Virus record (IMG/VR): IMGVR_UViG_3300025120_000026
Direction: 5' to 3' (one strand)
From: an uncultured virus (IMG/VR IMGVR_UViG_3300025120_000026)
Taxonomy: Duplodnaviria > Heunggongvirae > Uroviricota > Caudoviricetes
DNA length: 64,000 nucleotides
Both the position numbers and the translations under genes were made by a program. Of this stretch, positions 1 to 64,000 are shown piece by piece. The notes under the pieces were generated by a model. That model was not told the origin of the DNA. It made no database searches and saw only the letters and a program-made list of their open reading frames with translations. How positions within the stretch are numbered: position 1 is the first letter of the stretch; each line of letters begins with the position of its first letter.

Positions 1-1
1 G

Positions 2-169
2 ATTAGAGAGAGTTTAAAATACTTGATGGAGTTTAAAGGTAAATTAGTGCATAAGAGACAAGATACAATTATAGTTGCACAGATGCAAGTTGTTCAAGAG
101 GTATTGGCACAAAATCATCCTCAAGTTTGGTTAGATATTAAGAATAAAATGCAGGAGAAGTTACAATGA
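2..169 (+). CDS. 3' end of a gene truncated by the window edge; possibly terminase small subunit
   Basis: Open frame ...IRESLKYLMEFKGKLVHKRQDTIIVAQMQVVQEVLAQNHPQVWLDIKNKMQEKLQ* whose TGA overlaps the ATG at 166 (ATGA). Function is guessed from position only. Confidence 0.5.
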   Translation: MRESLKYLMEFKGKLVHKRQDTIIVAQMQVVQEVLAQNHPQVWLDIKNKMQEKLQ

Positions 170-2448
170 GTTGGAAAACTATTCTGAAAGCAACTGGGGT
201 TGGTAAAGATGGTATGTCCGATAAGGCTGAAGAAGTTAAAGTTAACAAACCTACAGTTACATATAGACAAACAGATAATTTAATTGGTACGGGGTCAATT
301 GATTCATCAAAACCACTACCACCAAAAAATAAAAATGGTGTGAATTTATTATATTTAATGACTTCACAATTACATACAGATGAAATTAAGAATTTTATGG
401 ATGAATGGTCTAAAACAGGAAAAATTATTCGAGGAACTTTTGATAGAACAATAGCGAACAGACAATTTTCACGAATAGTTAACACATTAAAAACTGCTGT
501 AGTAGGTAAATCAGATGATGAAATTCTACATGCATTTTCTAATTATGCTATTACAAAAGAAGATATTCCAAAAATAAAAAGTAATTTAGAATTGATGGAA
601 AAAAGTATTAAAAACAGTATTAAACCAAAAAAGGAAATGAAACAAAGTAAAGTTAAAGTAATTCTTGAGAAACTATCAACAAAAGGTAGAAATATAAAAT
701 TAGAAGACATGAAAGAATTAGATGATTTCTTAAATGCACAGCAAAGAGAAACTGAATTAATGGAATTTAATGCAAAGAATAATAATCAAGCAAGAAAAAT
801 AATTGTTGAGGCTACTAGAAATCTAAATAAAAATGAAGATGAAAAAGGTAACTTAGTAGATAATAAAGACATTCAATATAGTGGGATTGGTTATGATACT
901 AAAGGAATTATAATAACTAATCCTAAGGGTGAAAAAATAGAATCTGATTTTATTACTGAAGCACAGGGTAGGAAATTAGCAGGAAGTAAAACTTCTTCTA
1001 AAATAAAAAGAACTAAGTTAGGTAGAATATTTGATATTATTGAGTTTGATGATACTCCAGTCAAAGATGATAACCAAGGTAATCAAACACTAGTTCCTAC
1101 TCAGTCTAATAGAGTAGATTATTTAAGTCATATTATGTTTAAGTTAAAAGGTCAGGAAAGATTTAAGTTCCTACCTTATATGGAAAAAGGTAGGACTAAC
1201 GATTTTAAAGGTATATATTACATAAAGGATGGCCCAACTGGTAAACTTTCATCTACATTATTGCATATTTTAACTCATGAAAATTATGATATTAGTACTC
1301 TTAGAACTCCAGTTACTAAAAACAGTATGAAAGAGTTTTCTGTTTTTAGAGAATTATCTAAAGTAGATAGTGATGAGGGAACTAAGTATAGTACTAATGC
1401 TGATACTAAAAAAATTGTAGACCTGTATAGAAAAACAGTTACACAAAAAGTTAAACCTGTAGTTTATGGTAAAAATAAAGAACTAATGGGAGACAAAGAC
1501 TATGTTGAACAAAGACAAGGACTACCTGCATTTAGGGACGCAATTCAAAATGATGTTAACAAAGAAGGTTTAGCAACTATTTGGAATAAAATGGTTTCAG
1601 AGTCTAACACAAAATCAGTAATATCTAATGATTTATTTAATATCCTAAGTAAATATTATACTGACCGTATAGACTTAGAAAATAAAAAGACTTCTAAAAA
1701 GAAGTTCAGAACATTATTAATAAATACGGCAGATGCAATTCAAAAACTAACAGAAATAAAAATATTAAAAGTAAAAGAATCAGATATAATAAGCATATTA
1801 AATACTTATGAAAGATTAGGTGATGTTTTAGAGAGAACTACACTTGTAAGAAACGAACGAATAATTGACCCTAATGATATAACTTTTTTCAGTGTGTTTT
1901 TATCTGAACCAATTGCTGAAGTAGATGTTATAGACCAATTTAAAAACCATTTAGAAAGTATTAAACGAAATGATGAGGGAATTAGTGAAGGTGAAATATT
2001 AAGTGAATTACTTAATCCTAAAATGTCATATAAGTTCTATCCTCAAAGTTATGGCCCTTTACCCTCAAGTGATAAGGGAACATCTTCAAGTGGTCAATCA
2101 ATTATAGCAGATATTGGTTCTAGTAAACACAGTGCTACTTTTGGAAGCATACTTGCTAAGGTAATTTTAATAGGACAAGCCCAAGGAAATGTAAAATTGT
2201 TGAAGGATACTGTACAATTTTTAGATGATGATGTAACTGGTGATATAGATGATGTTACATTAGAAGAAATACAGAATATATTAAAAACAGAATATCCTAA
2301 AATTGTTAATCAATTTATGTTAGATATAGATAGTAAAATGGAAGAGGTAGTAAATAAACCAATTAAGTTAGATGATAAAAATAAAGACCCATATACATAT
2401 TTAGTTAGTGTATTACAAGTAGGAGGAATTCAAAATGACACAATATAA
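166..2448 (+). CDS. Large hypothetical protein (760 aa, K/D/E-rich) with N-terminal MSWKTILK peptide; candidate internal head protein
   Basis: Long ORF, GGAG upstream, coupled to neighbours; no catalytic motif recognised. Confidence 0.8.
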   Translation: MSWKTILKATGVGKDGMSDKAEEVKVNKPTVTYRQTDNLIGTGSIDSSKPLPPKNKNGVNLLYLMTSQLHTDEIKNFMDEWSKTGKIIRGTFDRTIANRQFSRIVNTLKTAVVGKSDDEILHAFSNYAITKEDIPKIKSNLELMEKSIKNSIKPKKEMKQSKVKVILEKLSTKGRNIKLEDMKELDDFLNAQQRETELMEFNAKNNNQARKIIVEATRNLNKNEDEKGNLVDNKDIQYSGIGYDTKGIIITNPKGEKIESDFITEAQGRKLAGSKTSSKIKRTKLGRIFDIIEFDDTPVKDDNQGNQTLVPTQSNRVDYLSHIMFKLKGQERFKFLPYMEKGRTNDFKGIYYIKDGPTGKLSSTLLHILTHENYDISTLRTPVTKNSMKEFSVFRELSKVDSDEGTKYSTNADTKKIVDLYRKTVTQKVKPVVYGKNKELMGDKDYVEQRQGLPAFRDAIQNDVNKEGLATIWNKMVSESNTKSVISNDLFNILSKYYTDRIDLENKKTSKKKFRTLLINTADAIQKLTEIKILKVKESDIISILNTYERLGDVLERTTLVRNERIIDPNDITFFSVFLSEPIAEVDVIDQFKNHLESIKRNDEGISEGEILSELLNPKMSYKFYPQSYGPLPSSDKGTSSSGQSIIADIGSSKHSATFGSILAKVILIGQAQGNVKLLKDTVQFLDDDVTGDIDDVTLEEIQNILKTEYPKIVNQFMLDIDSKMEEVVNKPIKLDDKNKDPYTYLVSVLQVGGIQNDTI

Positions 2449-5410
2449 TACTAATAAAGAATTCATTGAAAGTGCATTAAAAACCTCATCTAGCGAGAGA
2501 TTTGAAGAGTTATTATTACAGTATATAGACAAGTCTAAACATGAAAAGAAAGAAGAAGAATTTAAAAATCAATCAAAAGGCGAATTGACTGAAGACCAAG
2601 AATATGAATTAGACAATTTAGAAGAACAAATGATTTTTGAAGCAGTAAAAGATTTAAAGAAAAATATAAGTGCAACAATAGTTCTTGATGTTTTATTAGA
2701 AATGAAAGAAATTTCTTCATCTGACCAAAATGTTGACATAGATACATATTTATTTTTAGATGGGGAAGAGGTTGAACTTCAATCTTGGGTTCTAATGACA
2801 GTAGAAGGTGATGTCTTAAGAATTGCAGATATTGCTAAGAAAATTAGAAAATACTTACTTGATAATGTAGAAGGATATAAATTTATAACTAAATCAAAAG
2901 ATACTTTAGTATTAAAACTAATTGAAGAAATTAGAAACCGTTCTGAAGGTAGAACTAAATCTATACTATCTAGTGACAAATTAAAGGAAAAAAACTATAC
3001 AGGGCCAAGAGATAAACCGAAAACTGGAGAAGACGTAATAGATTTATTAAGTGATATTGATAAAATTATAAAATTATTCACAAACGGGGCAGGTACACAG
3101 TGGAGTTCATATAATAAAGGTAAGGGTTCATTTGAAAAGAATCCTAGAATAGGCGGATTAAGAATTAAAAACGCAAATATTAGTAAACTTAAAACTGAAG
3201 AATATATAGAAATATTAGAAGACTTCCCACCATCGGAAAAATATGATGAATTTCCTGAACCATTTATTAAATTATTAAAAAAACATCTTGTTAATTTAGA
3301 AAGTAAAAATACAAATGAGAATATACAAGTAGGTAAACCCTTAAAATTTGAAGCAGATATTTTAATTTCTAAATTAGATTTAAAAAATCTAGATAGAAGA
3401 GAAAAAATTTATGACTTTTGGGAAAAAACTAATAAAAAATATACAAATTTAAAAACAGCAGTTGACAACTTTGAGTCTGAATTTAAGGATGTAGTGGAAA
3501 CTGATAATTTTAAAATATTAAAAACGGGTAATGAATTATCTAGGAGAAAATATAATCATGGGTTAAAAATGTTAAAATTTTTAGCAGAACCAATAGAGGA
3601 TAGGTTAAATTATATTGTAACTGTTAAACCTCAAACTTTAGAATCTACTCATCCTGATAGCATACTAGTTAGTGCGTTTGAATCATTTGTTTCTCCAGCA
3701 GATATGAAAAAACTACAAAATCAACAGTCTGAAAATCAGAATCCATATGATTTTGGAGATAGTTTAGATAGTGATAGCGGTAAAGATAGTTTAGAGTTTG
3801 AAGTTGATGAAGGTGAAATAGCAGATAAAAAAGTGGAAACTAAATATGGTAAAGAAGGAGAAGGCAATACTAATACTGCATCTGTTAGTGAAGAAGCGGC
3901 AGAAAGAATGCGTGTAGGTATTAATGAAACTACAGAGTTAAGTATATTTGGACAAACTATGAATAAAATAACTCATAAAAAGAAAGTAGACCCCTTATTT
4001 GCTTATGCTTTTACTAAAGACAGTGCTAAATTTAAAAATTTAGTTTTATATAAAAAGGATGTTAATAATCTTAAAGAAGAACTAAGTTTAATTGAAGACA
4101 TGTCTGATGTATTAAATTTAAATTTAACATTTGAAGATAAGTTATTGGAGTTTAGTGAAGAGTTAGAATCACTTGCCTCCAAAACTATAGAAGGAGATAA
4201 TACATTATTCTATCTTCCACTATCTAAAGAAATACACGGTAAAGACAATGTACGCTATGAAGTAAGTCAAGATGGTACAGACTTAAATGTAAGAGTAGAA
4301 ACTAGAGTTAACACTATTAGAGAATTTTTAAACTTAATTACTCAATTTACTGATTTTGGTTTTAAAGATTCTAGAAGTAAAGGTAAAGGTGGCTATAATA
4401 TATCATCCTCAGGTGAGGCTAAAGGGCCAACTGGACAAACATCATCTTACGCTACAAAAAATAGAGAAAATATGATGGGTGAACTTAATGAAGCAAAAGA
4501 ATCTTTTATTAAATTATTAGATGAAATAGCGGATTTTTATGTTAAACCATTATCTTCAATTAATACTCCTTTTAATAGAAAAGATTCTTCTGATGACTTT
4601 TCTTTATTCTCGCCTCAGATGGAATATATGTTAATGAAAGATAAATCTAAAGTAGATATTTATTTTATGATGTTAAATTTAGAGATATCGGGAGTAGAAG
4701 AAGTCTTTAGAGGTAATTATAAAGTTATGGATAAACTTACTAATTTATTTAATGTTATAAATAAACCTTCAATTTATGATAATGAAGATGTTTTATCGGA
4801 AATGTTACACGAAATAAGAACACAATTAAAAATTATTTATGGAGAGATGGATAAGAACAATCTTACTAATTTAATAAATATAGAATTAGGTAATTATTTC
4901 TATAATGTACTTATAAAAACTGAAAGTAATACAGAAAAAGCGGGTAAGAAAGAAATATTTAATAAACCATCTAATGAATGGAATAAATTATATGATGAAA
5001 GTGAAATTTATCCATTATCTGCATTGTTAGGATTTATTGAGAGAAATAAAACTTCTATAATATTAGACATAGAAGGTACTAAAAATAAAAATATATACAA
5101 AGAATTTCAAAAGGCTTTAGGAGACTTAGTAATGAAAATTACTAAAAGTAAACAAGAAATTAATTTACTAGAAGCCCATGATAGTATTCGTAAAATGTTA
5201 AATAAACCAGTATATTATAAGTATGGTAAATTAGATAATTTCGACCATGTAGATAGGGCTTTGAGTATAATGAAATCTCACTTTAATGTAGACTTAACTG
5301 TTTTAGAACTTGAATCTATAATTAATGAGGTTGATTCTATGAAATCTATAGGCTCTAAATATGGTATGTCATCAGAAGGAGTATATTTCTTAAAGGCTAA
5401 TTTTAGGTGA
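2435..5410 (+). CDS. Large hypothetical acidic protein (991 aa), possible C-terminal helix-turn-helix
   Basis: Long ORF with AGGAGG RBS; C-terminus SMKSIGSKYGMSSEGVYFLK is HTH-like. Confidence 0.8.
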   Translation: MTQYNTNKEFIESALKTSSSERFEELLLQYIDKSKHEKKEEEFKNQSKGELTEDQEYELDNLEEQMIFEAVKDLKKNISATIVLDVLLEMKEISSSDQNVDIDTYLFLDGEEVELQSWVLMTVEGDVLRIADIAKKIRKYLLDNVEGYKFITKSKDTLVLKLIEEIRNRSEGRTKSILSSDKLKEKNYTGPRDKPKTGEDVIDLLSDIDKIIKLFTNGAGTQWSSYNKGKGSFEKNPRIGGLRIKNANISKLKTEEYIEILEDFPPSEKYDEFPEPFIKLLKKHLVNLESKNTNENIQVGKPLKFEADILISKLDLKNLDRREKIYDFWEKTNKKYTNLKTAVDNFESEFKDVVETDNFKILKTGNELSRRKYNHGLKMLKFLAEPIEDRLNYIVTVKPQTLESTHPDSILVSAFESFVSPADMKKLQNQQSENQNPYDFGDSLDSDSGKDSLEFEVDEGEIADKKVETKYGKEGEGNTNTASVSEEAAERMRVGINETTELSIFGQTMNKITHKKKVDPLFAYAFTKDSAKFKNLVLYKKDVNNLKEELSLIEDMSDVLNLNLTFEDKLLEFSEELESLASKTIEGDNTLFYLPLSKEIHGKDNVRYEVSQDGTDLNVRVETRVNTIREFLNLITQFTDFGFKDSRSKGKGGYNISSSGEAKGPTGQTSSYATKNRENMMGELNEAKESFIKLLDEIADFYVKPLSSINTPFNRKDSSDDFSLFSPQMEYMLMKDKSKVDIYFMMLNLEISGVEEVFRGNYKVMDKLTNLFNVINKPSIYDNEDVLSEMLHEIRTQLKIIYGEMDKNNLTNLINIELGNYFYNVLIKTESNTEKAGKKEIFNKPSNEWNKLYDESEIYPLSALLGFIERNKTSIILDIEGTKNKNIYKEFQKALGDLVMKITKSKQEINLLEAHDSIRKMLNKPVYYKYGKLDNFDHVDRALSIMKSHFNVDLTVLELESIINEVDSMKSIGSKYGMSSEGVYFLKANFR

Positions 5411-5415
5411 TATAT

Positions 5416-5949
5416 ATGATTAAGAAATTTCATCCTAGGCTTAAAAGAATTCTAGGAAATGAAGAAACAAAAGTCATGCAATTGGGTTCAGAAGAAGATA
5501 TGAAAGAACTTTGGGATGATAGTAATCCCGATATGCCACATAAATTAAGAGATAGTGGTTATCCTATAGATAATTGGTTTGGTCTTATACATAATGAAAA
5601 AGGAAAGGCTAGATTAGTTTCAGTAATAGGTCATGCAATAAGAACAGGAAAGGAAGGAGAACCCTTTGCATATATTGGAGGAACTAAAACTCATCCTGAT
5701 TATCAAGGGCGTAGGTTAATGGCTCAAATAAGAAATAAAAATTTAACAGCCATTGGTAATATTCCTAAGGTTGCTACGTATACTGAAGAAGGTAAAAAAA
5801 GATTTAAAAAACCAATAGTAAGTGAGCCACAGGAACATGAGGTTGTGCCTGATAGTGTAATACAAGAAATGCAACGAAGAGTAAGAGAAATACCAATTGC
5901 TGAAACTTGGGGAATTTTTAAAGGTTGGAAGGATATTTTAAGGAGATAG
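5416..5949 (+). CDS. GNAT-family acetyltransferase-like protein
   Basis: AYIGGTKTHPDYQGRRLMAQI matches GNAT acetyl-CoA-binding motif A. Start moved to ATG 5416 because the GTG at 5407 lies within the AGGTGA RBS. Confidence 0.65.
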   Translation: MIKKFHPRLKRILGNEETKVMQLGSEEDMKELWDDSNPDMPHKLRDSGYPIDNWFGLIHNEKGKARLVSVIGHAIRTGKEGEPFAYIGGTKTHPDYQGRRLMAQIRNKNLTAIGNIPKVATYTEEGKKRFKKPIVSEPQEHEVVPDSVIQEMQRRVREIPIAETWGIFKGWKDILRR

Positions 5950-5950
5950 T

Positions 5951-7387
5951 ATGGATATAGAAAACTTAGATTTTGTTTCTCAAATGGATATGGAAATATC
6001 TAAAACTTCATTTCCTTATTTTTTTCAAAATGTATTAGGAATGATGTATCCTGAGTATATGCAAGAGTGGCTAGAACTTATGCAAAGTACAGATAGAACA
6101 GTTATTATTTGTAGTCGTGACCACGGTAAATCTGTCTTTATGCATAGTTGGGTTGTTTGGAATTTAGTATTTCAAGAGCCACCATATCAAATGTTATACA
6201 TATCTTCTAATCAAAAACAGACTTTAGTACACATGAGAGAAATTGATAGGATGTTTAATCATCCAGCATTAAAAAAGTTTAGACCTTCTAGAGGTTGGGC
6301 TATTGGTAATATTCAGTTAACCAATGGTAATGCGATTTTAGAGCGTTCCGTTGGTTCTCAAATTAGAGGTCTTCATCCTCAAGAAATTATCATTGATGAC
6401 CCTTTGAAAGAATTTAGTTTAGTTGCGATTCAACGGGTAACTGATTGGTTCTTTGGAGATATGATACCAACGCTACACCATACTTCTAATCTTAGAATGA
6501 TTGGTACTCCATTTACTTATACAGATATTTTTACTCAGTTAGAGGAAAATGAAGCATATACTGTTAGAAAATATCCATGTCTTAATTCTTTAAACGAACC
6601 ACTATGGAAAGAACGTTGGAACTATGATGCTCTTATGCAAAGAAAAGCGGAAATAGGTTCTTTAAAATTTACAAGAGAATATCTATGTGTTCCTATATCT
6701 ACAGGGACTTCTCTCTTTAATCCTGAATTTATTGATAAATGTAAAGCAAGAGATTATGTATTAAAATTAGGACATAGGAAAGATAAAGGATACAAATATT
6801 ATGTAGGAGTTGACCCTGCTATTTCTACTGATGGTGACTACAATGTTATTACTGTTATAGAAATGGATGATGAAAAAAATAAAACGGTTGTACATGTAGA
6901 TAGAGCGAAGAACGTAGACTTTAGACAAAATATAGAAAAGATACGTTTAGTAGGGGCTATTTTTGAACCGGAAGTAATATTGTTTGAAACTAATACTTTT
7001 GCCAAATCTTTTACACAAGAGTTAAGAAATATTTCAGATTTAAACGTTCAAGATTTTAACACTACTAGAAAAAAGAAACAAGAAATTATTTTAAGTCTAC
7101 AGATGAATATTGAGAATGGTAAAATGAATTTTCCATATGGTGATAATAATAGTAGGAAATTAACCAATTTATTAATTGAAGAATTATCTATGTTTTCTAT
7201 TACACAAGCAGGTAAGTTTGAAGGAGTTGGGGCGCATGATGATTTAGTAATGAGCCTCGCTTTGGCTACTGCCGCAACTCATAATTCAACAGAAGTGTTT
7301 ATGTTATTAGACGACATGGGAATATTTGACGAACCTAAACAACAATTAGCCAATAACGTTTCGGGACTAGTAGGGTTGAACTTTTAA
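5951..7387 (+). CDS. terL: Terminase large subunit
   Basis: Walker A SRDHGKS, Walker B EIIIDD, coupling motif IGTP, RNase H-like nuclease motifs VGVDPA and HDDLVMS. Confidence 0.93.
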   Translation: MDIENLDFVSQMDMEISKTSFPYFFQNVLGMMYPEYMQEWLELMQSTDRTVIICSRDHGKSVFMHSWVVWNLVFQEPPYQMLYISSNQKQTLVHMREIDRMFNHPALKKFRPSRGWAIGNIQLTNGNAILERSVGSQIRGLHPQEIIIDDPLKEFSLVAIQRVTDWFFGDMIPTLHHTSNLRMIGTPFTYTDIFTQLEENEAYTVRKYPCLNSLNEPLWKERWNYDALMQRKAEIGSLKFTREYLCVPISTGTSLFNPEFIDKCKARDYVLKLGHRKDKGYKYYVGVDPAISTDGDYNVITVIEMDDEKNKTVVHVDRAKNVDFRQNIEKIRLVGAIFEPEVILFETNTFAKSFTQELRNISDLNVQDFNTTRKKKQEIILSLQMNIENGKMNFPYGDNNSRKLTNLLIEELSMFSITQAGKFEGVGAHDDLVMSLALATAATHNSTEVFMLLDDMGIFDEPKQQLANNVSGLVGLNF

Positions 7388-7397
7388 AGGTGTTTTT

Positions 7398-8729
7398 ATG
7401 GAAGAAAAATTAAGCACTACGTTTGAAGATTTAAAAGAAATTGCTTTAGAAGATGAGCAATTAGCCTCAGAAGAACAACAGTTAATTGACAGTTTAAAAA
7501 TTGAAAATTGGATTGATAGTCAACCATTATCTAGCCATTTTGATATAGAAAAAAAATACGCACAAGAGTTTAATATTAACTTAACTAAGGCTAAGAAAGA
7601 ATTAAATCTTACAGTTAAAAAATTTGAAGTAGAAGGTAATGATATTCCAACTGTAATAAAAGGTCTAAGAAAATATAGAAGAACTCTGAAAGGAGAAAGT
7701 AAATTAGAAGTTACTGAATCAATAGATAATTTAATTAAAGCATATTCGGAACACTTAAGTAAAAGTATAGATAACATATATTGGATAAAAAAATATAAAT
7801 CTGTATTAAATGATATGACTTGTTCTGAAGATAATATTATTAAATTATCCTATGTTTCTGAGGAATCTACTAGAAGAGAGATTATTGATGTATTGTGTAA
7901 ATACTGGGAAAATAGAATAGATAAGAAAGATATGCCATTTAATTCTGAATATGCTAAATTGAATAAATCTATGTCAAATTCTAAAAGAGAATTTAAATCT
8001 ATATTGAGAAAATATATGACAGGAATTTCTACTAAAGATATTATTAAACATGAAATTCTAAAAGCAGTTTGTGAAGATAACGGTATTTCTTCTAGACAAA
8101 TACATGAAAGATTACCTAAGAATTTATTTAATAAAACTTCACCAACTATTATCTCTAAGATGGCTAAGACAATGAATATTACTAATGTAAATGGTGCGTT
8201 CTACAAACTAAATGATGACATTAAAAAAGATATTTATTCTTATACTGCGGCCTTTATTGATTCAGATGGATACATCACAATGGATAAAAATTTCAATCCT
8301 AGAGTTGGTTTAATCGCAACAGGAGAAAGAGGTAAAGCATTCATGATGGAAATGCATAAGTCTCTAGGTTGTGGTAGATTACATCTTGACCAAAAATCTC
8401 CACAGGCTACAAGGTCAGTACAAAGATTAAATTTTTATTCCGGTGATGATGTAGTTAACATATTAACCAAATGTAGGCCACACTTTAAAATGAAAGGGGC
8501 TAACGCAGATATACTGTTAGAACTAGTACGTATGAAGAAATCTCATAAAAAAGCAGAATGGTATACATCAAGAAGAGAAGAATTATTTCAATTAATGAAA
8601 TATGAAAATCACAAAGACCATGTTGGATATGATTTTTCTCAATATGGAATAGACCCAACAACAGTGGCTAAATTTCATGATAATTCTAAAATGTTTGAAA
8701 TGGATAAACTTGAAGGAGTAGTGACTTAA
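7398..8729 (+). CDS. Free-standing single-motif LAGLIDADG endonuclease-domain protein with long N-terminal extension
   Basis: YTAAFIDSDGYI motif (nt ~8241-8276) followed by typical LGCGRL and PHFKMK segments; ~275 aa helical N-terminus including a wHTH-like segment. Confidence 0.8.
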   Translation: MEEKLSTTFEDLKEIALEDEQLASEEQQLIDSLKIENWIDSQPLSSHFDIEKKYAQEFNINLTKAKKELNLTVKKFEVEGNDIPTVIKGLRKYRRTLKGESKLEVTESIDNLIKAYSEHLSKSIDNIYWIKKYKSVLNDMTCSEDNIIKLSYVSEESTRREIIDVLCKYWENRIDKKDMPFNSEYAKLNKSMSNSKREFKSILRKYMTGISTKDIIKHEILKAVCEDNGISSRQIHERLPKNLFNKTSPTIISKMAKTMNITNVNGAFYKLNDDIKKDIYSYTAAFIDSDGYITMDKNFNPRVGLIATGERGKAFMMEMHKSLGCGRLHLDQKSPQATRSVQRLNFYSGDDVVNILTKCRPHFKMKGANADILLELVRMKKSHKKAEWYTSRREELFQLMKYENHKDHVGYDFSQYGIDPTTVAKFHDNSKMFEMDKLEGVVT

Positions 8730-10405
8730 TGGTTGAAGAAAAAAGAAGATTTAGTTTTACTAATTTATTTAGAAATAGTACACCTAAACCATTAGACCGT
8801 AGTGTATACAATATAGGAATACAAGAAAAAGATACTTCTTATTTACTAACATCTCCAGTAATGTATCATATTGCTCAACAATCTATTATTGTTAGAACTT
8901 GCACTACTCAGTTAAAACAGGAAATATTTAGAAGAGGATATATATGGGAAGAAAAATTTGCCATGCGTTGTGATAGTTGTGGTAAAGAACATAAAATTCC
9001 TATTAAAGAATGTGGAGATTGTGGTGGAGTTGAGTTTTCAAAGCCTGACCCAAAACAATTAAAATATGCTAAAAATATGTTAGAAGGATATGTAAATAAA
9101 TCAGAACAAATGTTTATTGATGTTCTAAAAGAAATGGAAGATGACCTCAATATAATGGATGATGCTTATCTTGTTATGGTAAAAGAATATTATTTAGATA
9201 GTGATAATAATATAAAAATGCATAGAATCAAAGAAGTATATCGTGGCGACCCCATCGGAATGCATATTTATTCAGATGAAAAAGGAGAAAGAGGTAGTGC
9301 GGGCTTTACATGTTTAAGACATAGAAGTGTAATTAATGTAAGTCCTACTGGAATTTGTGAAGAATGTAATAGTAAACTTTACCCAGTGCATTTTGTTAAC
9401 AGAACAAATGGAGAAGAACAGTTTTTTATTAAGGGGGAAGTATTACATTTTAGTAAGTATTCTCCTAGTAGAATATATGGTTTGTCTCCAATAATTACTT
9501 TGTGGAATAACGTTACTACATTACTTGCTATGGAAAATTATGTTAATTCTTCTTATACTAAAGCAAGAATGCCTAAAGGTATTTTAGCCGTTCAAACTAG
9601 AAATATGGATTCTATGAAATCTTTTTGGAGAGGAGTAAAAGAGAAGATGGAGAAAGACCCTCATTTTATTCCAGTTATGGGAATTGAAGCGGAAGGTGGA
9701 AAAGGTTCTATTGAGTGGGTTAAATTTATGGATAGTCTAAAAGAAATGGATTATATGTCTGTAAAAGATGATTTAAGAGATAGAATATCTGCATTCTATG
9801 GAGTTAGTAAGATATTTATGGCAGATAGTTCTGCTAGTGGTGGATTAAATAATGATGGAATGCAAATACTTGTAACTAATCGTGCAGTTGAAATGGCACA
9901 AACTATTTGGAATAATTATGTGTTTCCTTTTATGACAAAAGAATTTGGTATTATAGATTGGCAATTAAAATTACCACCATCAGAAGAAGAGGATGAAATT
10001 GCTAAATTAAGAAAGAGAGAGATAGAAGTTAACGTAGCCGCATCAATTAAAAATTTAGGTTTTGAAGTAGATATGGATGATGAAGGTAGGTTTACGTTTT
10101 CAAAACCCCCACCTGAACCTAAACCTGAAGCAGAAGGACAAGAAGATGGGGATGCTCCAATAGAAACAGACCCTTATGCAGGTACAAATATTGATGCTAG
10201 TCAAATGGGACAAATGATGGAAGCGGGTAATCAACCACCACCATCTGCTGATGCTCCTAAAGCCGCACCTGTAAAAGCAGAAGAACCTCCAGCAACTAGA
10301 AATAAACCATCTATGAGTAGAGGGCCGGATAAAAGATTTAGTGGGTTACCAGCCGATGCGGGTAATCAAAACGTTGACAAAAGAACTGAAAGGAGAGTAG
10401 GATAA
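8729..10405 (+). CDS. Portal protein with Cys-rich insertions
   Basis: Position after terminase; HK97-like portal segments VLHF..YGLSPI, PKGIL and ISAFYGV; CxxC pairs; Pro/acidic C-terminal tail. Confidence 0.85.
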   Translation: MVEEKRRFSFTNLFRNSTPKPLDRSVYNIGIQEKDTSYLLTSPVMYHIAQQSIIVRTCTTQLKQEIFRRGYIWEEKFAMRCDSCGKEHKIPIKECGDCGGVEFSKPDPKQLKYAKNMLEGYVNKSEQMFIDVLKEMEDDLNIMDDAYLVMVKEYYLDSDNNIKMHRIKEVYRGDPIGMHIYSDEKGERGSAGFTCLRHRSVINVSPTGICEECNSKLYPVHFVNRTNGEEQFFIKGEVLHFSKYSPSRIYGLSPIITLWNNVTTLLAMENYVNSSYTKARMPKGILAVQTRNMDSMKSFWRGVKEKMEKDPHFIPVMGIEAEGGKGSIEWVKFMDSLKEMDYMSVKDDLRDRISAFYGVSKIFMADSSASGGLNNDGMQILVTNRAVEMAQTIWNNYVFPFMTKEFGIIDWQLKLPPSEEEDEIAKLRKREIEVNVAASIKNLGFEVDMDDEGRFTFSKPPPEPKPEAEGQEDGDAPIETDPYAGTNIDASQMGQMMEAGNQPPPSADAPKAAPVKAEEPPATRNKPSMSRGPDKRFSGLPADAGNQNVDKRTERRVG

Positions 10406-10406
10406 G

Positions 10407-10622
10407 ATGAGCGAACGAAGTGTAAAAGATATTGAAAGAGAAATGAAAGAAGCAAGAATTGCAGAAAAAAGACATTATGATAAGTTAGTAACTAAAAATA
10501 GAGACTTAACTTTAGGTACTATTGCTCCTAATACTAAGAAATACAAAGCACCAACAGATGTTCCTGATGTTAATACAATGCCGAAAAGAAGAAGACAAAA
10601 TACCACTCAAAGTCCATTTTAA
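10407..10622 (+). CDS. Hypothetical protein (71 aa, basic)
   Basis: Fills the gap after the portal; RBS-like sequence upstream. Confidence 0.6.
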   Translation: MSERSVKDIEREMKEARIAEKRHYDKLVTKNRDLTLGTIAPNTKKYKAPTDVPDVNTMPKRRRQNTTQSPF

Positions 10623-10639
10623 ATATACAGGTGAGTAGT

Positions 10640-12949
10640 ATGAGTTGGGAAGATATTCTTAAGGTTAAAGATAAAACCAAACGGCCTTGGAATACAAAAG
10701 AAGCATTTGATAGAAACAATCCTAAAGTTGTAGAAGCAAGAGAGGAAATAAAAAGTTTAGAAGAAAAATTGAAAGATAAAAACTTATCTGAAGATAAGAA
10801 AAAAGAATTAAATAGACAATTAAAGTTAGCACAGAAGGTAGTGGGTTTTCCAATGATAAATCCTGAGTGGAGGCGTCCGAAACTGGGCTTAGAAAGTAAA
10901 AATCCAGCATATTCTAATCCTTCTAAGAATAATATAAATTTAGATGTACAACCTCCTAAGAAAGATAAAAAGGATAAGAAAGAAACAAAGGTAGAATCAT
11001 CTAAAGGAGGTATGACAATGGAAGATTTGTTTTCGGCTCAAGAACAAAAAGACTTGGAGGAAGGATTAGGTGATTTAGATGATTTATTACATGACGATAT
11101 TATAAAAATGTTTAACGCAAGAAGAAAAAACTTTTCAGTAAAATATACCGAAAACGACCTAGAAGAATCTGCATTATATTTAAGTTTCATAGCACGTTCT
11201 GATATAAATTTGGTAGATGATAAATTATTACAAAATAAAGAAAGTAGTAAATATAAAGAAATGCAAGATAAGATAAAAGATATTAAAAATGAATATAAAA
11301 AATTAGAAGAAGAATTAGAAGATAAAAAATATAAGCGAAAAAATTTATCTAAAAAAATAATACAAGAAAAGAAAAAGAAAGAAATTTCTTTGAAAAGAAC
11401 AAAAGAAGCAATAGAAAACTATGAAAACTCCATTAAGGATTATGGAGGAAAAATAGAATACTCAATAAACGGGGAGGTGGTAGATGTGGTAGACCGTAGC
11501 ACTAAATCGTTAACAAAAGGACAATTAAAAATGTTAGACGAAATATTTTCAAATGTAGTATATCAAATTGAAAGTGATGATGTTGATACTAATAGAAAAA
11601 ACCGTCAGCAAGATGAAGATAACTTTAGGAAAAGAAGAGATGGCGTACTTCTAATATTAGATAAAATAGATGGAAGCATACAAAACTGGGAATTTGTTGA
11701 GAAATTTAAAAGTAATAAATATCTAGATACTCCAAATAATGCACTACGTACAATTAAAAATATGTTATTAGAATTATCTAAAGATACTAATGTTCCTAAA
11801 AGTATGATTAATGAATCATTATTAATAAGAATGCTAACAAGGTGGAAAAATCAAAAGTCAGGAGATATAAGTTTAATTCGTGAAGCGGAAAAGGCTGGAT
11901 TTTTCTCTCCTAAGACTACCGAAGAATATGAACAAGCACTATATAATGGAAAGCGTGGCAATTTAGAATATCGCAATAATGCATTTATTCGCTTTCAAGA
12001 CGGGGCAAAGTGGGATGAAAAAGATGAAACATGGATAATACAAGGAAGAAAAACAGAAGAAAATCCTGATGGTAAAGAAAGTGGATTTAGAATGTATGGC
12101 ACTGGTCTGAAAAAAGATGCAAGAAAATTGTATGAGGAAATTAGAGAACATCGTAATCAACCTGTTAATATATCAGGTGATTTTTCTGATAATTCAGATA
12201 AAAGAGGCAAAGCAAAAAAAGAGAATGAATTTAGTATATTTCAAGAGTTCTTTCAAAATATAAAAGATGCTAAAGAAGCAACTACTGTAGAGCCTAATTT
12301 AGAAGCAGAATATAATCTCACTACAGAAGAGGGAGTAGATGCCCATTTTAACACAGATGTAGATGTTTTTGTTAAAAAATTCTTTAAAACACTATACCCC
12401 GTATTAAAATCATACAGAACATTAGAGCGTATAGAACAAATAGATTTTACTAAGATAGATGAGGAAGATAAGGCTACAGGAAAACTTACTCCTAAGGCTA
12501 AGATTACTAGAGAAAAACATAAGGAAATGATAATGGATGCTCAAATATATGGAGAGAAAACTCAAGAGGGACTCATTGAAGAATTAGAGTTTTTATATCA
12601 AACTTTAGATTTATTAGGACATAGTGCGGTACTATCAAGTAAGTCTTCATTTAAAGAATTACAAAAATGGGATTTCAACAAGTTTGATTTATTCACCACA
12701 GAAGAACAAAGAATAATTGACGAAGAACTTTATGGAAAACCACAAACGGCGGAAGTAGAAAGAACAATTAAAAAATATTTACAATTTGACCCCAATAGAA
12801 AGAACTCAAATTTAACAAAATTATACAATGAATATAAAAATAGAAAGGAAGAGTATGTCGAAGATGAGACTGTAACAAAATCAATGAAGATAGCAAAGGC
12901 TTTAAGAAGAATTAATCGTAAGAAAACTATGTTAGAGGGTCTACTATGA
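10640..12949 (+). CDS. Large hypothetical coiled-coil-rich protein starting MSWEDILK; candidate internal head protein
   Basis: AGGTGA RBS then ATG at 10640; long K/E-rich ORF. Confidence 0.8.
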   Translation: MSWEDILKVKDKTKRPWNTKEAFDRNNPKVVEAREEIKSLEEKLKDKNLSEDKKKELNRQLKLAQKVVGFPMINPEWRRPKLGLESKNPAYSNPSKNNINLDVQPPKKDKKDKKETKVESSKGGMTMEDLFSAQEQKDLEEGLGDLDDLLHDDIIKMFNARRKNFSVKYTENDLEESALYLSFIARSDINLVDDKLLQNKESSKYKEMQDKIKDIKNEYKKLEEELEDKKYKRKNLSKKIIQEKKKKEISLKRTKEAIENYENSIKDYGGKIEYSINGEVVDVVDRSTKSLTKGQLKMLDEIFSNVVYQIESDDVDTNRKNRQQDEDNFRKRRDGVLLILDKIDGSIQNWEFVEKFKSNKYLDTPNNALRTIKNMLLELSKDTNVPKSMINESLLIRMLTRWKNQKSGDISLIREAEKAGFFSPKTTEEYEQALYNGKRGNLEYRNNAFIRFQDGAKWDEKDETWIIQGRKTEENPDGKESGFRMYGTGLKKDARKLYEEIREHRNQPVNISGDFSDNSDKRGKAKKENEFSIFQEFFQNIKDAKEATTVEPNLEAEYNLTTEEGVDAHFNTDVDVFVKKFFKTLYPVLKSYRTLERIEQIDFTKIDEEDKATGKLTPKAKITREKHKEMIMDAQIYGEKTQEGLIEELEFLYQTLDLLGHSAVLSSKSSFKELQKWDFNKFDLFTTEEQRIIDEELYGKPQTAEVERTIKKYLQFDPNRKNSNLTKLYNEYKNRKEEYVEDETVTKSMKIAKALRRINRKKTMLEGLL

Positions 12950-13302
12950 GTTGGGAAGATATTCTAAAAGATGATAAGACATCTCTATTTAGCCTCTCTG
13001 ATGCTATAGGTAAGACTAATTCTAAACAAAAAAAGAAACTTAAAAAAGTTTTACAGGCTAGTGAACCTACAGAATTTTTTGGTCAAGAAATGACTAAACT
13101 TACAGAACTTATAGATGAGTTAAAAGGTGTAGATGTAATTAAAACAGATAAAAAATTAAATAAAGAAATGAAAAAATTTGAAGAAGCAAATTTAGATATA
13201 GTGGCTACGGCTTCTAAATTAAGAAAGGAATATGAAACATTATATAATCAACTACGTGGATTAGTCTATCCTAAAAGTAAAGGCAAGTTAGGAGATAAAT
13301 AA
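12946..13302 (+). CDS. Hypothetical helical protein (118 aa) starting MSWEDILK
   Basis: ATGA overlap with the upstream gene; first 20 nt identical to those at 10640. Confidence 0.8.
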   Translation: MSWEDILKDDKTSLFSLSDAIGKTNSKQKKKLKKVLQASEPTEFFGQEMTKLTELIDELKGVDVIKTDKKLNKEMKKFEEANLDIVATASKLRKEYETLYNQLRGLVYPKSKGKLGDK

Positions 13303-13303
13303 T

Positions 13304-13399
13304 ATGGAAGAAATAAATTGGAAACAATATTTACGTGAAGAAGTTCGGGAATGTTTTAAGACTATAGCAGAGGATGAAGCGGTAGGTGGTTACTATTAG
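13304..13399 (+). CDS. 31-aa micro-ORF MEEINWKQYLREEVRECFKTIAEDEAVGGYY (not in ORF track)
   Basis: AGGAG RBS upstream, starts 1 nt after the previous stop, fills the gap. Confidence 0.5.
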   Translation: MEEINWKQYLREEVRECFKTIAEDEAVGGYY

Positions 13400-13616
13400 C
13401 GAAGGTTCAGATGAAATTTTATTGCTATTAAAAGAATTAGTTACTAAAGTAAAAACTTTAGAAAACGCAGTTTATAATAAAGATAATATTTTAATGAAAT
13501 CAGGATTTGTTGTTGTAGATAGTCCTACTCCTTCTATGAAGAATGAACACACTACTACTGACATTTCTAAAATGGATTGGTCACAAATTCATGAAACTAT
13601 AAATAAATTAGGATGA
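13386..13616 (+). CDS. Small coiled-coil protein ending MDWSQIHETINKLG; start possibly ATT at 13395
   Basis: Open frame; the annotated GTG is part of an AGGTGG RBS. Confidence 0.7.
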   Translation: MVTISEGSDEILLLLKELVTKVKTLENAVYNKDNILMKSGFVVVDSPTPSMKNEHTTTDISKMDWSQIHETINKLG

Positions 13617-13622
13617 GTAAAT

Positions 13623-13886
13623 ATGCCGGAAAAAATAACTAAAGAAGAAAAAGTAGCAGAGATTGCTATTGAACATGCTAAAAAATTATTAGAAGTAGTC
13701 AAGGCTAAAAAGGAAGATTCAGTAGTTGATGTTGAAGTTAATGAATTAGGAAAGTTAGATGACCTTGACCATTTAGGTGAAGAAGAAAAGGTAAAACGAC
13801 CTACCAAAAAACCTAAAGAAGAAAAAATAGATATTTCTACAGATGCCAATGATGGATACATTGGTGATAAACCCTACTTTGGTTGA
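13623..13886 (+). CDS. Hypothetical acidic protein (87 aa)
   Basis: ORF in the coupled head-gene series. Confidence 0.65.
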   Translation: MPEKITKEEKVAEIAIEHAKKLLEVVKAKKEDSVVDVEVNELGKLDDLDHLGEEEKVKRPTKKPKEEKIDISTDANDGYIGDKPYFG

Positions 13887-13900
13887 TACAGTGATGTTAA

Positions 13901-16522
13901 ATGCCACAGACAGGAATAAGTTTTGAAAAAGAAACTAGCGATTTATCTAAAAGAGTATTAGATTTTTTTGAAAGAGTTAGATATTCCTTTTTGTCCGCTA
14001 AGGAAAACCCCAAAGAATATGGGTCTAAATGGAAGTCAACAGTAGAAGAGATACAAGATACCTTCGATTCATTAGATGATTTTGCTAAAGAACTCAAAAA
14101 ATATTTAGAAGAAAAAGACGCTTTTGCTGATGATGCAAAAGACCCTACATCTACTACTGCACAAAGGATTTATGATAACATTAAAGAAATGAGATTTAAA
14201 TCTAAATCTGTTGATGACCCATTTTCTAAAATATTAGGAGATGAGGTTATTGAAGTCTTTTTAGAAAAAACAAATATATTAGTTGCTTTTATACACTATG
14301 CAATTCGTTCTCATAGTAATGCATTACCAAAAAAAGTATGGTTAGAAAATGATATGAAACCGGATGAAATAACTCAGGGTTCTATGGGATTAGATTTAGA
14401 AATAGATGATTTAGAATTATATATTAAAGAACATTATGGTGATGGTAAAGACACTAAGAGAATATCTAGTAAAATTAAAGGGGCAATTAATATTTTAGAA
14501 AACATGTTTGTAGAAAAATATGGTGAGGATAGGTGGGAAGATATAGAAGAAGTAGATGTTGGTTCTAGTCTTAAGAAGGCGGAAACCAAAAGTGAAGAAC
14601 AAAAATCTGCTATAGATTTTATAATTCCTAATAAGCCAATGTTTAGAATTTTTGAAATAGATGATTTAAAAGAAATACGTGGACTTAGTGGTGAGTTTAT
14701 CGTGCAAGAAAAGTATGATGGTATGAGAATACAAATACATAAAATAGATAATAATGTTAAAATTTACTCATATAATAAAATAGATATTACTGATAAATGT
14801 CCCGAACAAGTAGAGGAAATGAAAAAGAAACATTTTGGTGATTGTATATTAGATGCAGAACTTATGTTATTTTTAGAAGATGAACCATTACACAGAGCAG
14901 ATACTATTACTCATGTTTTTAAATTAAAAGATGAAAAGAAAAAAGGAATTTTAAGAGCGCATGTTTTTGACATAATGAAACATGAAGGTAAATCTATTAT
15001 GGAAGAATCCTTAAGAGAAAGAATTAATATTTTATTATATCAATACTCACAACATTCTTCAGAAATGTTAGCATTCCCATCTAAGAAAGATACTCGCATG
15101 GCTGATTCTATAAAGGAAGTAGAAGAATATTCTAAAGAAATTATGAAACTTCCTGCCTCAGAAGGAGTTGTAATAAAAGATATAGAATCAACGTATTATC
15201 GTGGTATATCACAAAACCCTAAATGGATTAAATGGAAAAAATTTGTAGACTTAGATGTTGTTGTTTTGAAAGATAGAAAAACATCTAGTGGCCTACATTC
15301 CTACACAATGGGTATCGGCCCTGTACCTGCTTCAGTAGTTAGAGAATATGAAACTGTAGAATTTGAAGATAAGGAATATTTAGAAGTAGGTAAAGCATTG
15401 AATACTAAAACTAATGTAAAAGTTGGAGGAATTATTAGAGTCAAGGTAGATGAAGTTAAAAAGAAAGGTAAATCTTTTAGTTTATATTCTGCTAAAGTAA
15501 TTGAAGTTCCTGAAGTTTTAGTTTCAGATACTTTAGAAACATTAGAACACTTAGCAACTAAAACTAAAAAATCTTTAGAATCTGCTTTAGATTTCTTAGG
15601 GGAGTCTGTATTAAGAACACCTTATAAAATTATGAGTGGTGTTGGTGAGAAACAAAATAATGTTAAGAAAGCATATTATGTTACAGATAATATACACGGT
15701 ACTGCTGAAATTATATTAAAAGAAGATTTAGATGGGTTTACAATTTACGGATTTGAAGGAGATAACTTAATGCAAAAGAATGCATTATATGATATTGACA
15801 TATGGAAAGAACAGTTGTCTGAGATAATTAAAACAAAAAGGTCAGATTTGAGAATAGGAATTAAAAATGAAATATTAGAATCAGGAAGACCTAAAGTAAA
15901 TTTTGAAAGTATAGTAGAGTTTGTTAAAGAACATTATCCTGAAACATACTTAGATGTATTTGATAATAAAGAAGATAAATTAATGAGTTGGATGAAAACT
16001 GAAGGAGATGTTAGTTTTATTTACCATCATCCAAATAAATTTAGTGTGCAAACAGATGAAGTTACTAAAGATGTAGAGACATTAAAAAAAGAAGATAGAA
16101 CAGGTAAATTTGTTATTAAACGTAGAGAAGATGAAAATATAGATTTTATTATAGAATATAAAGATAAAAGAAATGCGTGGACTATTGAAATAGATGATAC
16201 TGAAGATATATTTAATTTATTTGGTAAATCAGGGAAATATCCTGCTATTGTTTCAGAATCTTTAGGAGATGGAAAAACCTTAGATTCAGGTAGTATTACT
16301 CTTGGAGTACAAAAGCAAGGATATCATGAATATAAATTAGAAGGAGATAAGTTTGATACTAGAATTCATATTAGAGTTTTACCTATAGATGAAAAGAAAA
16401 CATGGCTTGCATGGACTGGTAAAAAACAAGATATGTTACCTTTAGATGAAGATGAAAATTTATGGGATATTACCAAAGATAAATATGCAGATTTAGAATT
16501 TCCAAAAGAAAATAGCACTTAA
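13901..16522 (+). CDS. lig: ATP-dependent DNA ligase with N-terminal extension and C-terminal degenerate LigD phosphoesterase-like domain
   Basis: Motif I QEKYDG, III ILDAEL, IIIa HVFDI, IV EGVVIK, V WIKWK, then an OB fold. Confidence 0.9.
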   Translation: MPQTGISFEKETSDLSKRVLDFFERVRYSFLSAKENPKEYGSKWKSTVEEIQDTFDSLDDFAKELKKYLEEKDAFADDAKDPTSTTAQRIYDNIKEMRFKSKSVDDPFSKILGDEVIEVFLEKTNILVAFIHYAIRSHSNALPKKVWLENDMKPDEITQGSMGLDLEIDDLELYIKEHYGDGKDTKRISSKIKGAINILENMFVEKYGEDRWEDIEEVDVGSSLKKAETKSEEQKSAIDFIIPNKPMFRIFEIDDLKEIRGLSGEFIVQEKYDGMRIQIHKIDNNVKIYSYNKIDITDKCPEQVEEMKKKHFGDCILDAELMLFLEDEPLHRADTITHVFKLKDEKKKGILRAHVFDIMKHEGKSIMEESLRERINILLYQYSQHSSEMLAFPSKKDTRMADSIKEVEEYSKEIMKLPASEGVVIKDIESTYYRGISQNPKWIKWKKFVDLDVVVLKDRKTSSGLHSYTMGIGPVPASVVREYETVEFEDKEYLEVGKALNTKTNVKVGGIIRVKVDEVKKKGKSFSLYSAKVIEVPEVLVSDTLETLEHLATKTKKSLESALDFLGESVLRTPYKIMSGVGEKQNNVKKAYYVTDNIHGTAEIILKEDLDGFTIYGFEGDNLMQKNALYDIDIWKEQLSEIIKTKRSDLRIGIKNEILESGRPKVNFESIVEFVKEHYPETYLDVFDNKEDKLMSWMKTEGDVSFIYHHPNKFSVQTDEVTKDVETLKKEDRTGKFVIKRREDENIDFIIEYKDKRNAWTIEIDDTEDIFNLFGKSGKYPAIVSESLGDGKTLDSGSITLGVQKQGYHEYKLEGDKFDTRIHIRVLPIDEKKTWLAWTGKKQDMLPLDEDENLWDITKDKYADLEFPKENST

Positions 16523-16531
16523 CTTATATAG
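16521..16531 (+). promoter_or_regulatory. Candidate archaeal TATA box (TTATATAG) for the protease-capsid transcript
   Basis: TATA-like element ~25-30 nt upstream of the in-frame GTG 16554 / ATG 16563 of the protease gene, which lacks a clear RBS. Confidence 0.45.
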
Positions 16532-16547
16532 TAAGAGTTTAGAATGA

Positions 16548-17768
16548 TTGTTTGTGCCAGCAATGCAGATGCTAATGAAAGAGGATAGTTCCTCCGGTAG
16601 TTTTAGCATTTTAAAATCAGATGATTTAGTAATTGGTGGATATGCTTCTATAGAAGTTGTAGACAAACAAAATGATTTAATTACTTTAGATGCATTAAAT
16701 GATGCAGTTGCTAAATATATGGTAGAAAAGAAATATAGAAATGTAATGTCAAACCATTCCAATGTTCAAGTTGGAGAAGTAATTGAAAATTATAGAGATA
16801 AAAATGGAACATTACATAAGACTCAAGTAGATAATGTTGGATTCTATGTAGTTATTAAATTACGAGATGATATAGAAAAGGCAAAAGAAATTTCAAGAGG
16901 TATTAGAAAAGGAACATTACGCTCCTTTAGTATTGGTGGACAAGCAATATCAAAGCGTAGTAAAAAATCAGATGAGTTAGGTCAATACAATGAAATTGAC
17001 AAGTTAGAGTTACATGAAGTAACTATATGTGAAAAAGGGATAAATCCCGAAGCAAGATTCGACATTTTAAAAATGGATAAAAATGGAGAAAAAGGAGGAA
17101 AAAAAATGAGTGATAAACTTGAAAAAGCCCTTGATGAACTAAACGACTTGATGAAACAAGTCAGTGATGTTCACAAGGAAGACGAAACGAAAGATGAAGA
17201 AACGAAAGGTGACATGAGTTACATGGATACAGACGATGAAGACCCTGAAAACCTAGAAAGGGGAGAAGATGAAATGGATGATGGAGAAGGTAAATCATTA
17301 GACATGGATTTACAACACTCTGAAGCAGGTGAAGAAGTAGTAAGTGGTGGAAACCCAGTTGCAACTCCAGCACCTCTTAAAGTATCTAAAGGATTAAAAG
17401 ATTCTGATTTTAGTACTCTAAACTTAACTCACGAAAACGTAGAGAAAGCATATGAAGCCTACAAAGCAGAAAAAATGGAAAAGATGGCATATGAGTCTCT
17501 AAGTACTGACTTTGAAGCAAGACTACAAAGTGAATTAGCAGTTAGGAAATCTAACGCAGAAAGAGAAGAATATGATGCTCTTGCTGAAGTAAATGCATTA
17601 AAGAATGAATTTGCAGAACTACGCAAATCATTAACTACACAGCACAATGAAGTACGCAAAGCACAAGAAGTTGCTATGTCACTACCTGAAGGATTCCCAA
17701 CAACATTATCAGCAGTAGCAGATATGTCTTGGGGAGATATACACACATTAGTTGGAAGGAGAGATTAA
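16548..17768 (+). CDS. Prohead protease (HK97/S78-like) fused to scaffold domain; exact start uncertain (16548/16554/16563)
   Basis: IGGYAS..VDKQND, catalytic-type His in SNHSN, Ser in RSFSIGG, LHEVTIC..GINPEA; acidic coiled-coil C-terminal half; directly upstream of the capsid gene. Confidence 0.9.
   Translation: MFVPAMQMLMKEDSSSGSFSILKSDDLVIGGYASIEVVDKQNDLITLDALNDAVAKYMVEKKYRNVMSNHSNVQVGEVIENYRDKNGTLHKTQVDNVGFYVVIKLRDDIEKAKEISRGIRKGTLRSFSIGGQAISKRSKKSDELGQYNEIDKLELHEVTICEKGINPEARFDILKMDKNGEKGGKKMSDKLEKALDELNDLMKQVSDVHKEDETKDEETKGDMSYMDTDDEDPENLERGEDEMDDGEGKSLDMDLQHSEAGEEVVSGGNPVATPAPLKVSKGLKDSDFSTLNLTHENVEKAYEAYKAEKMEKMAYESLSTDFEARLQSELAVRKSNAEREEYDALAEVNALKNEFAELRKSLTTQHNEVRKAQEVAMSLPEGFPTTLSAVADMSWGDIHTLVGRRD
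17106..17768 (+). CDS. Putative nested in-frame scaffold protein (220 aa, MSDKLEKALDEL...)
   Basis: Strong AAAGGAGG RBS 7 nt before the in-frame ATG 17106, just after the protease domain. Confidence 0.6.
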   Translation: MSDKLEKALDELNDLMKQVSDVHKEDETKDEETKGDMSYMDTDDEDPENLERGEDEMDDGEGKSLDMDLQHSEAGEEVVSGGNPVATPAPLKVSKGLKDSDFSTLNLTHENVEKAYEAYKAEKMEKMAYESLSTDFEARLQSELAVRKSNAEREEYDALAEVNALKNEFAELRKSLTTQHNEVRKAQEVAMSLPEGFPTTLSAVADMSWGDIHTLVGRRD

Positions 17769-17770
17769 GA

Positions 17771-19159
17771 ATGACATACATAAATACAATACGAGATTTG
17801 GAAGCAAGCACATATGGGATGGCCGGAGCATCAGGTAACGCACTACTAAAAAGTAGTGGAGTTGTTGGTGGTTTTGGTACTGCTCACGGAGCGGCTGATG
17901 TAGCATCATTAAACGGTAACTCACTCAACATTGGTGATTTATATAACGTTCTTTATGGACAAAAAGTTTGGTCAATGTTAAATCAAGAAGTTAACGCTTT
18001 GTCTATGATAGCAAAGAGGCCATACACATCTAGCGGTTGGAGAATATTAAAATCCCGACCTACTGGTGGTTCAGGTGCGGCTTTTGAAGTAGGCTCTACT
18101 GAGGTTGCAGAAAATGTTACTGATTTATCTACACCTAGAGCAGACCAAATTGGTGGAGTAGAAGAAAACGCAACATTAGGTGGAGCAAATGGATTCAGAG
18201 CATTGTCTCCTGAATACACTAAACTATTTACAAGCCCTAAAACAATAGCACATTTGTTTGAGTTCTCAGAACTTGGAATGGAAATGGCCGCTATTGATGA
18301 TGGTGTTGGAGATATACGTGCAATCGTTAGAGAAGATATGGGTAAGCATCACGCTGAAACTCAAAGTAAGATGTTACTAATGCCTCTAGAAAGATACAAT
18401 GATGGAACAGCACTTAACATGAACAGAAATTATACTTCTTTAATGAAGATAGTTTCTTCTGCCGCAGAAATTGCGGCTATGGCTAATGCTGATTTAACTG
18501 ATATGGGTGCGACAGGCAATTCTACTATGGCTGGATTAGACCATTTGATTAATTTATATGGTACAACTGCGGCTGATGGTAGAATAGTTACAGTTAGTGG
18601 TTCTACTTATTCAGCAGGGGCTTCATCTTTCATGGATGCTGAAGTTGACTTTGGTGCAAGTTATGCCGGAGGAAGGGTATTAACTCTAACATTGATAAAC
18701 GACATGCTAAGAAAGATACGCCAAAATGGTGGAAATCCAAAAGTTATGTTAACTGGATATGATACTATACAACATATTTCTGACTTATTACAAAGTCAAG
18801 AGAGATTTATGGATAGGAAAGAAATTGTTCCTACACATAACGGTGTTCGTGGAGTTAAGGGTTCAGAAGTTGGTTTCAGAGTTGCAACATACTATGACAT
18901 ACCAATCATTCCATCAAAGGATATGCCTAATACTGGAAAAGAAACTGCTAACCCACTAAGTGATATATTGTTCTTAGACACTGACCATTTGTGGCTAGCG
19001 GTTATGAAACCTACACAATACTTCGAGGATGGAATTTCAAACGGAAATCCATTCGGAGTTGGTAAACTTGGTAATCAAGGAATGTACCGTACTATGGGAG
19101 AGACATGTTGTTCTTTCTTCAAAGGTCAAGGTAAGATTACTAACTTGAAGAGTGCGTGA
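17771..19159 (+). CDS. Major capsid protein (HK97 fold inferred)
   Basis: Follows protease/scaffold; ~460 aa; GGAG RBS before ATG 17771 (track TTG 17729 unlikely); P-domain-like segments GGNPKVMLT and YYDIPIIPS. Confidence 0.85.
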   Translation: MTYINTIRDLEASTYGMAGASGNALLKSSGVVGGFGTAHGAADVASLNGNSLNIGDLYNVLYGQKVWSMLNQEVNALSMIAKRPYTSSGWRILKSRPTGGSGAAFEVGSTEVAENVTDLSTPRADQIGGVEENATLGGANGFRALSPEYTKLFTSPKTIAHLFEFSELGMEMAAIDDGVGDIRAIVREDMGKHHAETQSKMLLMPLERYNDGTALNMNRNYTSLMKIVSSAAEIAAMANADLTDMGATGNSTMAGLDHLINLYGTTAADGRIVTVSGSTYSAGASSFMDAEVDFGASYAGGRVLTLTLINDMLRKIRQNGGNPKVMLTGYDTIQHISDLLQSQERFMDRKEIVPTHNGVRGVKGSEVGFRVATYYDIPIIPSKDMPNTGKETANPLSDILFLDTDHLWLAVMKPTQYFEDGISNGNPFGVGKLGNQGMYRTMGETCCSFFKGQGKITNLKSA

Positions 19160-19171
19160 GGTGAATAATTA

Positions 19172-19528
19172 ATGGGACATAGTGTAACATTATTAGAAGA
19201 CCACAAAGGTATGACTACTCCTAAAGTATCAGGAGATGAATACTATGTTGATGCAGTAATTGATATTGATTCTTATACTGCTAATGGAGAAACTATTCTT
19301 GGTTCTTCATTAGGGTTAAGTAGAATTAATGCGGTTATTGTGACAGGTCTTTCAACAGACACAATTGCGGGTGGCTATTCTGTATCAGCAATTAGTGCTG
19401 AAACAGGAGCAGGTGCAGCAATTGGTGGAAAGTACCTTTCGGGGTCTTCTTTTCAGATGAATGTACCTGCGGCTTCTAACACCGATAACATTGGCGAAAT
19501 AAGAGTCCGTGTTTACGGATTAATTTGA
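19172..19528 (+). CDS. Small beta-rich virion protein, probable capsid decoration/cement protein
   Basis: GAGGTGA RBS; directly after MCP and before a strong hairpin. Confidence 0.55.
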   Translation: MGHSVTLLEDHKGMTTPKVSGDEYYVDAVIDIDSYTANGETILGSSLGLSRINAVIVTGLSTDTIAGGYSVSAISAETGAGAAIGGKYLSGSSFQMNVPAASNTDNIGEIRVRVYGLI

Positions 19529-19552
19529 GTGTAAAGTGTAAAACGTAAAATA

Positions 19553-19591
19553 GTAGTCGTTGCTCCCTCTCAATCAGGGAGCAATGGCTAC
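19553..19591 (+). terminator. Strong RNA hairpin (16-bp stem, two G-U pairs, 7-nt loop); terminator or mRNA stability element
   Basis: GTAGTCGTTGCTCCCT-ctcaatc-AGGGAGCAATGGCTAC in a rare intergenic gap; no U-tract follows. Confidence 0.6.
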
Positions 19592-19616
19592 CTATCTAAA
19601 TAAGGAGATATAAACA

Positions 19617-19988
19617 ATGGTAACAGTTAAATTAGTTGAAGATGCAAGGGAATCTAAGATTTACTTAGGAGGAAAAGATTACTCTATAACAAGGCGAGGG
19701 ATTATTCCTGAAATGCCTGCTAGATTAATATATGGACTAGTAAATAATCGTGATTTAGAATTATCTTTTGAGGCTAGTGATAGAAAATCTATTTCAGATT
19801 TACCGGAACATATGTTAGAACTATTCTATACTAGATATAGCGTTTTAGATAAAAAAATGTTATTAAACAAATTATTCCCTACAAAGAGTACTAGACAAAA
19901 AGTACAGAAAGTAGTAGAAGATGTAGTATCAACTCCAGTTAAGAAAACTCCGGCTAAGAAAACTGCTAAGAAAGGAGGCAAAAAATAA
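19617..19988 (+). CDS. Hypothetical protein (123 aa) with basic K/A-rich C-terminal tail
   Basis: AAGGAG RBS; ends KKTPAKKTAKKGGKK. Confidence 0.7.
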   Translation: MVTVKLVEDARESKIYLGGKDYSITRRGIIPEMPARLIYGLVNNRDLELSFEASDRKSISDLPEHMLELFYTRYSVLDKKMLLNKLFPTKSTRQKVQKVVEDVVSTPVKKTPAKKTAKKGGKK

Positions 19989-20302
19989 TGTCTGTAACAT
20001 GTGCAACAAGTGGAGTTAAAACTACTGATGGAGTTATTTCAGCATCAAGATGTAAACTTATGAGCATTCATGTTAGTGTTACTAGTAGTAATTCAACTGC
20101 GGCATTGAGTACATTAAAACTTTTTGACAATGCAAGTGCCGCAAGTGGTACAGAAGTATCTAGAATTAATTTATTAGCCTCTAGTACTTCTCCACAGAAT
20201 ATTGAATTTGATATGCATGGAGTATTGTGTGCTAATGGGTTATTTGCTGATGTTATTGCTGACAGTAATCACGTTGTAGCATATAGTGTGGAGTTTGCGT
20301 GA
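19988..20302 (+). CDS. Small beta-sandwich virion-type protein (104 aa)
   Basis: S/T/A-rich alternating pattern; AGGAGG RBS; coupled. Confidence 0.6.
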   Translation: MSVTCATSGVKTTDGVISASRCKLMSIHVSVTSSNSTAALSTLKLFDNASAASGTEVSRINLLASSTSPQNIEFDMHGVLCANGLFADVIADSNHVVAYSVEFA

Positions 20303-20311
20303 GGCGATTAT

Positions 20312-20734
20312 ATGCCTAGCATAGACACAGACACACGACTAATAATGACAATATTATTCGTAGGTTCAGTTAGTGGAGTTAACGTTTACTTCTATACTCA
20401 ATATGGAGTAGATTTTCCTTATGGAGGATATGCTCATGGAGTACTCTTTGGTATTGTAACGATTGGGGCTATTATGATTATGAAAGCGGCCTTTGATTTA
20501 ATGATACATGATATGATTGAAGATAGATTACTTCAACGTAATATTGATAGTTACTGGTATAGAAAGGCTAGAGATGAAGAGAATCGTAAGAGGGTTAGAG
20601 AATCTATGAGAAACTTTCAACAAACATTTAGCCCAACAAATGTTTATGGAGATAATAATTTACCTACATTTGGACAGGTTAATAAGGCCGAAGAACAAAC
20701 AGTTTCACCCTCATTTTTAACAGAGTTAAGGTAG
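20312..20734 (+). CDS. Two-TM membrane protein with charged cytoplasmic helix (140 aa)
   Basis: Hydrophobic segments LIMTILFVGSVSGVNVYFY and GVLFGIVTIGAIMIM. Confidence 0.75.
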   Translation: MPSIDTDTRLIMTILFVGSVSGVNVYFYTQYGVDFPYGGYAHGVLFGIVTIGAIMIMKAAFDLMIHDMIEDRLLQRNIDSYWYRKARDEENRKRVRESMRNFQQTFSPTNVYGDNNLPTFGQVNKAEEQTVSPSFLTELR

Positions 20735-20742
20735 GAATTTAA

Positions 20743-20967
20743 ATGGTCGGAGAAATCCTAATGGGTTTTGATGAGTCTACTATGGCTTATGATTTACAAA
20801 GAGCGCACTCCGCAGACATATGGTTTATACGAGCAAGATTTTGGTTATGGGGAATAATCTCTACTGTTACATCTTTTTGTGCAGGACACTTAGTTGCTCA
20901 TATGGGTTATAATATGTATGGGTGGCTTTGGGGAGGTATGGTAAACTTTTGGAATCATCTATGGTGA
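20743..20967 (+). CDS. Small Trp-rich membrane protein (74 aa)
   Basis: FWLWGIISTVTSFCAGHLVA TM segment plus amphipathic GWLWGGMVNFWNHLW. Confidence 0.7.
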   Translation: MVGEILMGFDESTMAYDLQRAHSADIWFIRARFWLWGIISTVTSFCAGHLVAHMGYNMYGWLWGGMVNFWNHLW

Positions 20968-20971
20968 TAGC

Positions 20972-21643
20972 ATGTCTGTAATGGCAGGGTTTGCTATTCT
21001 CTTAGTTGAGGGTATGAATAGAATCTATCAAAGATTACATTCTATTCCTTTTGGTGTATATGGTGCTAGTAAAGCAGGGAAGACAACATTACATCATCAA
21101 TTAAGAACTAGAGGAGAAGTACCAACAATAGTAGAACGAACTGTTGGTACTGAACGTGCTAGTAGAAAATATGTAAAATTAGATGGTGATGCTCATACAG
21201 TTAAAACTGCGGATATTGGGGGAGAAACAGTTTTTTGGGGTGAATGGATAGAAGACATGAAAAATAGACATGTTAGATATATAATATTCATGATAGATGA
21301 CAGACATATGGATAAACATTTTGACATTGAACAACAACTATGTTGGACTTTTTTAGTAGATTCAATTTGTGCTAATTCTTGGACTGTTAATGGAAAAAAC
21401 AAAAAAAAGAAATCTAATGACTATCCAATTGCAGTAGGAATGTGGGCTAATAAATATGATTTGTGGAAAGACAAATATGATTATGATGGCCCAATAGAAA
21501 AACATCCTATCTTTGAATCATTCAAAGTAGGAATGCAAAAACTAAACGACAAAGGAATACCATGTTTTAAATATATAGTAAGTGCTAAGTCAGATTCAGA
21601 AATGGTGTATAGAGGCATATTAACAATGATAAAAGATTACTAG
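20972..21643 (+). CDS. Ras-superfamily small GTPase, Arf/Sar-like
   Basis: G1 GASKAGKT, G2 RTVGT, G3 DIGG, G4 NKYD, G5 SAK; hydrophobic/amphipathic N-terminal helix. Confidence 0.9.
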   Translation: MSVMAGFAILLVEGMNRIYQRLHSIPFGVYGASKAGKTTLHHQLRTRGEVPTIVERTVGTERASRKYVKLDGDAHTVKTADIGGETVFWGEWIEDMKNRHVRYIIFMIDDRHMDKHFDIEQQLCWTFLVDSICANSWTVNGKNKKKKSNDYPIAVGMWANKYDLWKDKYDYDGPIEKHPIFESFKVGMQKLNDKGIPCFKYIVSAKSDSEMVYRGILTMIKDY

Positions 21644-21653
21644 GTGAAAAAAA

Positions 21654-22325
21654 ATGACAATGAATTACCAACCCCCCAACTTAATAGGAGCAACAACAAC
21701 GAACGTAGGAAATCCTTTTTTGGATAGATTTACTCAAGGTAGAGCCGCAGGTGCAGTAATGCTCTATGAGTATAAAAATATAAAACCAAAAAAACAACTT
21801 AAGGAGATAACAAAAATACTAAAACCTGAAAAGAAAACTTTCCTAAAACTACCATATAAATTCAAATATAACATGAAAGATAGATGTGTAGTTTGTGGAA
21901 CTCAAAAAGTTTGGGATGCTGGAGACAACATGAGGCCACCATTACCATTACATAAAGTAAGAAAGGGCTATCCAATGAGAGGAACTTATTGTGATAAACA
22001 TGCATCTATACATAGACAGTATGAGATGTTAGAACAACAAATACTAGCCGAAGAACATGGTTTAAGTTACAGTGCATATATACCTAAGATGCCTAACTTA
22101 AATCCATTAGCATCAGGGCCGTTAACTAGTCTTAAACAGATGGATATACAATCCTTATCTTCATTAGGATGGGTAGTTAAACCTCCTCAGTCAGGTAAAG
22201 AATCTAAAGAAGAAGAATTATTTAGATTAATTATAGAAAGTAATGCTAATAATGAAAGAGTCAAAACTTTATTAACTGAAGGTGCGAAGATAGAAGTGCA
22301 AGAGCAAGTGGGGGTCGAAGAATAA
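21654..22325 (+). CDS. Hypothetical zinc-finger protein (223 aa)
   Basis: CVVC ... YCDKH metal-binding pattern; AGGTGA RBS. Confidence 0.7.
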   Translation: MTMNYQPPNLIGATTTNVGNPFLDRFTQGRAAGAVMLYEYKNIKPKKQLKEITKILKPEKKTFLKLPYKFKYNMKDRCVVCGTQKVWDAGDNMRPPLPLHKVRKGYPMRGTYCDKHASIHRQYEMLEQQILAEEHGLSYSAYIPKMPNLNPLASGPLTSLKQMDIQSLSSLGWVVKPPQSGKESKEEELFRLIIESNANNERVKTLLTEGAKIEVQEQVGVEE

Positions 22326-23035
22326 TGGGAGTTTTTGGAACAAGTAATGGGCAAATAATGTCTTCTATAAGTGCTAATAATCAAAGTCAATTTAAAACAA
22401 TGAACAATTTATTAACTCTACAAGAAAATCATGTAGAAGATTTCTTTCAATATCATGGTGAAGCATTTTTAGCGGCATTAGATAAATTAATTGAAGATGC
22501 AGTATCAAGAAGTGTTAGTAAATTATTAACTCAATTAAAATTTAATACACAAAGTAGTGGAGAAATCACATTACATTCTGACGCAATGGCATCTTTGAAT
22601 ACTATTACAGAAGAAAATATTATTTTAGATTTACAAACTTTATTGGCTACGGCAGTAAATAGTGAAGTTGTTATGCAAAGAAGAATGGCTAAGCAACAAT
22701 ATCTAGAATCTCAAGGATTTTCTAGTCCTGCACAACAGGCAATGCCATCACAACCTGCATATGGAGGAGGAGTGCCAAATCAAATGGGTATGAATCCTGC
22801 AAATATCCAAGGAAGTAATATGGGTGTAGGTATGAACAATACTATGAATCAACAAATGAATGCTATGAATAATACTTCAGGATATCCTGTACCGCCAGCA
22901 GGTTATGACCAAATGAATAATGCTTACTGGATAGACCCCGCTACAGGACAGATGACATATACACCTCCGGCAAGTGGCTTAGGATTAGGAGCGGCTATAA
23001 CTAAAGGAGTCGCTTGGGCTAAGTGGTTGGCTTAA
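22325..23035 (+). CDS. Hypothetical protein with Q/N/M/G/P low-complexity region and C-terminal amphipathic helix
   Basis: Helical N-terminal half, NQMGMNP.. region, ends GLGAAITKGVAWAKWLA. Confidence 0.75.
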   Translation: MGVFGTSNGQIMSSISANNQSQFKTMNNLLTLQENHVEDFFQYHGEAFLAALDKLIEDAVSRSVSKLLTQLKFNTQSSGEITLHSDAMASLNTITEENIILDLQTLLATAVNSEVVMQRRMAKQQYLESQGFSSPAQQAMPSQPAYGGGVPNQMGMNPANIQGSNMGVGMNNTMNQQMNAMNNTSGYPVPPAGYDQMNNAYWIDPATGQMTYTPPASGLGLGAAITKGVAWAKWLA

Positions 23036-23048
23036 GCGAGGAAGTTAA

Positions 23049-25778
23049 ATGTTAAATTCAAATACTCAAATACTTAAGTCTGATAATATAACTATACCCT
23101 TCGATTTACTTACTTATTTAACAAAAAGTACTAACTTTACAAGTAATATTATTTTTAGCCCTAAATCAGTGAGTTCAGATGTTAGTCCTTTATTGGAGCA
23201 AAATCAAATGTTCAACTGGATGGCACTCTATTCTTTTAAAGATGTTAATGCTGACAGTAGTAAAAGTAAGATGTATGCTGATAATTATTTAATGGAGTTA
23301 TTAGTATTAGATAAAGATGATTTTGCTACATTTGTTAATAGTGGTACAGTAGAGAAAAAAACAAGTCCAACTATTTTAAATAAATATTTAGAAAGTTTTA
23401 ATGATAAAAGTTGGGATAATTATAAATTAGAATTCATAAAAAAAATTGCTGAAACTCCTATTCTAGATTTATTAACAAAATTAAGCGCAGAAACGGCTGG
23501 AAATCCTCTTAATATAAAAAATGGAATAAAAAGTTTTTTACCTGAGGATTTATATTATACTTTAACTGATTTACAAGAAACAATTAATCCTACATTAGAT
23601 GATTTAGATAATATAAAAACTAAAAGATTGTTAATAAATACAACGTGGAAAACTGGTAAAAATAACCTACCTGAAAAAAGAAGAGTTACAGATGCGGCTA
23701 TAGGTATGGGAGAAGGTACTGAACGTTATAATGTTCCTAACTTAACAGATATAAAAGGTAAAAACGAAGAGTATGATTTCATATCACAATTAACTACTCA
23801 ATCTCCAATTTTGTATGATTTAATTATGGATTTCATTACAGTTGACGAAAGTAAAATTGTAGACCCAACTGAATCTGCACCACCTGAACTGATAGATGCA
23901 GAAAGTAATTATATAGTTACTTTTAACAGTGCTAAATATTTTGAAGCATTAATGGATAGGTTTGGTTTTGGTACTCTCGATGATTCACAATTAACTATTA
24001 CAAAAACTAGTGATAAAACTATTAATGAAGCAAAAAAAGACAAAAACAAACCTAGCCAACAGGGGAGGCCATTAGTATATTTAGAATTATTACATAAACC
24101 TAACTCTGATAAGAAAAATGAATATTCTTGGACACATATTAAATTCGTTAACTTTAATGAAGAAAGAGAATTTTCAAGGAACGAATTAGATAAATTAATT
24201 TTATTAACAAAAGACATACCTGTAAATGCTAAAAATAAACTTAAAGAAGAATTAGAAAAAGTTTTAACTACTCAACAAGATAATTACTATGAATTTTCAG
24301 ATTTAATATTAGATTTAACAGTTCCCGCTTCTGAAGGTATTACAGTTGGTGAATCTGAATTCCAAATCAAATTTTTTGATATGATTGATGATGAAAATGA
24401 ACTACTAAATATATTAGATAGTTTAGAAAATCCTGAAAGATATGCTGATATAGACGAAAAGGGAGAAAAAACATACCCTGATTCACCACAGTTAGATAAT
24501 GAATATGAAAAAATAAATAAAAAAATAATACCACTTCGTAAACAGATAAAAGAATTTGAAGATTTAAAAGATTTTAAATTAGATTTTGAGACAACAGAAA
24601 AACATGAATATAATTTAATTGCAAAGACAGGTAGGGAAAATTCAGAAAGACCTAGTGGTGATATTAAGATTAAAAATGAAGATTTATTTCCTTCAATACA
24701 AATTTTATTAAATGATATTCCTGAAAAGTATAAAAAATTATTAGATACATATGATGTTAAAAACAACAACACAAATGATGAATTTAAAGCATTTTATAGT
24801 AAAGAATTTTTAAAAGAGTTTGAAGAGGCAATAGTAAGAAATTTACCTACAAAAAAGGTTGCACCTAACGAATGGATTGATGATGAAACATATGATTTTT
24901 CTATTAAAATAAAAAATAATAAAGTAAAAACTAAAATACCTACTATTTTATTTGAGTATACATTAAGTTCTAATTATGATTTAAAGCCACTTGATTTATT
25001 TAAAAATATTATTGATAGTAAAAATGCTAAAGAGATGCGTTCTCAATTAGAAAGTACATTAAAAGATTTAAATTTATATATAGAAGAAATACCATCAATA
25101 AAAAAATATGAAAAAAATAAAGACCAATTAAAAATGTTAATTACAAAATTTAAAAAGATAGGTGGTAAAGATGGAAAAAGTTTTTCAGACAAATACATGT
25201 TATATGATGTACTAAACACATTAGAATCTAATCCTAAAAATCCTACTGAAGATATTAAACGAACAAAAGATGTGTTAATAGGTGCAAAAACTTCAGGAAA
25301 ACTTAGTAACTTAACAAATCAAACTGTATTCTCATTTATGGAAAAAACAGATTCTATGGATGTAACAGAAAAATATGATTATTTTAGAAGGATGGCATTT
25401 GATAAAAATTATCTAAAAGATAAAGGCCAAAAAAGTTCTTCTAGTCGATTAAGAACATCAAGAGATGAGTCTGAAACATTTATGGCAGGAGATGCTAGAA
25501 GAAGAGGAAAATCTATTTTGCCTCTTATAGAAGAAGTTAAACACACCTTTACTGCTTCACATAAAATAAGTCCTAGAACAACAGGGATTTCATATGCAAA
25601 TACTAAAGGCACAGGTCTTGTAAGAAAACCAAATGATAAAGAAGTATCAAGAAAACGTGGATACATATCTACTGTCATATCAGAGGATAAAAAACCAAGT
25701 AAAAAAAGTTTAGTTATAGAAAAAATAATAAATAGAATACAATCCAATTTTAAATATATGAAACAAAGAAGTACGTGA
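23049..25778 (+). CDS. Large hypothetical protein (909 aa)
   Basis: Long K/E/D/N-rich ORF; no motif recognised. Confidence 0.75.
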   Translation: MLNSNTQILKSDNITIPFDLLTYLTKSTNFTSNIIFSPKSVSSDVSPLLEQNQMFNWMALYSFKDVNADSSKSKMYADNYLMELLVLDKDDFATFVNSGTVEKKTSPTILNKYLESFNDKSWDNYKLEFIKKIAETPILDLLTKLSAETAGNPLNIKNGIKSFLPEDLYYTLTDLQETINPTLDDLDNIKTKRLLINTTWKTGKNNLPEKRRVTDAAIGMGEGTERYNVPNLTDIKGKNEEYDFISQLTTQSPILYDLIMDFITVDESKIVDPTESAPPELIDAESNYIVTFNSAKYFEALMDRFGFGTLDDSQLTITKTSDKTINEAKKDKNKPSQQGRPLVYLELLHKPNSDKKNEYSWTHIKFVNFNEEREFSRNELDKLILLTKDIPVNAKNKLKEELEKVLTTQQDNYYEFSDLILDLTVPASEGITVGESEFQIKFFDMIDDENELLNILDSLENPERYADIDEKGEKTYPDSPQLDNEYEKINKKIIPLRKQIKEFEDLKDFKLDFETTEKHEYNLIAKTGRENSERPSGDIKIKNEDLFPSIQILLNDIPEKYKKLLDTYDVKNNNTNDEFKAFYSKEFLKEFEEAIVRNLPTKKVAPNEWIDDETYDFSIKIKNNKVKTKIPTILFEYTLSSNYDLKPLDLFKNIIDSKNAKEMRSQLESTLKDLNLYIEEIPSIKKYEKNKDQLKMLITKFKKIGGKDGKSFSDKYMLYDVLNTLESNPKNPTEDIKRTKDVLIGAKTSGKLSNLTNQTVFSFMEKTDSMDVTEKYDYFRRMAFDKNYLKDKGQKSSSSRLRTSRDESETFMAGDARRRGKSILPLIEEVKHTFTASHKISPRTTGISYANTKGTGLVRKPNDKEVSRKRGYISTVISEDKKPSKKSLVIEKIINRIQSNFKYMKQRST

Positions 25779-25782
25779 TAAT

Positions 25783-26904
25783 ATGGCAAGACTAAGTTCC
25801 CCAAGTGATTTTACAAGTATTAATCCTAACTATTCTATAGGAAATGGATTTTATACTACTCATACAGATATTTCTAATCTATTACAAATTAGTGCATTTT
25901 CTGCAAGTACTACACCAAACCTAGTAGAGGTTGGAAAAATAATAAAAAATGTAGAGGGCCAAATAGATAATACAATTGGTATTACATATAGACCAATAAT
26001 ATACAAAGATGAGTTTTATAGTTTTACAGCATCAAGTATGGGGGCATATCCCGTACAAACATACAAAGATTATGTTGGTTTTATTCAGTTAGACCAACCT
26101 AAAATACAAAAAATAATTAGGTTAGAAGTATGGCAAGGAAATTCCTACAAAGACTTAGCATCTGCTACTGCTAAAATAAAAATGCCTTCAAATGTTACCA
26201 ATTCAGTATGGACTATAAATTTAGTAGCAGGAAGTTGGACATTTTCTATCCTCGGCGGTACATCAACCACAAAAGATTTCTATGATAACTTTGGCCCAAA
26301 AACTACTGCTAGTCAATTAGTAGATGCAATTAACGAAGTATTTCCTGCAAAAACTGCTAAGTTTACAGGGGAAAGTTCGGCTAAATCAGTAACAGCAAAT
26401 GATATTGGTTCGGTTTCAGGGGATGACATTCATATTTCAGATTTCTTTTATGCAACTGTGGATTCTGAAGATTCTAGCACAGTAGTTATATCTTCATTAT
26501 TATTAGGAGATGATGGACAAAATTGTACTATAACATCAACAAACTCAGGTAATGCTAATGTTGGTGAAGTTACAGGATTTAAAGATAATGAAAGTTCAAG
26601 TAGAACTGGAGATTTTTGGCAAATAGGAGATGAGGGAAAAATATTTTTCTTAAAGAATTATCCATATTTACAAAATCATTCTGTAAGAGTAACTTATGTT
26701 AGTGGAGATGGAAGAGTAGACTCATCTATACATGAAGCCGCTACTAAATTATCTGCGGCAAGCATTTTACTACATGATGATAACTCTATACTTATTGCTG
26801 AGACTGGTTCTAATATAGATTTAAAAACTAAACATGATATATTAATCGAACAAGCCACTAGCATTTTAGATGGTAAGAAAAAGATGATACATTTTATATC
26901 GTGA
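25783..26904 (+). CDS. Probable head-tail adaptor (neck) protein with inserted domain
   Basis: Position; N-terminal YTTHTDI..LL, central ID...G..Y and C-terminal VRVTY..G...IHEAATKL resemble adaptor proteins. Confidence 0.55.
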   Translation: MARLSSPSDFTSINPNYSIGNGFYTTHTDISNLLQISAFSASTTPNLVEVGKIIKNVEGQIDNTIGITYRPIIYKDEFYSFTASSMGAYPVQTYKDYVGFIQLDQPKIQKIIRLEVWQGNSYKDLASATAKIKMPSNVTNSVWTINLVAGSWTFSILGGTSTTKDFYDNFGPKTTASQLVDAINEVFPAKTAKFTGESSAKSVTANDIGSVSGDDIHISDFFYATVDSEDSSTVVISSLLLGDDGQNCTITSTNSGNANVGEVTGFKDNESSSRTGDFWQIGDEGKIFFLKNYPYLQNHSVRVTYVSGDGRVDSSIHEAATKLSAASILLHDDNSILIAETGSNIDLKTKHDILIEQATSILDGKKKMIHFIS

Positions 26905-26909
26905 TTAAT

Positions 26910-27113
26910 ATGGAAAAACTTTCTAAAACTATTAAAGAAGCATTAGAACTACATGTTGACCGTAATGAGTTTTTAAAAGATAGTGCATATAGCGAATTTG
27001 CTATATCAGATACTAAGATGTTAGAAGAGTTACAAGAAGTATATGCTAAAACATTAATAAAAACTATTAATAAAGTTGTTTTAGATAAAGATAGATTTAG
27101 GAAGGTTCAATAA
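26910..27113 (+). CDS. Hypothetical protein (~67 aa)
   Basis: Fills the gap in the neck region; ATG 26910 (track GTG 26901). Confidence 0.55.
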   Translation: MEKLSKTIKEALELHVDRNEFLKDSAYSEFAISDTKMLEELQEVYAKTLIKTINKVVLDKDRFRKVQ

Positions 27114-27640
27114 TGGATGAAGTTACTTTTCTTTTACGTTTATTAAGTGATAGATGGCCTTCGGCGGCAGGAGCATTAGTATCTAGTGGAGAAATTCTAG
27201 TAGCACATGGTGAAACTCCTGAGTTTGTTGATGTTCGCTCTATAGAACCAAAAAAAGGTAGAAGAATAGATGCCGATTCAAAATCAATATTAGTTGTATA
27301 TGAAGAATCTGCTTCATCTTCATATCCTACGATTGATTATGCAGTAAGAAATGAAGAATTTAGTTTTACAATACACATAAGAGTACTACATAGAAGAGAC
27401 TTTGCTACTAATACTTATTCTAGAGATAGATTGCAATCTTTATATAGAATCGCACGATATGTTTTAGAGACTAACTCTCTTAGACCAACTGTATATGTTG
27501 GCGGCGGTACATCAGGAACAATAGAAGATAGTGCAGATATAATTAAGTTAACAAGTCGAAGCGATTCAAATGACCGAGGTAAAAAACTATTAGGGTACAA
27601 ACTCTCGGTTGACATGAAACGGTTCGGCAGAAGTATATGA
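27113..27640 (+). CDS. Probable tail terminator/completion protein
   Basis: 175 aa, immediately before the tail tube gene. Confidence 0.5.
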   Translation: MDEVTFLLRLLSDRWPSAAGALVSSGEILVAHGETPEFVDVRSIEPKKGRRIDADSKSILVVYEESASSSYPTIDYAVRNEEFSFTIHIRVLHRRDFATNTYSRDRLQSLYRIARYVLETNSLRPTVYVGGGTSGTIEDSADIIKLTSRSDSNDRGKKLLGYKLSVDMKRFGRSI

Positions 27641-27651
27641 GGGAATAAAAA

Positions 27652-29460
27652 ATGACAAGTAATGAAGCATTTGTAGGCGCAGGACAATCGGTAACATTCA
27701 TACCTGAAGCCAATATTTATTTGAAAGATTGTGCTAATAATAATAGTTCCACTATTAATTCTTGGGATGGTGATGTAGTTCTCATTCCTAAATTATATAT
27801 TGGTTGTGTGGCAAAAGTAGAATTAACAGATGAAACCTTAGTTGGATACTTTACCATAGCAGATAATACTCAAACTAGTTTAATATTCAATGAAATTATA
27901 CAAACTGGTAACACCTTAACTTTAGATGTTACAATTTTAGCCTATGGTGCGCCAACTCCTTCATTAGTTACTTCTTCTGACAATACTGCTGATGGTGGTG
28001 CTATTGCTACTGTTACAATTTCAGATGGAGGTGCAAGTGGCTCTCCCGACACCTATACTAATGTTAAATTAGAAGGTACAAAAATGGGTACGGGTGCAAT
28101 TGCTACTATAACAGTAAGTAGTAGTGGTGCTATTAATGGTGTAACTATTACAACAGGTGGAGATGGATATGTATCGGGAGAAACATTACTATTAGGTAGT
28201 GCAGTATCAGGTGTGCCAACTTTAACTAGTGCTGGTACTGGTGCTGATGGTATACTTTTAGTAAACGCTATTGAAACTGATGGAACAACTTTACTAAGTG
28301 ATAGTTGGTTAGGATTAATTAATACATTTAGTCCTCCTAGTGTAGAAGTAACTCTCAATCAAATGAACTTAGCATTAGGTAATACTCGTAACTTTACTCA
28401 TCAATATAAAGGTGCAGAAACAGTTAGTGGTGCTTCTTTAGATATAAATATGAATAATGGTTCTTGGTTATACTATGCATTAGGAGGTATATCAGTTATA
28501 GAAGACGGAACTGCTTCCACTGTTGCACTTACAGATGCATTGAGTACTACTGCTACAGAATTAACATATATTAACGAAAGTACTGGTGAAATGGTTAGAA
28601 CAGTAAAAGGTGGCAGTACTAGTATAACTTCAATTTCATGTCCTCCGGTTAAAACTCCTGCTAATTTTGTAAAAAGAAATAGTGGCATTTTAACTTATAC
28701 ATTTACAGAATTAAATGGAGATTCACTTCCTTCTTTTGCTATAGATATGTCTCATGAGAAAGTATCTTCCGGTGGAAAAATAGATGCTTTAACGCCTACA
28801 GAAAATATGTGGGCTAAAGTAGCAACAGGATGTCAAGTTAATAGTCTAACCATGAATTTTAATGAGGGAGAAGAATTAAAATGTAATGTAGATTTAGTTA
28901 GTAAAACTTTATTTGATGCTCCAGCAGGTTATTTTCCTCAAAGAAATATTGATGCAGTAAGTAACTTACATAACTTTAGTTCTACTAAAGAAGATAATTA
29001 TCCATTTATGTATTCTGATGGTGGAATAAAAATATTTGGTCAAACATTTGCAAGAATAAAATCAGGTTCATTGGCTATAGCAAATAATTTAACTCCGCAT
29101 AGATATATTGGTAATTATGACCGTAGGAGTATTAGTCACCATAGTCCTGCACAGCGAACATATGATTTAAATTTTACAATGTTAATTACTGATACCCAAA
29201 TTTGGGATGAGTTAAGAGGCACAGATGAATTTGACCCAACTGGTGCATCTAATGGTGGAATTATTGAATTGAATTTTACTAAGGGAGTTGGTGCAACATT
29301 GTCTAGTATTGGATTAAAGTTTTCTGATTATATTATAGACTCAGTTAGTGTGCCTTTCCCTGATGATAAATCAGCATTAGAAGTAGAAGTTACTATGAAA
29401 GCAAGAACATTAACCGAATGTAAATATTCCGGTAAGTGGGAAATAATTAATACAAAATAA
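27652..29460 (+). CDS. Major tail tube protein with inserted G/T/S-rich beta domain
   Basis: LPSFAI..ATGCQVNSLTM and GSLAIANNL..RTYDLNFT tube-like motifs; followed by chaperone and tape measure; no sheath gene. Confidence 0.75.
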   Translation: MTSNEAFVGAGQSVTFIPEANIYLKDCANNNSSTINSWDGDVVLIPKLYIGCVAKVELTDETLVGYFTIADNTQTSLIFNEIIQTGNTLTLDVTILAYGAPTPSLVTSSDNTADGGAIATVTISDGGASGSPDTYTNVKLEGTKMGTGAIATITVSSSGAINGVTITTGGDGYVSGETLLLGSAVSGVPTLTSAGTGADGILLVNAIETDGTTLLSDSWLGLINTFSPPSVEVTLNQMNLALGNTRNFTHQYKGAETVSGASLDINMNNGSWLYYALGGISVIEDGTASTVALTDALSTTATELTYINESTGEMVRTVKGGSTSITSISCPPVKTPANFVKRNSGILTYTFTELNGDSLPSFAIDMSHEKVSSGGKIDALTPTENMWAKVATGCQVNSLTMNFNEGEELKCNVDLVSKTLFDAPAGYFPQRNIDAVSNLHNFSSTKEDNYPFMYSDGGIKIFGQTFARIKSGSLAIANNLTPHRYIGNYDRRSISHHSPAQRTYDLNFTMLITDTQIWDELRGTDEFDPTGASNGGIIELNFTKGVGATLSSIGLKFSDYIIDSVSVPFPDDKSALEVEVTMKARTLTECKYSGKWEIINTK

Positions 29461-29547
29461 GGAGGATATTCAAAAACAAAGAATATTCTAAAAGTAAATT
29501 CCACCAACATAGTTTGTTTGTTGGTATTAAAGTAGGTGGAAAAGAAA

Positions 29548-29913
29548 ATGAGTGAAATAGAAAATGATAAAAGTAGGTTGTTCGCAACCGTAGACCAAAC
29601 GATGTACGAGATAAAAGTCGCAGAAGATAGCGATAAAGTAATAAAAGTGTGGGTTAAAGAACCTACATGGCTACAAGTAGAATCAGCATTATCATCTGTA
29701 ATGGATGTAGATTCTAAAACACAAGAGATGTCTCTAAACTTAACTAAAATGTATAAGTTCATGGTAAAGGAATTCATAGGTAAAACCGAACCCCAATTAT
29801 CACATATCGAATTATTAAGATTAAATCCATATCTCGGAACGCAATTAAAGGAAATTCTACCTAATCCATTTATGGATATTGCGGGGGCTGATACGGGAAA
29901 AGAAGTGCAATAA
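29548..29913 (+). CDS. Tail assembly chaperone (gpG-like)
   Basis: Between tube and tape measure; AGGTGG RBS then ATG 29548; ends just past a slippery site. Confidence 0.75.
   Translation: MSEIENDKSRLFATVDQTMYEIKVAEDSDKVIKVWVKEPTWLQVESALSSVMDVDSKTQEMSLNLTKMYKFMVKEFIGKTEPQLSHIELLRLNPYLGTQLKEILPNPFMDIAGADTGKEVQ
29895..29901 (+). other. -1 ribosomal frameshift slippery heptamer G GGA AAA
   Basis: X XXY YYZ in correct phase near the chaperone C-terminus; the -1 frame stays open to 30119. Confidence 0.8.
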
Positions 29914-30119
29914 GAAAAGCATTATCAGGTAGAGAAGTAGATGCTACATTAGCATTTAATATTCTACTATATTCTTATTGTAAGATATTTAACATAAGTC
30001 CTCACGAAGCAAGACATACTAATATGTCTATGATTTTAGAGATGACACAAATACATGCTGAAATTGAAGCCCTAAAATCAGAAACAATGGAAGCAGAAGT
30101 AAAAAGAGTGGGTAAATAA
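29901..30119 (+). CDS. Frameshift extension of the tail chaperone (gpT-like, 72 aa; not in ORF track)
   Basis: RSAIRKALSGREVDATLAFNILLYSYCKIFNISPHEARHTNMSMILEMTQIHAEIEALKSETMEAEVKRVGK*; its TAA overlaps the tape-measure ATG. Confidence 0.78.
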   Translation, partial: RSAIRKALSGREVDATLAFNILLYSYCKIFNISPHEARHTNMSMILEMTQIHAEIEALKSETMEAEVKRVGK

Positions 30120-31543
30120 TGGTTGATGAGTTTCAAGCAATAACTGATTATGGTAAGGCCATTCAACAATTATCTGAAAGTACAGATAGTTTAGCCATAT
30201 CATTTGGAGAAGTATCCAAACAGTCAGATGTTTGGACTATGGCTAGTAGAATTTTATCCGGTTCAGGATTATGGAAACTACAAAACTATGTTAGAGCGGT
30301 TGGAAATGCTATATACATATTTAGTAACAATTCAAAAGAAGCAGAAATGGCAACGTTAAAACAAATGGAGGCAACAATGGGGTTGTCTGATACATATGAG
30401 AAGTTAGGGGAATCAATTAAAGAAGCAAGTAAACAAACAGGAGGATTGTATAAAATGATGGCTATGCAGAAAGGAGTTAGCCCTGCACAGGCTAAGCAAA
30501 AGGCCATAGGAATGTTATCAGGAGTACAAAAAAGAGTAGGAGATAGATTATCTGATTTGGCTAACCCTAAAGAAGGATTAATTACAAGGTTAACTGGTGG
30601 TAGAAATAAACAAGCCCAAAGAAAAATGAGTGAATATCTATTTGATAAAAGAGATGCACAAGGTCGCCAACGTGCTTTTACAGGTGTAGGTAATGCATCA
30701 AGATTTACTAAAAGAAGTCAGGGTGGATATTTTGGAGATGTAATGCAAGGTTATGCAAAGGGTGCAAAGAATTTATTTACTGCTAAAGATAAAGGAGCAA
30801 AAATAAAAGAGAGAGTTTTTAAAATGCTTGGGGGGCTTGATAAAGGATTACGTTTCTTTTTCGGAAAAATACCTTTTTTATTAGGAAGAGTATTATCATT
30901 AGCATTAGGAGCATTCGTTCAAGGTATGGTGTATTTTGTTGCAATTGCTATGGGTGTTTTATTTATAGTTAAGATTCTTAGAACAGCAAAGATATTTAGT
31001 ACAATAAAATCTATTATGGACGACCTTGGAGCATTTAAACAGATAGCAACAGGTGTTATGTTAGTACTAGGTGGATTTTTTACTATGTTTAAGGGTATTT
31101 TTAATGGTAATTTTACACAATTCTTTGGTGGTCTTTACACTGTTTTACAGGGAGTAGGAAATCTGTTAATGGCGGCTCTTAAAGTTATATTTGCAATTTA
31201 TGTGGCAATGATAATTGGGGCAATTAGATTAATCGTCGCACCAATTGTCAAGGTAGGTAAGTTCATTAACAAAATTCGTGGTAGAGCAACAGGTGGAATA
31301 GTAAAAGAACAAATGACACTAGTTGGAGAAAGAGGGCCGGAATTAGTATCATTACCTAACGGGGCTAGAGTACATACTAATAGACAAAGTAGAGGAATGT
31401 CCGGTGGTGGAAATACAATTAACGTTCATGTTAATGGTAGAGTGGGTGCTTCCGACACAGAGATACGAGATATTGCAAATAAAGTGGCTAGAGAAATAAA
31501 TATAAGAATGAATAGAACTGGTAGTGCGGCAGGTAGATTTTAA
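30119..31543 (+). CDS. Tape measure protein (short, 474 aa)
   Basis: Helical A/G/K-rich with hydrophobic segments; C-terminal RATGGIV..LVGERGPELV motif. Confidence 0.85.
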   Translation: MVDEFQAITDYGKAIQQLSESTDSLAISFGEVSKQSDVWTMASRILSGSGLWKLQNYVRAVGNAIYIFSNNSKEAEMATLKQMEATMGLSDTYEKLGESIKEASKQTGGLYKMMAMQKGVSPAQAKQKAIGMLSGVQKRVGDRLSDLANPKEGLITRLTGGRNKQAQRKMSEYLFDKRDAQGRQRAFTGVGNASRFTKRSQGGYFGDVMQGYAKGAKNLFTAKDKGAKIKERVFKMLGGLDKGLRFFFGKIPFLLGRVLSLALGAFVQGMVYFVAIAMGVLFIVKILRTAKIFSTIKSIMDDLGAFKQIATGVMLVLGGFFTMFKGIFNGNFTQFFGGLYTVLQGVGNLLMAALKVIFAIYVAMIIGAIRLIVAPIVKVGKFINKIRGRATGGIVKEQMTLVGERGPELVSLPNGARVHTNRQSRGMSGGGNTINVHVNGRVGASDTEIRDIANKVAREINIRMNRTGSAAGRF

Positions 31544-32244
31544 TGAGTAGTGAAAATTTTAATAATTTTTCTGTCTTTTTAGAATTAGCAAGAAGAAATG
31601 AAATAGGTGTAGGGAGACAAAATAGAATACCATTGTTTGTTAATGATATAAGCATTAATACCAATAAAACTGTAATGAGTATGGGAGTTCCTTTTTCAGG
31701 TATGGTTAAAGGAGAAGCAACTACTCTTGCATTTGATATGGGTATGTCACAAAAAACTGTTAGTTTAACTGGCACATTATTAGGACAAAATATAACAAAA
31801 ATTAAAAATAGTACTGACGAAACGGTAAGCGTTAACTTAACTTCTTTTGAAATGGCACAATTAATTCACTCTTATGTTGATTCTAGTGCATTGCAAGATG
31901 ACCAATCAATGAATAAATTAATTGTATTAATACCTAGTAGAGTGGATGAAAATTATAAATATCATGTAGGAGCAGAGAATTCAGATATTAGTCAACTACC
32001 ACTCATTCCTTTCTCTTGGAAAAATAGAGAATATGATAATGATTTTACTGCATTTACTAAAAACCCTGAGCCTTATTTTACTCCCTACTCTGATGTTGAT
32101 GTTGATAGTGTTACTACTTCTGTTGGGATGGGTGGATTCATTCGTTCTTTTAGTACTCAAATTACAGGTACAGAGTTTCCAGCAGTATCATTTACTTTAG
32201 AATTTGAAGTTGCTACAGTTATAGGCGATAATCCATTAAGTTGA
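31543..32244 (+). CDS. Probable distal tail/tube-initiator protein
   Basis: Directly after tape measure; KTVSLTGTL and GFIRSF..VSFTLEF patterns. Confidence 0.55.
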   Translation: MSSENFNNFSVFLELARRNEIGVGRQNRIPLFVNDISINTNKTVMSMGVPFSGMVKGEATTLAFDMGMSQKTVSLTGTLLGQNITKIKNSTDETVSVNLTSFEMAQLIHSYVDSSALQDDQSMNKLIVLIPSRVDENYKYHVGAENSDISQLPLIPFSWKNREYDNDFTAFTKNPEPYFTPYSDVDVDSVTTSVGMGGFIRSFSTQITGTEFPAVSFTLEFEVATVIGDNPLS

Positions 32245-32254
32245 GGAATAATAA

Positions 32255-35212
32255 ATGGTTAATGTTTATAGTGGAAATTCATATAAATTAACTTTTCCAC
32301 TACTAAGTAAAGGGTATTTAAAGTTAAATTTTCGTGACCACAATATAGACCATTCTATTACATCTACTATAGCAAGTGGTAATGCATATTCAAGTGGAGC
32401 AACTTCATTAGTATTAACAGATGCATCCTCTTTTCCTGTAATTGGAACAGGTACTATTAATGGCGTTACGTTTTCTTGGACTAATAAAAATAATAACACA
32501 TTAACTGTAGCAAATTTAGGAGCAAATTATGCGGCAGGTCTTACAGTTACTAATGATACTACTATACTTACTAACATATGGAAACATTCTGATTCGTTTA
32601 CTTTAGAAGCAATTATAACTCCTTATGATGTTAATGGTAGTGCAAATAGATTAACTGGACATGGTATATTAACTTCAAGTAAAACTCCACCTTATTTGAA
32701 CGATGCAGTTACTAGTAGTAGACATCATTATGAAAGTGTTGATGCCTTAGGTGATACAGAATTCTTAACACAAAAAATGATGATATTTCATAATGCTAAT
32801 TTAAAAATATATTTACAAAACACTACTATTACTAATTTTAATCAACCTGCGGAATATAAGATAGTAGCAGAGATAACTAAAAATGGAGTAACTAAAACTA
32901 TTGCTTCTAATACAGTTATTACTTCTACTAATGTTTTACGTGGTAAGTATGATGCTCTTGGGTATTACACAAATGGATTAAACAGTGAATATACTAGACT
33001 ATCAACAACTGCTTCTAACGTTTCTCCTAGTGCAGTAGTTACAATTAGTGGTAATGGGCTACCTGTAAATTCTAGTACTAATGCGGCGGCGGCTACTGCA
33101 ACTCTTACTTGTAGTAATCATAATACTACTACTCCTGCTAGTAGTGCAGTAGGTGCAACTGCTACAATTGATATTGGTAATAGTATTAATAGTGGTACTG
33201 ACTTTACTGTTCCTGCTGATGCAAATGTAGCGGCATCTACTGGAAGCATTACAGTACTATCTGTTGTAGGAAATAGCACTAGTTCAAGTAGTAATCAAGA
33301 AATTAATATATATAATAGTGGAACTGCTAGTACAGATTTAATACGATTTTATCCTAGAACTACTGGAAATAACGGTGCGGCTTTACCACCCAGTAGTTTT
33401 CCTTCAAGGTCATTTGGTTTTCGTTCAGAAGGAAGTGTAGAAAATTGTGCGGCTAATTTAGCAATTGCCATTAATACAGTTAATACTTTATTGGGTAATT
33501 CTTTTCGTATAACTGCGACTTCTTCAGTGGGTAGTAAAATTATTACTTTAGTTGCAGATATTCCGAGTACTACTTTTAACAATACAATAACTCTTGGAAG
33601 TGGTACAACTGGTGATTATTCTGTAAGTGGAATGGGTGGAGTTGGAGAAACACAGGGTAATGCAGGTACAGTAGTAAATAGTTATCTTACAATTATAGAC
33701 CATACAGATACTACTAAAAATTACAAGGCTTCAGATTCAGACGCACAAGCAACAGGAACTACTGGAACAAGTAATGGAACTGCCGTAGTATATTATAGAA
33801 ATGGTTCTAGTTTAAATGCTACTGCTAATAATCTAAGGTCAGCAATTTTAAGTTCCAATGGTCATGGAAATAGTAAGTTTAGTATTAGTACTAATAATCC
33901 TCTAACTTTAACTTCAAAGGGTTCGGGAACTGCGGGTAATAGTAGTGGGGGTGATACTGCTATTTCTGATACAGGATTAGTAGATGCAGATTTAACTTAC
34001 ACACAGTTTACAGGTGGTGTTGATGAAGTTAGAACTAATAATTTTTACACAATAACTGATAATACTACTTCAGGAAGTGTAACAAAAAAATATTCGATAT
34101 CTGCTGTAAGTGACGCAGTTAAGGCAACAGGAACTACTGGACAGGCTCTTAATGGACAAGCGGTAGTTTATTTTAATAAGGGTAGTTCTAATAATATTAC
34201 TATGCAAAATTTAGAACTTGCTATAGAACATGCCAATGGTCACAATGGAAGTATTACTGTTTCTAGAAGTAGTGCGGTGTTAACTCTTACTCAGGCTACA
34301 GTAGGTACTGGTGGTAATAAGAATATAGTTCAAACATTATCAGGATTTTCACATACTGACTTTACTGGCGGAGCATCGGCTACAACTACAACTCCCGATA
34401 AATATTTACAAATTACAGACGCAACAGGATTAGTTAGAAGATATCATGCGGCTACAACAGAAGCACAGAATTCTACTACTACAATAGGTGGTGTAGTTTA
34501 TGTATACTTTACTAATCATGCTACTCCTGCAACTCTTGCTACTAATCTTAAAACTGCTATAGAAAATACTAATGGTCATAATGGTAGCATTAGTGTTTCT
34601 AGAAATGGAGCAGTTTTAACATTAAGTATTGCAGTTGACAATAATCAAGCAATAAGTGAAAATTTTACTAGTAATTTAAATATAAGTAATGCTGGCACTA
34701 TAAGCAACAATGTTTATCCTTGGAATAGTTCTAACAACTTAATCATTAATGTAGCATCGGGTCAGGCTGATACTATAGGAGTAGGAACAAAAATATACAA
34801 TTCTAGTGTAAATTTAATTGGTACTGTTAGTGCTATTAGTGGAACTGCTATAACTTTAGCCTCTACACCTGCTGTAACTGTAACTAGTACATTATATGTT
34901 AATCAACCTAAAGAAGCATTATATTTAGAAAGTATGTTTAAAATTAGTTTTGTATATTATAAAACAGGTATAGTTGAATTATATATAAATAACGCAAAAT
35001 TAGTTAGAGTAGATTCTCAGATATTAGATTTTATATTAAACCCATCTGACTGTAAGATAGGTAGAGGAGCAAATAATCAAGAACAGTTTTATGGTGAATT
35101 ATATGAAATAGGATATTATAGTGGGGCTAAGCCATCTGTATCAACTGATATAACTACATTAACTCCTAATTACAAAAATATTTTATTTTATTATAGGTTT
35201 GGTGATGAATAG
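32255..35212 (+). CDS. Tail-tip protein: LamG-like domain interrupted by S/T/G/N-rich repeats
   Basis: FTLEAIITP near the N-terminus and KIGRG..FYGELYEI near the C-terminus; repeats of Y..N....NL..AI...NGH.G between them. Confidence 0.6.
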   Translation: MVNVYSGNSYKLTFPLLSKGYLKLNFRDHNIDHSITSTIASGNAYSSGATSLVLTDASSFPVIGTGTINGVTFSWTNKNNNTLTVANLGANYAAGLTVTNDTTILTNIWKHSDSFTLEAIITPYDVNGSANRLTGHGILTSSKTPPYLNDAVTSSRHHYESVDALGDTEFLTQKMMIFHNANLKIYLQNTTITNFNQPAEYKIVAEITKNGVTKTIASNTVITSTNVLRGKYDALGYYTNGLNSEYTRLSTTASNVSPSAVVTISGNGLPVNSSTNAAAATATLTCSNHNTTTPASSAVGATATIDIGNSINSGTDFTVPADANVAASTGSITVLSVVGNSTSSSSNQEINIYNSGTASTDLIRFYPRTTGNNGAALPPSSFPSRSFGFRSEGSVENCAANLAIAINTVNTLLGNSFRITATSSVGSKIITLVADIPSTTFNNTITLGSGTTGDYSVSGMGGVGETQGNAGTVVNSYLTIIDHTDTTKNYKASDSDAQATGTTGTSNGTAVVYYRNGSSLNATANNLRSAILSSNGHGNSKFSISTNNPLTLTSKGSGTAGNSSGGDTAISDTGLVDADLTYTQFTGGVDEVRTNNFYTITDNTTSGSVTKKYSISAVSDAVKATGTTGQALNGQAVVYFNKGSSNNITMQNLELAIEHANGHNGSITVSRSSAVLTLTQATVGTGGNKNIVQTLSGFSHTDFTGGASATTTTPDKYLQITDATGLVRRYHAATTEAQNSTTTIGGVVYVYFTNHATPATLATNLKTAIENTNGHNGSISVSRNGAVLTLSIAVDNNQAISENFTSNLNISNAGTISNNVYPWNSSNNLIINVASGQADTIGVGTKIYNSSVNLIGTVSAISGTAITLASTPAVTVTSTLYVNQPKEALYLESMFKISFVYYKTGIVELYINNAKLVRVDSQILDFILNPSDCKIGRGANNQEQFYGELYEIGYYSGAKPSVSTDITTLTPNYKNILFYYRFGDE

Positions 35213-38200
35213 TGACAGATGGAAGAATTGTATATCCTGTTGCTACTGGTATTCCCACTACCTCAATGAATGGTTTTGGATATCATCAGGCATACGCTGA
35301 GTTTGATACAGGATTAGCATTTAGAAACGTATCAGTAAACCCTACACTGTATAGTGTAAATTTAAATAGAGAAAATGGTACAAGTTCTAATTCTTTTGTT
35401 AATTCTATGGTTTGTACAGAAATTAGAAATACATCTTATGGTGGTAGTATTTCTAACGATTCTCCTACTACAATAGGAAATAGAATTTTACCTATTAATT
35501 CTACATTGGATTCTTATGCTACTAATCATTTAACTACAAGTTCACATAAAATTAAAACATTTGATGGTGGAACTGCATCAGAAACAAACAGGAAGTTTCT
35601 ATATTCTACAAGTAATTATCCTTCTACTGGAGAAGTAGGGCTAGACATAGATAATTATGATTATTTTATTTTATTAAATCCTGAAATAATTACAGTAGGT
35701 ACAGATACAATACGCCCGCATTTTGCAAAAATAGAGAGGATTATTTCCTTTGATGTGTTTGGAGATGGATTAGAATTTTATCCTAAATATCCTACATCAA
35801 TTCCTGTAGGTACAAATTTTGAAATTTTCAAAGGGCCAGCAAAAACAGATACAAGTGTTGTAGCAGTTAGTTATGGATTGAGAGGCGATAATGCTAGTTC
35901 TACAGATAAATATGATGTAGTTAATACCGTAAGTCTTCCCACGTTTTACTTTTATGAAGATAGGTTAGATACTCCTAATCAATTAGACTATCATGAAAAA
36001 TATACATTAACTTCTTTCCGATGGTGGAGTAGTCCATATATTATAGCATTGGCTACTACTGTAGGTGGATATGCTCAATTTAATAGAGGAACAACTAGTA
36101 AGTATTTTACCATATCAAATACTAACTATGCTAAAGTAGAAGAAGGCATGTCTTTGTTTACTAATAATAATGTCCATGTAGGTAATATAGAAAAAAAATA
36201 TGGAAGTGCTGGAGCATATAGAATATATCTAGATTTTGCTAGAGTTGCAATTAGCGCAACTAGTAGTTCAGTTAATTATAAAATAGGTAGAACCGCACAA
36301 AATATTGTCTTTATGACAGAAAGTAAATTTAATAATACTATAACAAATATAGGTATGCAAAAAATAGATGCAACTCTTGTTGATGAATATTTAAATGAAG
36401 ATATTGCACATACTAATTATGTTGATGCTTATACTGATACAGGTAATAGTAATAGTGTAAATCCTACTAGATGGCAATACATTTTTCCAAATGCTAAAAG
36501 AAGTACGGTAGATATAAAATGGGGTACTACAACTTCGTCATCTTTAATAGAAACTACTTTAGATGGGAAGTTAACTGGCCCTAATAAGTATATTACTTTT
36601 GAAAAATCACAGTATGAAAATGATAAAATACCATTTGTACACAGTGTTATATTAAATAAAACTCATAATCAACTTAGTCAATTAGGAAGAGTTACAGTAT
36701 TAGATAGTGCAGGATTAAGTCATAAAACATTAAAAGAAGATAATGTTTTATCTTTACGTAATGCTATTTATAATGATTCTTTAGTTCTAAAAGAACTAGA
36801 CGGACATGTTAGTAAAACAAGTAATACTTTAATTACTATGACATTTGATAAAGAAAATGGTGATTTACAATCATTTTTAGGCAATCAAGATATTGTTCAA
36901 ATAGATGGGTATCACTATGTTATAAATTCTATAAATAATAAATCTAACAACACCCAAACATTTAGTGTTATTGCTAATAAATTAATAACTGCAAATACGT
37001 GGACTACTACTACATCTATTCATGAGTTTGATAAACAAAAAATGTTCACAACTCCTATTACTAGAAATGCATATGTAAATTATACTTTTGAGGCCGATAC
37101 CGCAGTAAATCATTTAAGGAATAATTTAGTTACAATAAATGGGTTTAGTAGTACAAAGGTTAAAAGTAGAATGTATGGAACTAGAATGGTTTCTAATTCA
37201 TTCCCTAAAAATTTAAATGAAATTGAATTTGCAGATAAGAATAATAGATATGCTAAAATTTTAGATGTAAGTAGAAAATTCTATCAACCTACAAATATTA
37301 GTAGATTATATTATTATAATGGAGCGTATGCTATAACTGAAGAAGTGTTTACTGGTCGTATAGAAGATATAACTAGCACACAACAAAATGGATTAATGAG
37401 TTATGAGATATTAGGAAGAGATGATACTTCTAAATTTATTACTGATGTAACTAATAGTAATTTATCTACTTCTACTGACATTATATGCGCTAGCATTCCA
37501 CCTAAAACTGAATTTACTACTATTAGTACTAGTAGTGTTTCTATTAGTGGCAGTACATTAACACTTAGTGGTGTTAATCAGTCTACATCAGGAGGTCATG
37601 TTCCTAGAAAATATTGGCTTTATGTTGATAGTAACGGTCAGTTAATTGGAGAAGTATCTTCTGCTTCTGTTAGTGGAACTACTAATAGTACAGTTACTAT
37701 AACTTTATCTCATCCGGCATTAGTATCTTCTGCTTCAAATGTTAAATATTTTAGACCTTTAGAAGATGGTAACTACATTTCTACATTAAAAACATTAAGT
37801 CATAATAAATTATTAACTGATAGTGTATCTGATAGTAGTAGTTTCATAGAACAGGGTTTAGTTTTTGAGAAAGGATTTACTTATAATTATAGAGAAACTA
37901 CTGATGCCGCAAATAGTAATACAGGTTCAACTCCGACCCCAAGTAATTTATTTAATTCTTCAAATACGGGGTCAATTGATGTAGATGGTACATTAGGATA
38001 TGATATTAATTCACCAATTAGAGCAGGAATTAATGATTCACATTATGCTTTTAAATTAGGAGATGAAAATGGCATTTCCATAACTAACAATAATATCTCT
38101 ACACAAAATGCTGAAACTTTTAATATAGTAGATATTAATACTAAAGAAGAAAATGAAACTATTATTTATATTGCTCCTAATTTTCCAATGGTTTTAGGTA

Positions 38201-41200
38201 GAATAGAAAACAACACCTTAGACTCAAGAACTACAAGAAGTGTTTACCTAATAAATAATAATATTAACAATGGTGGGTTCTTACATAGACTTACTGATAC
38301 TCATACTAATCAATATACTCCTAAAGATACAATTCGTTTTTGGGACATACAAAAATTTACAGAGGGAACTCTTACACAAACTCAAACAAGTATATACAAC
38401 CAAGGTAAAACTCAACAAAAAATACAAGGGTATGGTATAGCAAGTGGTATTCGTGCTGATGGTACATTATATGATGTAGCAGTAAGTCTTACAAACTCTC
38501 CTATTAATGGTAGTAATACATTAGATGGTTGGAATTATCTTAATACATTTTATGGTCATGCTCAAAATAAATTAATTAAATCATATCCATATCAAGTGGG
38601 TAGTAATTGGTATGAAGCAGATATTGATTATGATGCCTTTAAACAAATTGACCCTAGAACTGTACCTCTTGAATTATTTGTGACCGGAGATATATATCCC
38701 AATTCTCAATTACGTTGGAATCATATGTTTCATTTTAGTGAGTTGTATAATGCACACCCATTTTCAGACTATGGATTATTATTAGAGTCTAAACATAATA
38801 CTTCTGATATTGTAACTAATCATCTTAATTATACAGGTTCTACTCAACAAACACTAATTACAGAAAATGAATTTGAATCTATGACCATAAAAAGTTCTCC
38901 ACAAAGTCCAACAAATATGAAACGTTGGGGGGTTATTAGATTAGTAGAAGCAACATATGATTGGCATTTTAATCCTGTAGAATTTGACGCATTAAAAGAA
39001 TCTAAAGACATACCAACTTTGCCATATTTTGATTATATAATGATGGATAAACCTTCTTTAGAAACTGATTCACATGATATGACTTTGAATAATTTGTCTT
39101 CTAATGTTAGGCTATCATCTACCGATATAGGAAGTGGTACTCTTGGAGGAGATGTATATTACACTACAGATTTTATTGGTGTAAATACTTCTGAAACTGT
39201 GGCTATTGAAAATGCAGTTAAAATTAATGGATTTTTAGGAGTTAAACAACATGGTACTTGGAGTGGAACTGCGACTGACCAACAATGGAATGGGAATAGT
39301 TCTAATCATACTGGTAGTACTACATCATTTGATAGTGTTTTAACTTTTCAGGGATATGATGATGGTAGTGCAGTTGGATATTATGGAGTAAAAAATTTCC
39401 CATTATTTAGAAATACTAATTTTTTAATAGATAAATTATCTACTCCCACACTATCTAGTGCAAACTCATTAAGAACGGCTAGAATTACAGGTAGTCATAA
39501 CATTAGATTTACAGATGTTATTCTTCCTAGCCCTATGACTAGTTTAACTAATTTTACTTATGGTGGTAAATTAAGAGATGGTAGTTCAAGTACAGACCAT
39601 GCTTTTGATGGACATAATATAATATTGCCTATAATACCTAGAGCATACAATGGTGGAAATGCTAATAATACACTTGGTAGAAGATTTAGTCCATTCCATC
39701 ATCCTGATAGTTGGTATGGTCAAGACACTAACTTCCTACATACATCTAGAGTTATTGCGGCTTTAGTAGATAGAACTTTTAATGAAGGTAGTAATATAAC
39801 TATAGCAGATAAATATGGTTTAGGTATAACTTCTAATGGTGCAAGTCAAGGTATTGCTCACTTATATGATAATTGTATTGGAGTTTTTAAAGATGTACAA
39901 CTTGCTGTTACAGGAAGTAAAGGTAGAAAACCTAATATAAATGTCAACTCAATAATGTCTTCTCCATTAGAATTAGATACTGTTAGTAGATACAATGCAT
40001 ATGAAGCAGGTTTATCGTCAAATGCTCATGAATCTCAACATACTAGAAATTTAATGATAGATGATAAAGATACTGATAAGGCTATGATTGGTACTAAGTC
40101 TAGTGGCATACATTTTCTTGAAGGAACATTTGATGATTTATCTTCTGAATTTGCTAAGAATAATGCCAAAGAGGATACAGGGGGTAATTTAGATAGTAAT
40201 TTTGGAACAGTTGCGTCTGCACAATTTATTGTAAAACCTATGTTTGATTTAACTGCGGTTTCAAGTACTTTAGTATTTAGTAATAATAATAAAACTGTTA
40301 CTTTTACACATTCAGCAATTAGTAAACACATATGGCTTAGTTTTGTTCCTAACTTAACAGGTCAGTATATTGTTTCAGAAAAATTAAATGGTGGAAACAC
40401 GATTAGAACACAATCCTTAGACGGCTCTCCGTTGTTTATTGCTAAAATTTTATCTCATACGGTTTCTGTAGCCCCCTCTACTAGTGCCTTAGAGACTCAT
40501 GTTATTATTTTTGATACTGCTATTGATGTTAGTGCTAATGGTACTAAATATCGGGTAATGAAAATATCAGAAACTACTTTTAATGAAGTTAAAGAAAAAA
40601 TAGAATTTAATGTTTTAAATAATAACTTAGTGAATTTTGCAGACTTTAAATTTGGCAAAGGAGTATCTGATGATGGAGATTTTTCTAGAGTAGAAACTGT
40701 ATATGATATGTATTTATTACTAGATGTAGATACTATTAATACTTACATTGAAAGAAGAACTATTGATACAGTAAATGATAGTTTTACAAATGGAGAAGTA
40801 TTAGATGTATACGTAACTGATGGGGTAACTTCTTCAAGACATAATATGACAGTTAATACTAATCGCAATACAATAGGAAGGGACACTGAAGTAGGATTAA
40901 GTTTTAAATTTGGTGATGTTTTAAATGGTAATGGAGTGGTATCCTTTTCTAAAGTAGTTAAGTTAAGATTAGAAGGTCGGCCTAAACTTAAAGAAATTGA
41001 AAAATGTCATATAGGTTCTACGTTTAAAATTGGAACAAATGTAGATACATTTTTAGAAAAAATAGTTAATAATTCAGGATTAAATTTTGACCATAGTAAT
41101 AGTTTTACAACAGAAACAGGAAATATATTTGAAGTACAAGGTGATGATGGCGACCTTGGTATACATGTGCGTAAATTAAATTGTTATGAATCAGTAAGTA

Positions 41201-42195
41201 ATATTGTTGTTGGTGATATTCTTTATACTCATACTGGTTATTTAGTTGGTAAAGTTACTGCTATAGGTAATGGAAATAATACTGCTAATCAATCTGTAAC
41301 GGGCAATAGAATTACAGTAGAAAAACTATTTTATACTCCGCAGGTTGGTGATGAATTTGTAACAGTAAATCAAAAAACATTTATTAGTACATTAAATTTT
41401 CAAAATTTAGATACTTTATCTGCTTTAAATGTTTTATCAAATAGTAAAGATTTAGAATATAGTATAAATAATGGTAAAGTAATTACTCGTAATATAAGTG
41501 ATATTAAAAAATTAAGAAAATTTTCAATTAATTATAGAGAAAGTGAAAGATTAATTTCTGTTGAAAACAATGTTAGTATGTTTGACAAAGCAAATAAAGT
41601 AATTGTTATAGGAGACAGAGTAACTTATACCGCAGAAATACCACATAAAGGTAATACTAAAGTTATAAAACATATAAGCCCATCTATAAAAACTAAAAGT
41701 GAAGCACAACTAAAGGCTAATAAAATACTTGCAACTCATAATTCTGATTCTAGAAAAATTAATTTAAAAATTCAAAAGAAAGGTTTAGAATTACTAACAG
41801 CAGGAGATGTTGTTAATTTAAATTTCCCCGAACATAATATCCCTAATGCTGATTATAGAGTTTTTGAAATAGAAAATATATTAGCAGGAGTTTTAGAAAT
41901 TACTGTAGGTACTTTTAATAAATCTATAGCAGAAAGACTAACTGAAATTAAGTTACAACAAAGGGAAGACGCTATCTCAACTTCTAGTAAAGATTCTGTA
42001 AATACCACAACAGGTAAATATTTATTTGATGCGATAAATATAAATCAAATATCATTCGGTTACACTATATCCACTCCTATAGGAGCAAGTTCAAATCTTG
42101 GTTTTGGAGATTCAATTGGAATATTAGAAACAATAGGAATACAAACTGGTACAGAGATTATTAAAACATATAATGAAGAATATTATGAACAATAG
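35212..42195 (+). CDS. Giant tail-tip hub protein (2327 aa)
   Basis: VFTGRIEDI..ILGRD and C-terminal NKVIVIGD..EAQLKANKIL..LTAGDVV hub-like motifs with large insertions; GTG start after GGTGA. Confidence 0.65.
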   Translation: MTDGRIVYPVATGIPTTSMNGFGYHQAYAEFDTGLAFRNVSVNPTLYSVNLNRENGTSSNSFVNSMVCTEIRNTSYGGSISNDSPTTIGNRILPINSTLDSYATNHLTTSSHKIKTFDGGTASETNRKFLYSTSNYPSTGEVGLDIDNYDYFILLNPEIITVGTDTIRPHFAKIERIISFDVFGDGLEFYPKYPTSIPVGTNFEIFKGPAKTDTSVVAVSYGLRGDNASSTDKYDVVNTVSLPTFYFYEDRLDTPNQLDYHEKYTLTSFRWWSSPYIIALATTVGGYAQFNRGTTSKYFTISNTNYAKVEEGMSLFTNNNVHVGNIEKKYGSAGAYRIYLDFARVAISATSSSVNYKIGRTAQNIVFMTESKFNNTITNIGMQKIDATLVDEYLNEDIAHTNYVDAYTDTGNSNSVNPTRWQYIFPNAKRSTVDIKWGTTTSSSLIETTLDGKLTGPNKYITFEKSQYENDKIPFVHSVILNKTHNQLSQLGRVTVLDSAGLSHKTLKEDNVLSLRNAIYNDSLVLKELDGHVSKTSNTLITMTFDKENGDLQSFLGNQDIVQIDGYHYVINSINNKSNNTQTFSVIANKLITANTWTTTTSIHEFDKQKMFTTPITRNAYVNYTFEADTAVNHLRNNLVTINGFSSTKVKSRMYGTRMVSNSFPKNLNEIEFADKNNRYAKILDVSRKFYQPTNISRLYYYNGAYAITEEVFTGRIEDITSTQQNGLMSYEILGRDDTSKFITDVTNSNLSTSTDIICASIPPKTEFTTISTSSVSISGSTLTLSGVNQSTSGGHVPRKYWLYVDSNGQLIGEVSSASVSGTTNSTVTITLSHPALVSSASNVKYFRPLEDGNYISTLKTLSHNKLLTDSVSDSSSFIEQGLVFEKGFTYNYRETTDAANSNTGSTPTPSNLFNSSNTGSIDVDGTLGYDINSPIRAGINDSHYAFKLGDENGISITNNNISTQNAETFNIVDINTKEENETIIYIAPNFPMVLGRIENNTLDSRTTRSVYLINNNINNGGFLHRLTDTHTNQYTPKDTIRFWDIQKFTEGTLTQTQTSIYNQGKTQQKIQGYGIASGIRADGTLYDVAVSLTNSPINGSNTLDGWNYLNTFYGHAQNKLIKSYPYQVGSNWYEADIDYDAFKQIDPRTVPLELFVTGDIYPNSQLRWNHMFHFSELYNAHPFSDYGLLLESKHNTSDIVTNHLNYTGSTQQTLITENEFESMTIKSSPQSPTNMKRWGVIRLVEATYDWHFNPVEFDALKESKDIPTLPYFDYIMMDKPSLETDSHDMTLNNLSSNVRLSSTDIGSGTLGGDVYYTTDFIGVNTSETVAIENAVKINGFLGVKQHGTWSGTATDQQWNGNSSNHTGSTTSFDSVLTFQGYDDGSAVGYYGVKNFPLFRNTNFLIDKLSTPTLSSANSLRTARITGSHNIRFTDVILPSPMTSLTNFTYGGKLRDGSSSTDHAFDGHNIILPIIPRAYNGGNANNTLGRRFSPFHHPDSWYGQDTNFLHTSRVIAALVDRTFNEGSNITIADKYGLGITSNGASQGIAHLYDNCIGVFKDVQLAVTGSKGRKPNINVNSIMSSPLELDTVSRYNAYEAGLSSNAHESQHTRNLMIDDKDTDKAMIGTKSSGIHFLEGTFDDLSSEFAKNNAKEDTGGNLDSNFGTVASAQFIVKPMFDLTAVSSTLVFSNNNKTVTFTHSAISKHIWLSFVPNLTGQYIVSEKLNGGNTIRTQSLDGSPLFIAKILSHTVSVAPSTSALETHVIIFDTAIDVSANGTKYRVMKISETTFNEVKEKIEFNVLNNNLVNFADFKFGKGVSDDGDFSRVETVYDMYLLLDVDTINTYIERRTIDTVNDSFTNGEVLDVYVTDGVTSSRHNMTVNTNRNTIGRDTEVGLSFKFGDVLNGNGVVSFSKVVKLRLEGRPKLKEIEKCHIGSTFKIGTNVDTFLEKIVNNSGLNFDHSNSFTTETGNIFEVQGDDGDLGIHVRKLNCYESVSNIVVGDILYTHTGYLVGKVTAIGNGNNTANQSVTGNRITVEKLFYTPQVGDEFVTVNQKTFISTLNFQNLDTLSALNVLSNSKDLEYSINNGKVITRNISDIKKLRKFSINYRESERLISVENNVSMFDKANKVIVIGDRVTYTAEIPHKGNTKVIKHISPSIKTKSEAQLKANKILATHNSDSRKINLKIQKKGLELLTAGDVVNLNFPEHNIPNADYRVFEIENILAGVLEITVGTFNKSIAERLTEIKLQQREDAISTSSKDSVNTTTGKYLFDAININQISFGYTISTPIGASSNLGFGDSIGILETIGIQTGTEIIKTYNEEYYEQ

Positions 42196-42206
42196 GTGAT
42201 AAATAA

Positions 42207-42545
42207 ATGATAGTAAATGCAGGAAAAGTAGATATAGCAACCTCCTATATTAAGGCTAATTATACAGTGATAAAGATAGGAAATGGAAGAGATGATACTG
42301 CCGCAAGTCAGTTTGCATTAGATTCAGTAGTACACACTAAAACTGGTCAGACTCCTAGTATAATTGGTAGTTCTATTGTATGGGTTGTAGATATTACTGG
42401 AACAGATATTGGAAGCACTGGAGTTTCCGAACTTGGAATATTTCATACTAACGGAACATTACTAAGCAGGACTTCCTTCCCCAATACAGGTGTGGTTGCT
42501 TCAAATGACACAGTTACATTTACAATACAAGTAGAGGTTAATTAA
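42207..42545 (+). CDS. Small tail protein resembling tail-collar/fibre-anchor domains
   Basis: IKIGNG..ASQFAL and SELGIF..GTLLSR pattern. Confidence 0.55.
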   Translation: MIVNAGKVDIATSYIKANYTVIKIGNGRDDTAASQFALDSVVHTKTGQTPSIIGSSIVWVVDITGTDIGSTGVSELGIFHTNGTLLSRTSFPNTGVVASNDTVTFTIQVEVN

Positions 42546-42546
42546 A

Positions 42547-45500
42547 ATGACAGACCAAAATAATTCAGGATTCATTAGTACTTTCTCTTCTTCAGGAACT
42601 AATAGTGTTAGACTTACAGATGAAACAGATAGTATACATAGTGCCATAATTGCTTCTTTAAATATCGCTACGGGTGAAAATAGGGTAATTAGTGGGTTTA
42701 CAATTACTCAAGGTTCAACAGGTGGGTATACTACTTATGCAGTATCCACAGGTAAAGTTCTTAGAAATGGATTATTGGTAACTGTTAGTGCGGCTACTGA
42801 TAGTCCTAATACAATAGTAAATTCTTCTTTTGACCATTATTCTGTATTAGTAGTTGATTCTAGTAATTCCCTACAAATACGAGATGGTGCTAAATCAGGA
42901 TTTAGTGTTTCTACTGTTTCTGCATTATCGGCTGGAGATATACCTGTTGCTACTATTAAATACATTAAAACTTCATCAAATAGTGCAACCGATAGACCTG
43001 TACAATGGTTAGGATATACACAAACAACTAGAGGAATAAGTATTATTAATAGTAATGCCGAAACAGTTAGAATTAATGCAAATGGAACATTGACTAAAGG
43101 TTCTGCTACTATTACATTACCTACTGCTACAGGAACATTAGCAACTACGGATGGAGTAAATCTAGCAATAAATGCTATAGATACTGCAAATATACAGGCA
43201 AATGCAATTACTACAGCAAAAATTACAGATGGCAATATTACTACTGCAAAAATTGCTAATGACGCAGTTACTTATGCTAAGATGCAAAACTTGGGAACTG
43301 CTAATAGAGTATTAGGTTCTACTGGCGCAGGGGCAATTGGAGAAACACAAATTGTTACTGCTATGATTGCTAGTGATGCAGTAACAGTTGATAAAATAGC
43401 AGACAACTCTATAGGTAATGCTCAACTTTCTTCTAATGCAGTAACAGTTGGTAAAATAATAAATAATGCAATTACTACGGCTAAAATTTCTAACGGTGCA
43501 ATAACAGTTGACAAAATTAATGGTATCACTAATTTTGGTAGTGGAATTATAATGACTAATGCTGAAAGAACGAAACTTTCAGGCATTACTGCTGATGCAG
43601 ATGTTGTTTCTGCTGATACTGTTAAAACTGTACTTAGTGGAACTTTAGGAAATTTTACTATTGGGGATACTGGTACACATATGGCGACCTTTACAGGTGG
43701 AGTAACAGTAGGTGGAGATTTAATAGTTAGTGGGACAACTACCACAGTTAATTCAGGAACTATAAATCTTGCAGATAATTTTATTACATTAAATAGTGAT
43801 ATTACTGGTACTGCTAATAGTGTAGCATTTGATTCAGGTATAGAAGTTGAAAGAGGAGACAGTACAAATGTTTTCTTAAAATGGGATGAATCATCAGATA
43901 AATGGCAGTTTACAAATGATGGAAGTACATATTATAATATGACAATACCATCTGACTATGCTCATGCTACTATTGATGCAGTTACGAACATAGATACTAG
44001 TGGCGCAGTTATAGTTGATTCTATAACAACAAATGCTACTGGTCATGTTACGGCTATGGGAACTAGAACTCTTTCATTATCCGACTTAAGTTATACAGGT
44101 ACTACTGATGCTAATACATATGTTCACCCTAATCATACTGGGGATGTAACATCTAGTGCTGATGGTGCTACAACAATAGGAACAAGTAAAGTTACTACTG
44201 CTAAAATAAATGATGGGGCTGTTACTGCGGTTAAGATTGTAAGTAATGCGGTTACTACGGCTAAAATTAATAATGGGGCTATTACAAATGTAAAGGTTGC
44301 AAGTAATGCTGATATCGACCAAAGTAAAATTGCAGGTCTATCTACTTCATTAGGTGGTAAAGAACCTAGTCTTACTATTGCAGATGGTTTAACTAGAACA
44401 GGAGCATCCTTAAAAATTAATATTAATGGTGCTAGTGGTTTAGGATTAGAAACGGGTATTGATAGAACTGCTGATTTTATAATGTTTGATGACGGTTCAA
44501 TAACTTCAGGCAATCCATTAAGAAGGGCTAGTATAGCAAATATATTTGATAAGTTAGTTGCAAGTGATATACCTAATCTTGGCGCATCTAAAATTACAAA
44601 TGGAACATTCGCAACTAATAGGATAGCAGACAGCGCAATAACATATGCTAAGATGCAAAATGTTTCAACAACAAATATAATACTTGGAAGAGATAGTGCT
44701 AATGCAGGTGTGATAGAAGAAATAACTCCTGCAAATCTAAGAACAATGATTAACGTTGCAGATGGAGCAGAAGTAAATGTTAATGCAAATTGGGCCTCAA
44801 GTAGTGGGGATTCTTTCATAGAAAACAAACCAACAATACCAAGTGGTAATCAAATTTTAGATTGGACTACTAATACAGGTACTACTATCAATCCAAGTAA
44901 TTATACTAATACTACTTATTCTGTTGGCAATGGAGGTTTAACTGAACTTAATTTTACAACTGCTAGAAGTAATAAGTTAGATAATATTGCTCCTAATGCT
45001 AATAATTTTTCACTTACTTCAGGTGCAGTAACTAACGACCATTTAGCAGGTTCTATTGCACAAAGTAAAATTTCAGGATTAAGTACTTCTTTAGGAGATA
45101 TGGTTACTGATTTAAATGACTTAAGTATAACTGCTACTGCGGCTGAACTAAATAAATTAAGTGGTGTTCCTGCTAATCTAAGTAGTAGTCATTTAGGTTA
45201 TTTAGTTGGTTTATCATCTAATATACAAGCACAATTAGATAAAAAATTAGACGGTGATGAAATTCAAGGATATTCAATGAGTGCATCAATGAATAATACT
45301 AATACTCATGCGATATTAAAACTTACAGATGTTTCAGGGGGAAGTACTCATGTTGACATAGATGGAGGTTTATCAATAAATACTAGTGTTGTGAATGGTA
45401 AATTAATATTATCTTCTCCTACTGCCGTTACAGGATTAGCAGTTGTAAATGGATTAATAACATTAACTCATAGTGATGGGACAACTAAAACTGCTATTAT

Positions 45501-48500
45501 TCCTGATGCTACAACTGATGCACATGGTTTAATGACTGATACACAGTTTGATAAATTATCTAGTATTGAAGCATCTGCAACGGCTGACCAAACTGCTAGT
45601 GAGATTATTACATTATTAAACGGTGTAGCATCATATACTTTAGGAACAAGTAGTGGTACTATTACGGTAGGAGATAACTTAACAGTTACAGGCGACTTAC
45701 TCGTTAGCGGAGATACAGTTACAGTTAATACTGCAACTTTAGATGTAGAAGATTTAAACATTACAGTTGGAAAAGCGGCTACTACTTCATCTGCGGCCAA
45801 CGGAGCAGGTTTAACTTTTGGTGCTTGGTCTTCCGGTACTACCCCTACATTAATATGGAGTAATCCAAACACTAGATTAGAAATTAATAAGTCTCTTTAT
45901 TCTAGTGGTGGGTTTGTAGGTGCTTTAACAGGAAATGTAAGTGGTTCTTCCGGTTCAACCACAGGTAATGCGGCTACTGTAACTAATGGAGTTTATACTA
46001 CTGGTAATCAAACTATTGCCGGAGTAAAAACATTGTCTAGTTATATGGTTCTTACAGGAGATACTACTGCCGCTCCTGCTGATTTAACATCAGTTCACTT
46101 AGGAGAAGACGGAGGACAATTAGAAGTTAGAACTCAATATGGTACAATACAAATAGGAAGTACTAGTCCTAGTTGGAATCATATAGAAGGAAGTCAAACA
46201 AGATTTTACTTTAATCAACCCCTTATTGTAAATACAAGTTCTGCTCATGGAACACTTTCATCATATAGTGACGAAGATTTAGTACTAAGTACGCAAAGTG
46301 GTACTAGCAAACGCATGACTATAAAACAAGATACAGGTAATGTAGGAATAGGCACTACAAGTCCTTCTACTAAACTACAAGTTAGTGGTACTGTAACTGC
46401 AACTGCATTTGCAGGGCCATTAACAGGAAACGTAACAGGTACTGCCACAAAGATTGCTTCTATAACGAATAGCAACATAGTGCAATTAGCGGCTGTTCAA
46501 ACTCTAACTGACAAAACAATTAATGCAAGTCATAACACTTTAAGTAATATTACTAATACTTCTTTAAGTAATAGTACTATTACTATTGATGGAAGTGCTA
46601 TTCCATTAGGAGGTAGTATTTCCACTACTAATACACAATTAACAACTGAAGCAGTTGAAGATATTGTAGGTAATATGTTTGCTTCTAATACTGAAACTAG
46701 AATTAGTGCATCCTATGTAGATAATGGAGCAGGAGCAGGTAAAATTAATCTCGTTGTAGATGACATGACCGCTAATGATAATACATTTAGAACTGTAACA
46801 GCAGGGGGAAATACATTAGATTCTACTGAAACATTAGCCTTTACTGCCGGAACAGGAATTACTATTGCTGAAACTGATGGTGCAGTAACAATTACTAATT
46901 CTGTTACTAACACTAACACTCAATTATCACAAGCACAAGTAGAAGATTTTGCAGGTGGGTTGTTTACAGGAAATACTGAAACATTCATTACTGCTACATA
47001 CCAAACAGGAGATAATACAGTAGATTTAGTTGTTCCAGTATTAGATGAAGATAACTTTTCTTCTAATTCTGCTTCTCATCTTGCTACTCAACAATCAATA
47101 GTAGCATATGTTGGAACTCAAATTTCAAATCTTGTTGATTCATCTCCTAGTGCATTAAATACTCTAAACGAATTAGCGGCGGCTCTTGGAGATGATGCTT
47201 CTTTCTCCACTACTACTGCTACATCATTAGGAAATAGATTGAGAGTAGATGCTAATCAAAGTCTAGACGCAACTCAGCAAGGAAGAGGACTAACAAATTT
47301 AGGAATTACTGCTTCTCTTGCTGAGATTAATATCTTAAATGGAGGATTAGCGGCTTCTAATATACCTGCTTTAGCAACAAGTAAAATTACTTCCGGTACA
47401 TTTGCAAATGCTAGAATTGCAGAATCAAATGTAACTCAACATTTAGCAGTAGGTTCAAATGGAGGTATTGGACTTTCAGGTAAAACATTTTCACTAGATA
47501 TAGATGGTATGACTGACATTGGTGCGGCTTTAGTAGATGCTGACTTAATGATAGTTGATGATGGTGCAGGTGGAACAAACAGAAAGGCTACATTGTCTAG
47601 GCTAAAGACATATATGCAAAATGGTCTTTCTTTTACAAATAATTCAGATACAACTTATACAGCAGGTACAGGACTTGACCTTAGTGGAACTACATTTAGT
47701 GTAGATGTATCTGACTTTATGGCTAATGGTGCAAATAATAGAATCTTAACTGCAACAGGTGCAGATGCAATGACAGGTGAATCAACTTTTACTTATGACG
47801 GAACAAACTTAAAATTAGCATCTGCAACTCCTAGAATATATCTTAGTGATACAGATAACTCTTCGGGAAGTAATGATGGTAATTCACTATTACTGACTAA
47901 ATCCGGTTCTATTTCCTACTTGTATGACCGACAAGCAAATAGTAAATTGTATCTTGGTGCGGCAGATGACTCTGACATAATGATAATTGATGGGGCAAAT
48001 GCTAGAGTTGGAATAGGTACTACTGCTCCCGATACTAAACTTCATGTCGAGGGTAGTGTGTTAATTGATGCTTATACAGAAGGTGCAGGTGCAGGTCTGT
48101 ACTTCCGTGAAGGATTCTTAAACACTAATCAACCTTCAATTACAGTACAAGACCATAATGGTTCTAATCCCGATGGACTTGCTATATCTGCTTATGATGG
48201 AATATCGTTTAGACTTAATGCAGTTGAAAAAATGAGGATTGATTCTACTGGTAAAGTTGGAATAGGAACTGCAAGTCCTTCTACTAAACTTCATCTTTCG
48301 GATGCGGCTGAAGTAGCATTGAGTGTTGATTCATCCCATATAACAGGTTCACAGATTAGTCTTGCGGCAACTGCAACGGGTGGTAGTGAATGGAGACTAA
48401 TTTCTACGGCTAACAATGCAGGAACAACAGACGGAAGGGGAGCATTTGGTCTGTATAACATAAATGGTAGTAGTAACGGGTATAAATTTGTTGTCGAAGG

Positions 48501-50313
48501 AACAACAGGCCATGTAGGAATAGGAACTGCAACTCCTTCTGAAATGTTGCACGTTGAAAGTGCTGATGAAGTATTAGGATTATTCAAATCAACAGATGCA
48601 GGGGCAGGAATAAAAATAGATACTCCTGACGATGGTTATGCTGTAGTATTCTTTGCAGAAGCAGGTACTAACAAATGGAGTCTAGGTAAGTTAGCAAGTA
48701 ATTCAGATAGATTTTCTATCTATGATGAAGTAAATAATACTCCTAGATTAGTTGTTGGTACGGATGGTAAGATTGGTATCGGGGATAGTAACCCATTAGC
48801 GTTATTACATCTTGAGTTTAGTGGTGGAGATACTACGGATTTTGCAAATACAAATGAAACATATCGTAACATGGTTTTACTTAGAAACAATACAGTAGCG
48901 ACTAATTCATTTACAGGTATAGCATTCGACATTAGCACAGAAACAGACTTTGATTCTATTAGTGCTTCAATAGCGGCAGTAAGAGATACAAGTGCAGGTT
49001 CTACTGCGGGTCTTCACGATGCTAATTTAGTATTCTCTACTAATGATTCTACTATGGGTAGTGGTTCAAATGAGGCAGATGATGGTAATACTGAAAGAAT
49101 GAGAATAACTCATGATGGTAAAGTCGGAATAGGAGTATCTGACCCCGCTTACAGTTTAGAAATTAAATCAACTTCTAGTGCATATGCTCAAATTACTACC
49201 GGAAATAACTCAGATTATGGTGGATTATTATTTGGAGATTCGGATGCTAATGCAGTTGGCAGAATTCAATATCGTCATACAGATAACAGGATGACATTCT
49301 ACACAAATGGGTCAGAAAAGATGAGAATTACTTCTGCGGGTAATGTTGGAATAGGAACTACTGCTCCTACATTTCCACTTCATGTTAAATACACAGATAA
49401 CAGAACTGACCCACAAGGTAGTGGTTCAAGTTCCGGTGCAGGTGCTATCGGGGCTAACTCTCAAGGTGGTGGAGTATATGTTGAAAATTTATCTACTACT
49501 AACGGAGCATGGAGTGGAATTACATTTAGAACTGGTTCTGCTGATGGAAGAATTGCCTACAAATATTTAGGGTCAGTTAATGAAGGCTCTATGAGTTTCT
49601 TTGTTGATTGTAATGAAACAGGTAATAGTCAACTTACATCAGAAGAAGTTTTGAGATTAAAAAGCGGAGGTTCAAGTGCGGCTCAAGCATTTTCTAGTGT
49701 AGATTTACCTCTTGATAATACAAAATTAAGATTTGGTGCAAGTCAAGACTTATCTATTTATCACGATGGTTCTAACTCTTACATAGATGAAGAAGGAACT
49801 GGTTCTTTAATCATTAACTCAAGTCAAGTTGCAATAAAGAGTGGTGCAGATGCCGCAGAAAATATGGCTACTTTTATTACAGATGGTGCAGTAACTCTTT
49901 ATCATAATAATGTGGCTAAGTTTGCAACAAGTGCTAATGGTGCTACAGTAACAGGAACATTATCTGCTACAACATTAGCCGCTACAAGTAAATCATTCGT
50001 TATTCCTCATCCAACTAAAGAAGGAAAAATACTAAGACATGGTTCTCTTGAAGGGCCGGAACATGGTGTATATGTTAGAGGAACATTACAAGATAGTGGT
50101 GTAATTGAACTACCTGATTATTGGTTAGGATTAGTAGATGAAGATACTATAACAGTACAACTTACTGGTAAAGGTAGATTTCAAAGATTATATGTTGACA
50201 AGATAGAAGATAATAAAATCTATGTTGAAAATGAAAAGATGCATTCTATTAACTGTTATTACTTTGTACAAGCAGAGAGAAAAGATATTGATAAGATGGT
50301 GGTGGAGTATTAA
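42547..50313 (+). CDS. Long tail fibre (2588 aa)
   Basis: A(I/V)TxAKI repeats, many (N/K)VGIGT..P repeats, SALNTLNELAAALGDD module, C-terminal KSFVIPHP..HGSLEGPE chaperone-like domain. Confidence 0.85.
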   Translation: MTDQNNSGFISTFSSSGTNSVRLTDETDSIHSAIIASLNIATGENRVISGFTITQGSTGGYTTYAVSTGKVLRNGLLVTVSAATDSPNTIVNSSFDHYSVLVVDSSNSLQIRDGAKSGFSVSTVSALSAGDIPVATIKYIKTSSNSATDRPVQWLGYTQTTRGISIINSNAETVRINANGTLTKGSATITLPTATGTLATTDGVNLAINAIDTANIQANAITTAKITDGNITTAKIANDAVTYAKMQNLGTANRVLGSTGAGAIGETQIVTAMIASDAVTVDKIADNSIGNAQLSSNAVTVGKIINNAITTAKISNGAITVDKINGITNFGSGIIMTNAERTKLSGITADADVVSADTVKTVLSGTLGNFTIGDTGTHMATFTGGVTVGGDLIVSGTTTTVNSGTINLADNFITLNSDITGTANSVAFDSGIEVERGDSTNVFLKWDESSDKWQFTNDGSTYYNMTIPSDYAHATIDAVTNIDTSGAVIVDSITTNATGHVTAMGTRTLSLSDLSYTGTTDANTYVHPNHTGDVTSSADGATTIGTSKVTTAKINDGAVTAVKIVSNAVTTAKINNGAITNVKVASNADIDQSKIAGLSTSLGGKEPSLTIADGLTRTGASLKININGASGLGLETGIDRTADFIMFDDGSITSGNPLRRASIANIFDKLVASDIPNLGASKITNGTFATNRIADSAITYAKMQNVSTTNIILGRDSANAGVIEEITPANLRTMINVADGAEVNVNANWASSSGDSFIENKPTIPSGNQILDWTTNTGTTINPSNYTNTTYSVGNGGLTELNFTTARSNKLDNIAPNANNFSLTSGAVTNDHLAGSIAQSKISGLSTSLGDMVTDLNDLSITATAAELNKLSGVPANLSSSHLGYLVGLSSNIQAQLDKKLDGDEIQGYSMSASMNNTNTHAILKLTDVSGGSTHVDIDGGLSINTSVVNGKLILSSPTAVTGLAVVNGLITLTHSDGTTKTAIIPDATTDAHGLMTDTQFDKLSSIEASATADQTASEIITLLNGVASYTLGTSSGTITVGDNLTVTGDLLVSGDTVTVNTATLDVEDLNITVGKAATTSSAANGAGLTFGAWSSGTTPTLIWSNPNTRLEINKSLYSSGGFVGALTGNVSGSSGSTTGNAATVTNGVYTTGNQTIAGVKTLSSYMVLTGDTTAAPADLTSVHLGEDGGQLEVRTQYGTIQIGSTSPSWNHIEGSQTRFYFNQPLIVNTSSAHGTLSSYSDEDLVLSTQSGTSKRMTIKQDTGNVGIGTTSPSTKLQVSGTVTATAFAGPLTGNVTGTATKIASITNSNIVQLAAVQTLTDKTINASHNTLSNITNTSLSNSTITIDGSAIPLGGSISTTNTQLTTEAVEDIVGNMFASNTETRISASYVDNGAGAGKINLVVDDMTANDNTFRTVTAGGNTLDSTETLAFTAGTGITIAETDGAVTITNSVTNTNTQLSQAQVEDFAGGLFTGNTETFITATYQTGDNTVDLVVPVLDEDNFSSNSASHLATQQSIVAYVGTQISNLVDSSPSALNTLNELAAALGDDASFSTTTATSLGNRLRVDANQSLDATQQGRGLTNLGITASLAEINILNGGLAASNIPALATSKITSGTFANARIAESNVTQHLAVGSNGGIGLSGKTFSLDIDGMTDIGAALVDADLMIVDDGAGGTNRKATLSRLKTYMQNGLSFTNNSDTTYTAGTGLDLSGTTFSVDVSDFMANGANNRILTATGADAMTGESTFTYDGTNLKLASATPRIYLSDTDNSSGSNDGNSLLLTKSGSISYLYDRQANSKLYLGAADDSDIMIIDGANARVGIGTTAPDTKLHVEGSVLIDAYTEGAGAGLYFREGFLNTNQPSITVQDHNGSNPDGLAISAYDGISFRLNAVEKMRIDSTGKVGIGTASPSTKLHLSDAAEVALSVDSSHITGSQISLAATATGGSEWRLISTANNAGTTDGRGAFGLYNINGSSNGYKFVVEGTTGHVGIGTATPSEMLHVESADEVLGLFKSTDAGAGIKIDTPDDGYAVVFFAEAGTNKWSLGKLASNSDRFSIYDEVNNTPRLVVGTDGKIGIGDSNPLALLHLEFSGGDTTDFANTNETYRNMVLLRNNTVATNSFTGIAFDISTETDFDSISASIAAVRDTSAGSTAGLHDANLVFSTNDSTMGSGSNEADDGNTERMRITHDGKVGIGVSDPAYSLEIKSTSSAYAQITTGNNSDYGGLLFGDSDANAVGRIQYRHTDNRMTFYTNGSEKMRITSAGNVGIGTTAPTFPLHVKYTDNRTDPQGSGSSSGAGAIGANSQGGGVYVENLSTTNGAWSGITFRTGSADGRIAYKYLGSVNEGSMSFFVDCNETGNSQLTSEEVLRLKSGGSSAAQAFSSVDLPLDNTKLRFGASQDLSIYHDGSNSYIDEEGTGSLIINSSQVAIKSGADAAENMATFITDGAVTLYHNNVAKFATSANGATVTGTLSATTLAATSKSFVIPHPTKEGKILRHGSLEGPEHGVYVRGTLQDSGVIELPDYWLGLVDEDTITVQLTGKGRFQRLYVDKIEDNKIYVENEKMHSINCYYFVQAERKDIDKMVVEY

Positions 50314-50996
50314 TGCACTATGGGCCAAAAGTAGTACAAGAACTAGAAGTTTGTATTGATGCTCTAAATCCTAAATCATTTTCTAGTGCTACTGATATAG
50401 CAGGGGGAAATAATACTTCTCTTGCTAATAGTCCAACTCATAGTACAGATGGCTATTTTACTTTTGATGGTGTTAATGAAGATTTAACTGTAACAAATAA
50501 TAGTTATCCTGCTACCTTTGCTGATGACTTTAGTTTAGAAGTTTGGATATATGTTCCTGCTAATGCAGATTGGTCTAATTCAGCAAGGTCTTCTATATTT
50601 ACAAGAGGGGGTTATGCAGGTTCACATGGAATATGGAGACACCCAGTTGATAATCTTGTAATAGCATGGGTTAGAAGTGGAAATACTTCTAAAGAAAGAG
50701 GTGTAAGTATTACTAGAGATGCTTGGCATAACATTATTATGACTTGGAAAAATGACACCCTTTTGGCAATATATAAAAATGGAGAATTAGGACAATCTTA
50801 TGACCCTAGTGATGTAACAGGTTTAGGAACTCCTGACCAACATGATTGGAAAATTTGTAGTAAACAAGCGGCTAGTGGTTCTCAAGGTCAATATTATGAA
50901 GGAAGATTGGCTATGGCTAGAATGTATAAGAAAGCATTAACTCCTGCTGAAGTTAAACAAAACTTTGATGCAAATAGAAAGAGGTTTGGATTATGA
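50313..50996 (+). CDS. LamG/concanavalin A-like protein 1
   Basis: FTFDG, FSLEVWI, WHNI, IYKNG, MYKKALT..EVKQNF. Confidence 0.8.
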   Translation: MHYGPKVVQELEVCIDALNPKSFSSATDIAGGNNTSLANSPTHSTDGYFTFDGVNEDLTVTNNSYPATFADDFSLEVWIYVPANADWSNSARSSIFTRGGYAGSHGIWRHPVDNLVIAWVRSGNTSKERGVSITRDAWHNIIMTWKNDTLLAIYKNGELGQSYDPSDVTGLGTPDQHDWKICSKQAASGSQGQYYEGRLAMARMYKKALTPAEVKQNFDANRKRFGL

Positions 50997-51262
50997 GAAA
51001 ATATATAATAATAAATACAAAAGACGTAGATTCAATTCTATTTGATAAAGTATTAGAAACTTCTAAAGATACATTACGTTATAGTAAGAATGGTAAAAAA
51101 ACATTTGTAAAATGGGAAGGAAGAAAACCTAATTTTATTTCTAAATTAAAGAATACAATTGGGCCATTAACTCATAAAGAAATAAAAGAAATATTAACTT
51201 ACCCTGAATGGCAAGGAGAAGAAGAACCTCTTCCAGTAGAAATAATAACAGAGGAAGAATAA
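50993..51262 (+). CDS. Hypothetical protein (89 aa), fibre-associated
   Basis: ATGA overlap; GAGG RBS. Confidence 0.65.
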   Translation: MRKYIIINTKDVDSILFDKVLETSKDTLRYSKNGKKTFVKWEGRKPNFISKLKNTIGPLTHKEIKEILTYPEWQGEEEPLPVEIITEEE

Positions 51263-52023
51263 TGGGATTTCATAACGGATTAAATGTTGTTAGTGATTCA
51301 CTAATATTTTCATTTGATGCAGGTAATGTAAAGTGTACTGATTCTGATGATGAAGTAACAAGTATGAGAGATAGTGCTATTGTTTCTCATTCATCAAGAA
51401 CTGATAGAGGGATAACAGGTTCAGGGACAACTGCATCTTTTTCTTTTCCTACAGATACAGGTGCAATTAAAGCAATTGATTTAGGAGTTACAGGAAGAAA
51501 TTCGGCAACAGACTCTACTAATTATGCTAATGAATTAGGTTTAGATGATGATATTCTAATTGCTGATGAAGATGCTTGGTCTTGTGAGTTTTGGGCTAAG
51601 CCAAGGGCTAATGCAGTAATTACATTCAATAGTTTAGCAGGAAGAGGTAACACACAACCTTGGATAATTTGGCAAATGTCGGGTACAAATAGTTGGTATC
51701 CTAGATTTAGAGATAATGATGCTGATTATTATGATAGTGGAACTAATATTTTAACAGGGAATAAAGACTGGCATCAAGTTGTATTTACTGCGACAACCGG
51801 AAGAGTATTAACTTTCTATGTTGATGGAGTACAAACAGGTAATACAGTATCAATTGGTGATTCAGAATTAAGAATAAACAAAATAATGGCAGGATATGGT
51901 ACTGGTACAACAAGATATAATTTCATGGGAAGTATGCTTTGTGCTAGAATTTATTCTAAAACATTATCTGCCGCAGAAATTCTACAGAACTTTAATGCAA
52001 CAAGAGGGAGAGTTGGAATATGA
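51262..52023 (+). CDS. LamG/concanavalin A-like protein 2
   Basis: WHQVV, FYVDG, IYSKTLS..EILQNF; true start ATG 51262 (TAATG). Confidence 0.8.
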   Translation: MGFHNGLNVVSDSLIFSFDAGNVKCTDSDDEVTSMRDSAIVSHSSRTDRGITGSGTTASFSFPTDTGAIKAIDLGVTGRNSATDSTNYANELGLDDDILIADEDAWSCEFWAKPRANAVITFNSLAGRGNTQPWIIWQMSGTNSWYPRFRDNDADYYDSGTNILTGNKDWHQVVFTATTGRVLTFYVDGVQTGNTVSIGDSELRINKIMAGYGTGTTRYNFMGSMLCARIYSKTLSAAEILQNFNATRGRVGI

Positions 52024-52151
52024 AATATGAAATAAATGGAAAAGAATATTCTGTAAGACAATTAAATAATATACTTTCAGGTATTGGTAAACATGTTACA
52101 GTTGAATTACAAACTGCCGCTTTAGATATAATGGAATCCTTGGAGGAATAA
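52020..52151 (+). CDS. 43-aa micro-ORF MKYEINGKEYSVRQLNNILSGIGKHVTVELQTAALDIMESLEE (not in ORF track)
   Basis: ATGA overlap, GGAG RBS, fills the gap exactly. Confidence 0.6.
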   Translation: MKYEINGKEYSVRQLNNILSGIGKHVTVELQTAALDIMESLEE

Positions 52152-52153
52152 AT

Positions 52154-52873
52154 ATGGGTGTAGCAGGTGGGGCTAAATTATCTAAGCCTAGTAATCTTAT
52201 TTTTTGTTATGATGCCGCTAATCCTAAATCATATTCAGGAAGTGGAACTACTGTATATGATGTTATCCAGCAAGTTTCTGCTACTATTACAAACGGTGCA
52301 TCATTTAGTACTAATAACGCTGGCTATCTTAATTTTGATGGAAGTAATGATTACTTAGCAGTAGGTGATACTCCATTAGTTGATAACTTAACAGGAGATG
52401 CAACTTGGGAAGTATTGTTTAAATCAGATGTTCATAATGTAAGATGTAATGTTTACAATAAGAGTTATCATGGTACAGGAACAATAACAAATGAAACAAG
52501 TGGTTCTATGACTTTATACTATGGTAATGGTGCAGATGCTAGTACAAATTATTATCTTGGAACAGGTGCAGGAACGGGTCATTTTTCAGATGATAATACT
52601 TGGCATCATTATACAGTTGTAAGAGATTTTACTAATACACAAAACAGACATTATAAAAATGGAGAATTAAAAAGAACAACTACAAGTTTTACAGATACAA
52701 ATTCACAAACAATTACTGCCGCCGAAGCCGCTACACATAACATTACAATCGGCAAAGGTTATGCAGGACACTTTAATGGGCAGATTGCTTTCGTAAAGAT
52801 ATACGATACTGCGCTGACAAGTGTAGAAGTAGCCCAATCATTTAATAATATAAGAGGAAGAGTTGATTTATAA
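52154..52873 (+). CDS. LamG/concanavalin A-like protein 3
   Basis: YDAANPKSYSGSG, LNFDG, WHHY, YKNG, IYDTALT..EVAQSF. Confidence 0.8.
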   Translation: MGVAGGAKLSKPSNLIFCYDAANPKSYSGSGTTVYDVIQQVSATITNGASFSTNNAGYLNFDGSNDYLAVGDTPLVDNLTGDATWEVLFKSDVHNVRCNVYNKSYHGTGTITNETSGSMTLYYGNGADASTNYYLGTGAGTGHFSDDNTWHHYTVVRDFTNTQNRHYKNGELKRTTTSFTDTNSQTITAAEAATHNITIGKGYAGHFNGQIAFVKIYDTALTSVEVAQSFNNIRGRVDL

Positions 52874-54384
52874 TGGCAGATAGTGATAAAGACATTTTAA
52901 TTACACCCAATACAGGTGTAGCATCTACACATCCTAAAATGACATTTACAGGTAAGGATAACAGTCCTATTGATTTAAAAATATTAGATGATAATAGTTT
53001 ATCCTTTGAGGGAGTACAAGGACAAGTTTTCTCTATCTCTCCAATATTAAACAGTGGAGATATCTTTAGTGTAAATGATATATCAGGAGTACAAAGTATG
53101 GCAGTTAATGCCGATGGAACTATTTCATTAAATCCAACAAATTCTAAAAAAGTAGAGATAAATGGTGCAATTGATGTAATGTCAGATGGTACTGCGGGTA
53201 CTGCTATACACTTTGGTGGAAATGCTAGTACATACATTTACAGTAGTACTTCCGGTTCAGATATGACAATAAGAGCCGATGATGATTTATTCTTAAGAGC
53301 CGATGATGATTTGTATTTACAAGCAGGTGGGGCTACAAAAGTTACGGTACTTGATAGTGGTAATGTTGGAATAGGTACTACAATTCCTGCTGAAAAATTA
53401 GAAGTTGCAGGTGATACATCGGGCACCTTAGCAATTTCTATTGACAATGACAATACGGCGGGTCTAGGAACTTTTACATTAAAAGAAAATACTGCAACTG
53501 TCGGAATATTCCAATATAGAGGAAGCACTAATGGAACTTTACCTAATACAGTTCGTATAGGTTCTAATGTCGCAGGTGGTAGTCTTGTTTTTACTTATGC
53601 AGGTGGTACTAATGGAATGTTTTTAGACGGTAGTAATGGTAGACTCGGAATAGGACTTAACAATACTTCTCCTTCTACTGCATTACATGTTAAAGGTTCA
53701 GGTGTGCAAAAGATAACAGTAGAATCTACAGATAACGAGGCGGCTCTTGAGTTATCATCTGATTCAACTGGGCCGTGGATAATAAATTCGGGTAATGGTT
53801 CTAATGATTTAAGATGGTATGGAAATGGTGGAGTAAGAATGCTACTTGAATCAGATGGTACATTAAACATAAATGATGCTTATAAATTACCTAACGCAGA
53901 CGGTACAGTAGATGAAATATTAAAAACTGATGGTGCTGATGTAGTAAGATTTAGTAGTAAATTTAATGGTTATGCTCAGTTCTTTTTCCAAGGAGACAAC
54001 GTGAGTAATACTGCTAATTATAATTTTAATGTATTAGGTGCAAACGCTTCTAGTAGTAGTATTAACAGTTATGGTATGCCTGTTGCGGGAGTAGTAAAGG
54101 CTATAACAATTAGAAATGCAGGTGGTGGAACTATTACTAGTAGTACTAACGGTGCTACTTTTGCCGTAAGAATTACTGGCGCTAATAGTGGTGATGATTA
54201 TGCAACTGTCGTATTAAATGGTGATAATATGATAAGGCCATTTGGTAATAGTAGCACTTATGCCGTAGCCACTTTAGATTTTAACCAAGCCTTTGTAGCA
54301 GGTGACGCAATACAAGTTAGAAGAGTAAGTGGAGATATTACTTTTGAAGAAGTTCTAATTACCGTATGGGTAGATTTTACATAA
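52873..54384 (+). CDS. Second fibre/receptor-binding protein (503 aa)
   Basis: NVGIGT..P repeats and C-terminal beta-sandwich; last + strand gene. Confidence 0.7.
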   Translation: MADSDKDILITPNTGVASTHPKMTFTGKDNSPIDLKILDDNSLSFEGVQGQVFSISPILNSGDIFSVNDISGVQSMAVNADGTISLNPTNSKKVEINGAIDVMSDGTAGTAIHFGGNASTYIYSSTSGSDMTIRADDDLFLRADDDLYLQAGGATKVTVLDSGNVGIGTTIPAEKLEVAGDTSGTLAISIDNDNTAGLGTFTLKENTATVGIFQYRGSTNGTLPNTVRIGSNVAGGSLVFTYAGGTNGMFLDGSNGRLGIGLNNTSPSTALHVKGSGVQKITVESTDNEAALELSSDSTGPWIINSGNGSNDLRWYGNGGVRMLLESDGTLNINDAYKLPNADGTVDEILKTDGADVVRFSSKFNGYAQFFFQGDNVSNTANYNFNVLGANASSSSINSYGMPVAGVVKAITIRNAGGGTITSSTNGATFAVRITGANSGDDYATVVLNGDNMIRPFGNSSTYAVATLDFNQAFVAGDAIQVRRVSGDITFEEVLITVWVDFT

Positions 54385-54579
54385 TTATTGATTCTTTAGT
54401 GCTAACCACACAAAAAATTTATTTGAAAGATACCAAAACATCTTATCTATTCTGCTCAATACTCTCACCCATCGCTTCTAGAATTGCATCCCAATAATCC
54501 CAGTCCATCATATTATTAACCCTATCTTTTTAGCAAACCAAAACCAAAATCGGTTATAACCATCTGAATCTATTTTCAT
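54385..54579 (-). other. Three coupled micro-ORFs: 54508-54579 (23 aa), 54443-54511 (22 aa), 54385-54441 (18 aa)
   Basis: MKIDSDGYNRFWFWFAKKIGLII, MMDWDYWDAILEAMGESIEQNR, MFWYLSNKFFVWLALKNQ; junctions are overlapping or 0-1 nt apart. Confidence 0.4.
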
Positions 54580-54762
54580 TTATTCTACCTTAAAACCAAA
54601 GAAATTAATATAATTTTTTTTAAAAGAACGCCATCTTTCCATACCTACTATACTTACTAAACCAAGAACCATTAAAATAAGTTTGATAGAAGTTGGTATC
54701 TCATATATATTTGCATTTAGATTATCAAGAAATCCCATTGTAAAATCAAGATTTAAATTCAT
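54580..54762 (-). CDS. Small single-TM membrane protein (~60 aa)
   Basis: IKLILMVLGLVSIVGM hydrophobic stretch followed by basic residues. Confidence 0.55.
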   Translation of the reverse strand: MNLNLDFTMGFLDNLNANIYEIPTSIKLILMVLGLVSIVGMERWRSFKKNYINFFGFKVE

Positions 54763-54933
54763 GCATTCCAACCTACAAATGCTTCACTAATATCGGAGTG
54801 GTTAGTCATAGTGTAAAAAGTAAACCACTAGTATTTTATTTTTTTGCTAAAGTGTGTAAATTAGAAAAGCAGTTCAACCATTTTTTCGGAGTTTATATAC
54901 TCTCAGACACCCCCAAAATGTCTAATAGGTTTT

Positions 54934-54975
54934 GTGTTATATAACACTAATTATTTTAATGTTATATAACACTAA
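54934..54975. repeat. Two direct copies of TGTTATATAACACTAA (25-bp period), each containing a perfect palindrome
   Basis: GTGTTATATAACAC at 54934-54947 and TGTTATATAACA at 54960-54971, next to a nearly pure A/T tract. Confidence 0.85.
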
Positions 54976-54993
54976 TATTTTATTAAATTTTTT

Positions 54994-55047
54994 AAAAAAA
55001 AAAGACACTATGGCCGGATAAAATTAATTATCTGACCATAGTGCTTT
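54994..55047 (-). terminator. Hairpin plus oligo-T terminator for the replication operon
   Basis: Minus strand AAAGCACTATGGTCAGATAA..TTATCCGGCCATAGTGTC followed by T10. Confidence 0.65.
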
Positions 55048-55161
55048 ACATTTACGACATTCCCAAATTTTAATTTGTTCTTTTGAACCAATATATCTAC
55101 CCTTAATCCTTTTAGGGATAGATAATTGATTACAAAATTTACAAATTTCAGAGAGGGCCAT
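55024..55161 (-). CDS. 45-aa zinc-ribbon protein, TFIIS/TFS C-ribbon-like (not in ORF track)
   Basis: MALSEICKFCNQLSIPKRIKGRYIGSKEQIKIWECRKCKALWSDN; GAGGAG RBS. Confidence 0.65.
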   Translation of the reverse strand: MALSEICKFCNQLSIPKRIKGRYIGSKEQIKIWECRKCKALWSDN

Positions 55162-55306
55162 TTCTTTGGCTCTCCTCTGCTATCAAGTTGTCCATATATT
55201 CATCAATACTAGATTCGGAATATCTACTAGTTCCGAATGAAGCAAAGAATAAAAGACACATTAAGCAAAAGAAGAAAAACCAACCTATATATTCCCAAGT
55301 TGACAT
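55148..55306 (-). CDS. 52-aa single-TM protein (not in ORF track)
   Basis: MSTWEYIGWFFFFCLMCLLFFASFGTSRY...; TAATG coupling, GGAGGTGG RBS. Confidence 0.65.
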   Translation of the reverse strand: MSTWEYIGWFFFFCLMCLLFFASFGTSRYSESSIDEYMDNLIAEESQRNGPL

Positions 55307-55899
55307 TACCATTCCACCTCCAAGTTTTTTATTTCTTCTCCTTTTAAAGAGAAACCTTTTACTATATTATGAGATTGACCATGTTTCCATAAATCATAAA
55401 CTAACTCACAATCTTTTAAACAGTATTCTGCAACTTCCGAATACCCACCTGCTTTCCAAACAACAGGAGCATCTTCACTAGTCATTAGTTTATCTGTTCC
55501 TAAAGTATGCTGAACTAAATTAGAAAGACTATACCTTTCTCCATATCCTTTATTTAATATTTGACTTGTATCAATATATGCTCCCGCATCTAAATATTTT
55601 TTAATACAATATATATCTAATGCATTCTTTAATACTGGTAAGTCAAAGGCTACAATATTATGTCCTAATAGTTTACCACCTTTTTCAAAGTGGTCATCTA
55701 AATCAAACTTAAGTTGAGAGATTGTTTTAACTTCTACATTAGACTTCTTTAGATTATCTACTGCTTTATCAATATAAATTGTTCCTTTATCTCCATCCCA
55801 AGTACAAACTGTAGACACTCTAAACATATGGGTGTTATCCCAACCTCCTATTTCATAAGAGTAGTTTTTTGTTTCTAAATCAATTGCCATAACTGACAT
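55306..55899 (-). CDS. DEDD 3'-5' exonuclease (YprB/RNase_H_2-like)
   Basis: AIDLET, GHNIVAFDLP, YCLKDC; start at ATG 55899. Confidence 0.85.
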   Translation of the reverse strand: MSVMAIDLETKNYSYEIGGWDNTHMFRVSTVCTWDGDKGTIYIDKAVDNLKKSNVEVKTISQLKFDLDDHFEKGGKLLGHNIVAFDLPVLKNALDIYCIKKYLDAGAYIDTSQILNKGYGERYSLSNLVQHTLGTDKLMTSEDAPVVWKAGGYSEVAEYCLKDCELVYDLWKHGQSHNIVKGFSLKGEEIKNLEVEW

Positions 55900-55900
55900 A

Positions 55901-56164
55901 TCATTTACCCTTCTTATCATCGGTTTTTTCTGCTGATGACCACAATTGAGCAATTTTATTTGCTTCTGATTTAGTTGGGTCGGGTGCAAGTAGTGCATGG
56001 TCTTTAACTATCCATGCTACAATATGTTCTCCACCACCAACAGTAATCATTGTAGTTAATCTCCAACCTTCTTGTCCGTAGGTATTCAAAGATTCGTTTA
56101 TCGTTTTTGGCCCGTCACTTACATTAAACACCAAAAATTGATGCTCATACGTTATATTACTCAT
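55901..56164 (-). CDS. DUF4177-like small protein
   Basis: YEHQF..LNTYGQEGWRL pattern. Confidence 0.6.
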   Translation of the reverse strand: MSNITYEHQFLVFNVSDGPKTINESLNTYGQEGWRLTTMITVGGGEHIVAWIVKDHALLAPDPTKSEANKIAQLWSSAEKTDDKKGK

Positions 56165-57636
56165 TTTTGTTCACTCCTTATTTCTTTTAGGTAACTATAT
56201 TTTCCTATTCTTTTGTTCTCAAAATTTTCTTTTGCTATCTTCTTAAAATCTCTATATAAAGTTGCTTGACTAATTCCAGTTTGTTTTCTAATTCTTGTTA
56301 ATAATGTTGTTTTATTTATCCAACCTTCTGTATCAGAACTCTCATTTAGTATTTCTTGGTATGTTTTAATAAATTTTTGCTTAGTCGCTTCCGCCTGTAA
56401 ACCTTGAGGTCTTTCCTTTAGGGATGAGTCAAGCCACGATACAAGAGACTTATAACATTGTCTGACTATATAAGCCGCCTGTCTAACATGTCTTTCGGTC
56501 ACAATATACCTCTTATTCTTATCTCTAATATTAGGTGCTTCTGCTATACAACTTAGTACTGCCATCCTTGTCATAGTACCATTTAGTCTTGTAATGAAGT
56601 TACTTGCTATTTCAAAAACTGCGGGTCTGCTATCCGATACAAAGTTTCTCATCTTCCATGATTCATTTTTTAATGCTGAATTAAACGCAGGAGAAAATGT
56701 TATTGTTCTTAATGCATCTTGACCTGTATCATCAAAATGTTTTTTAAGAGATTCATATATTTTTACAAATCCGGTTGCAAACTTGGCTACGGGTAAATCT
56801 CTATTTACAATTGTACCTACTTCATCAATAATAGCATCTCTAAGTTCATCCTGTATTTCCTGTGGAACTTCTCTAATATAGATTAGAGTTCTTTGCATTA
56901 CTCCTTTCTCTGCTATAACGGAAGTTAATTGTTTGGGAATATAAGTTGTAGCAAATAAAGAACGTTGACACCTACATTCCATAACATCTCCTTCTTTTAG
57001 TTTCTTAGTGATAATCCAATTTTCTCCATGTAGAGAATTCATAAAGGTATTAAGATATAATACTACATTTTCTTTATGGTTAGAAGTTTTAAACACTCCT
57101 GAATATTCAAACTCATCAAAAGCCGCTAAGCCACTTCCTTCTAATTCACCATATAATTGAATAGGAACTTTTTGTCTAGTAATATTTCCATTTTCATCTT
57201 CAACCATTTCCTCAGTCTCACCCATAGAACCAATTAATCCTGCATCGGTAATGTCTTTTACTGCAAATGTATTGAAATCTACACCATGTTTATCTCTTAA
57301 GATATCAAAAGTTAATCTAGATACTGGCCCATAAAAATCATACAATGTAGACTTACCTGTACCTGAAGTTTGCATCCAAATAAATTGTACTCTTGTATCA
57401 TCTGTCCTTCTACCATTCGGTATGGCTACCATGTCTTTACATATTTGACCTAACAGAACGTAGAAAGATATAGCAGATGGTACTTCATTATAGTGAGAGA
57501 CTTCTACTGCACTCTTTACATATTCTTCAACTACTTTGGGGAGTTTACTATTTTTTCGTTTAGGAACTTCTTCCGCCAACCCCTCAAAATATAATCTATC
57601 TTCTTCTTCTTCATTATCATAGTTATTATCACTCAT
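56161..57636 (-). CDS. MCM-like AAA+ replicative helicase (short N-terminus, C-terminal wHTH)
   Basis: Walker A SGTGKS, TDAGLIG, Walker B AAFDE, Arg finger MQR, ITRL, VTERHV. Confidence 0.75.
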   Translation of the reverse strand: MSDNNYDNEEEEDRLYFEGLAEEVPKRKNSKLPKVVEEYVKSAVEVSHYNEVPSAISFYVLLGQICKDMVAIPNGRRTDDTRVQFIWMQTSGTGKSTLYDFYGPVSRLTFDILRDKHGVDFNTFAVKDITDAGLIGSMGETEEMVEDENGNITRQKVPIQLYGELEGSGLAAFDEFEYSGVFKTSNHKENVVLYLNTFMNSLHGENWIITKKLKEGDVMECRCQRSLFATTYIPKQLTSVIAEKGVMQRTLIYIREVPQEIQDELRDAIIDEVGTIVNRDLPVAKFATGFVKIYESLKKHFDDTGQDALRTITFSPAFNSALKNESWKMRNFVSDSRPAVFEIASNFITRLNGTMTRMAVLSCIAEAPNIRDKNKRYIVTERHVRQAAYIVRQCYKSLVSWLDSSLKERPQGLQAEATKQKFIKTYQEILNESSDTEGWINKTTLLTRIRKQTGISQATLYRDFKKIAKENFENKRIGKYSYLKEIRSEQK

Positions 57637-58338
57637 TTATATCACCTGTTTTATTTCGGAGTTAAATACTCCATAGATTCTTTCGGCTAATATTTTGCCA
57701 AAACCATCTAATTCTGTTAATTCTTTAACAGAGGTTTCTCCTATTTCCATAAGAGAACCATATTCTTTAATTAACAATTTGGCTTTCTTTTCACTTACAC
57801 CTTTTATTGTTGTTAATACATCTATCCTTAAATCTGATGTACTAATTTTACGTTGTTTAATTAACCTAGGATTATATATATCCCTATTTATTGGTTGCAT
57901 TTTACAAACAACACATATAATTTGTGCCGCTTCTTTTTCATCTTTGACCCATATGATACTACAATCAGTATCTAAAAGAATCTTACCTATTGCTCCATAG
58001 AATTTATTCTTTAGTAGTCTTGCTTGATTGGCTTTAGGTAGTGTAGTCTTAGAATAACTAATGAAACTTGCTACTGCTTCTACTTGAGAACCATAAACAA
58101 TTACAAGATTATTTGTAAATGCTCTATCCATATTATCCATTTGATTCCACAATCTTTTATTTACTACAGACTGTAGGAAATCAAATGATGACTTCGCTTC
58201 AAAACATACATCGTTAAATGTATAGTCTCCAATTTCTAACCATTCTTTAGAATAAGAAATACTAAGTTCTTCTGCTTTTGCTATTACTGCTTTAGTTAAG
58301 TTAGAATCTTCTCTACTATCTATTAACAATTTATTCAT
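57637..58338 (-). CDS. ERCC4/XPF-family nuclease with HhH motifs
   Basis: IDSRE, LEIGDY, FEAKS, IKGVSEKKA, LDGFGKILA. Confidence 0.88.
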   Translation of the reverse strand: MNKLLIDSREDSNLTKAVIAKAEELSISYSKEWLEIGDYTFNDVCFEAKSSFDFLQSVVNKRLWNQMDNMDRAFTNNLVIVYGSQVEAVASFISYSKTTLPKANQARLLKNKFYGAIGKILLDTDCSIIWVKDEKEAAQIICVVCKMQPINRDIYNPRLIKQRKISTSDLRIDVLTTIKGVSEKKAKLLIKEYGSLMEIGETSVKELTELDGFGKILAERIYGVFNSEIKQVI

Positions 58339-59315
58339 TCATGATACCTCCAACATTTACCAACACAATACCCTTGGGGTATTAATATAGATTTACAACC
58401 TGCCGCATGATATCCTTTATTTACAATACCTGTAACATATTTTCTAGATTTAATCTCATCCCAATCTAACCATATATCTTCAACAGAGGAAATTATCTTT
58501 AGTTCTCCCATAATTTGAGAAACAATTTCATCTTTCTTTTCATGCGAAAGTTCTCGTTCACCTAATGATAGTAAATCTCTATACCATTGTATGAGATAAA
58601 CTCTAGCATAATGACTAGGATTTTCTACAGTTATTGCATTATGTAAGCAAGGTAGTATTGGTATTCTTCCAAGTGGGGTAGGTATGTCTATCTCTATATT
58701 AGATAATTCTATTGGCTTAACATCGGGCCAAGTTAATAATTTACCATCAGTTCTAGATGAAACTAAATGAGGTTTTCTCGCTAACTGTAAGATTTTAGAC
58801 AGACTATATTTCTTATCTAATGGTATACAAAAATACCCATCACTACTAAGGTTCATCGAATTAGGGACTCTACGAAGTCTATTAGTTTGTATGCCCGTTC
58901 TATCAAGGGTAGGATAATCAATAGCCATCTTGGTATAATACCGTTGAATGCTTCTGATATCATCTACAATTTCACCATAGACTATCATATGAAAACCTTT
59001 TCCACTAAAGAAAGAATCAAACTTAATTCCTAAACTTATGTAATAGTCTCTTAACTTATCATAATCCTCAAATGCTTCTAGCAATGGTTTATCATGTGCA
59101 TCAAAATCTAAAAACATTCTATCTAATATAACTGAATAATCTAACTTAATGTTTTCATTAAATTCTCCATAGTCATATACAGTAGTGTAACAATTCATAA
59201 TACCATTATAGGAATTAACCCATGATAAAAATTCTGTTCTACTCTTCACTATCTGTCTTTTCATTTGTGGTGCGTTTTTTAGATGGCTTCCTGCCCACAC
59301 TTCTCTTGGATACAT
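58335..59315 (-). CDS. Archaeo-eukaryotic primase, PriS domain fused to a PriL-like Cys-containing domain
   Basis: FLDFD, FSGKGFH, RLRRVPNSMN; C-terminal LPCL..GC..GYC..C. Confidence 0.85.
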   Translation of the reverse strand: MYPREVWAGSHLKNAPQMKRQIVKSRTEFLSWVNSYNGIMNCYTTVYDYGEFNENIKLDYSVILDRMFLDFDAHDKPLLEAFEDYDKLRDYYISLGIKFDSFFSGKGFHMIVYGEIVDDIRSIQRYYTKMAIDYPTLDRTGIQTNRLRRVPNSMNLSSDGYFCIPLDKKYSLSKILQLARKPHLVSSRTDGKLLTWPDVKPIELSNIEIDIPTPLGRIPILPCLHNAITVENPSHYARVYLIQWYRDLLSLGERELSHEKKDEIVSQIMGELKIISSVEDIWLDWDEIKSRKYVTGIVNKGYHAAGCKSILIPQGYCVGKCWRYHE

Positions 59316-59628
59316 TTGTTTTTTCCTCCTTTTTAAAATTTATATTTGCATTCATTAATTCAACTTTCAATACATTTGCTATAGTAATATCTAAATGTTC
59401 TGATACTGTTCTAGAAAATATATCTTGAAATTCCCATCTATCAGGAATAACAGTATTAGAACCATGACCAAAAATATGTTTATTAAATATAAAATCTAAC
59501 TTTTCTACCTTAGTCATAGTATCCTGTAGTTCTAGATTGAACTCATCAATTATACCTTGCATGTCTTGAAAATCTGCAAATGTCCATTTTCTTTCTTCTA
59601 ATAATTTTTTAATTCTATCTTCTATCAT
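59239..59628 (-). CDS. Hypothetical protein (129 aa)
   Basis: Start MIEDRIKK at 59628 (TAATG coupling, GGAGG RBS). Confidence 0.65.
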   Translation of the reverse strand: MIEDRIKKLLEERKWTFADFQDMQGIIDEFNLELQDTMTKVEKLDFIFNKHIFGHGSNTVIPDRWEFQDIFSRTVSEHLDITIANVLKVELMNANINFKKEEKTNVSKRSVGRKPSKKRTTNEKTDSEE

Positions 59629-59810
59629 TATTCTTCCTCCATAATTAGTTTCTGTAAATAAACTGCAAGGTCTAGAGCCTCTTCTTGGGCATGTATTAAC
59701 CAATCTTTTCTACTTAAATCAGTTCTTTCCATTGTTATATTGTATTTATTTCTTCCTAATACTGCTCTTGCTTCTATTTTTTTCATTACTATATCTTCAA
59801 TTTTACTCAT
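59628..59810 (-). CDS. Small all-alpha protein, weakly MazG/NTP-pyrophosphatase-like
   Basis: G.NKY..WLIHAQEEALDLAVYL acidic helix. Confidence 0.55.
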   Translation of the reverse strand: MSKIEDIVMKKIEARAVLGRNKYNITMERTDLSRKDWLIHAQEEALDLAVYLQKLIMEEE

Positions 59811-59865
59811 ATTTATTTCTCCTTTTATATTCTTCTTTTACTTTAAAATATTTTTCCCACTTCAT
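59803..59865 (-). CDS. Possible 20-aa micro-ORF MKWEKYFKVKEEYKRRNKYE
   Basis: ATGA overlap with the upstream stop; GGAG upstream. Confidence 0.35.
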   Translation of the reverse strand: MKWEKYFKVKEEYKRRNKYE

Positions 59866-60728
59866 AACCAACTCTCCGTATTGGCCGCATCACAAATACC
59901 AAAGTAACTACATGAAGCACATGTTCTTGCAAAGTATTTTGCAGGAAAGTTTTTATTTTCATATGCATGAACTAGTTCTGCTAAGCCTTTTTTAACTGCG
60001 TTTGCACTAGTAGTTTTAACTCCTTCAACATATACATAATTTGATGCAGGATAATACCAAGACCAATGTGTTATTGGAATATTATTATCTAATTTATTTT
60101 CTAATAGTTGTTCTTCTTCTGCATTTTCAAATAGTAATTTATAGAAAGCCATTTCTTTTCTCATCATAGTTGTTTTATAATCTTTCCAAGGGCCAGTTTT
60201 TAATTCCATAGGAATATAGGCTTGACCATCTTGAAACATTCTATCTATAATTCCTTGAAGATGTACAACATAATCTCTTTGTAGTGGAAACTTAGGGTTA
60301 TCATTTCTACCTATTATAATTTCTGCATCTAACATCGCTTCATTAACTACAGGTAAGAATTGATTTGTCTCTTCAGTCTTTACTGATTCTAAAAATCTGT
60401 TAGCCTCAAAGACAGACATAGTTTCATACATATCAGTATTCTCATCTATGGGATACAAACTCATACAATAATCTACTAACTCACTTTGAGTTAATGTCTC
60501 TGCCTTCTTAATATCAAACTGATTAAAGAAATCTTCTCTTGCATTATGTATTATAGTGCCTTTCCACATAGCATCAGAAGTTTCTTGTGGTAATCTTTCT
60601 ATATATGCAAATTCATACTTCTTTGGACACCACTGAAAAGAACCAAAAGAAGATTTTGTTATCTTTAATATTGGTAACTCCTCATTATCTGCGTTATCTG
60701 CATTCCATTTATATGTATATTCTTTCAT
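59862..60728 (-). CDS. Cas4/RecB-like PD-(D/E)xK nuclease with Fe-S cysteines
   Basis: WCP, KGTIIH, GIIDR, MELKTG, CASCSYFGIC; start ATG 60728. Confidence 0.85.
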   Translation of the reverse strand: MKEYTYKWNADNADNEELPILKITKSSFGSFQWCPKKYEFAYIERLPQETSDAMWKGTIIHNAREDFFNQFDIKKAETLTQSELVDYCMSLYPIDENTDMYETMSVFEANRFLESVKTEETNQFLPVVNEAMLDAEIIIGRNDNPKFPLQRDYVVHLQGIIDRMFQDGQAYIPMELKTGPWKDYKTTMMRKEMAFYKLLFENAEEEQLLENKLDNNIPITHWSWYYPASNYVYVEGVKTTSANAVKKGLAELVHAYENKNFPAKYFARTCASCSYFGICDAANTESWL

Positions 60729-61609
60729 TAAAACCACTCCACTAATGTTTTTTGTTTGCTATCTCTCATTACTTGTTTAATGTCCCAATTCATTGCATTG
60801 AATATTGGCTCTGCTTTCTTTACTACAGTTTCAGCATAGAAATCCCAATGTGGAACATACTTTTCAAAGTCTACTTCCTTAAGTTCTGCTACAAAATTAG
60901 GTTTTAACCATTCACCTTTGATAGGATGAAAGTATTTCTTAAGATGACTATTATTAATCTTAAGATAAAGATGAGAATCATCTATAGGTATTTCGTTATT
61001 ACTATTATAGTACAATACTCCTTCTACATTGCTTCCTATTGTCGGACGTTTACCTTCACTAGTCTCTAGAACTGGTTGACCACAACAAGTTTTCTCATTA
61101 CGACTTAAATCGTTTAAGTCAGAAGTTCTCTTACATGTTTTACATACTACTGTAAATCTAGCAGGTCTATATCTACTACGTTTTATAATTTCAGACTTAG
61201 AAATCTTTCCAAATCTAACTTTTTCATATGTATCATTTAAATAAGTAACAATATCTTCTTCAGATTTCCCATTGACCCACATTTTTAATGTAGTTATTTG
61301 TACTTTCTTTGCTAATTTAGTTTCGGAAACTCTCTTAGCAGTAAATCCAGTCATAGTAAATTCCATTTCTTCTAAATCTTTACCTTCTTTCCAAGTAATT
61401 AGTCCTGCATTTCTATTCTTAGTTGCTCCAACTCCTAAACTATGAAAGTATTTCTCAAATTCTAAGGTTACAGGATGTTCTTCTAAACCTAAAAGATTAG
61501 GAAAGATAGTTCTTACATGGTCATTAATAATCTTTACAGTTTCTTTAGCAGTTTCTAAATTATCTATTTGTACATAGATAGAATCTGTATGTCCATAAAC
61601 TACTTTCAT
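60728..61609 (-). CDS. polB: Family B DNA polymerase, C-terminal part (motif C, thumb, PIP box)
   Basis: Starts MKVVYGHTDS at ATG 61609 with GGAGG RBS; LEFEK, KNRNAG; C-terminal PIP box QKTLVEWF. Confidence 0.88.
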   Translation of the reverse strand: MKVVYGHTDSIYVQIDNLETAKETVKIINDHVRTIFPNLLGLEEHPVTLEFEKYFHSLGVGATKNRNAGLITWKEGKDLEEMEFTMTGFTAKRVSETKLAKKVQITTLKMWVNGKSEEDIVTYLNDTYEKVRFGKISKSEIIKRSRYRPARFTVVCKTCKRTSDLNDLSRNEKTCCGQPVLETSEGKRPTIGSNVEGVLYYNSNNEIPIDDSHLYLKINNSHLKKYFHPIKGEWLKPNFVAELKEVDFEKYVPHWDFYAETVVKKAEPIFNAMNWDIKQVMRDSKQKTLVEWF

Positions 61610-61746
61610 TATTCTTCCTCCTGTTGGAGTTGTCGTACCGATAGGAATATTGCTTGCCAAGTATCAAAATCCATTGTATGAGGAATATCTTTTGATAGTC
61701 TACCATGCATGTATAACTTTTCCATATGTCTTTTCATTCGACTCAT
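61609..61746 (-). CDS. 45-aa microprotein inside the split polB (not in ORF track)
   Basis: MSRMKRHMEKLYMHGRLSKDIPHTMDFDTWQAIFLSVRQLQQEEE; GGGGTGAG RBS. Confidence 0.6.
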   Translation of the reverse strand: MSRMKRHMEKLYMHGRLSKDIPHTMDFDTWQAIFLSVRQLQQEEE

Positions 61747-61869
61747 CTACTCACCCCTACATGGACATGCTAACATTGTTCCAGTAACTAACGTTCCACA
61801 AGCGTCACAGGTGAATGCTCCATTTTTTCTACTTTGTATTGGTCTTATACTTACATTTATTTTACTCAT
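61747..61869 (-). CDS. 40-aa Cys4 zinc microprotein (not in ORF track)
   Basis: MSKINVSIRPIQSRKNGAFTCDACGTLVTGTMLACPCRGE; GGGAG RBS, ATGA overlap. Confidence 0.62.
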   Translation of the reverse strand: MSKINVSIRPIQSRKNGAFTCDACGTLVTGTMLACPCRGE

Positions 61870-62003
61870 TTTAATTTCTCCCTAGATAGACGTACACATC
61901 TTGCACATCGTGTTACTTCTCTTTTTGCTAATCTAAATTTTTTACCACATAAGATACAATTTCTTACTATTGGTATGTTTAAATATTCTTCATGAGACAT
62001 CAT
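61866..62003 (-). CDS. 45-aa Cys4 zinc microprotein (not in ORF track)
   Basis: MMSHEEYLNIPIVRNCILCGKKFRLAKREVTRCARCVRLSREKLK; AGGAG RBS, ATGA overlap. Confidence 0.68.
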   Translation of the reverse strand: MMSHEEYLNIPIVRNCILCGKKFRLAKREVTRCARCVRLSREKLK

Positions 62004-62125
62004 AGTTTGACTCCTTTGTTACGTCTTTTACAAGTAGCACAAACATCATGTCTGTTTACTCCTATTCTAAATATCTTAGAACAGACTTTACAAACTTTAG
62101 TTTCTCTTTTCTTTGTTGCGGCCAT
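62000..62125 (-). CDS. 41-aa Cys4 zinc microprotein (not in ORF track)
   Basis: MAATKKRETKVCKVCSKIFRIGVNRHDVCATCKRRNKGVKL; TAATG coupling to the polB N-part. Confidence 0.68.
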   Translation of the reverse strand: MAATKKRETKVCKVCSKIFRIGVNRHDVCATCKRRNKGVKL

Positions 62126-63765
62126 TATAATTCCCTCGCTTTAAATGCGGCACTTCTAATTGCTTCTCTAGCACTAGCAGTTATACTAGCGGCTAAGTCA
62201 ACATCTGCCCAACCAAATCCTTGGTATGCTAATACACCGTAGAAGGAAGCCATTAATCTTTTAACTGCCATCTGATTAGAATCCCACTTATTGTATTCTT
62301 CTTCAGAAGTAGAGTTCTTTCTATTTTGTTTATATGAATCTCTTAATGTTTTAAGATTAAGAACTGACTTTGGTAACATACCTAACTTATCTGTATTGTA
62401 ATACAACATATCTTCATTAGAGTTTTCACTAAAGTCCTTAGGTGTGCTAAGATTTACTGCGAACGATGTGGGTTCTATACTTTTTGTTTCCCAACTAATA
62501 TTTCTAGCCACCATCATTGATGGGTAAAGACCTGCAAAATCAAAGGCCGCTACACCCCAATGCAAGCCATTTGTGGCCTCGCTTAGTGGGTCATAGACCA
62601 TTGCGCCATCGTAGTCTTTTCGACCCGTTTTTCTGCCCGTTGGGGCTTTCCAATGAGCAGTTCTTGAAAAGTAAATCGTACCCATATTACTCGCATAAAA
62701 ACAAGCATCGAATGGAGCGACTAATAATTTTTGTAAAGATAAAATTGAATCAGTAATATTCATCTTATTATCTAAATCAGATATAAGTTGAGTATCTTTA
62801 ATTGCATACTCTATATATGTTTCATTATCTTCTATCCATCCTCTAGCAAAGAATTCATTCTTATCAGGAAACTTAGTACTTACTAACTTCTTATTACCTA
62901 GTATAGTTTCAGATACATAATCTAAAGCCATTGATGGTAACGTTCCTCTCTGTGAATCATTCCATTGTCTTTCAAATGCTAAGTCTAATGGTACTACTAT
63001 CCTACCTTTTATTGGTTGACTTACCGGAGAGTATCTATGTATGATTTCTGTATTACATTTTATAGTACCTTTTACATTAGATACTCCTGTTATCTGAGAG
63101 TAAGGTGAAATTCTTCTAATGTCTATACCATTAGCCACCGCTCTCTCAATTAACTTAGGTATGTCGAACTTCCAACCGAACCAAGATATAATCATATCAG
63201 CATCAGAAGATACAATCTTATCTAAGAAGTCATTAATTACATCTGCTTCACTACCTTCATTAGGTAACCAAGTATAACAGAAATCTTCTCCATCAATCCT
63301 ACAAGTAATACAAGTAATCTGTTCGTCAAATTCTCCACCTTGCATCCATTCCATATCAAAATATAACTTAGTTAAGTTATACTCTTTAATAGAATCTATA
63401 TTATCTATAGCATAGCGATATTCATGTTTAACGTCTGCTTCATAAGTTGGATTAACTAAGTCTTCATTACCTTGTTTCTCAAAGTATCTACGAACATTAT
63501 ACGCATATCTACTATGATTAGGTTTCCAACTAACCTTTACTAAAGAGTCACCTTCTAAGTCTTTGTAACTATCATCTGTTTCATAACTTAATTCTAAATC
63601 AAATCTTCCCCATTTATCTTTAATTTTAATTTTATTAGGTTTAATTTGATGTTCATGTATATAAAAATAAGATGGGTACTCGGAGTACGGTATAGTTTTT
63701 ATTATTCTTTTACCGTCCTCCTTGTAACTCAATCCTATTCCTGTTTCTATTTTATTAATAATCAT
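62125..63765 (-). CDS. polB: Family B DNA polymerase, N-terminal part (exonuclease, motifs A and B)
   Basis: ExoI YFDME, ExoII WFGWKFD, ExoIII YAIKD, motif A FDFAGLYPS, motif B QMAVKRLMASFYG. Confidence 0.9.
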   Translation of the reverse strand: MIINKIETGIGLSYKEDGKRIIKTIPYSEYPSYFYIHEHQIKPNKIKIKDKWGRFDLELSYETDDSYKDLEGDSLVKVSWKPNHSRYAYNVRRYFEKQGNEDLVNPTYEADVKHEYRYAIDNIDSIKEYNLTKLYFDMEWMQGGEFDEQITCITCRIDGEDFCYTWLPNEGSEADVINDFLDKIVSSDADMIISWFGWKFDIPKLIERAVANGIDIRRISPYSQITGVSNVKGTIKCNTEIIHRYSPVSQPIKGRIVVPLDLAFERQWNDSQRGTLPSMALDYVSETILGNKKLVSTKFPDKNEFFARGWIEDNETYIEYAIKDTQLISDLDNKMNITDSILSLQKLLVAPFDACFYASNMGTIYFSRTAHWKAPTGRKTGRKDYDGAMVYDPLSEATNGLHWGVAAFDFAGLYPSMMVARNISWETKSIEPTSFAVNLSTPKDFSENSNEDMLYYNTDKLGMLPKSVLNLKTLRDSYKQNRKNSTSEEEYNKWDSNQMAVKRLMASFYGVLAYQGFGWADVDLAASITASAREAIRSAAFKAREL

Positions 63766-63766
63766 C

Positions 63767-64000
63767 TCAATACCTCAAGTATGGTGCTTTAACTAACACC
63801 CTACTTGGAGAGGTTAGTAATATTGGACAGTCATCTTTCATATGAATTTGAAAGACTCCTTTCATAAATTTATGAAATGCTCCTGTAAATTCTACAGTAG
63901 CACTTTGTCCTGCACAATGTATTGTAGGAACAACCATAGTAAAAGTTTCTGTTTCACTTCTATTTGAAGAGATAGATAATCTTTCTTCCTGTACATAATC
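63767..64000 (-). CDS. 3' end of probable PCNA-like sliding clamp (truncated by the window)
   Basis: ...FQIHMKDDCPILLTSPSRVLVKAPYLRY resembles the PCNA C-terminus (D.P.....LAP); adjacent to a PIP-box polymerase. Confidence 0.6.
   Translation of the reverse strand, partial: DYVQEERLSISSNRSETETFTMVVPTIHCAGQSATVEFTGAFHKFMKGVFQIHMKDDCPILLTSPSRVLVKAPYLRY

What the first reader, a model, noticed from the sequence alone, without database searches (positions are those of the whole stretch)
20312..23035. Five-gene Arf/Sar-like small GTPase and membrane-protein module in the late region of an archaeal tailed virus
Seen: a 223-aa GTPase with all five G boxes (GASKAGKT, RTVGT, DIGG, NKYD, SAK) and an N-terminal hydrophobic helix (MSVMAGFAILLVEGMNRIYQRL). 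It lies in a tightly spaced run with a 2-TM protein, a Trp-rich 74-aa membrane protein, a CxxC/CxxH zinc-finger protein and a low-complexity protein ending in an amphipathic helix. Established: DxGG in G3 plus an N-terminal membrane-inserting helix characterise Arf/Sar1 GTPases, which recruit coats and bend membranes. Tailed-virus head/tail modules do not normally contain such genes. Inference: no holin or endolysin is recognisable in the window, so this may be a GTP-switched membrane-remodelling system for egress, lysis timing or membrane-anchored assembly. G3 is followed by E rather than the catalytic Q/H, so a neighbour may act as GAP or GEF.
Basis: partly seen in the sequence, partly recalled or inferred. 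Interest (0 to 1): 0.88.

Follow-up and report, generated by a model that had tools for sequence, protein, structure and literature searches.

The report
Magrovirus small-GTPase membrane gene cassette
A tailed virus of abundant ocean archaea carries a strongly conserved five-gene block built around its own small GTP switch and small membrane proteins; it is undescribed and untested, and is a candidate for how such viruses act on, or break out through, the host membrane.

Summary
Five tightly spaced + strand genes (20312-23035) encode a 2-TM protein, a Trp-rich 74-aa protein, a 223-aa small GTPase with all five G boxes and an N-terminal hydrophobic helix, a Cys/His protein and a Gln/Asn/Met-rich protein. 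All five follow the capsid gene in 46 of 46 capsid-selected loci that had enough downstream DNA. The GTPase is the most conserved gene of the region (median 81% identity against 70% for the capsid protein).

The same core order recurs in three further virus lineages whose GTPase is only about 28-32% identical. There it lies about 8 kb upstream of the terminase, so it is a portable module and not a head-tail part. The GTPase resembles the Arf/SR-beta/G-alpha group but passes no Pfam threshold, so Arf membership is not established. The partner proteins match no family or fold.

The function is inferred only: a cytoplasmic-face membrane GTP switch made late, with egress or lysis the leading guess (about 0.35). 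The nearest tested analogue is the archaeal vesicle system ArvA/B/C, and ArvC-type domains are absent here. This scan has reported the same cassette many times on other DNA. My ArfGAP idea and a complex prediction gave nothing.

The parts
20312..20734 (+). TM140: 140-aa protein with two hydrophobic segments (about aa 10-28 and 38-66) and a conserved Arg/Lys/Glu-rich tail (aa ~67-100). Probable topology is N-in/C-in.
   Evidence: ORF. Kyte-Doolittle windows >=1.6. Alignment A7 has 32 invariant columns in 16 sequences. Found in 79 of 80 loci. Weak profile link to the 2-TM protein of the distant cassette (hhalign probability 32%, E 4.9e-4).
20743..20967 (+). W74: 74-aa Trp-rich protein. The N-terminal 33 residues are nearly invariant, followed by a hydrophobic stretch and a Trp-rich end. 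It is a probable single-pass or interfacial membrane protein.
   Evidence: ORF. Alignment A10. Found in 80 of 80 loci. KD maximum 1.37, below the TM threshold. No profile link to the small TM protein at the same place in distant cassettes (probability 1%).
20972..21643 (+). Small GTPase, 223 aa. N-terminal hydrophobic helix aa 2-22 (nt 20975-21037). P-loop aa 31-38 (21062-21085). G2 Thr57 (21140-21142). G3 DIGG aa 81-84 (21212-21223). G4 NKYD aa 160-163 (21449-21460). G5 SAK aa 204-206 (21581-21589).
   Evidence: Median 81% identity in 80 loci and dN/dS 0.03-0.075 against 6 loci.
21654..22325 (+). Zn223: soluble Cys/His protein. The conserved core is aa 46-137 (nt 21789-22064), with C78, C81, C113, H116 and H120, followed by a long helix aa 114-135 and an acidic tail.
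   Evidence: Homologous to the 290-360-aa protein that follows the GTPase in distant cassettes (hhalign 96.7%, E 3.3e-10). Model pLDDT 65.9. No family or fold match.
22325..23035 (+). LC236: N-terminal MGVFG motif, conserved helical core aa 36-131 (nt 22430-22717), variable Gln/Asn/Met/Gly-rich middle, conserved Pro/Tyr-rich segment and hydrophobic end (aa ~185-236).
   Evidence: Alignment A12. The core is homologous to the Gln/Met/Gly-rich protein of distant cassettes (hhalign 95.3%, E 2.1e-8). No family hit. The protein atlas gave nothing.

Best explanation
Shown: this is a virus-specific, portable gene cassette of magrovirus-like tailed viruses. Its core order is a 2-TM protein, a small hydrophobic protein, a small GTPase with an N-terminal hydrophobic helix, a Cys/His protein, and a Gln/Asn/Met-rich protein with a hydrophobic end. 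The GTPase keeps every nucleotide-binding motif and is under the strongest purifying selection in the region, so it is very probably an active GTP-binding switch. The cassette always lies on the strand of the morphogenesis genes.

Inferred: the GTP-bound GTPase docks by its N-terminal helix on the cytoplasmic face of the host membrane, beside the two viral membrane proteins. Their conserved cytoplasmic parts (the charged tail of TM140 and the N-terminus of W74) would act as its receptors or regulators. The GTPase would then recruit the Cys/His protein, as regulator or effector, and the Gln/Asn-rich protein as a scaffold that touches the membrane with both ends. Late in infection this assembly would deform or breach the membrane so that virions can leave. 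That would be a GTP-timed egress device in a host without a murein wall. The egress step is the least supported part.
For: Cassette in this lineage:
- All five genes were found in 74-80 of 80 GTPase-selected loci; the misses lie at contig ends.
- All five were found in 46 of 46 capsid-selected loci with at least 4.2 kb downstream. These came from the 80 loci kept of 599 or more capsid matches.

Same core order in three other lineages (GTPase 28-34% identical across 16 aligned group-2 sequences):
- Group 2: complete by a positional heuristic in 68 of 80 loci.
- Group 3: 4 of 4 loci have the GTPase, the Cys/His protein and the 2-TM protein.
- Group 4: 5 of 5 loci examined, out of 11 found.

Homology between lineages: Cys/His protein 96.7%, Gln-rich protein 95.3%.

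Location: on the morphogenesis strand but at different places. In the window it follows the capsid gene. In group 2 it is about 8 kb upstream of the terminase and about 23 kb from the capsid gene.

GTPase:
- G1-G4 residues are invariant in 35 of 35 sequences.
- Median identity is 81% (n=80) against 70% for the capsid protein (n=75). dN/dS is 0.03-0.075.
- The fold is that of a small GTPase. The top structural neighbours are Arf1, Asgard ArfR, Arl3 and Arf6 at Z 13.1-13.2.

Membrane link: two KD-predicted TM segments in TM140 and a hydrophobic N-terminal helix on the GTPase.

No recognisable lysis gene in 50 window ORFs.

Literature (passages read):
- The egress machinery of archaeal tailed viruses is uncharacterised, and holins have not been identified (PMC10791045).
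- An Arf-like GTPase with an N-terminal amphipathic helix, ArvA, drives vesicle formation in Haloferax together with a Zn-ribbon protein (PMC10927574).

RNA library: contigs of one marine metatranscriptome library match parts of the capsid gene, TM140, W74-GTPase and LC236. DNA carry-over is not excluded.
Against: - No experiment and no family assignment ties any of the four partner proteins to lysis, vesiculation or GTPase regulation.
- W74 is not a predicted TM protein by the threshold used.
- The N-terminal helix of the GTPase is hydrophobic rather than clearly amphipathic in distant relatives (moment 0.13-0.42). A nucleotide-switched release is therefore not implied.
- The residue after DxGG varies (E, Q or D). 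This leaves the hydrolysis mechanism open.
- ArvC (OapC, PF09845) is not detected in the virus record or in 0 of 35 Cys/His proteins. The ArvABC parallel is therefore an analogy only.
- Very high conservation of a cytoplasmic GTPase fits an interaction with a conserved host factor of any kind, not specifically egress.
- Late timing is inferred from gene order and strand, not measured.
Confidence: 0.35

Rival explanations
1. ArvA-like vesiculation or internal membrane remodelling rather than lysis. The GTPase and its partners would bud or reshape host membrane, for example to make vesicles, decoys or a membrane platform for assembly or replication, without being the release device.
For: The nearest experimentally tested archaeal analogue is ArvA/B/C. 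It has an Arf-like GTPase with an N-terminal amphipathic helix and a Zn-ribbon partner, and it controls extracellular vesicle output (PMC10927574, passages). The viral cassette likewise pairs a GTPase with a Cys/His protein in all four lineages. Arf-family structures top the structural second look.
Against: No OapC domain and no other Pfam family were detected in the partners. A direct comparison with ArvA could not be run. Tailed virions have no envelope, so the benefit of vesicles is unclear.
Confidence: 0.2
2. Host take-over or exclusion at the membrane. The complex would block cell division, transport or signalling, or would exclude superinfecting viruses, by engaging a conserved host membrane or cytoskeletal factor.
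For: The GTPase is more conserved than the capsid protein, as expected if it must fit a conserved host partner. The cassette is portable between genome positions like an accessory module. It is virus-specific: only 2 loci were found in 185,579 species genomes, both in one MAG that also carries the viral capsid gene.
Against: The cassette is universal in the lineage (46 of 46) and lies on the morphogenesis strand. That is more typical of a core late function than of an accessory one. There is no match to known defence or exclusion families (0 of 11 proteins).
Confidence: 0.15
3. Virion-associated or assembly accessory proteins. Examples would be ejection or channel proteins carried in the particle, or a membrane-anchored assembly or packaging platform.
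For: In the window the block lies between the capsid genes and the neck and tail genes and is tightly packed with them. Hydrophobic ejection proteins are known in tailed phages (general knowledge, not tested here).
Against: In group 2 genomes the block is about 23 kb from the capsid gene and upstream of the terminase. The capsid-to-tail-tube interval there does not hold the cassette. None of the five cassette proteins matched a head, connector or tail PHROG at E <= 1. A small GTPase is not a known virion part.
Confidence: 0.1

Closest known systems
Arf-family small GTPases (eukaryotic Arf, Arl, Sar1; Asgard ArfR, PDB 8OUN/8OUM)
   Same: Small-GTPase fold with a DxGG G3 motif, a Trp-containing switch II region and an N-terminal helix of about 20 residues before strand 1. 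Among solved structures, the best sequence-profile hit is GerdArfR1 (8oun_A, E 0.015; identity of the entry from bioRxiv 10.1101/2024.02.28.582541, passages). Arf1, ArfR, Arl3, Arf6, Arl1 and Arl8b head the structural second look at Z 12.8-13.2.
   Different: Pfam Arf scores 17.2 bits against a cut-off of 22.3. There is no myristoylation-type N-terminus. The catalytic Gln position holds E, Q or D. There is an insertion with a Lys-rich loop (aa ~134-150) and family-specific invariant residues W92, D95, R99, D109 and R111. The interswitch toggle could not be tested. Structural scores tie with G-alpha, Rag and Rab within about 1 Z.
ArvA/ArvB/ArvC (OapABC) vesiculation system of Euryarchaeota
   Same: It is an archaeal-world system in which an Arf-like GTPase with an N-terminal amphipathic helix sits in an operon with a zinc protein and acts on the cell membrane (PMC10927574, passages). 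It is the only tested prokaryotic example of this logic that I found.
   Different: ArvB (DUF2073) and ArvC (DUF2072/OapC) domains were not detected in any cassette protein. ArvABC has no membrane-protein genes, whereas the viral cassette has two or three. ArvA was not among the 83 proteins reached by the viral profile at E <= 0.001, as far as can be told without names.
SR-beta (signal recognition particle receptor beta subunit)
   Same: It gives the best Pfam score for the window's GTPase (22.2 bits, E 1e-4) and for 17 of 35 family members at E <= 0.01. It is an Arf-related GTPase held on the membrane by an N-terminal hydrophobic segment.
   Different: The score is below the cut-off of 25 bits. 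No SR-alpha-like partner was found. The viral N-terminal helix does not reach a TM hydropathy threshold.
Phage holin-based lysis cassettes
   Same: A small 2-TM protein with a charged cytoplasmic tail in a compact, portable late cassette. Its position varies between related genomes. In group 2 it lies upstream of the terminase, as the lambda lysis genes do (the lambda layout is recalled, not tested).
   Different: There is no holin or endolysin family match and no adjacent wall-degrading enzyme. Known lysis cassettes contain no GTPase. A putative holin-endolysin pair has been proposed for a different order of Poseidoniales viruses (PMC11706807, passages).
Ras/Rab/Ran GTPases of giant eukaryotic viruses
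   Same: They are virus-encoded small GTPases, and they fill the top 50 structural matches among predicted viral proteins.
   Different: Those are close copies of host trafficking GTPases in viruses of eukaryotes. This one is a divergent, virus-specific family in a tailed virus of archaea, and it has dedicated membrane partners.

Membership tests
Ras-superfamily small GTPase | G1 P-loop GxxxxGK[ST], G2 Thr, G3 DxxG, G4 NKxD | tested here: met
   G31, G36, K37, T38, T57, D81, G84, N160, K161 and D163 are invariant in 35 of 35 sequences.
Ras-superfamily small GTPase | G5 SAK-type motif | tested here: met
   SAK in 19 of 19 close sequences. Distant ones have A/S-T/A/S-K/Q.
Ras-superfamily small GTPase | Small-GTPase fold | tested here: met
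   Model pLDDT 67.3, pTM 0.68. Foldseek returned at least 500 PDB matches at E <= 0.001, the best E 2.4e-7. VIA gave Z >= 8 for 999 of 1000 chains.
Arf family (Arf/Arl/Sar1/ArfR) | Pfam PF00025 at or above its gathering score | tested here: not met
   17.2 bits against a cut-off of 22.3 for the window. 16 of 35 family members match at E <= 0.01, the best E 2.6e-4. More distant relatives such as P0181 (36.5 bits) and P0170 (57.2 bits) do pass.
Arf family (Arf/Arl/Sar1/ArfR) | N-terminal amphipathic helix that mediates membrane binding | tested here: inconclusive
   Helix 2-22 in the model. The hydrophobic moment is 0.33-0.51 in the window but 0.13-0.42 in distant relatives, with mean hydrophobicity 0.34-0.52.
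Arf family (Arf/Arl/Sar1/ArfR) | Interswitch toggle coupling nucleotide state to helix release | not testable with these tools
   This needs GDP- and GTP-state structures or liposome assays. The feature is as defined in bioRxiv 10.1101/2024.02.28.582541 (passages).
Arf family (Arf/Arl/Sar1/ArfR) | Catalytic Gln after DxGG | tested here: not met
   Glu in the window. E10/Q9 in close sequences and Q10/E3/D3 in distant ones. That Gln is the catalytic residue is recalled.
Arf family (Arf/Arl/Sar1/ArfR) | Arf structures are the nearest structural neighbours | tested here: inconclusive
   Arf, Arl and ArfR take 10 of the top 11 rows (Z 12.8-13.2). G-alpha (12.8), Sar1 (12.6), Rag (12.5) and Rab (12.4) lie within about 1 Z.
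SR-beta | Pfam PF09439 at or above its gathering score | tested here: not met
   22.2 bits against a cut-off of 25.
ArvABC (OapABC) system | ArvC Zn-ribbon domain (OapC, PF09845) near the GTPase | tested here: not met
   0 matches in the virus record G001, while the control rang in Haloferax volcanii. 0 of 35 Cys/His proteins list it at E <= 1.
ArvABC (OapABC) system | ArvB (DUF2073) directly downstream of the GTPase | tested here: not met
   No Pfam family was found for the downstream proteins at E <= 1. The domain name comes from PMC10927574.
ArvABC (OapABC) system | The GTPase groups with ArvA in sequence | not tested
   No ArvA sequence could be fetched.
Holin-endolysin lysis cassette | Small TM protein with a charged C-terminal tail | tested here: met
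   TM140 has two hydrophobic segments and an Arg/Lys/Glu-rich tail. This feature is not specific.
Holin-endolysin lysis cassette | Match to a holin or endolysin family, or an adjacent wall-degrading enzyme | tested here: not met
   No lysis-category PHROG or Pfam lysis family in 50 window ORFs.
ArfGAP zinc-finger domain (for Zn223) | Cys4 finger with fixed short spacing and a conserved Arg finger just after the last ligand (recalled definition) | tested here: not met
   The spacing is 31 residues and the fourth ligand is His. R121 is Lys in one close relative and absent in the distant lineage.
ArfGAP zinc-finger domain (for Zn223) | ArfGAP fold | tested here: inconclusive
   The model has pLDDT 65.9. 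There was no Foldseek match at E <= 0.001, and the best VIA Z was 4.5 to unrelated helical proteins.

The most novel reading that the evidence does not exclude
The cassette is the long-sought egress machine of archaeal tailed viruses. In this reading it is a GTP-timed membrane-breaching or vesiculating complex run by a virus-owned Arf-like switch. It would be mechanistically unlike holin-endolysin lysis and unlike the pyramids of crenarchaeal viruses, and it would show that small-GTPase-driven membrane remodelling exists in prokaryotic viruses.
Probability: 0.3. Interest if true: 0.9.

Novelty: new variant of a known kind. Interest (0 to 1): 0.7.

Why it matters
Marine Group II archaea and their viruses are among the most abundant entities in the surface ocean. 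A 2024 review states that the release machinery of archaeal head-tailed viruses is completely uncharacterised (PMC10791045). This cassette offers five defined, strongly conserved genes, universal in this virus lineage, that can be expressed and assayed without a culture of the host.

It would also be a rare case of a small GTPase with dedicated membrane partners in a virus of prokaryotes. All top-50 structural matches among predicted viral proteins came from giant viruses of eukaryotes. That bears on how widely Arf-like membrane switches exist outside eukaryotes and Asgard archaea.

If the cassette turns out to be something else, such as host take-over, it is still a core, undescribed function. 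RefSeq labels the homologue in Poseidoniales virus YSH_150918 a hypothetical protein.

Tried and rejected
1. ArfGAP idea (my own, from a recalled motif). Zn223 has CxxCG...W and C-x2-H-x3-HR, which recalled the ArfGAP finger with its arginine. The Arg is not conserved in the distant lineage and the ligand spacing differs. The profile search of solved structures gave only a chance hit at E 0.84. Foldseek and VIA-wide found nothing above Z 4.5. I dropped the idea.

2. Complex prediction of the GTPase (23-223) with Zn223 (20-145), each as a 35-row alignment: no verdict, score 0.00. It says nothing either way.

3. Protein atlas for Zn223 and LC236: no usable hit and no model held.

4. NCBIfam: only the generic small_GTP domain, below its cut-off. 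PADLOC: 0 of 11 proteins.

5. tblastn of the GTPase against 50,697 GenBank phage records: no match.

6. Fused or longer forms of the GTPase: none at E <= 0.001 among 731 candidates, which is weak evidence.

7. W74 against the small TM protein of distant cassettes: hhalign probability 1%. Only the position and size agree.

8. tblastn of 36 other window proteins against 84 distant-cassette loci: no hit at E <= 1e-4. The neighbours are not shared.

9. Viral-contig scans with P0129 and P0181 found nothing. An alignment query had no stretch conserved enough to search with.

10. Direct comparison with ArvA: not possible. No archaeal genome handle was available.

11. RNA evidence: only one metatranscriptome run, holding 0.11 of the sampled words. 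Its contigs cover parts of the capsid and cassette genes at 85-99% likeness. This is presence in an RNA library, not proof of transcription, and stretches without cover mean nothing.

12. Literature:
- No paper holds both 'magrovirus' and 'GTPase'.
- 'magrovirus' with 'GTP' found two papers. In the one listed and read, GTP refers to GTP cyclohydrolase.
- 'virus-encoded' with 'Arf-like', 'archaea' and 'GTPase' gave 0 papers.
- The two magrovirus papers and the Poseidoniales virus paper have no GTP, NTPase or P-loop term in the main text.
- The two held supplement files of PMC5434244 have none either.
- Gene tables in the supplements of the other papers were not examined and may carry automatic labels.


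Full report
**What the window is.**
The 64-kb window has about 28-38% G+C. One long + strand block holds a large terminase (5951-7387), a portal (8729-10405), an ATP-dependent DNA ligase (13901-16522), a prohead protease (16548-17768), a major capsid protein (17729-19159), a tail tube (27652-29460), a tape-measure-like gene and very large distal tail genes. A - strand block holds replication genes, including a B-family polymerase in two ORFs.

A 62%-identical homologue of the GTPase is 'hypothetical protein QKV95_gp088' of Poseidoniales virus YSH_150918. The window is therefore a magrovirus-like tailed virus. The host was not tested here. The nearest held record (G001) is 86,154 bases and estimated 92% complete.

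**The observation.**
Their properties are:

- **TM140** has two Kyte-Doolittle segments above 1.6 and a conserved charged tail.
- **W74** has a nearly invariant 33-residue N-terminus and a Trp-rich hydrophobic remainder. That remainder stays below the TM threshold, with a maximum of 1.37.
- **The GTPase** has all five G boxes and a helix at residues 2-22 in the model.
- **Zn223** has invariant C78, C81, C113, H116 and H120 in 19 close sequences.
- **LC236** is low-complexity only in its middle. Its MGxFG start, helical core, Pro/Tyr-rich segment and last seven residues are invariant or nearly so. Its end is hydrophobic, not amphipathic.

**Co-conservation in this lineage.**
Of 126 viral contigs encoding a relative of the GTPase, the best 80 were fetched. 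The counts by tblastn were:

| Gene | Loci with a hit (of 80) |
|---|---|
| TM140 | 79 |
| W74 | 80 |
| GTPase | 80 |
| Zn223 | 80 |
| LC236 | 74 |
| Capsid gene upstream | 76 |

The misses are at contig ends. One locus (L012) has Zn223 in three pieces.

In the reverse direction I took 80 capsid-selected loci, out of 599 or more matches. Of these, 46 had at least 4.2 kb downstream, and all 46 carried all five genes.

The GTPase is the most conserved gene of the neighbourhood. Median identities were 81% for the GTPase (n=80), 70% for the capsid protein (n=75), 74% for Zn223, and 62-65% for the other three.

Pairwise dN/dS against six chosen loci was as follows:

| Gene | dN/dS |
|---|---|
| GTPase | 0.03-0.075 |
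| TM140 | 0.055-0.11 |
| Zn223 | 0.10-0.15 |
| W74 | 0.10-0.22 |
| LC236 | 0.09-0.30 |
| Capsid protein | 0.14-0.23 (4 of 6 computable) |

dS is saturated in three of the six comparisons, so these are rough figures.

**The family beyond this lineage.**
A profile of 28 close homologues was scored against 1.84 billion representative proteins. It reached only 83 proteins at E <= 0.001, mostly fragments plus a few full-length relatives of 220-280 aa. This is a small, isolated family.

- **Group 2.** P0133 led to 80 more viral loci. The GTPases of 16 aligned group-2 sequences are 28-34% identical to the window's. They sit in the order: 2-TM protein (145-200 aa), small TM protein (73-99 aa), GTPase (~240 aa), a 290-360-aa protein, a 190-227-aa Gln/Met/Gly-rich protein starting MG[LF]FG or similar, and a further ~80-aa 2-TM protein. 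The order is complete by a positional heuristic in 68 of 80 loci.
- **Homology to the window's genes.** The 290-360-aa protein is homologous to Zn223 (hhalign 96.7%, E 3.3e-10). The Gln-rich protein is homologous to LC236 (95.3%, E 2.1e-8). The 2-TM proteins are only weakly linked (32%). The small proteins are not linked at all (1%).
- **Group 3.** From P0131, 4 loci show the same order, with HMM links to both groups.
- **Group 4.** From P0129, 11 metagenome loci were found and I examined the five with the most flank. All five show the same order, with one extra 256-260-aa gene before the GTPase and a trailing 2-TM gene.

**The block is portable.**
Group 2 genomes are related viruses. Their terminase is 38% identical, capsid segments are 39-52% identical, and the polymerase is unsplit. 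In a 118-kb record estimated complete, the GTPase lies at about 15.8 kb, the terminase at 24.2 kb, the capsid gene at 39.1 kb and the tail tube at 45.6 kb, all on one strand. A 101-kb record shows the same order mirrored.

None of 36 other window proteins has a tblastn match within 6 kb of the distant cassettes. Their neighbours there are a GP88-family protein, a methyltransferase and HTH or zinc-ribbon proteins. The cassette is therefore an autonomous module. It keeps the orientation of the morphogenesis genes but not a place among head, neck and tail genes. This argues against a structural role and is compatible with late expression, which was not measured.

**What kind of GTPase it is.**
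- **Pfam.** Sub-threshold hits for the window: SR-beta 22.2 bits (cut-off 25), MMR_HSR1 20.2 (21.9) and Arf 17.2 (22.3). Among 35 family members at E <= 0.01, 17 match SR-beta, 16 Arf, 13 Roc and 13 MMR_HSR1.
- **Bridge to Arf.** More remote relatives found by the profile pass the Arf threshold, for example P0170 at 57.2 bits and P0181 at 36.5 bits. The family thus connects to Arf-like proteins through intermediates.
- **Solved structures.** The best sequence-profile hit is 8oun_A at E 0.015. That entry is the Asgard ArfR protein GerdArfR1 with GDP.
- **Model.** The model has pLDDT 67.3, and the switch regions are poorly predicted. Foldseek ranks Rab and G-alpha first.
- **Structural second look.** VIA ranks Arf1, GerdArfR1, Arl3 and Arf6 first at Z 13.1-13.2. 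G-alpha-i (12.8), Sar1 (12.6), Rag (12.5), a mimivirus Rab (12.4) and KRas (11.7) are close behind.

I conclude that it works like, and probably derives from, the Arf/SR-beta/G-alpha branch. Membership of the Arf family is not shown. One sequence criterion, the Gln after DxGG, is not met in the window and varies in the family.

JGI's pipeline already labels several homologues 'GTPase SAR1 family protein'.

**The partners.**
No Pfam, PHROG, NCBIfam or PADLOC family fits TM140, W74, Zn223 or LC236.

Zn223 was modelled from a 35-row alignment spanning two lineages (pLDDT 65.9). It shows a small beta region around the Cys/His site and a long helix. Nothing matched it in Foldseek or in a search of 48,161 representative chains, where the best Z was 4.5. 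My ArfGAP idea failed on conservation.

Only C78, G82, G105, C113 and H116 of the Zn223 core are invariant across lineages.

**Specificity to viruses.**
A pattern scan of one genome for each of 185,579 prokaryote species found two loci. Both are in one MAG labelled Maricaulis sp., and both carry the capsid gene and the full cassette. They are most simply mis-binned viral contigs. No fused longer form was found.

**Literature.**
- A 2024 review says the players of egress in archaeal head-tailed viruses are uncharacterised and holins have not been identified. It also points to the small GTPase OapA in vesicle formation (PMC10791045, passages).
- The primary paper shows that ArvA (OapA), an Arf-like GTPase with a predicted N-terminal amphipathic helix, is needed for extracellular vesicles in Haloferax volcanii. 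ArvB (DUF2073, SepF-like) promotes vesicle production, and the Zn-ribbon protein ArvC (DUF2072) restrains it (PMC10927574, passages).
- This is the closest tested analogue in logic. The OapC domain is nevertheless absent from the virus record and from 35 of 35 Cys/His proteins.
- A 2025 paper proposes a holin-endolysin pair for a different order of Poseidoniales viruses and does not mention a GTPase (PMC11706807, passages).
- No searchable paper combines magroviruses with a GTPase.

**Earlier notes of this scan.**
The same cassette has been reported many times on other DNA: 90 findings in at least 74 genomes hold the words 'magrovirus GTPase cassette'. One such report was later marked 'part of it fell', without saying which part. 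I treated these notes as leads.

Here I re-tested co-conservation, portability, the six-gene form and the identity of 8OUN. I added the following:
- the reverse, capsid-anchored test;
- profile links for the Cys/His and Gln-rich proteins;
- two further lineages;
- the genome-map positions;
- the selection figures;
- the ArvABC comparison with a negative OapC test;
- the failed ArfGAP and complex tests.

**Reading.**
The evidence shows a core, virus-owned GTP switch with membrane-associated partners, facing the cytoplasmic side of the membrane. What it does is inferred. My estimates are:

| Reading | Estimate |
|---|---|
| Release of virions by GTP-controlled membrane breaching or deformation | about 0.35 |
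| ArvA-like vesiculation or internal membrane remodelling | 0.2 |
| Host take-over or exclusion | 0.15 |
| Virion or assembly role | 0.1 |
| Unassigned | the rest |

Noticed in passing
window 13901-16522 (+): An 873-aa protein with an ATP-dependent DNA ligase domain (Pfam E 1.3e-27) sits inside the morphogenesis block, between the portal-side genes and the prohead protease.
   Followed up: no
window 60728-61660 and 62125-63765 (-): The B-family DNA polymerase is in two ORFs (310 and 546 aa) with a 464-nt gap between them. Related group 2 viruses have one unsplit frame of about 775-790 aa.
   Followed up: partly
window 23049-25778 (+): The 909-aa Lys/Glu/Asn-rich protein right after the cassette is hypervariable. 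tblastn finds it in only 3 of 80 related loci, at 23-28% identity, while its neighbours on both sides are conserved. The ORF at this place ranges from about 430 to 1330 aa.
   Followed up: partly
window 7398-8729 (+): A 443-aa ORF between the terminase and the portal carries an HNH-endonuclease-like stretch (phrog_5046, E 2.1e-5).
   Followed up: no
window 50313-52873 (+): Three consecutive paralogues with a concanavalin-A-like lectin/glucanase domain (Laminin_G_3, E about 1e-12 to 1e-13) follow two giant ORFs of 2327 and 2588 aa. They are probably receptor-binding tail parts.
   Followed up: no
L161 and L162 (genome contigs NZMJ01000101.1 and NZMJ01000024.1): A MAG labelled Maricaulis sp. holds two contigs with the magrovirus capsid gene and the full cassette. 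This is probably viral contamination of a bacterial bin.
   Followed up: partly
G004:C1:69882-70187 and G005:C1:39745-40275: The capsid-gene matches in two group 2 virus records contain in-frame TGA codons (3 and 1). This could mean frameshifts, alignment across frames, or recoding.
   Followed up: no
L085 9941-10789 (+): A group 2 virus carries an HMGL-like (pyruvate carboxyltransferase-type) gene about 2 kb downstream of its cassette. It may be an auxiliary metabolic gene.
   Followed up: no
L242 5229-5999 and L251 5217-5999 (+): In group 4 cassettes an extra 256-260-aa gene of no known family lies between the small TM gene and the GTPase.
   Followed up: no
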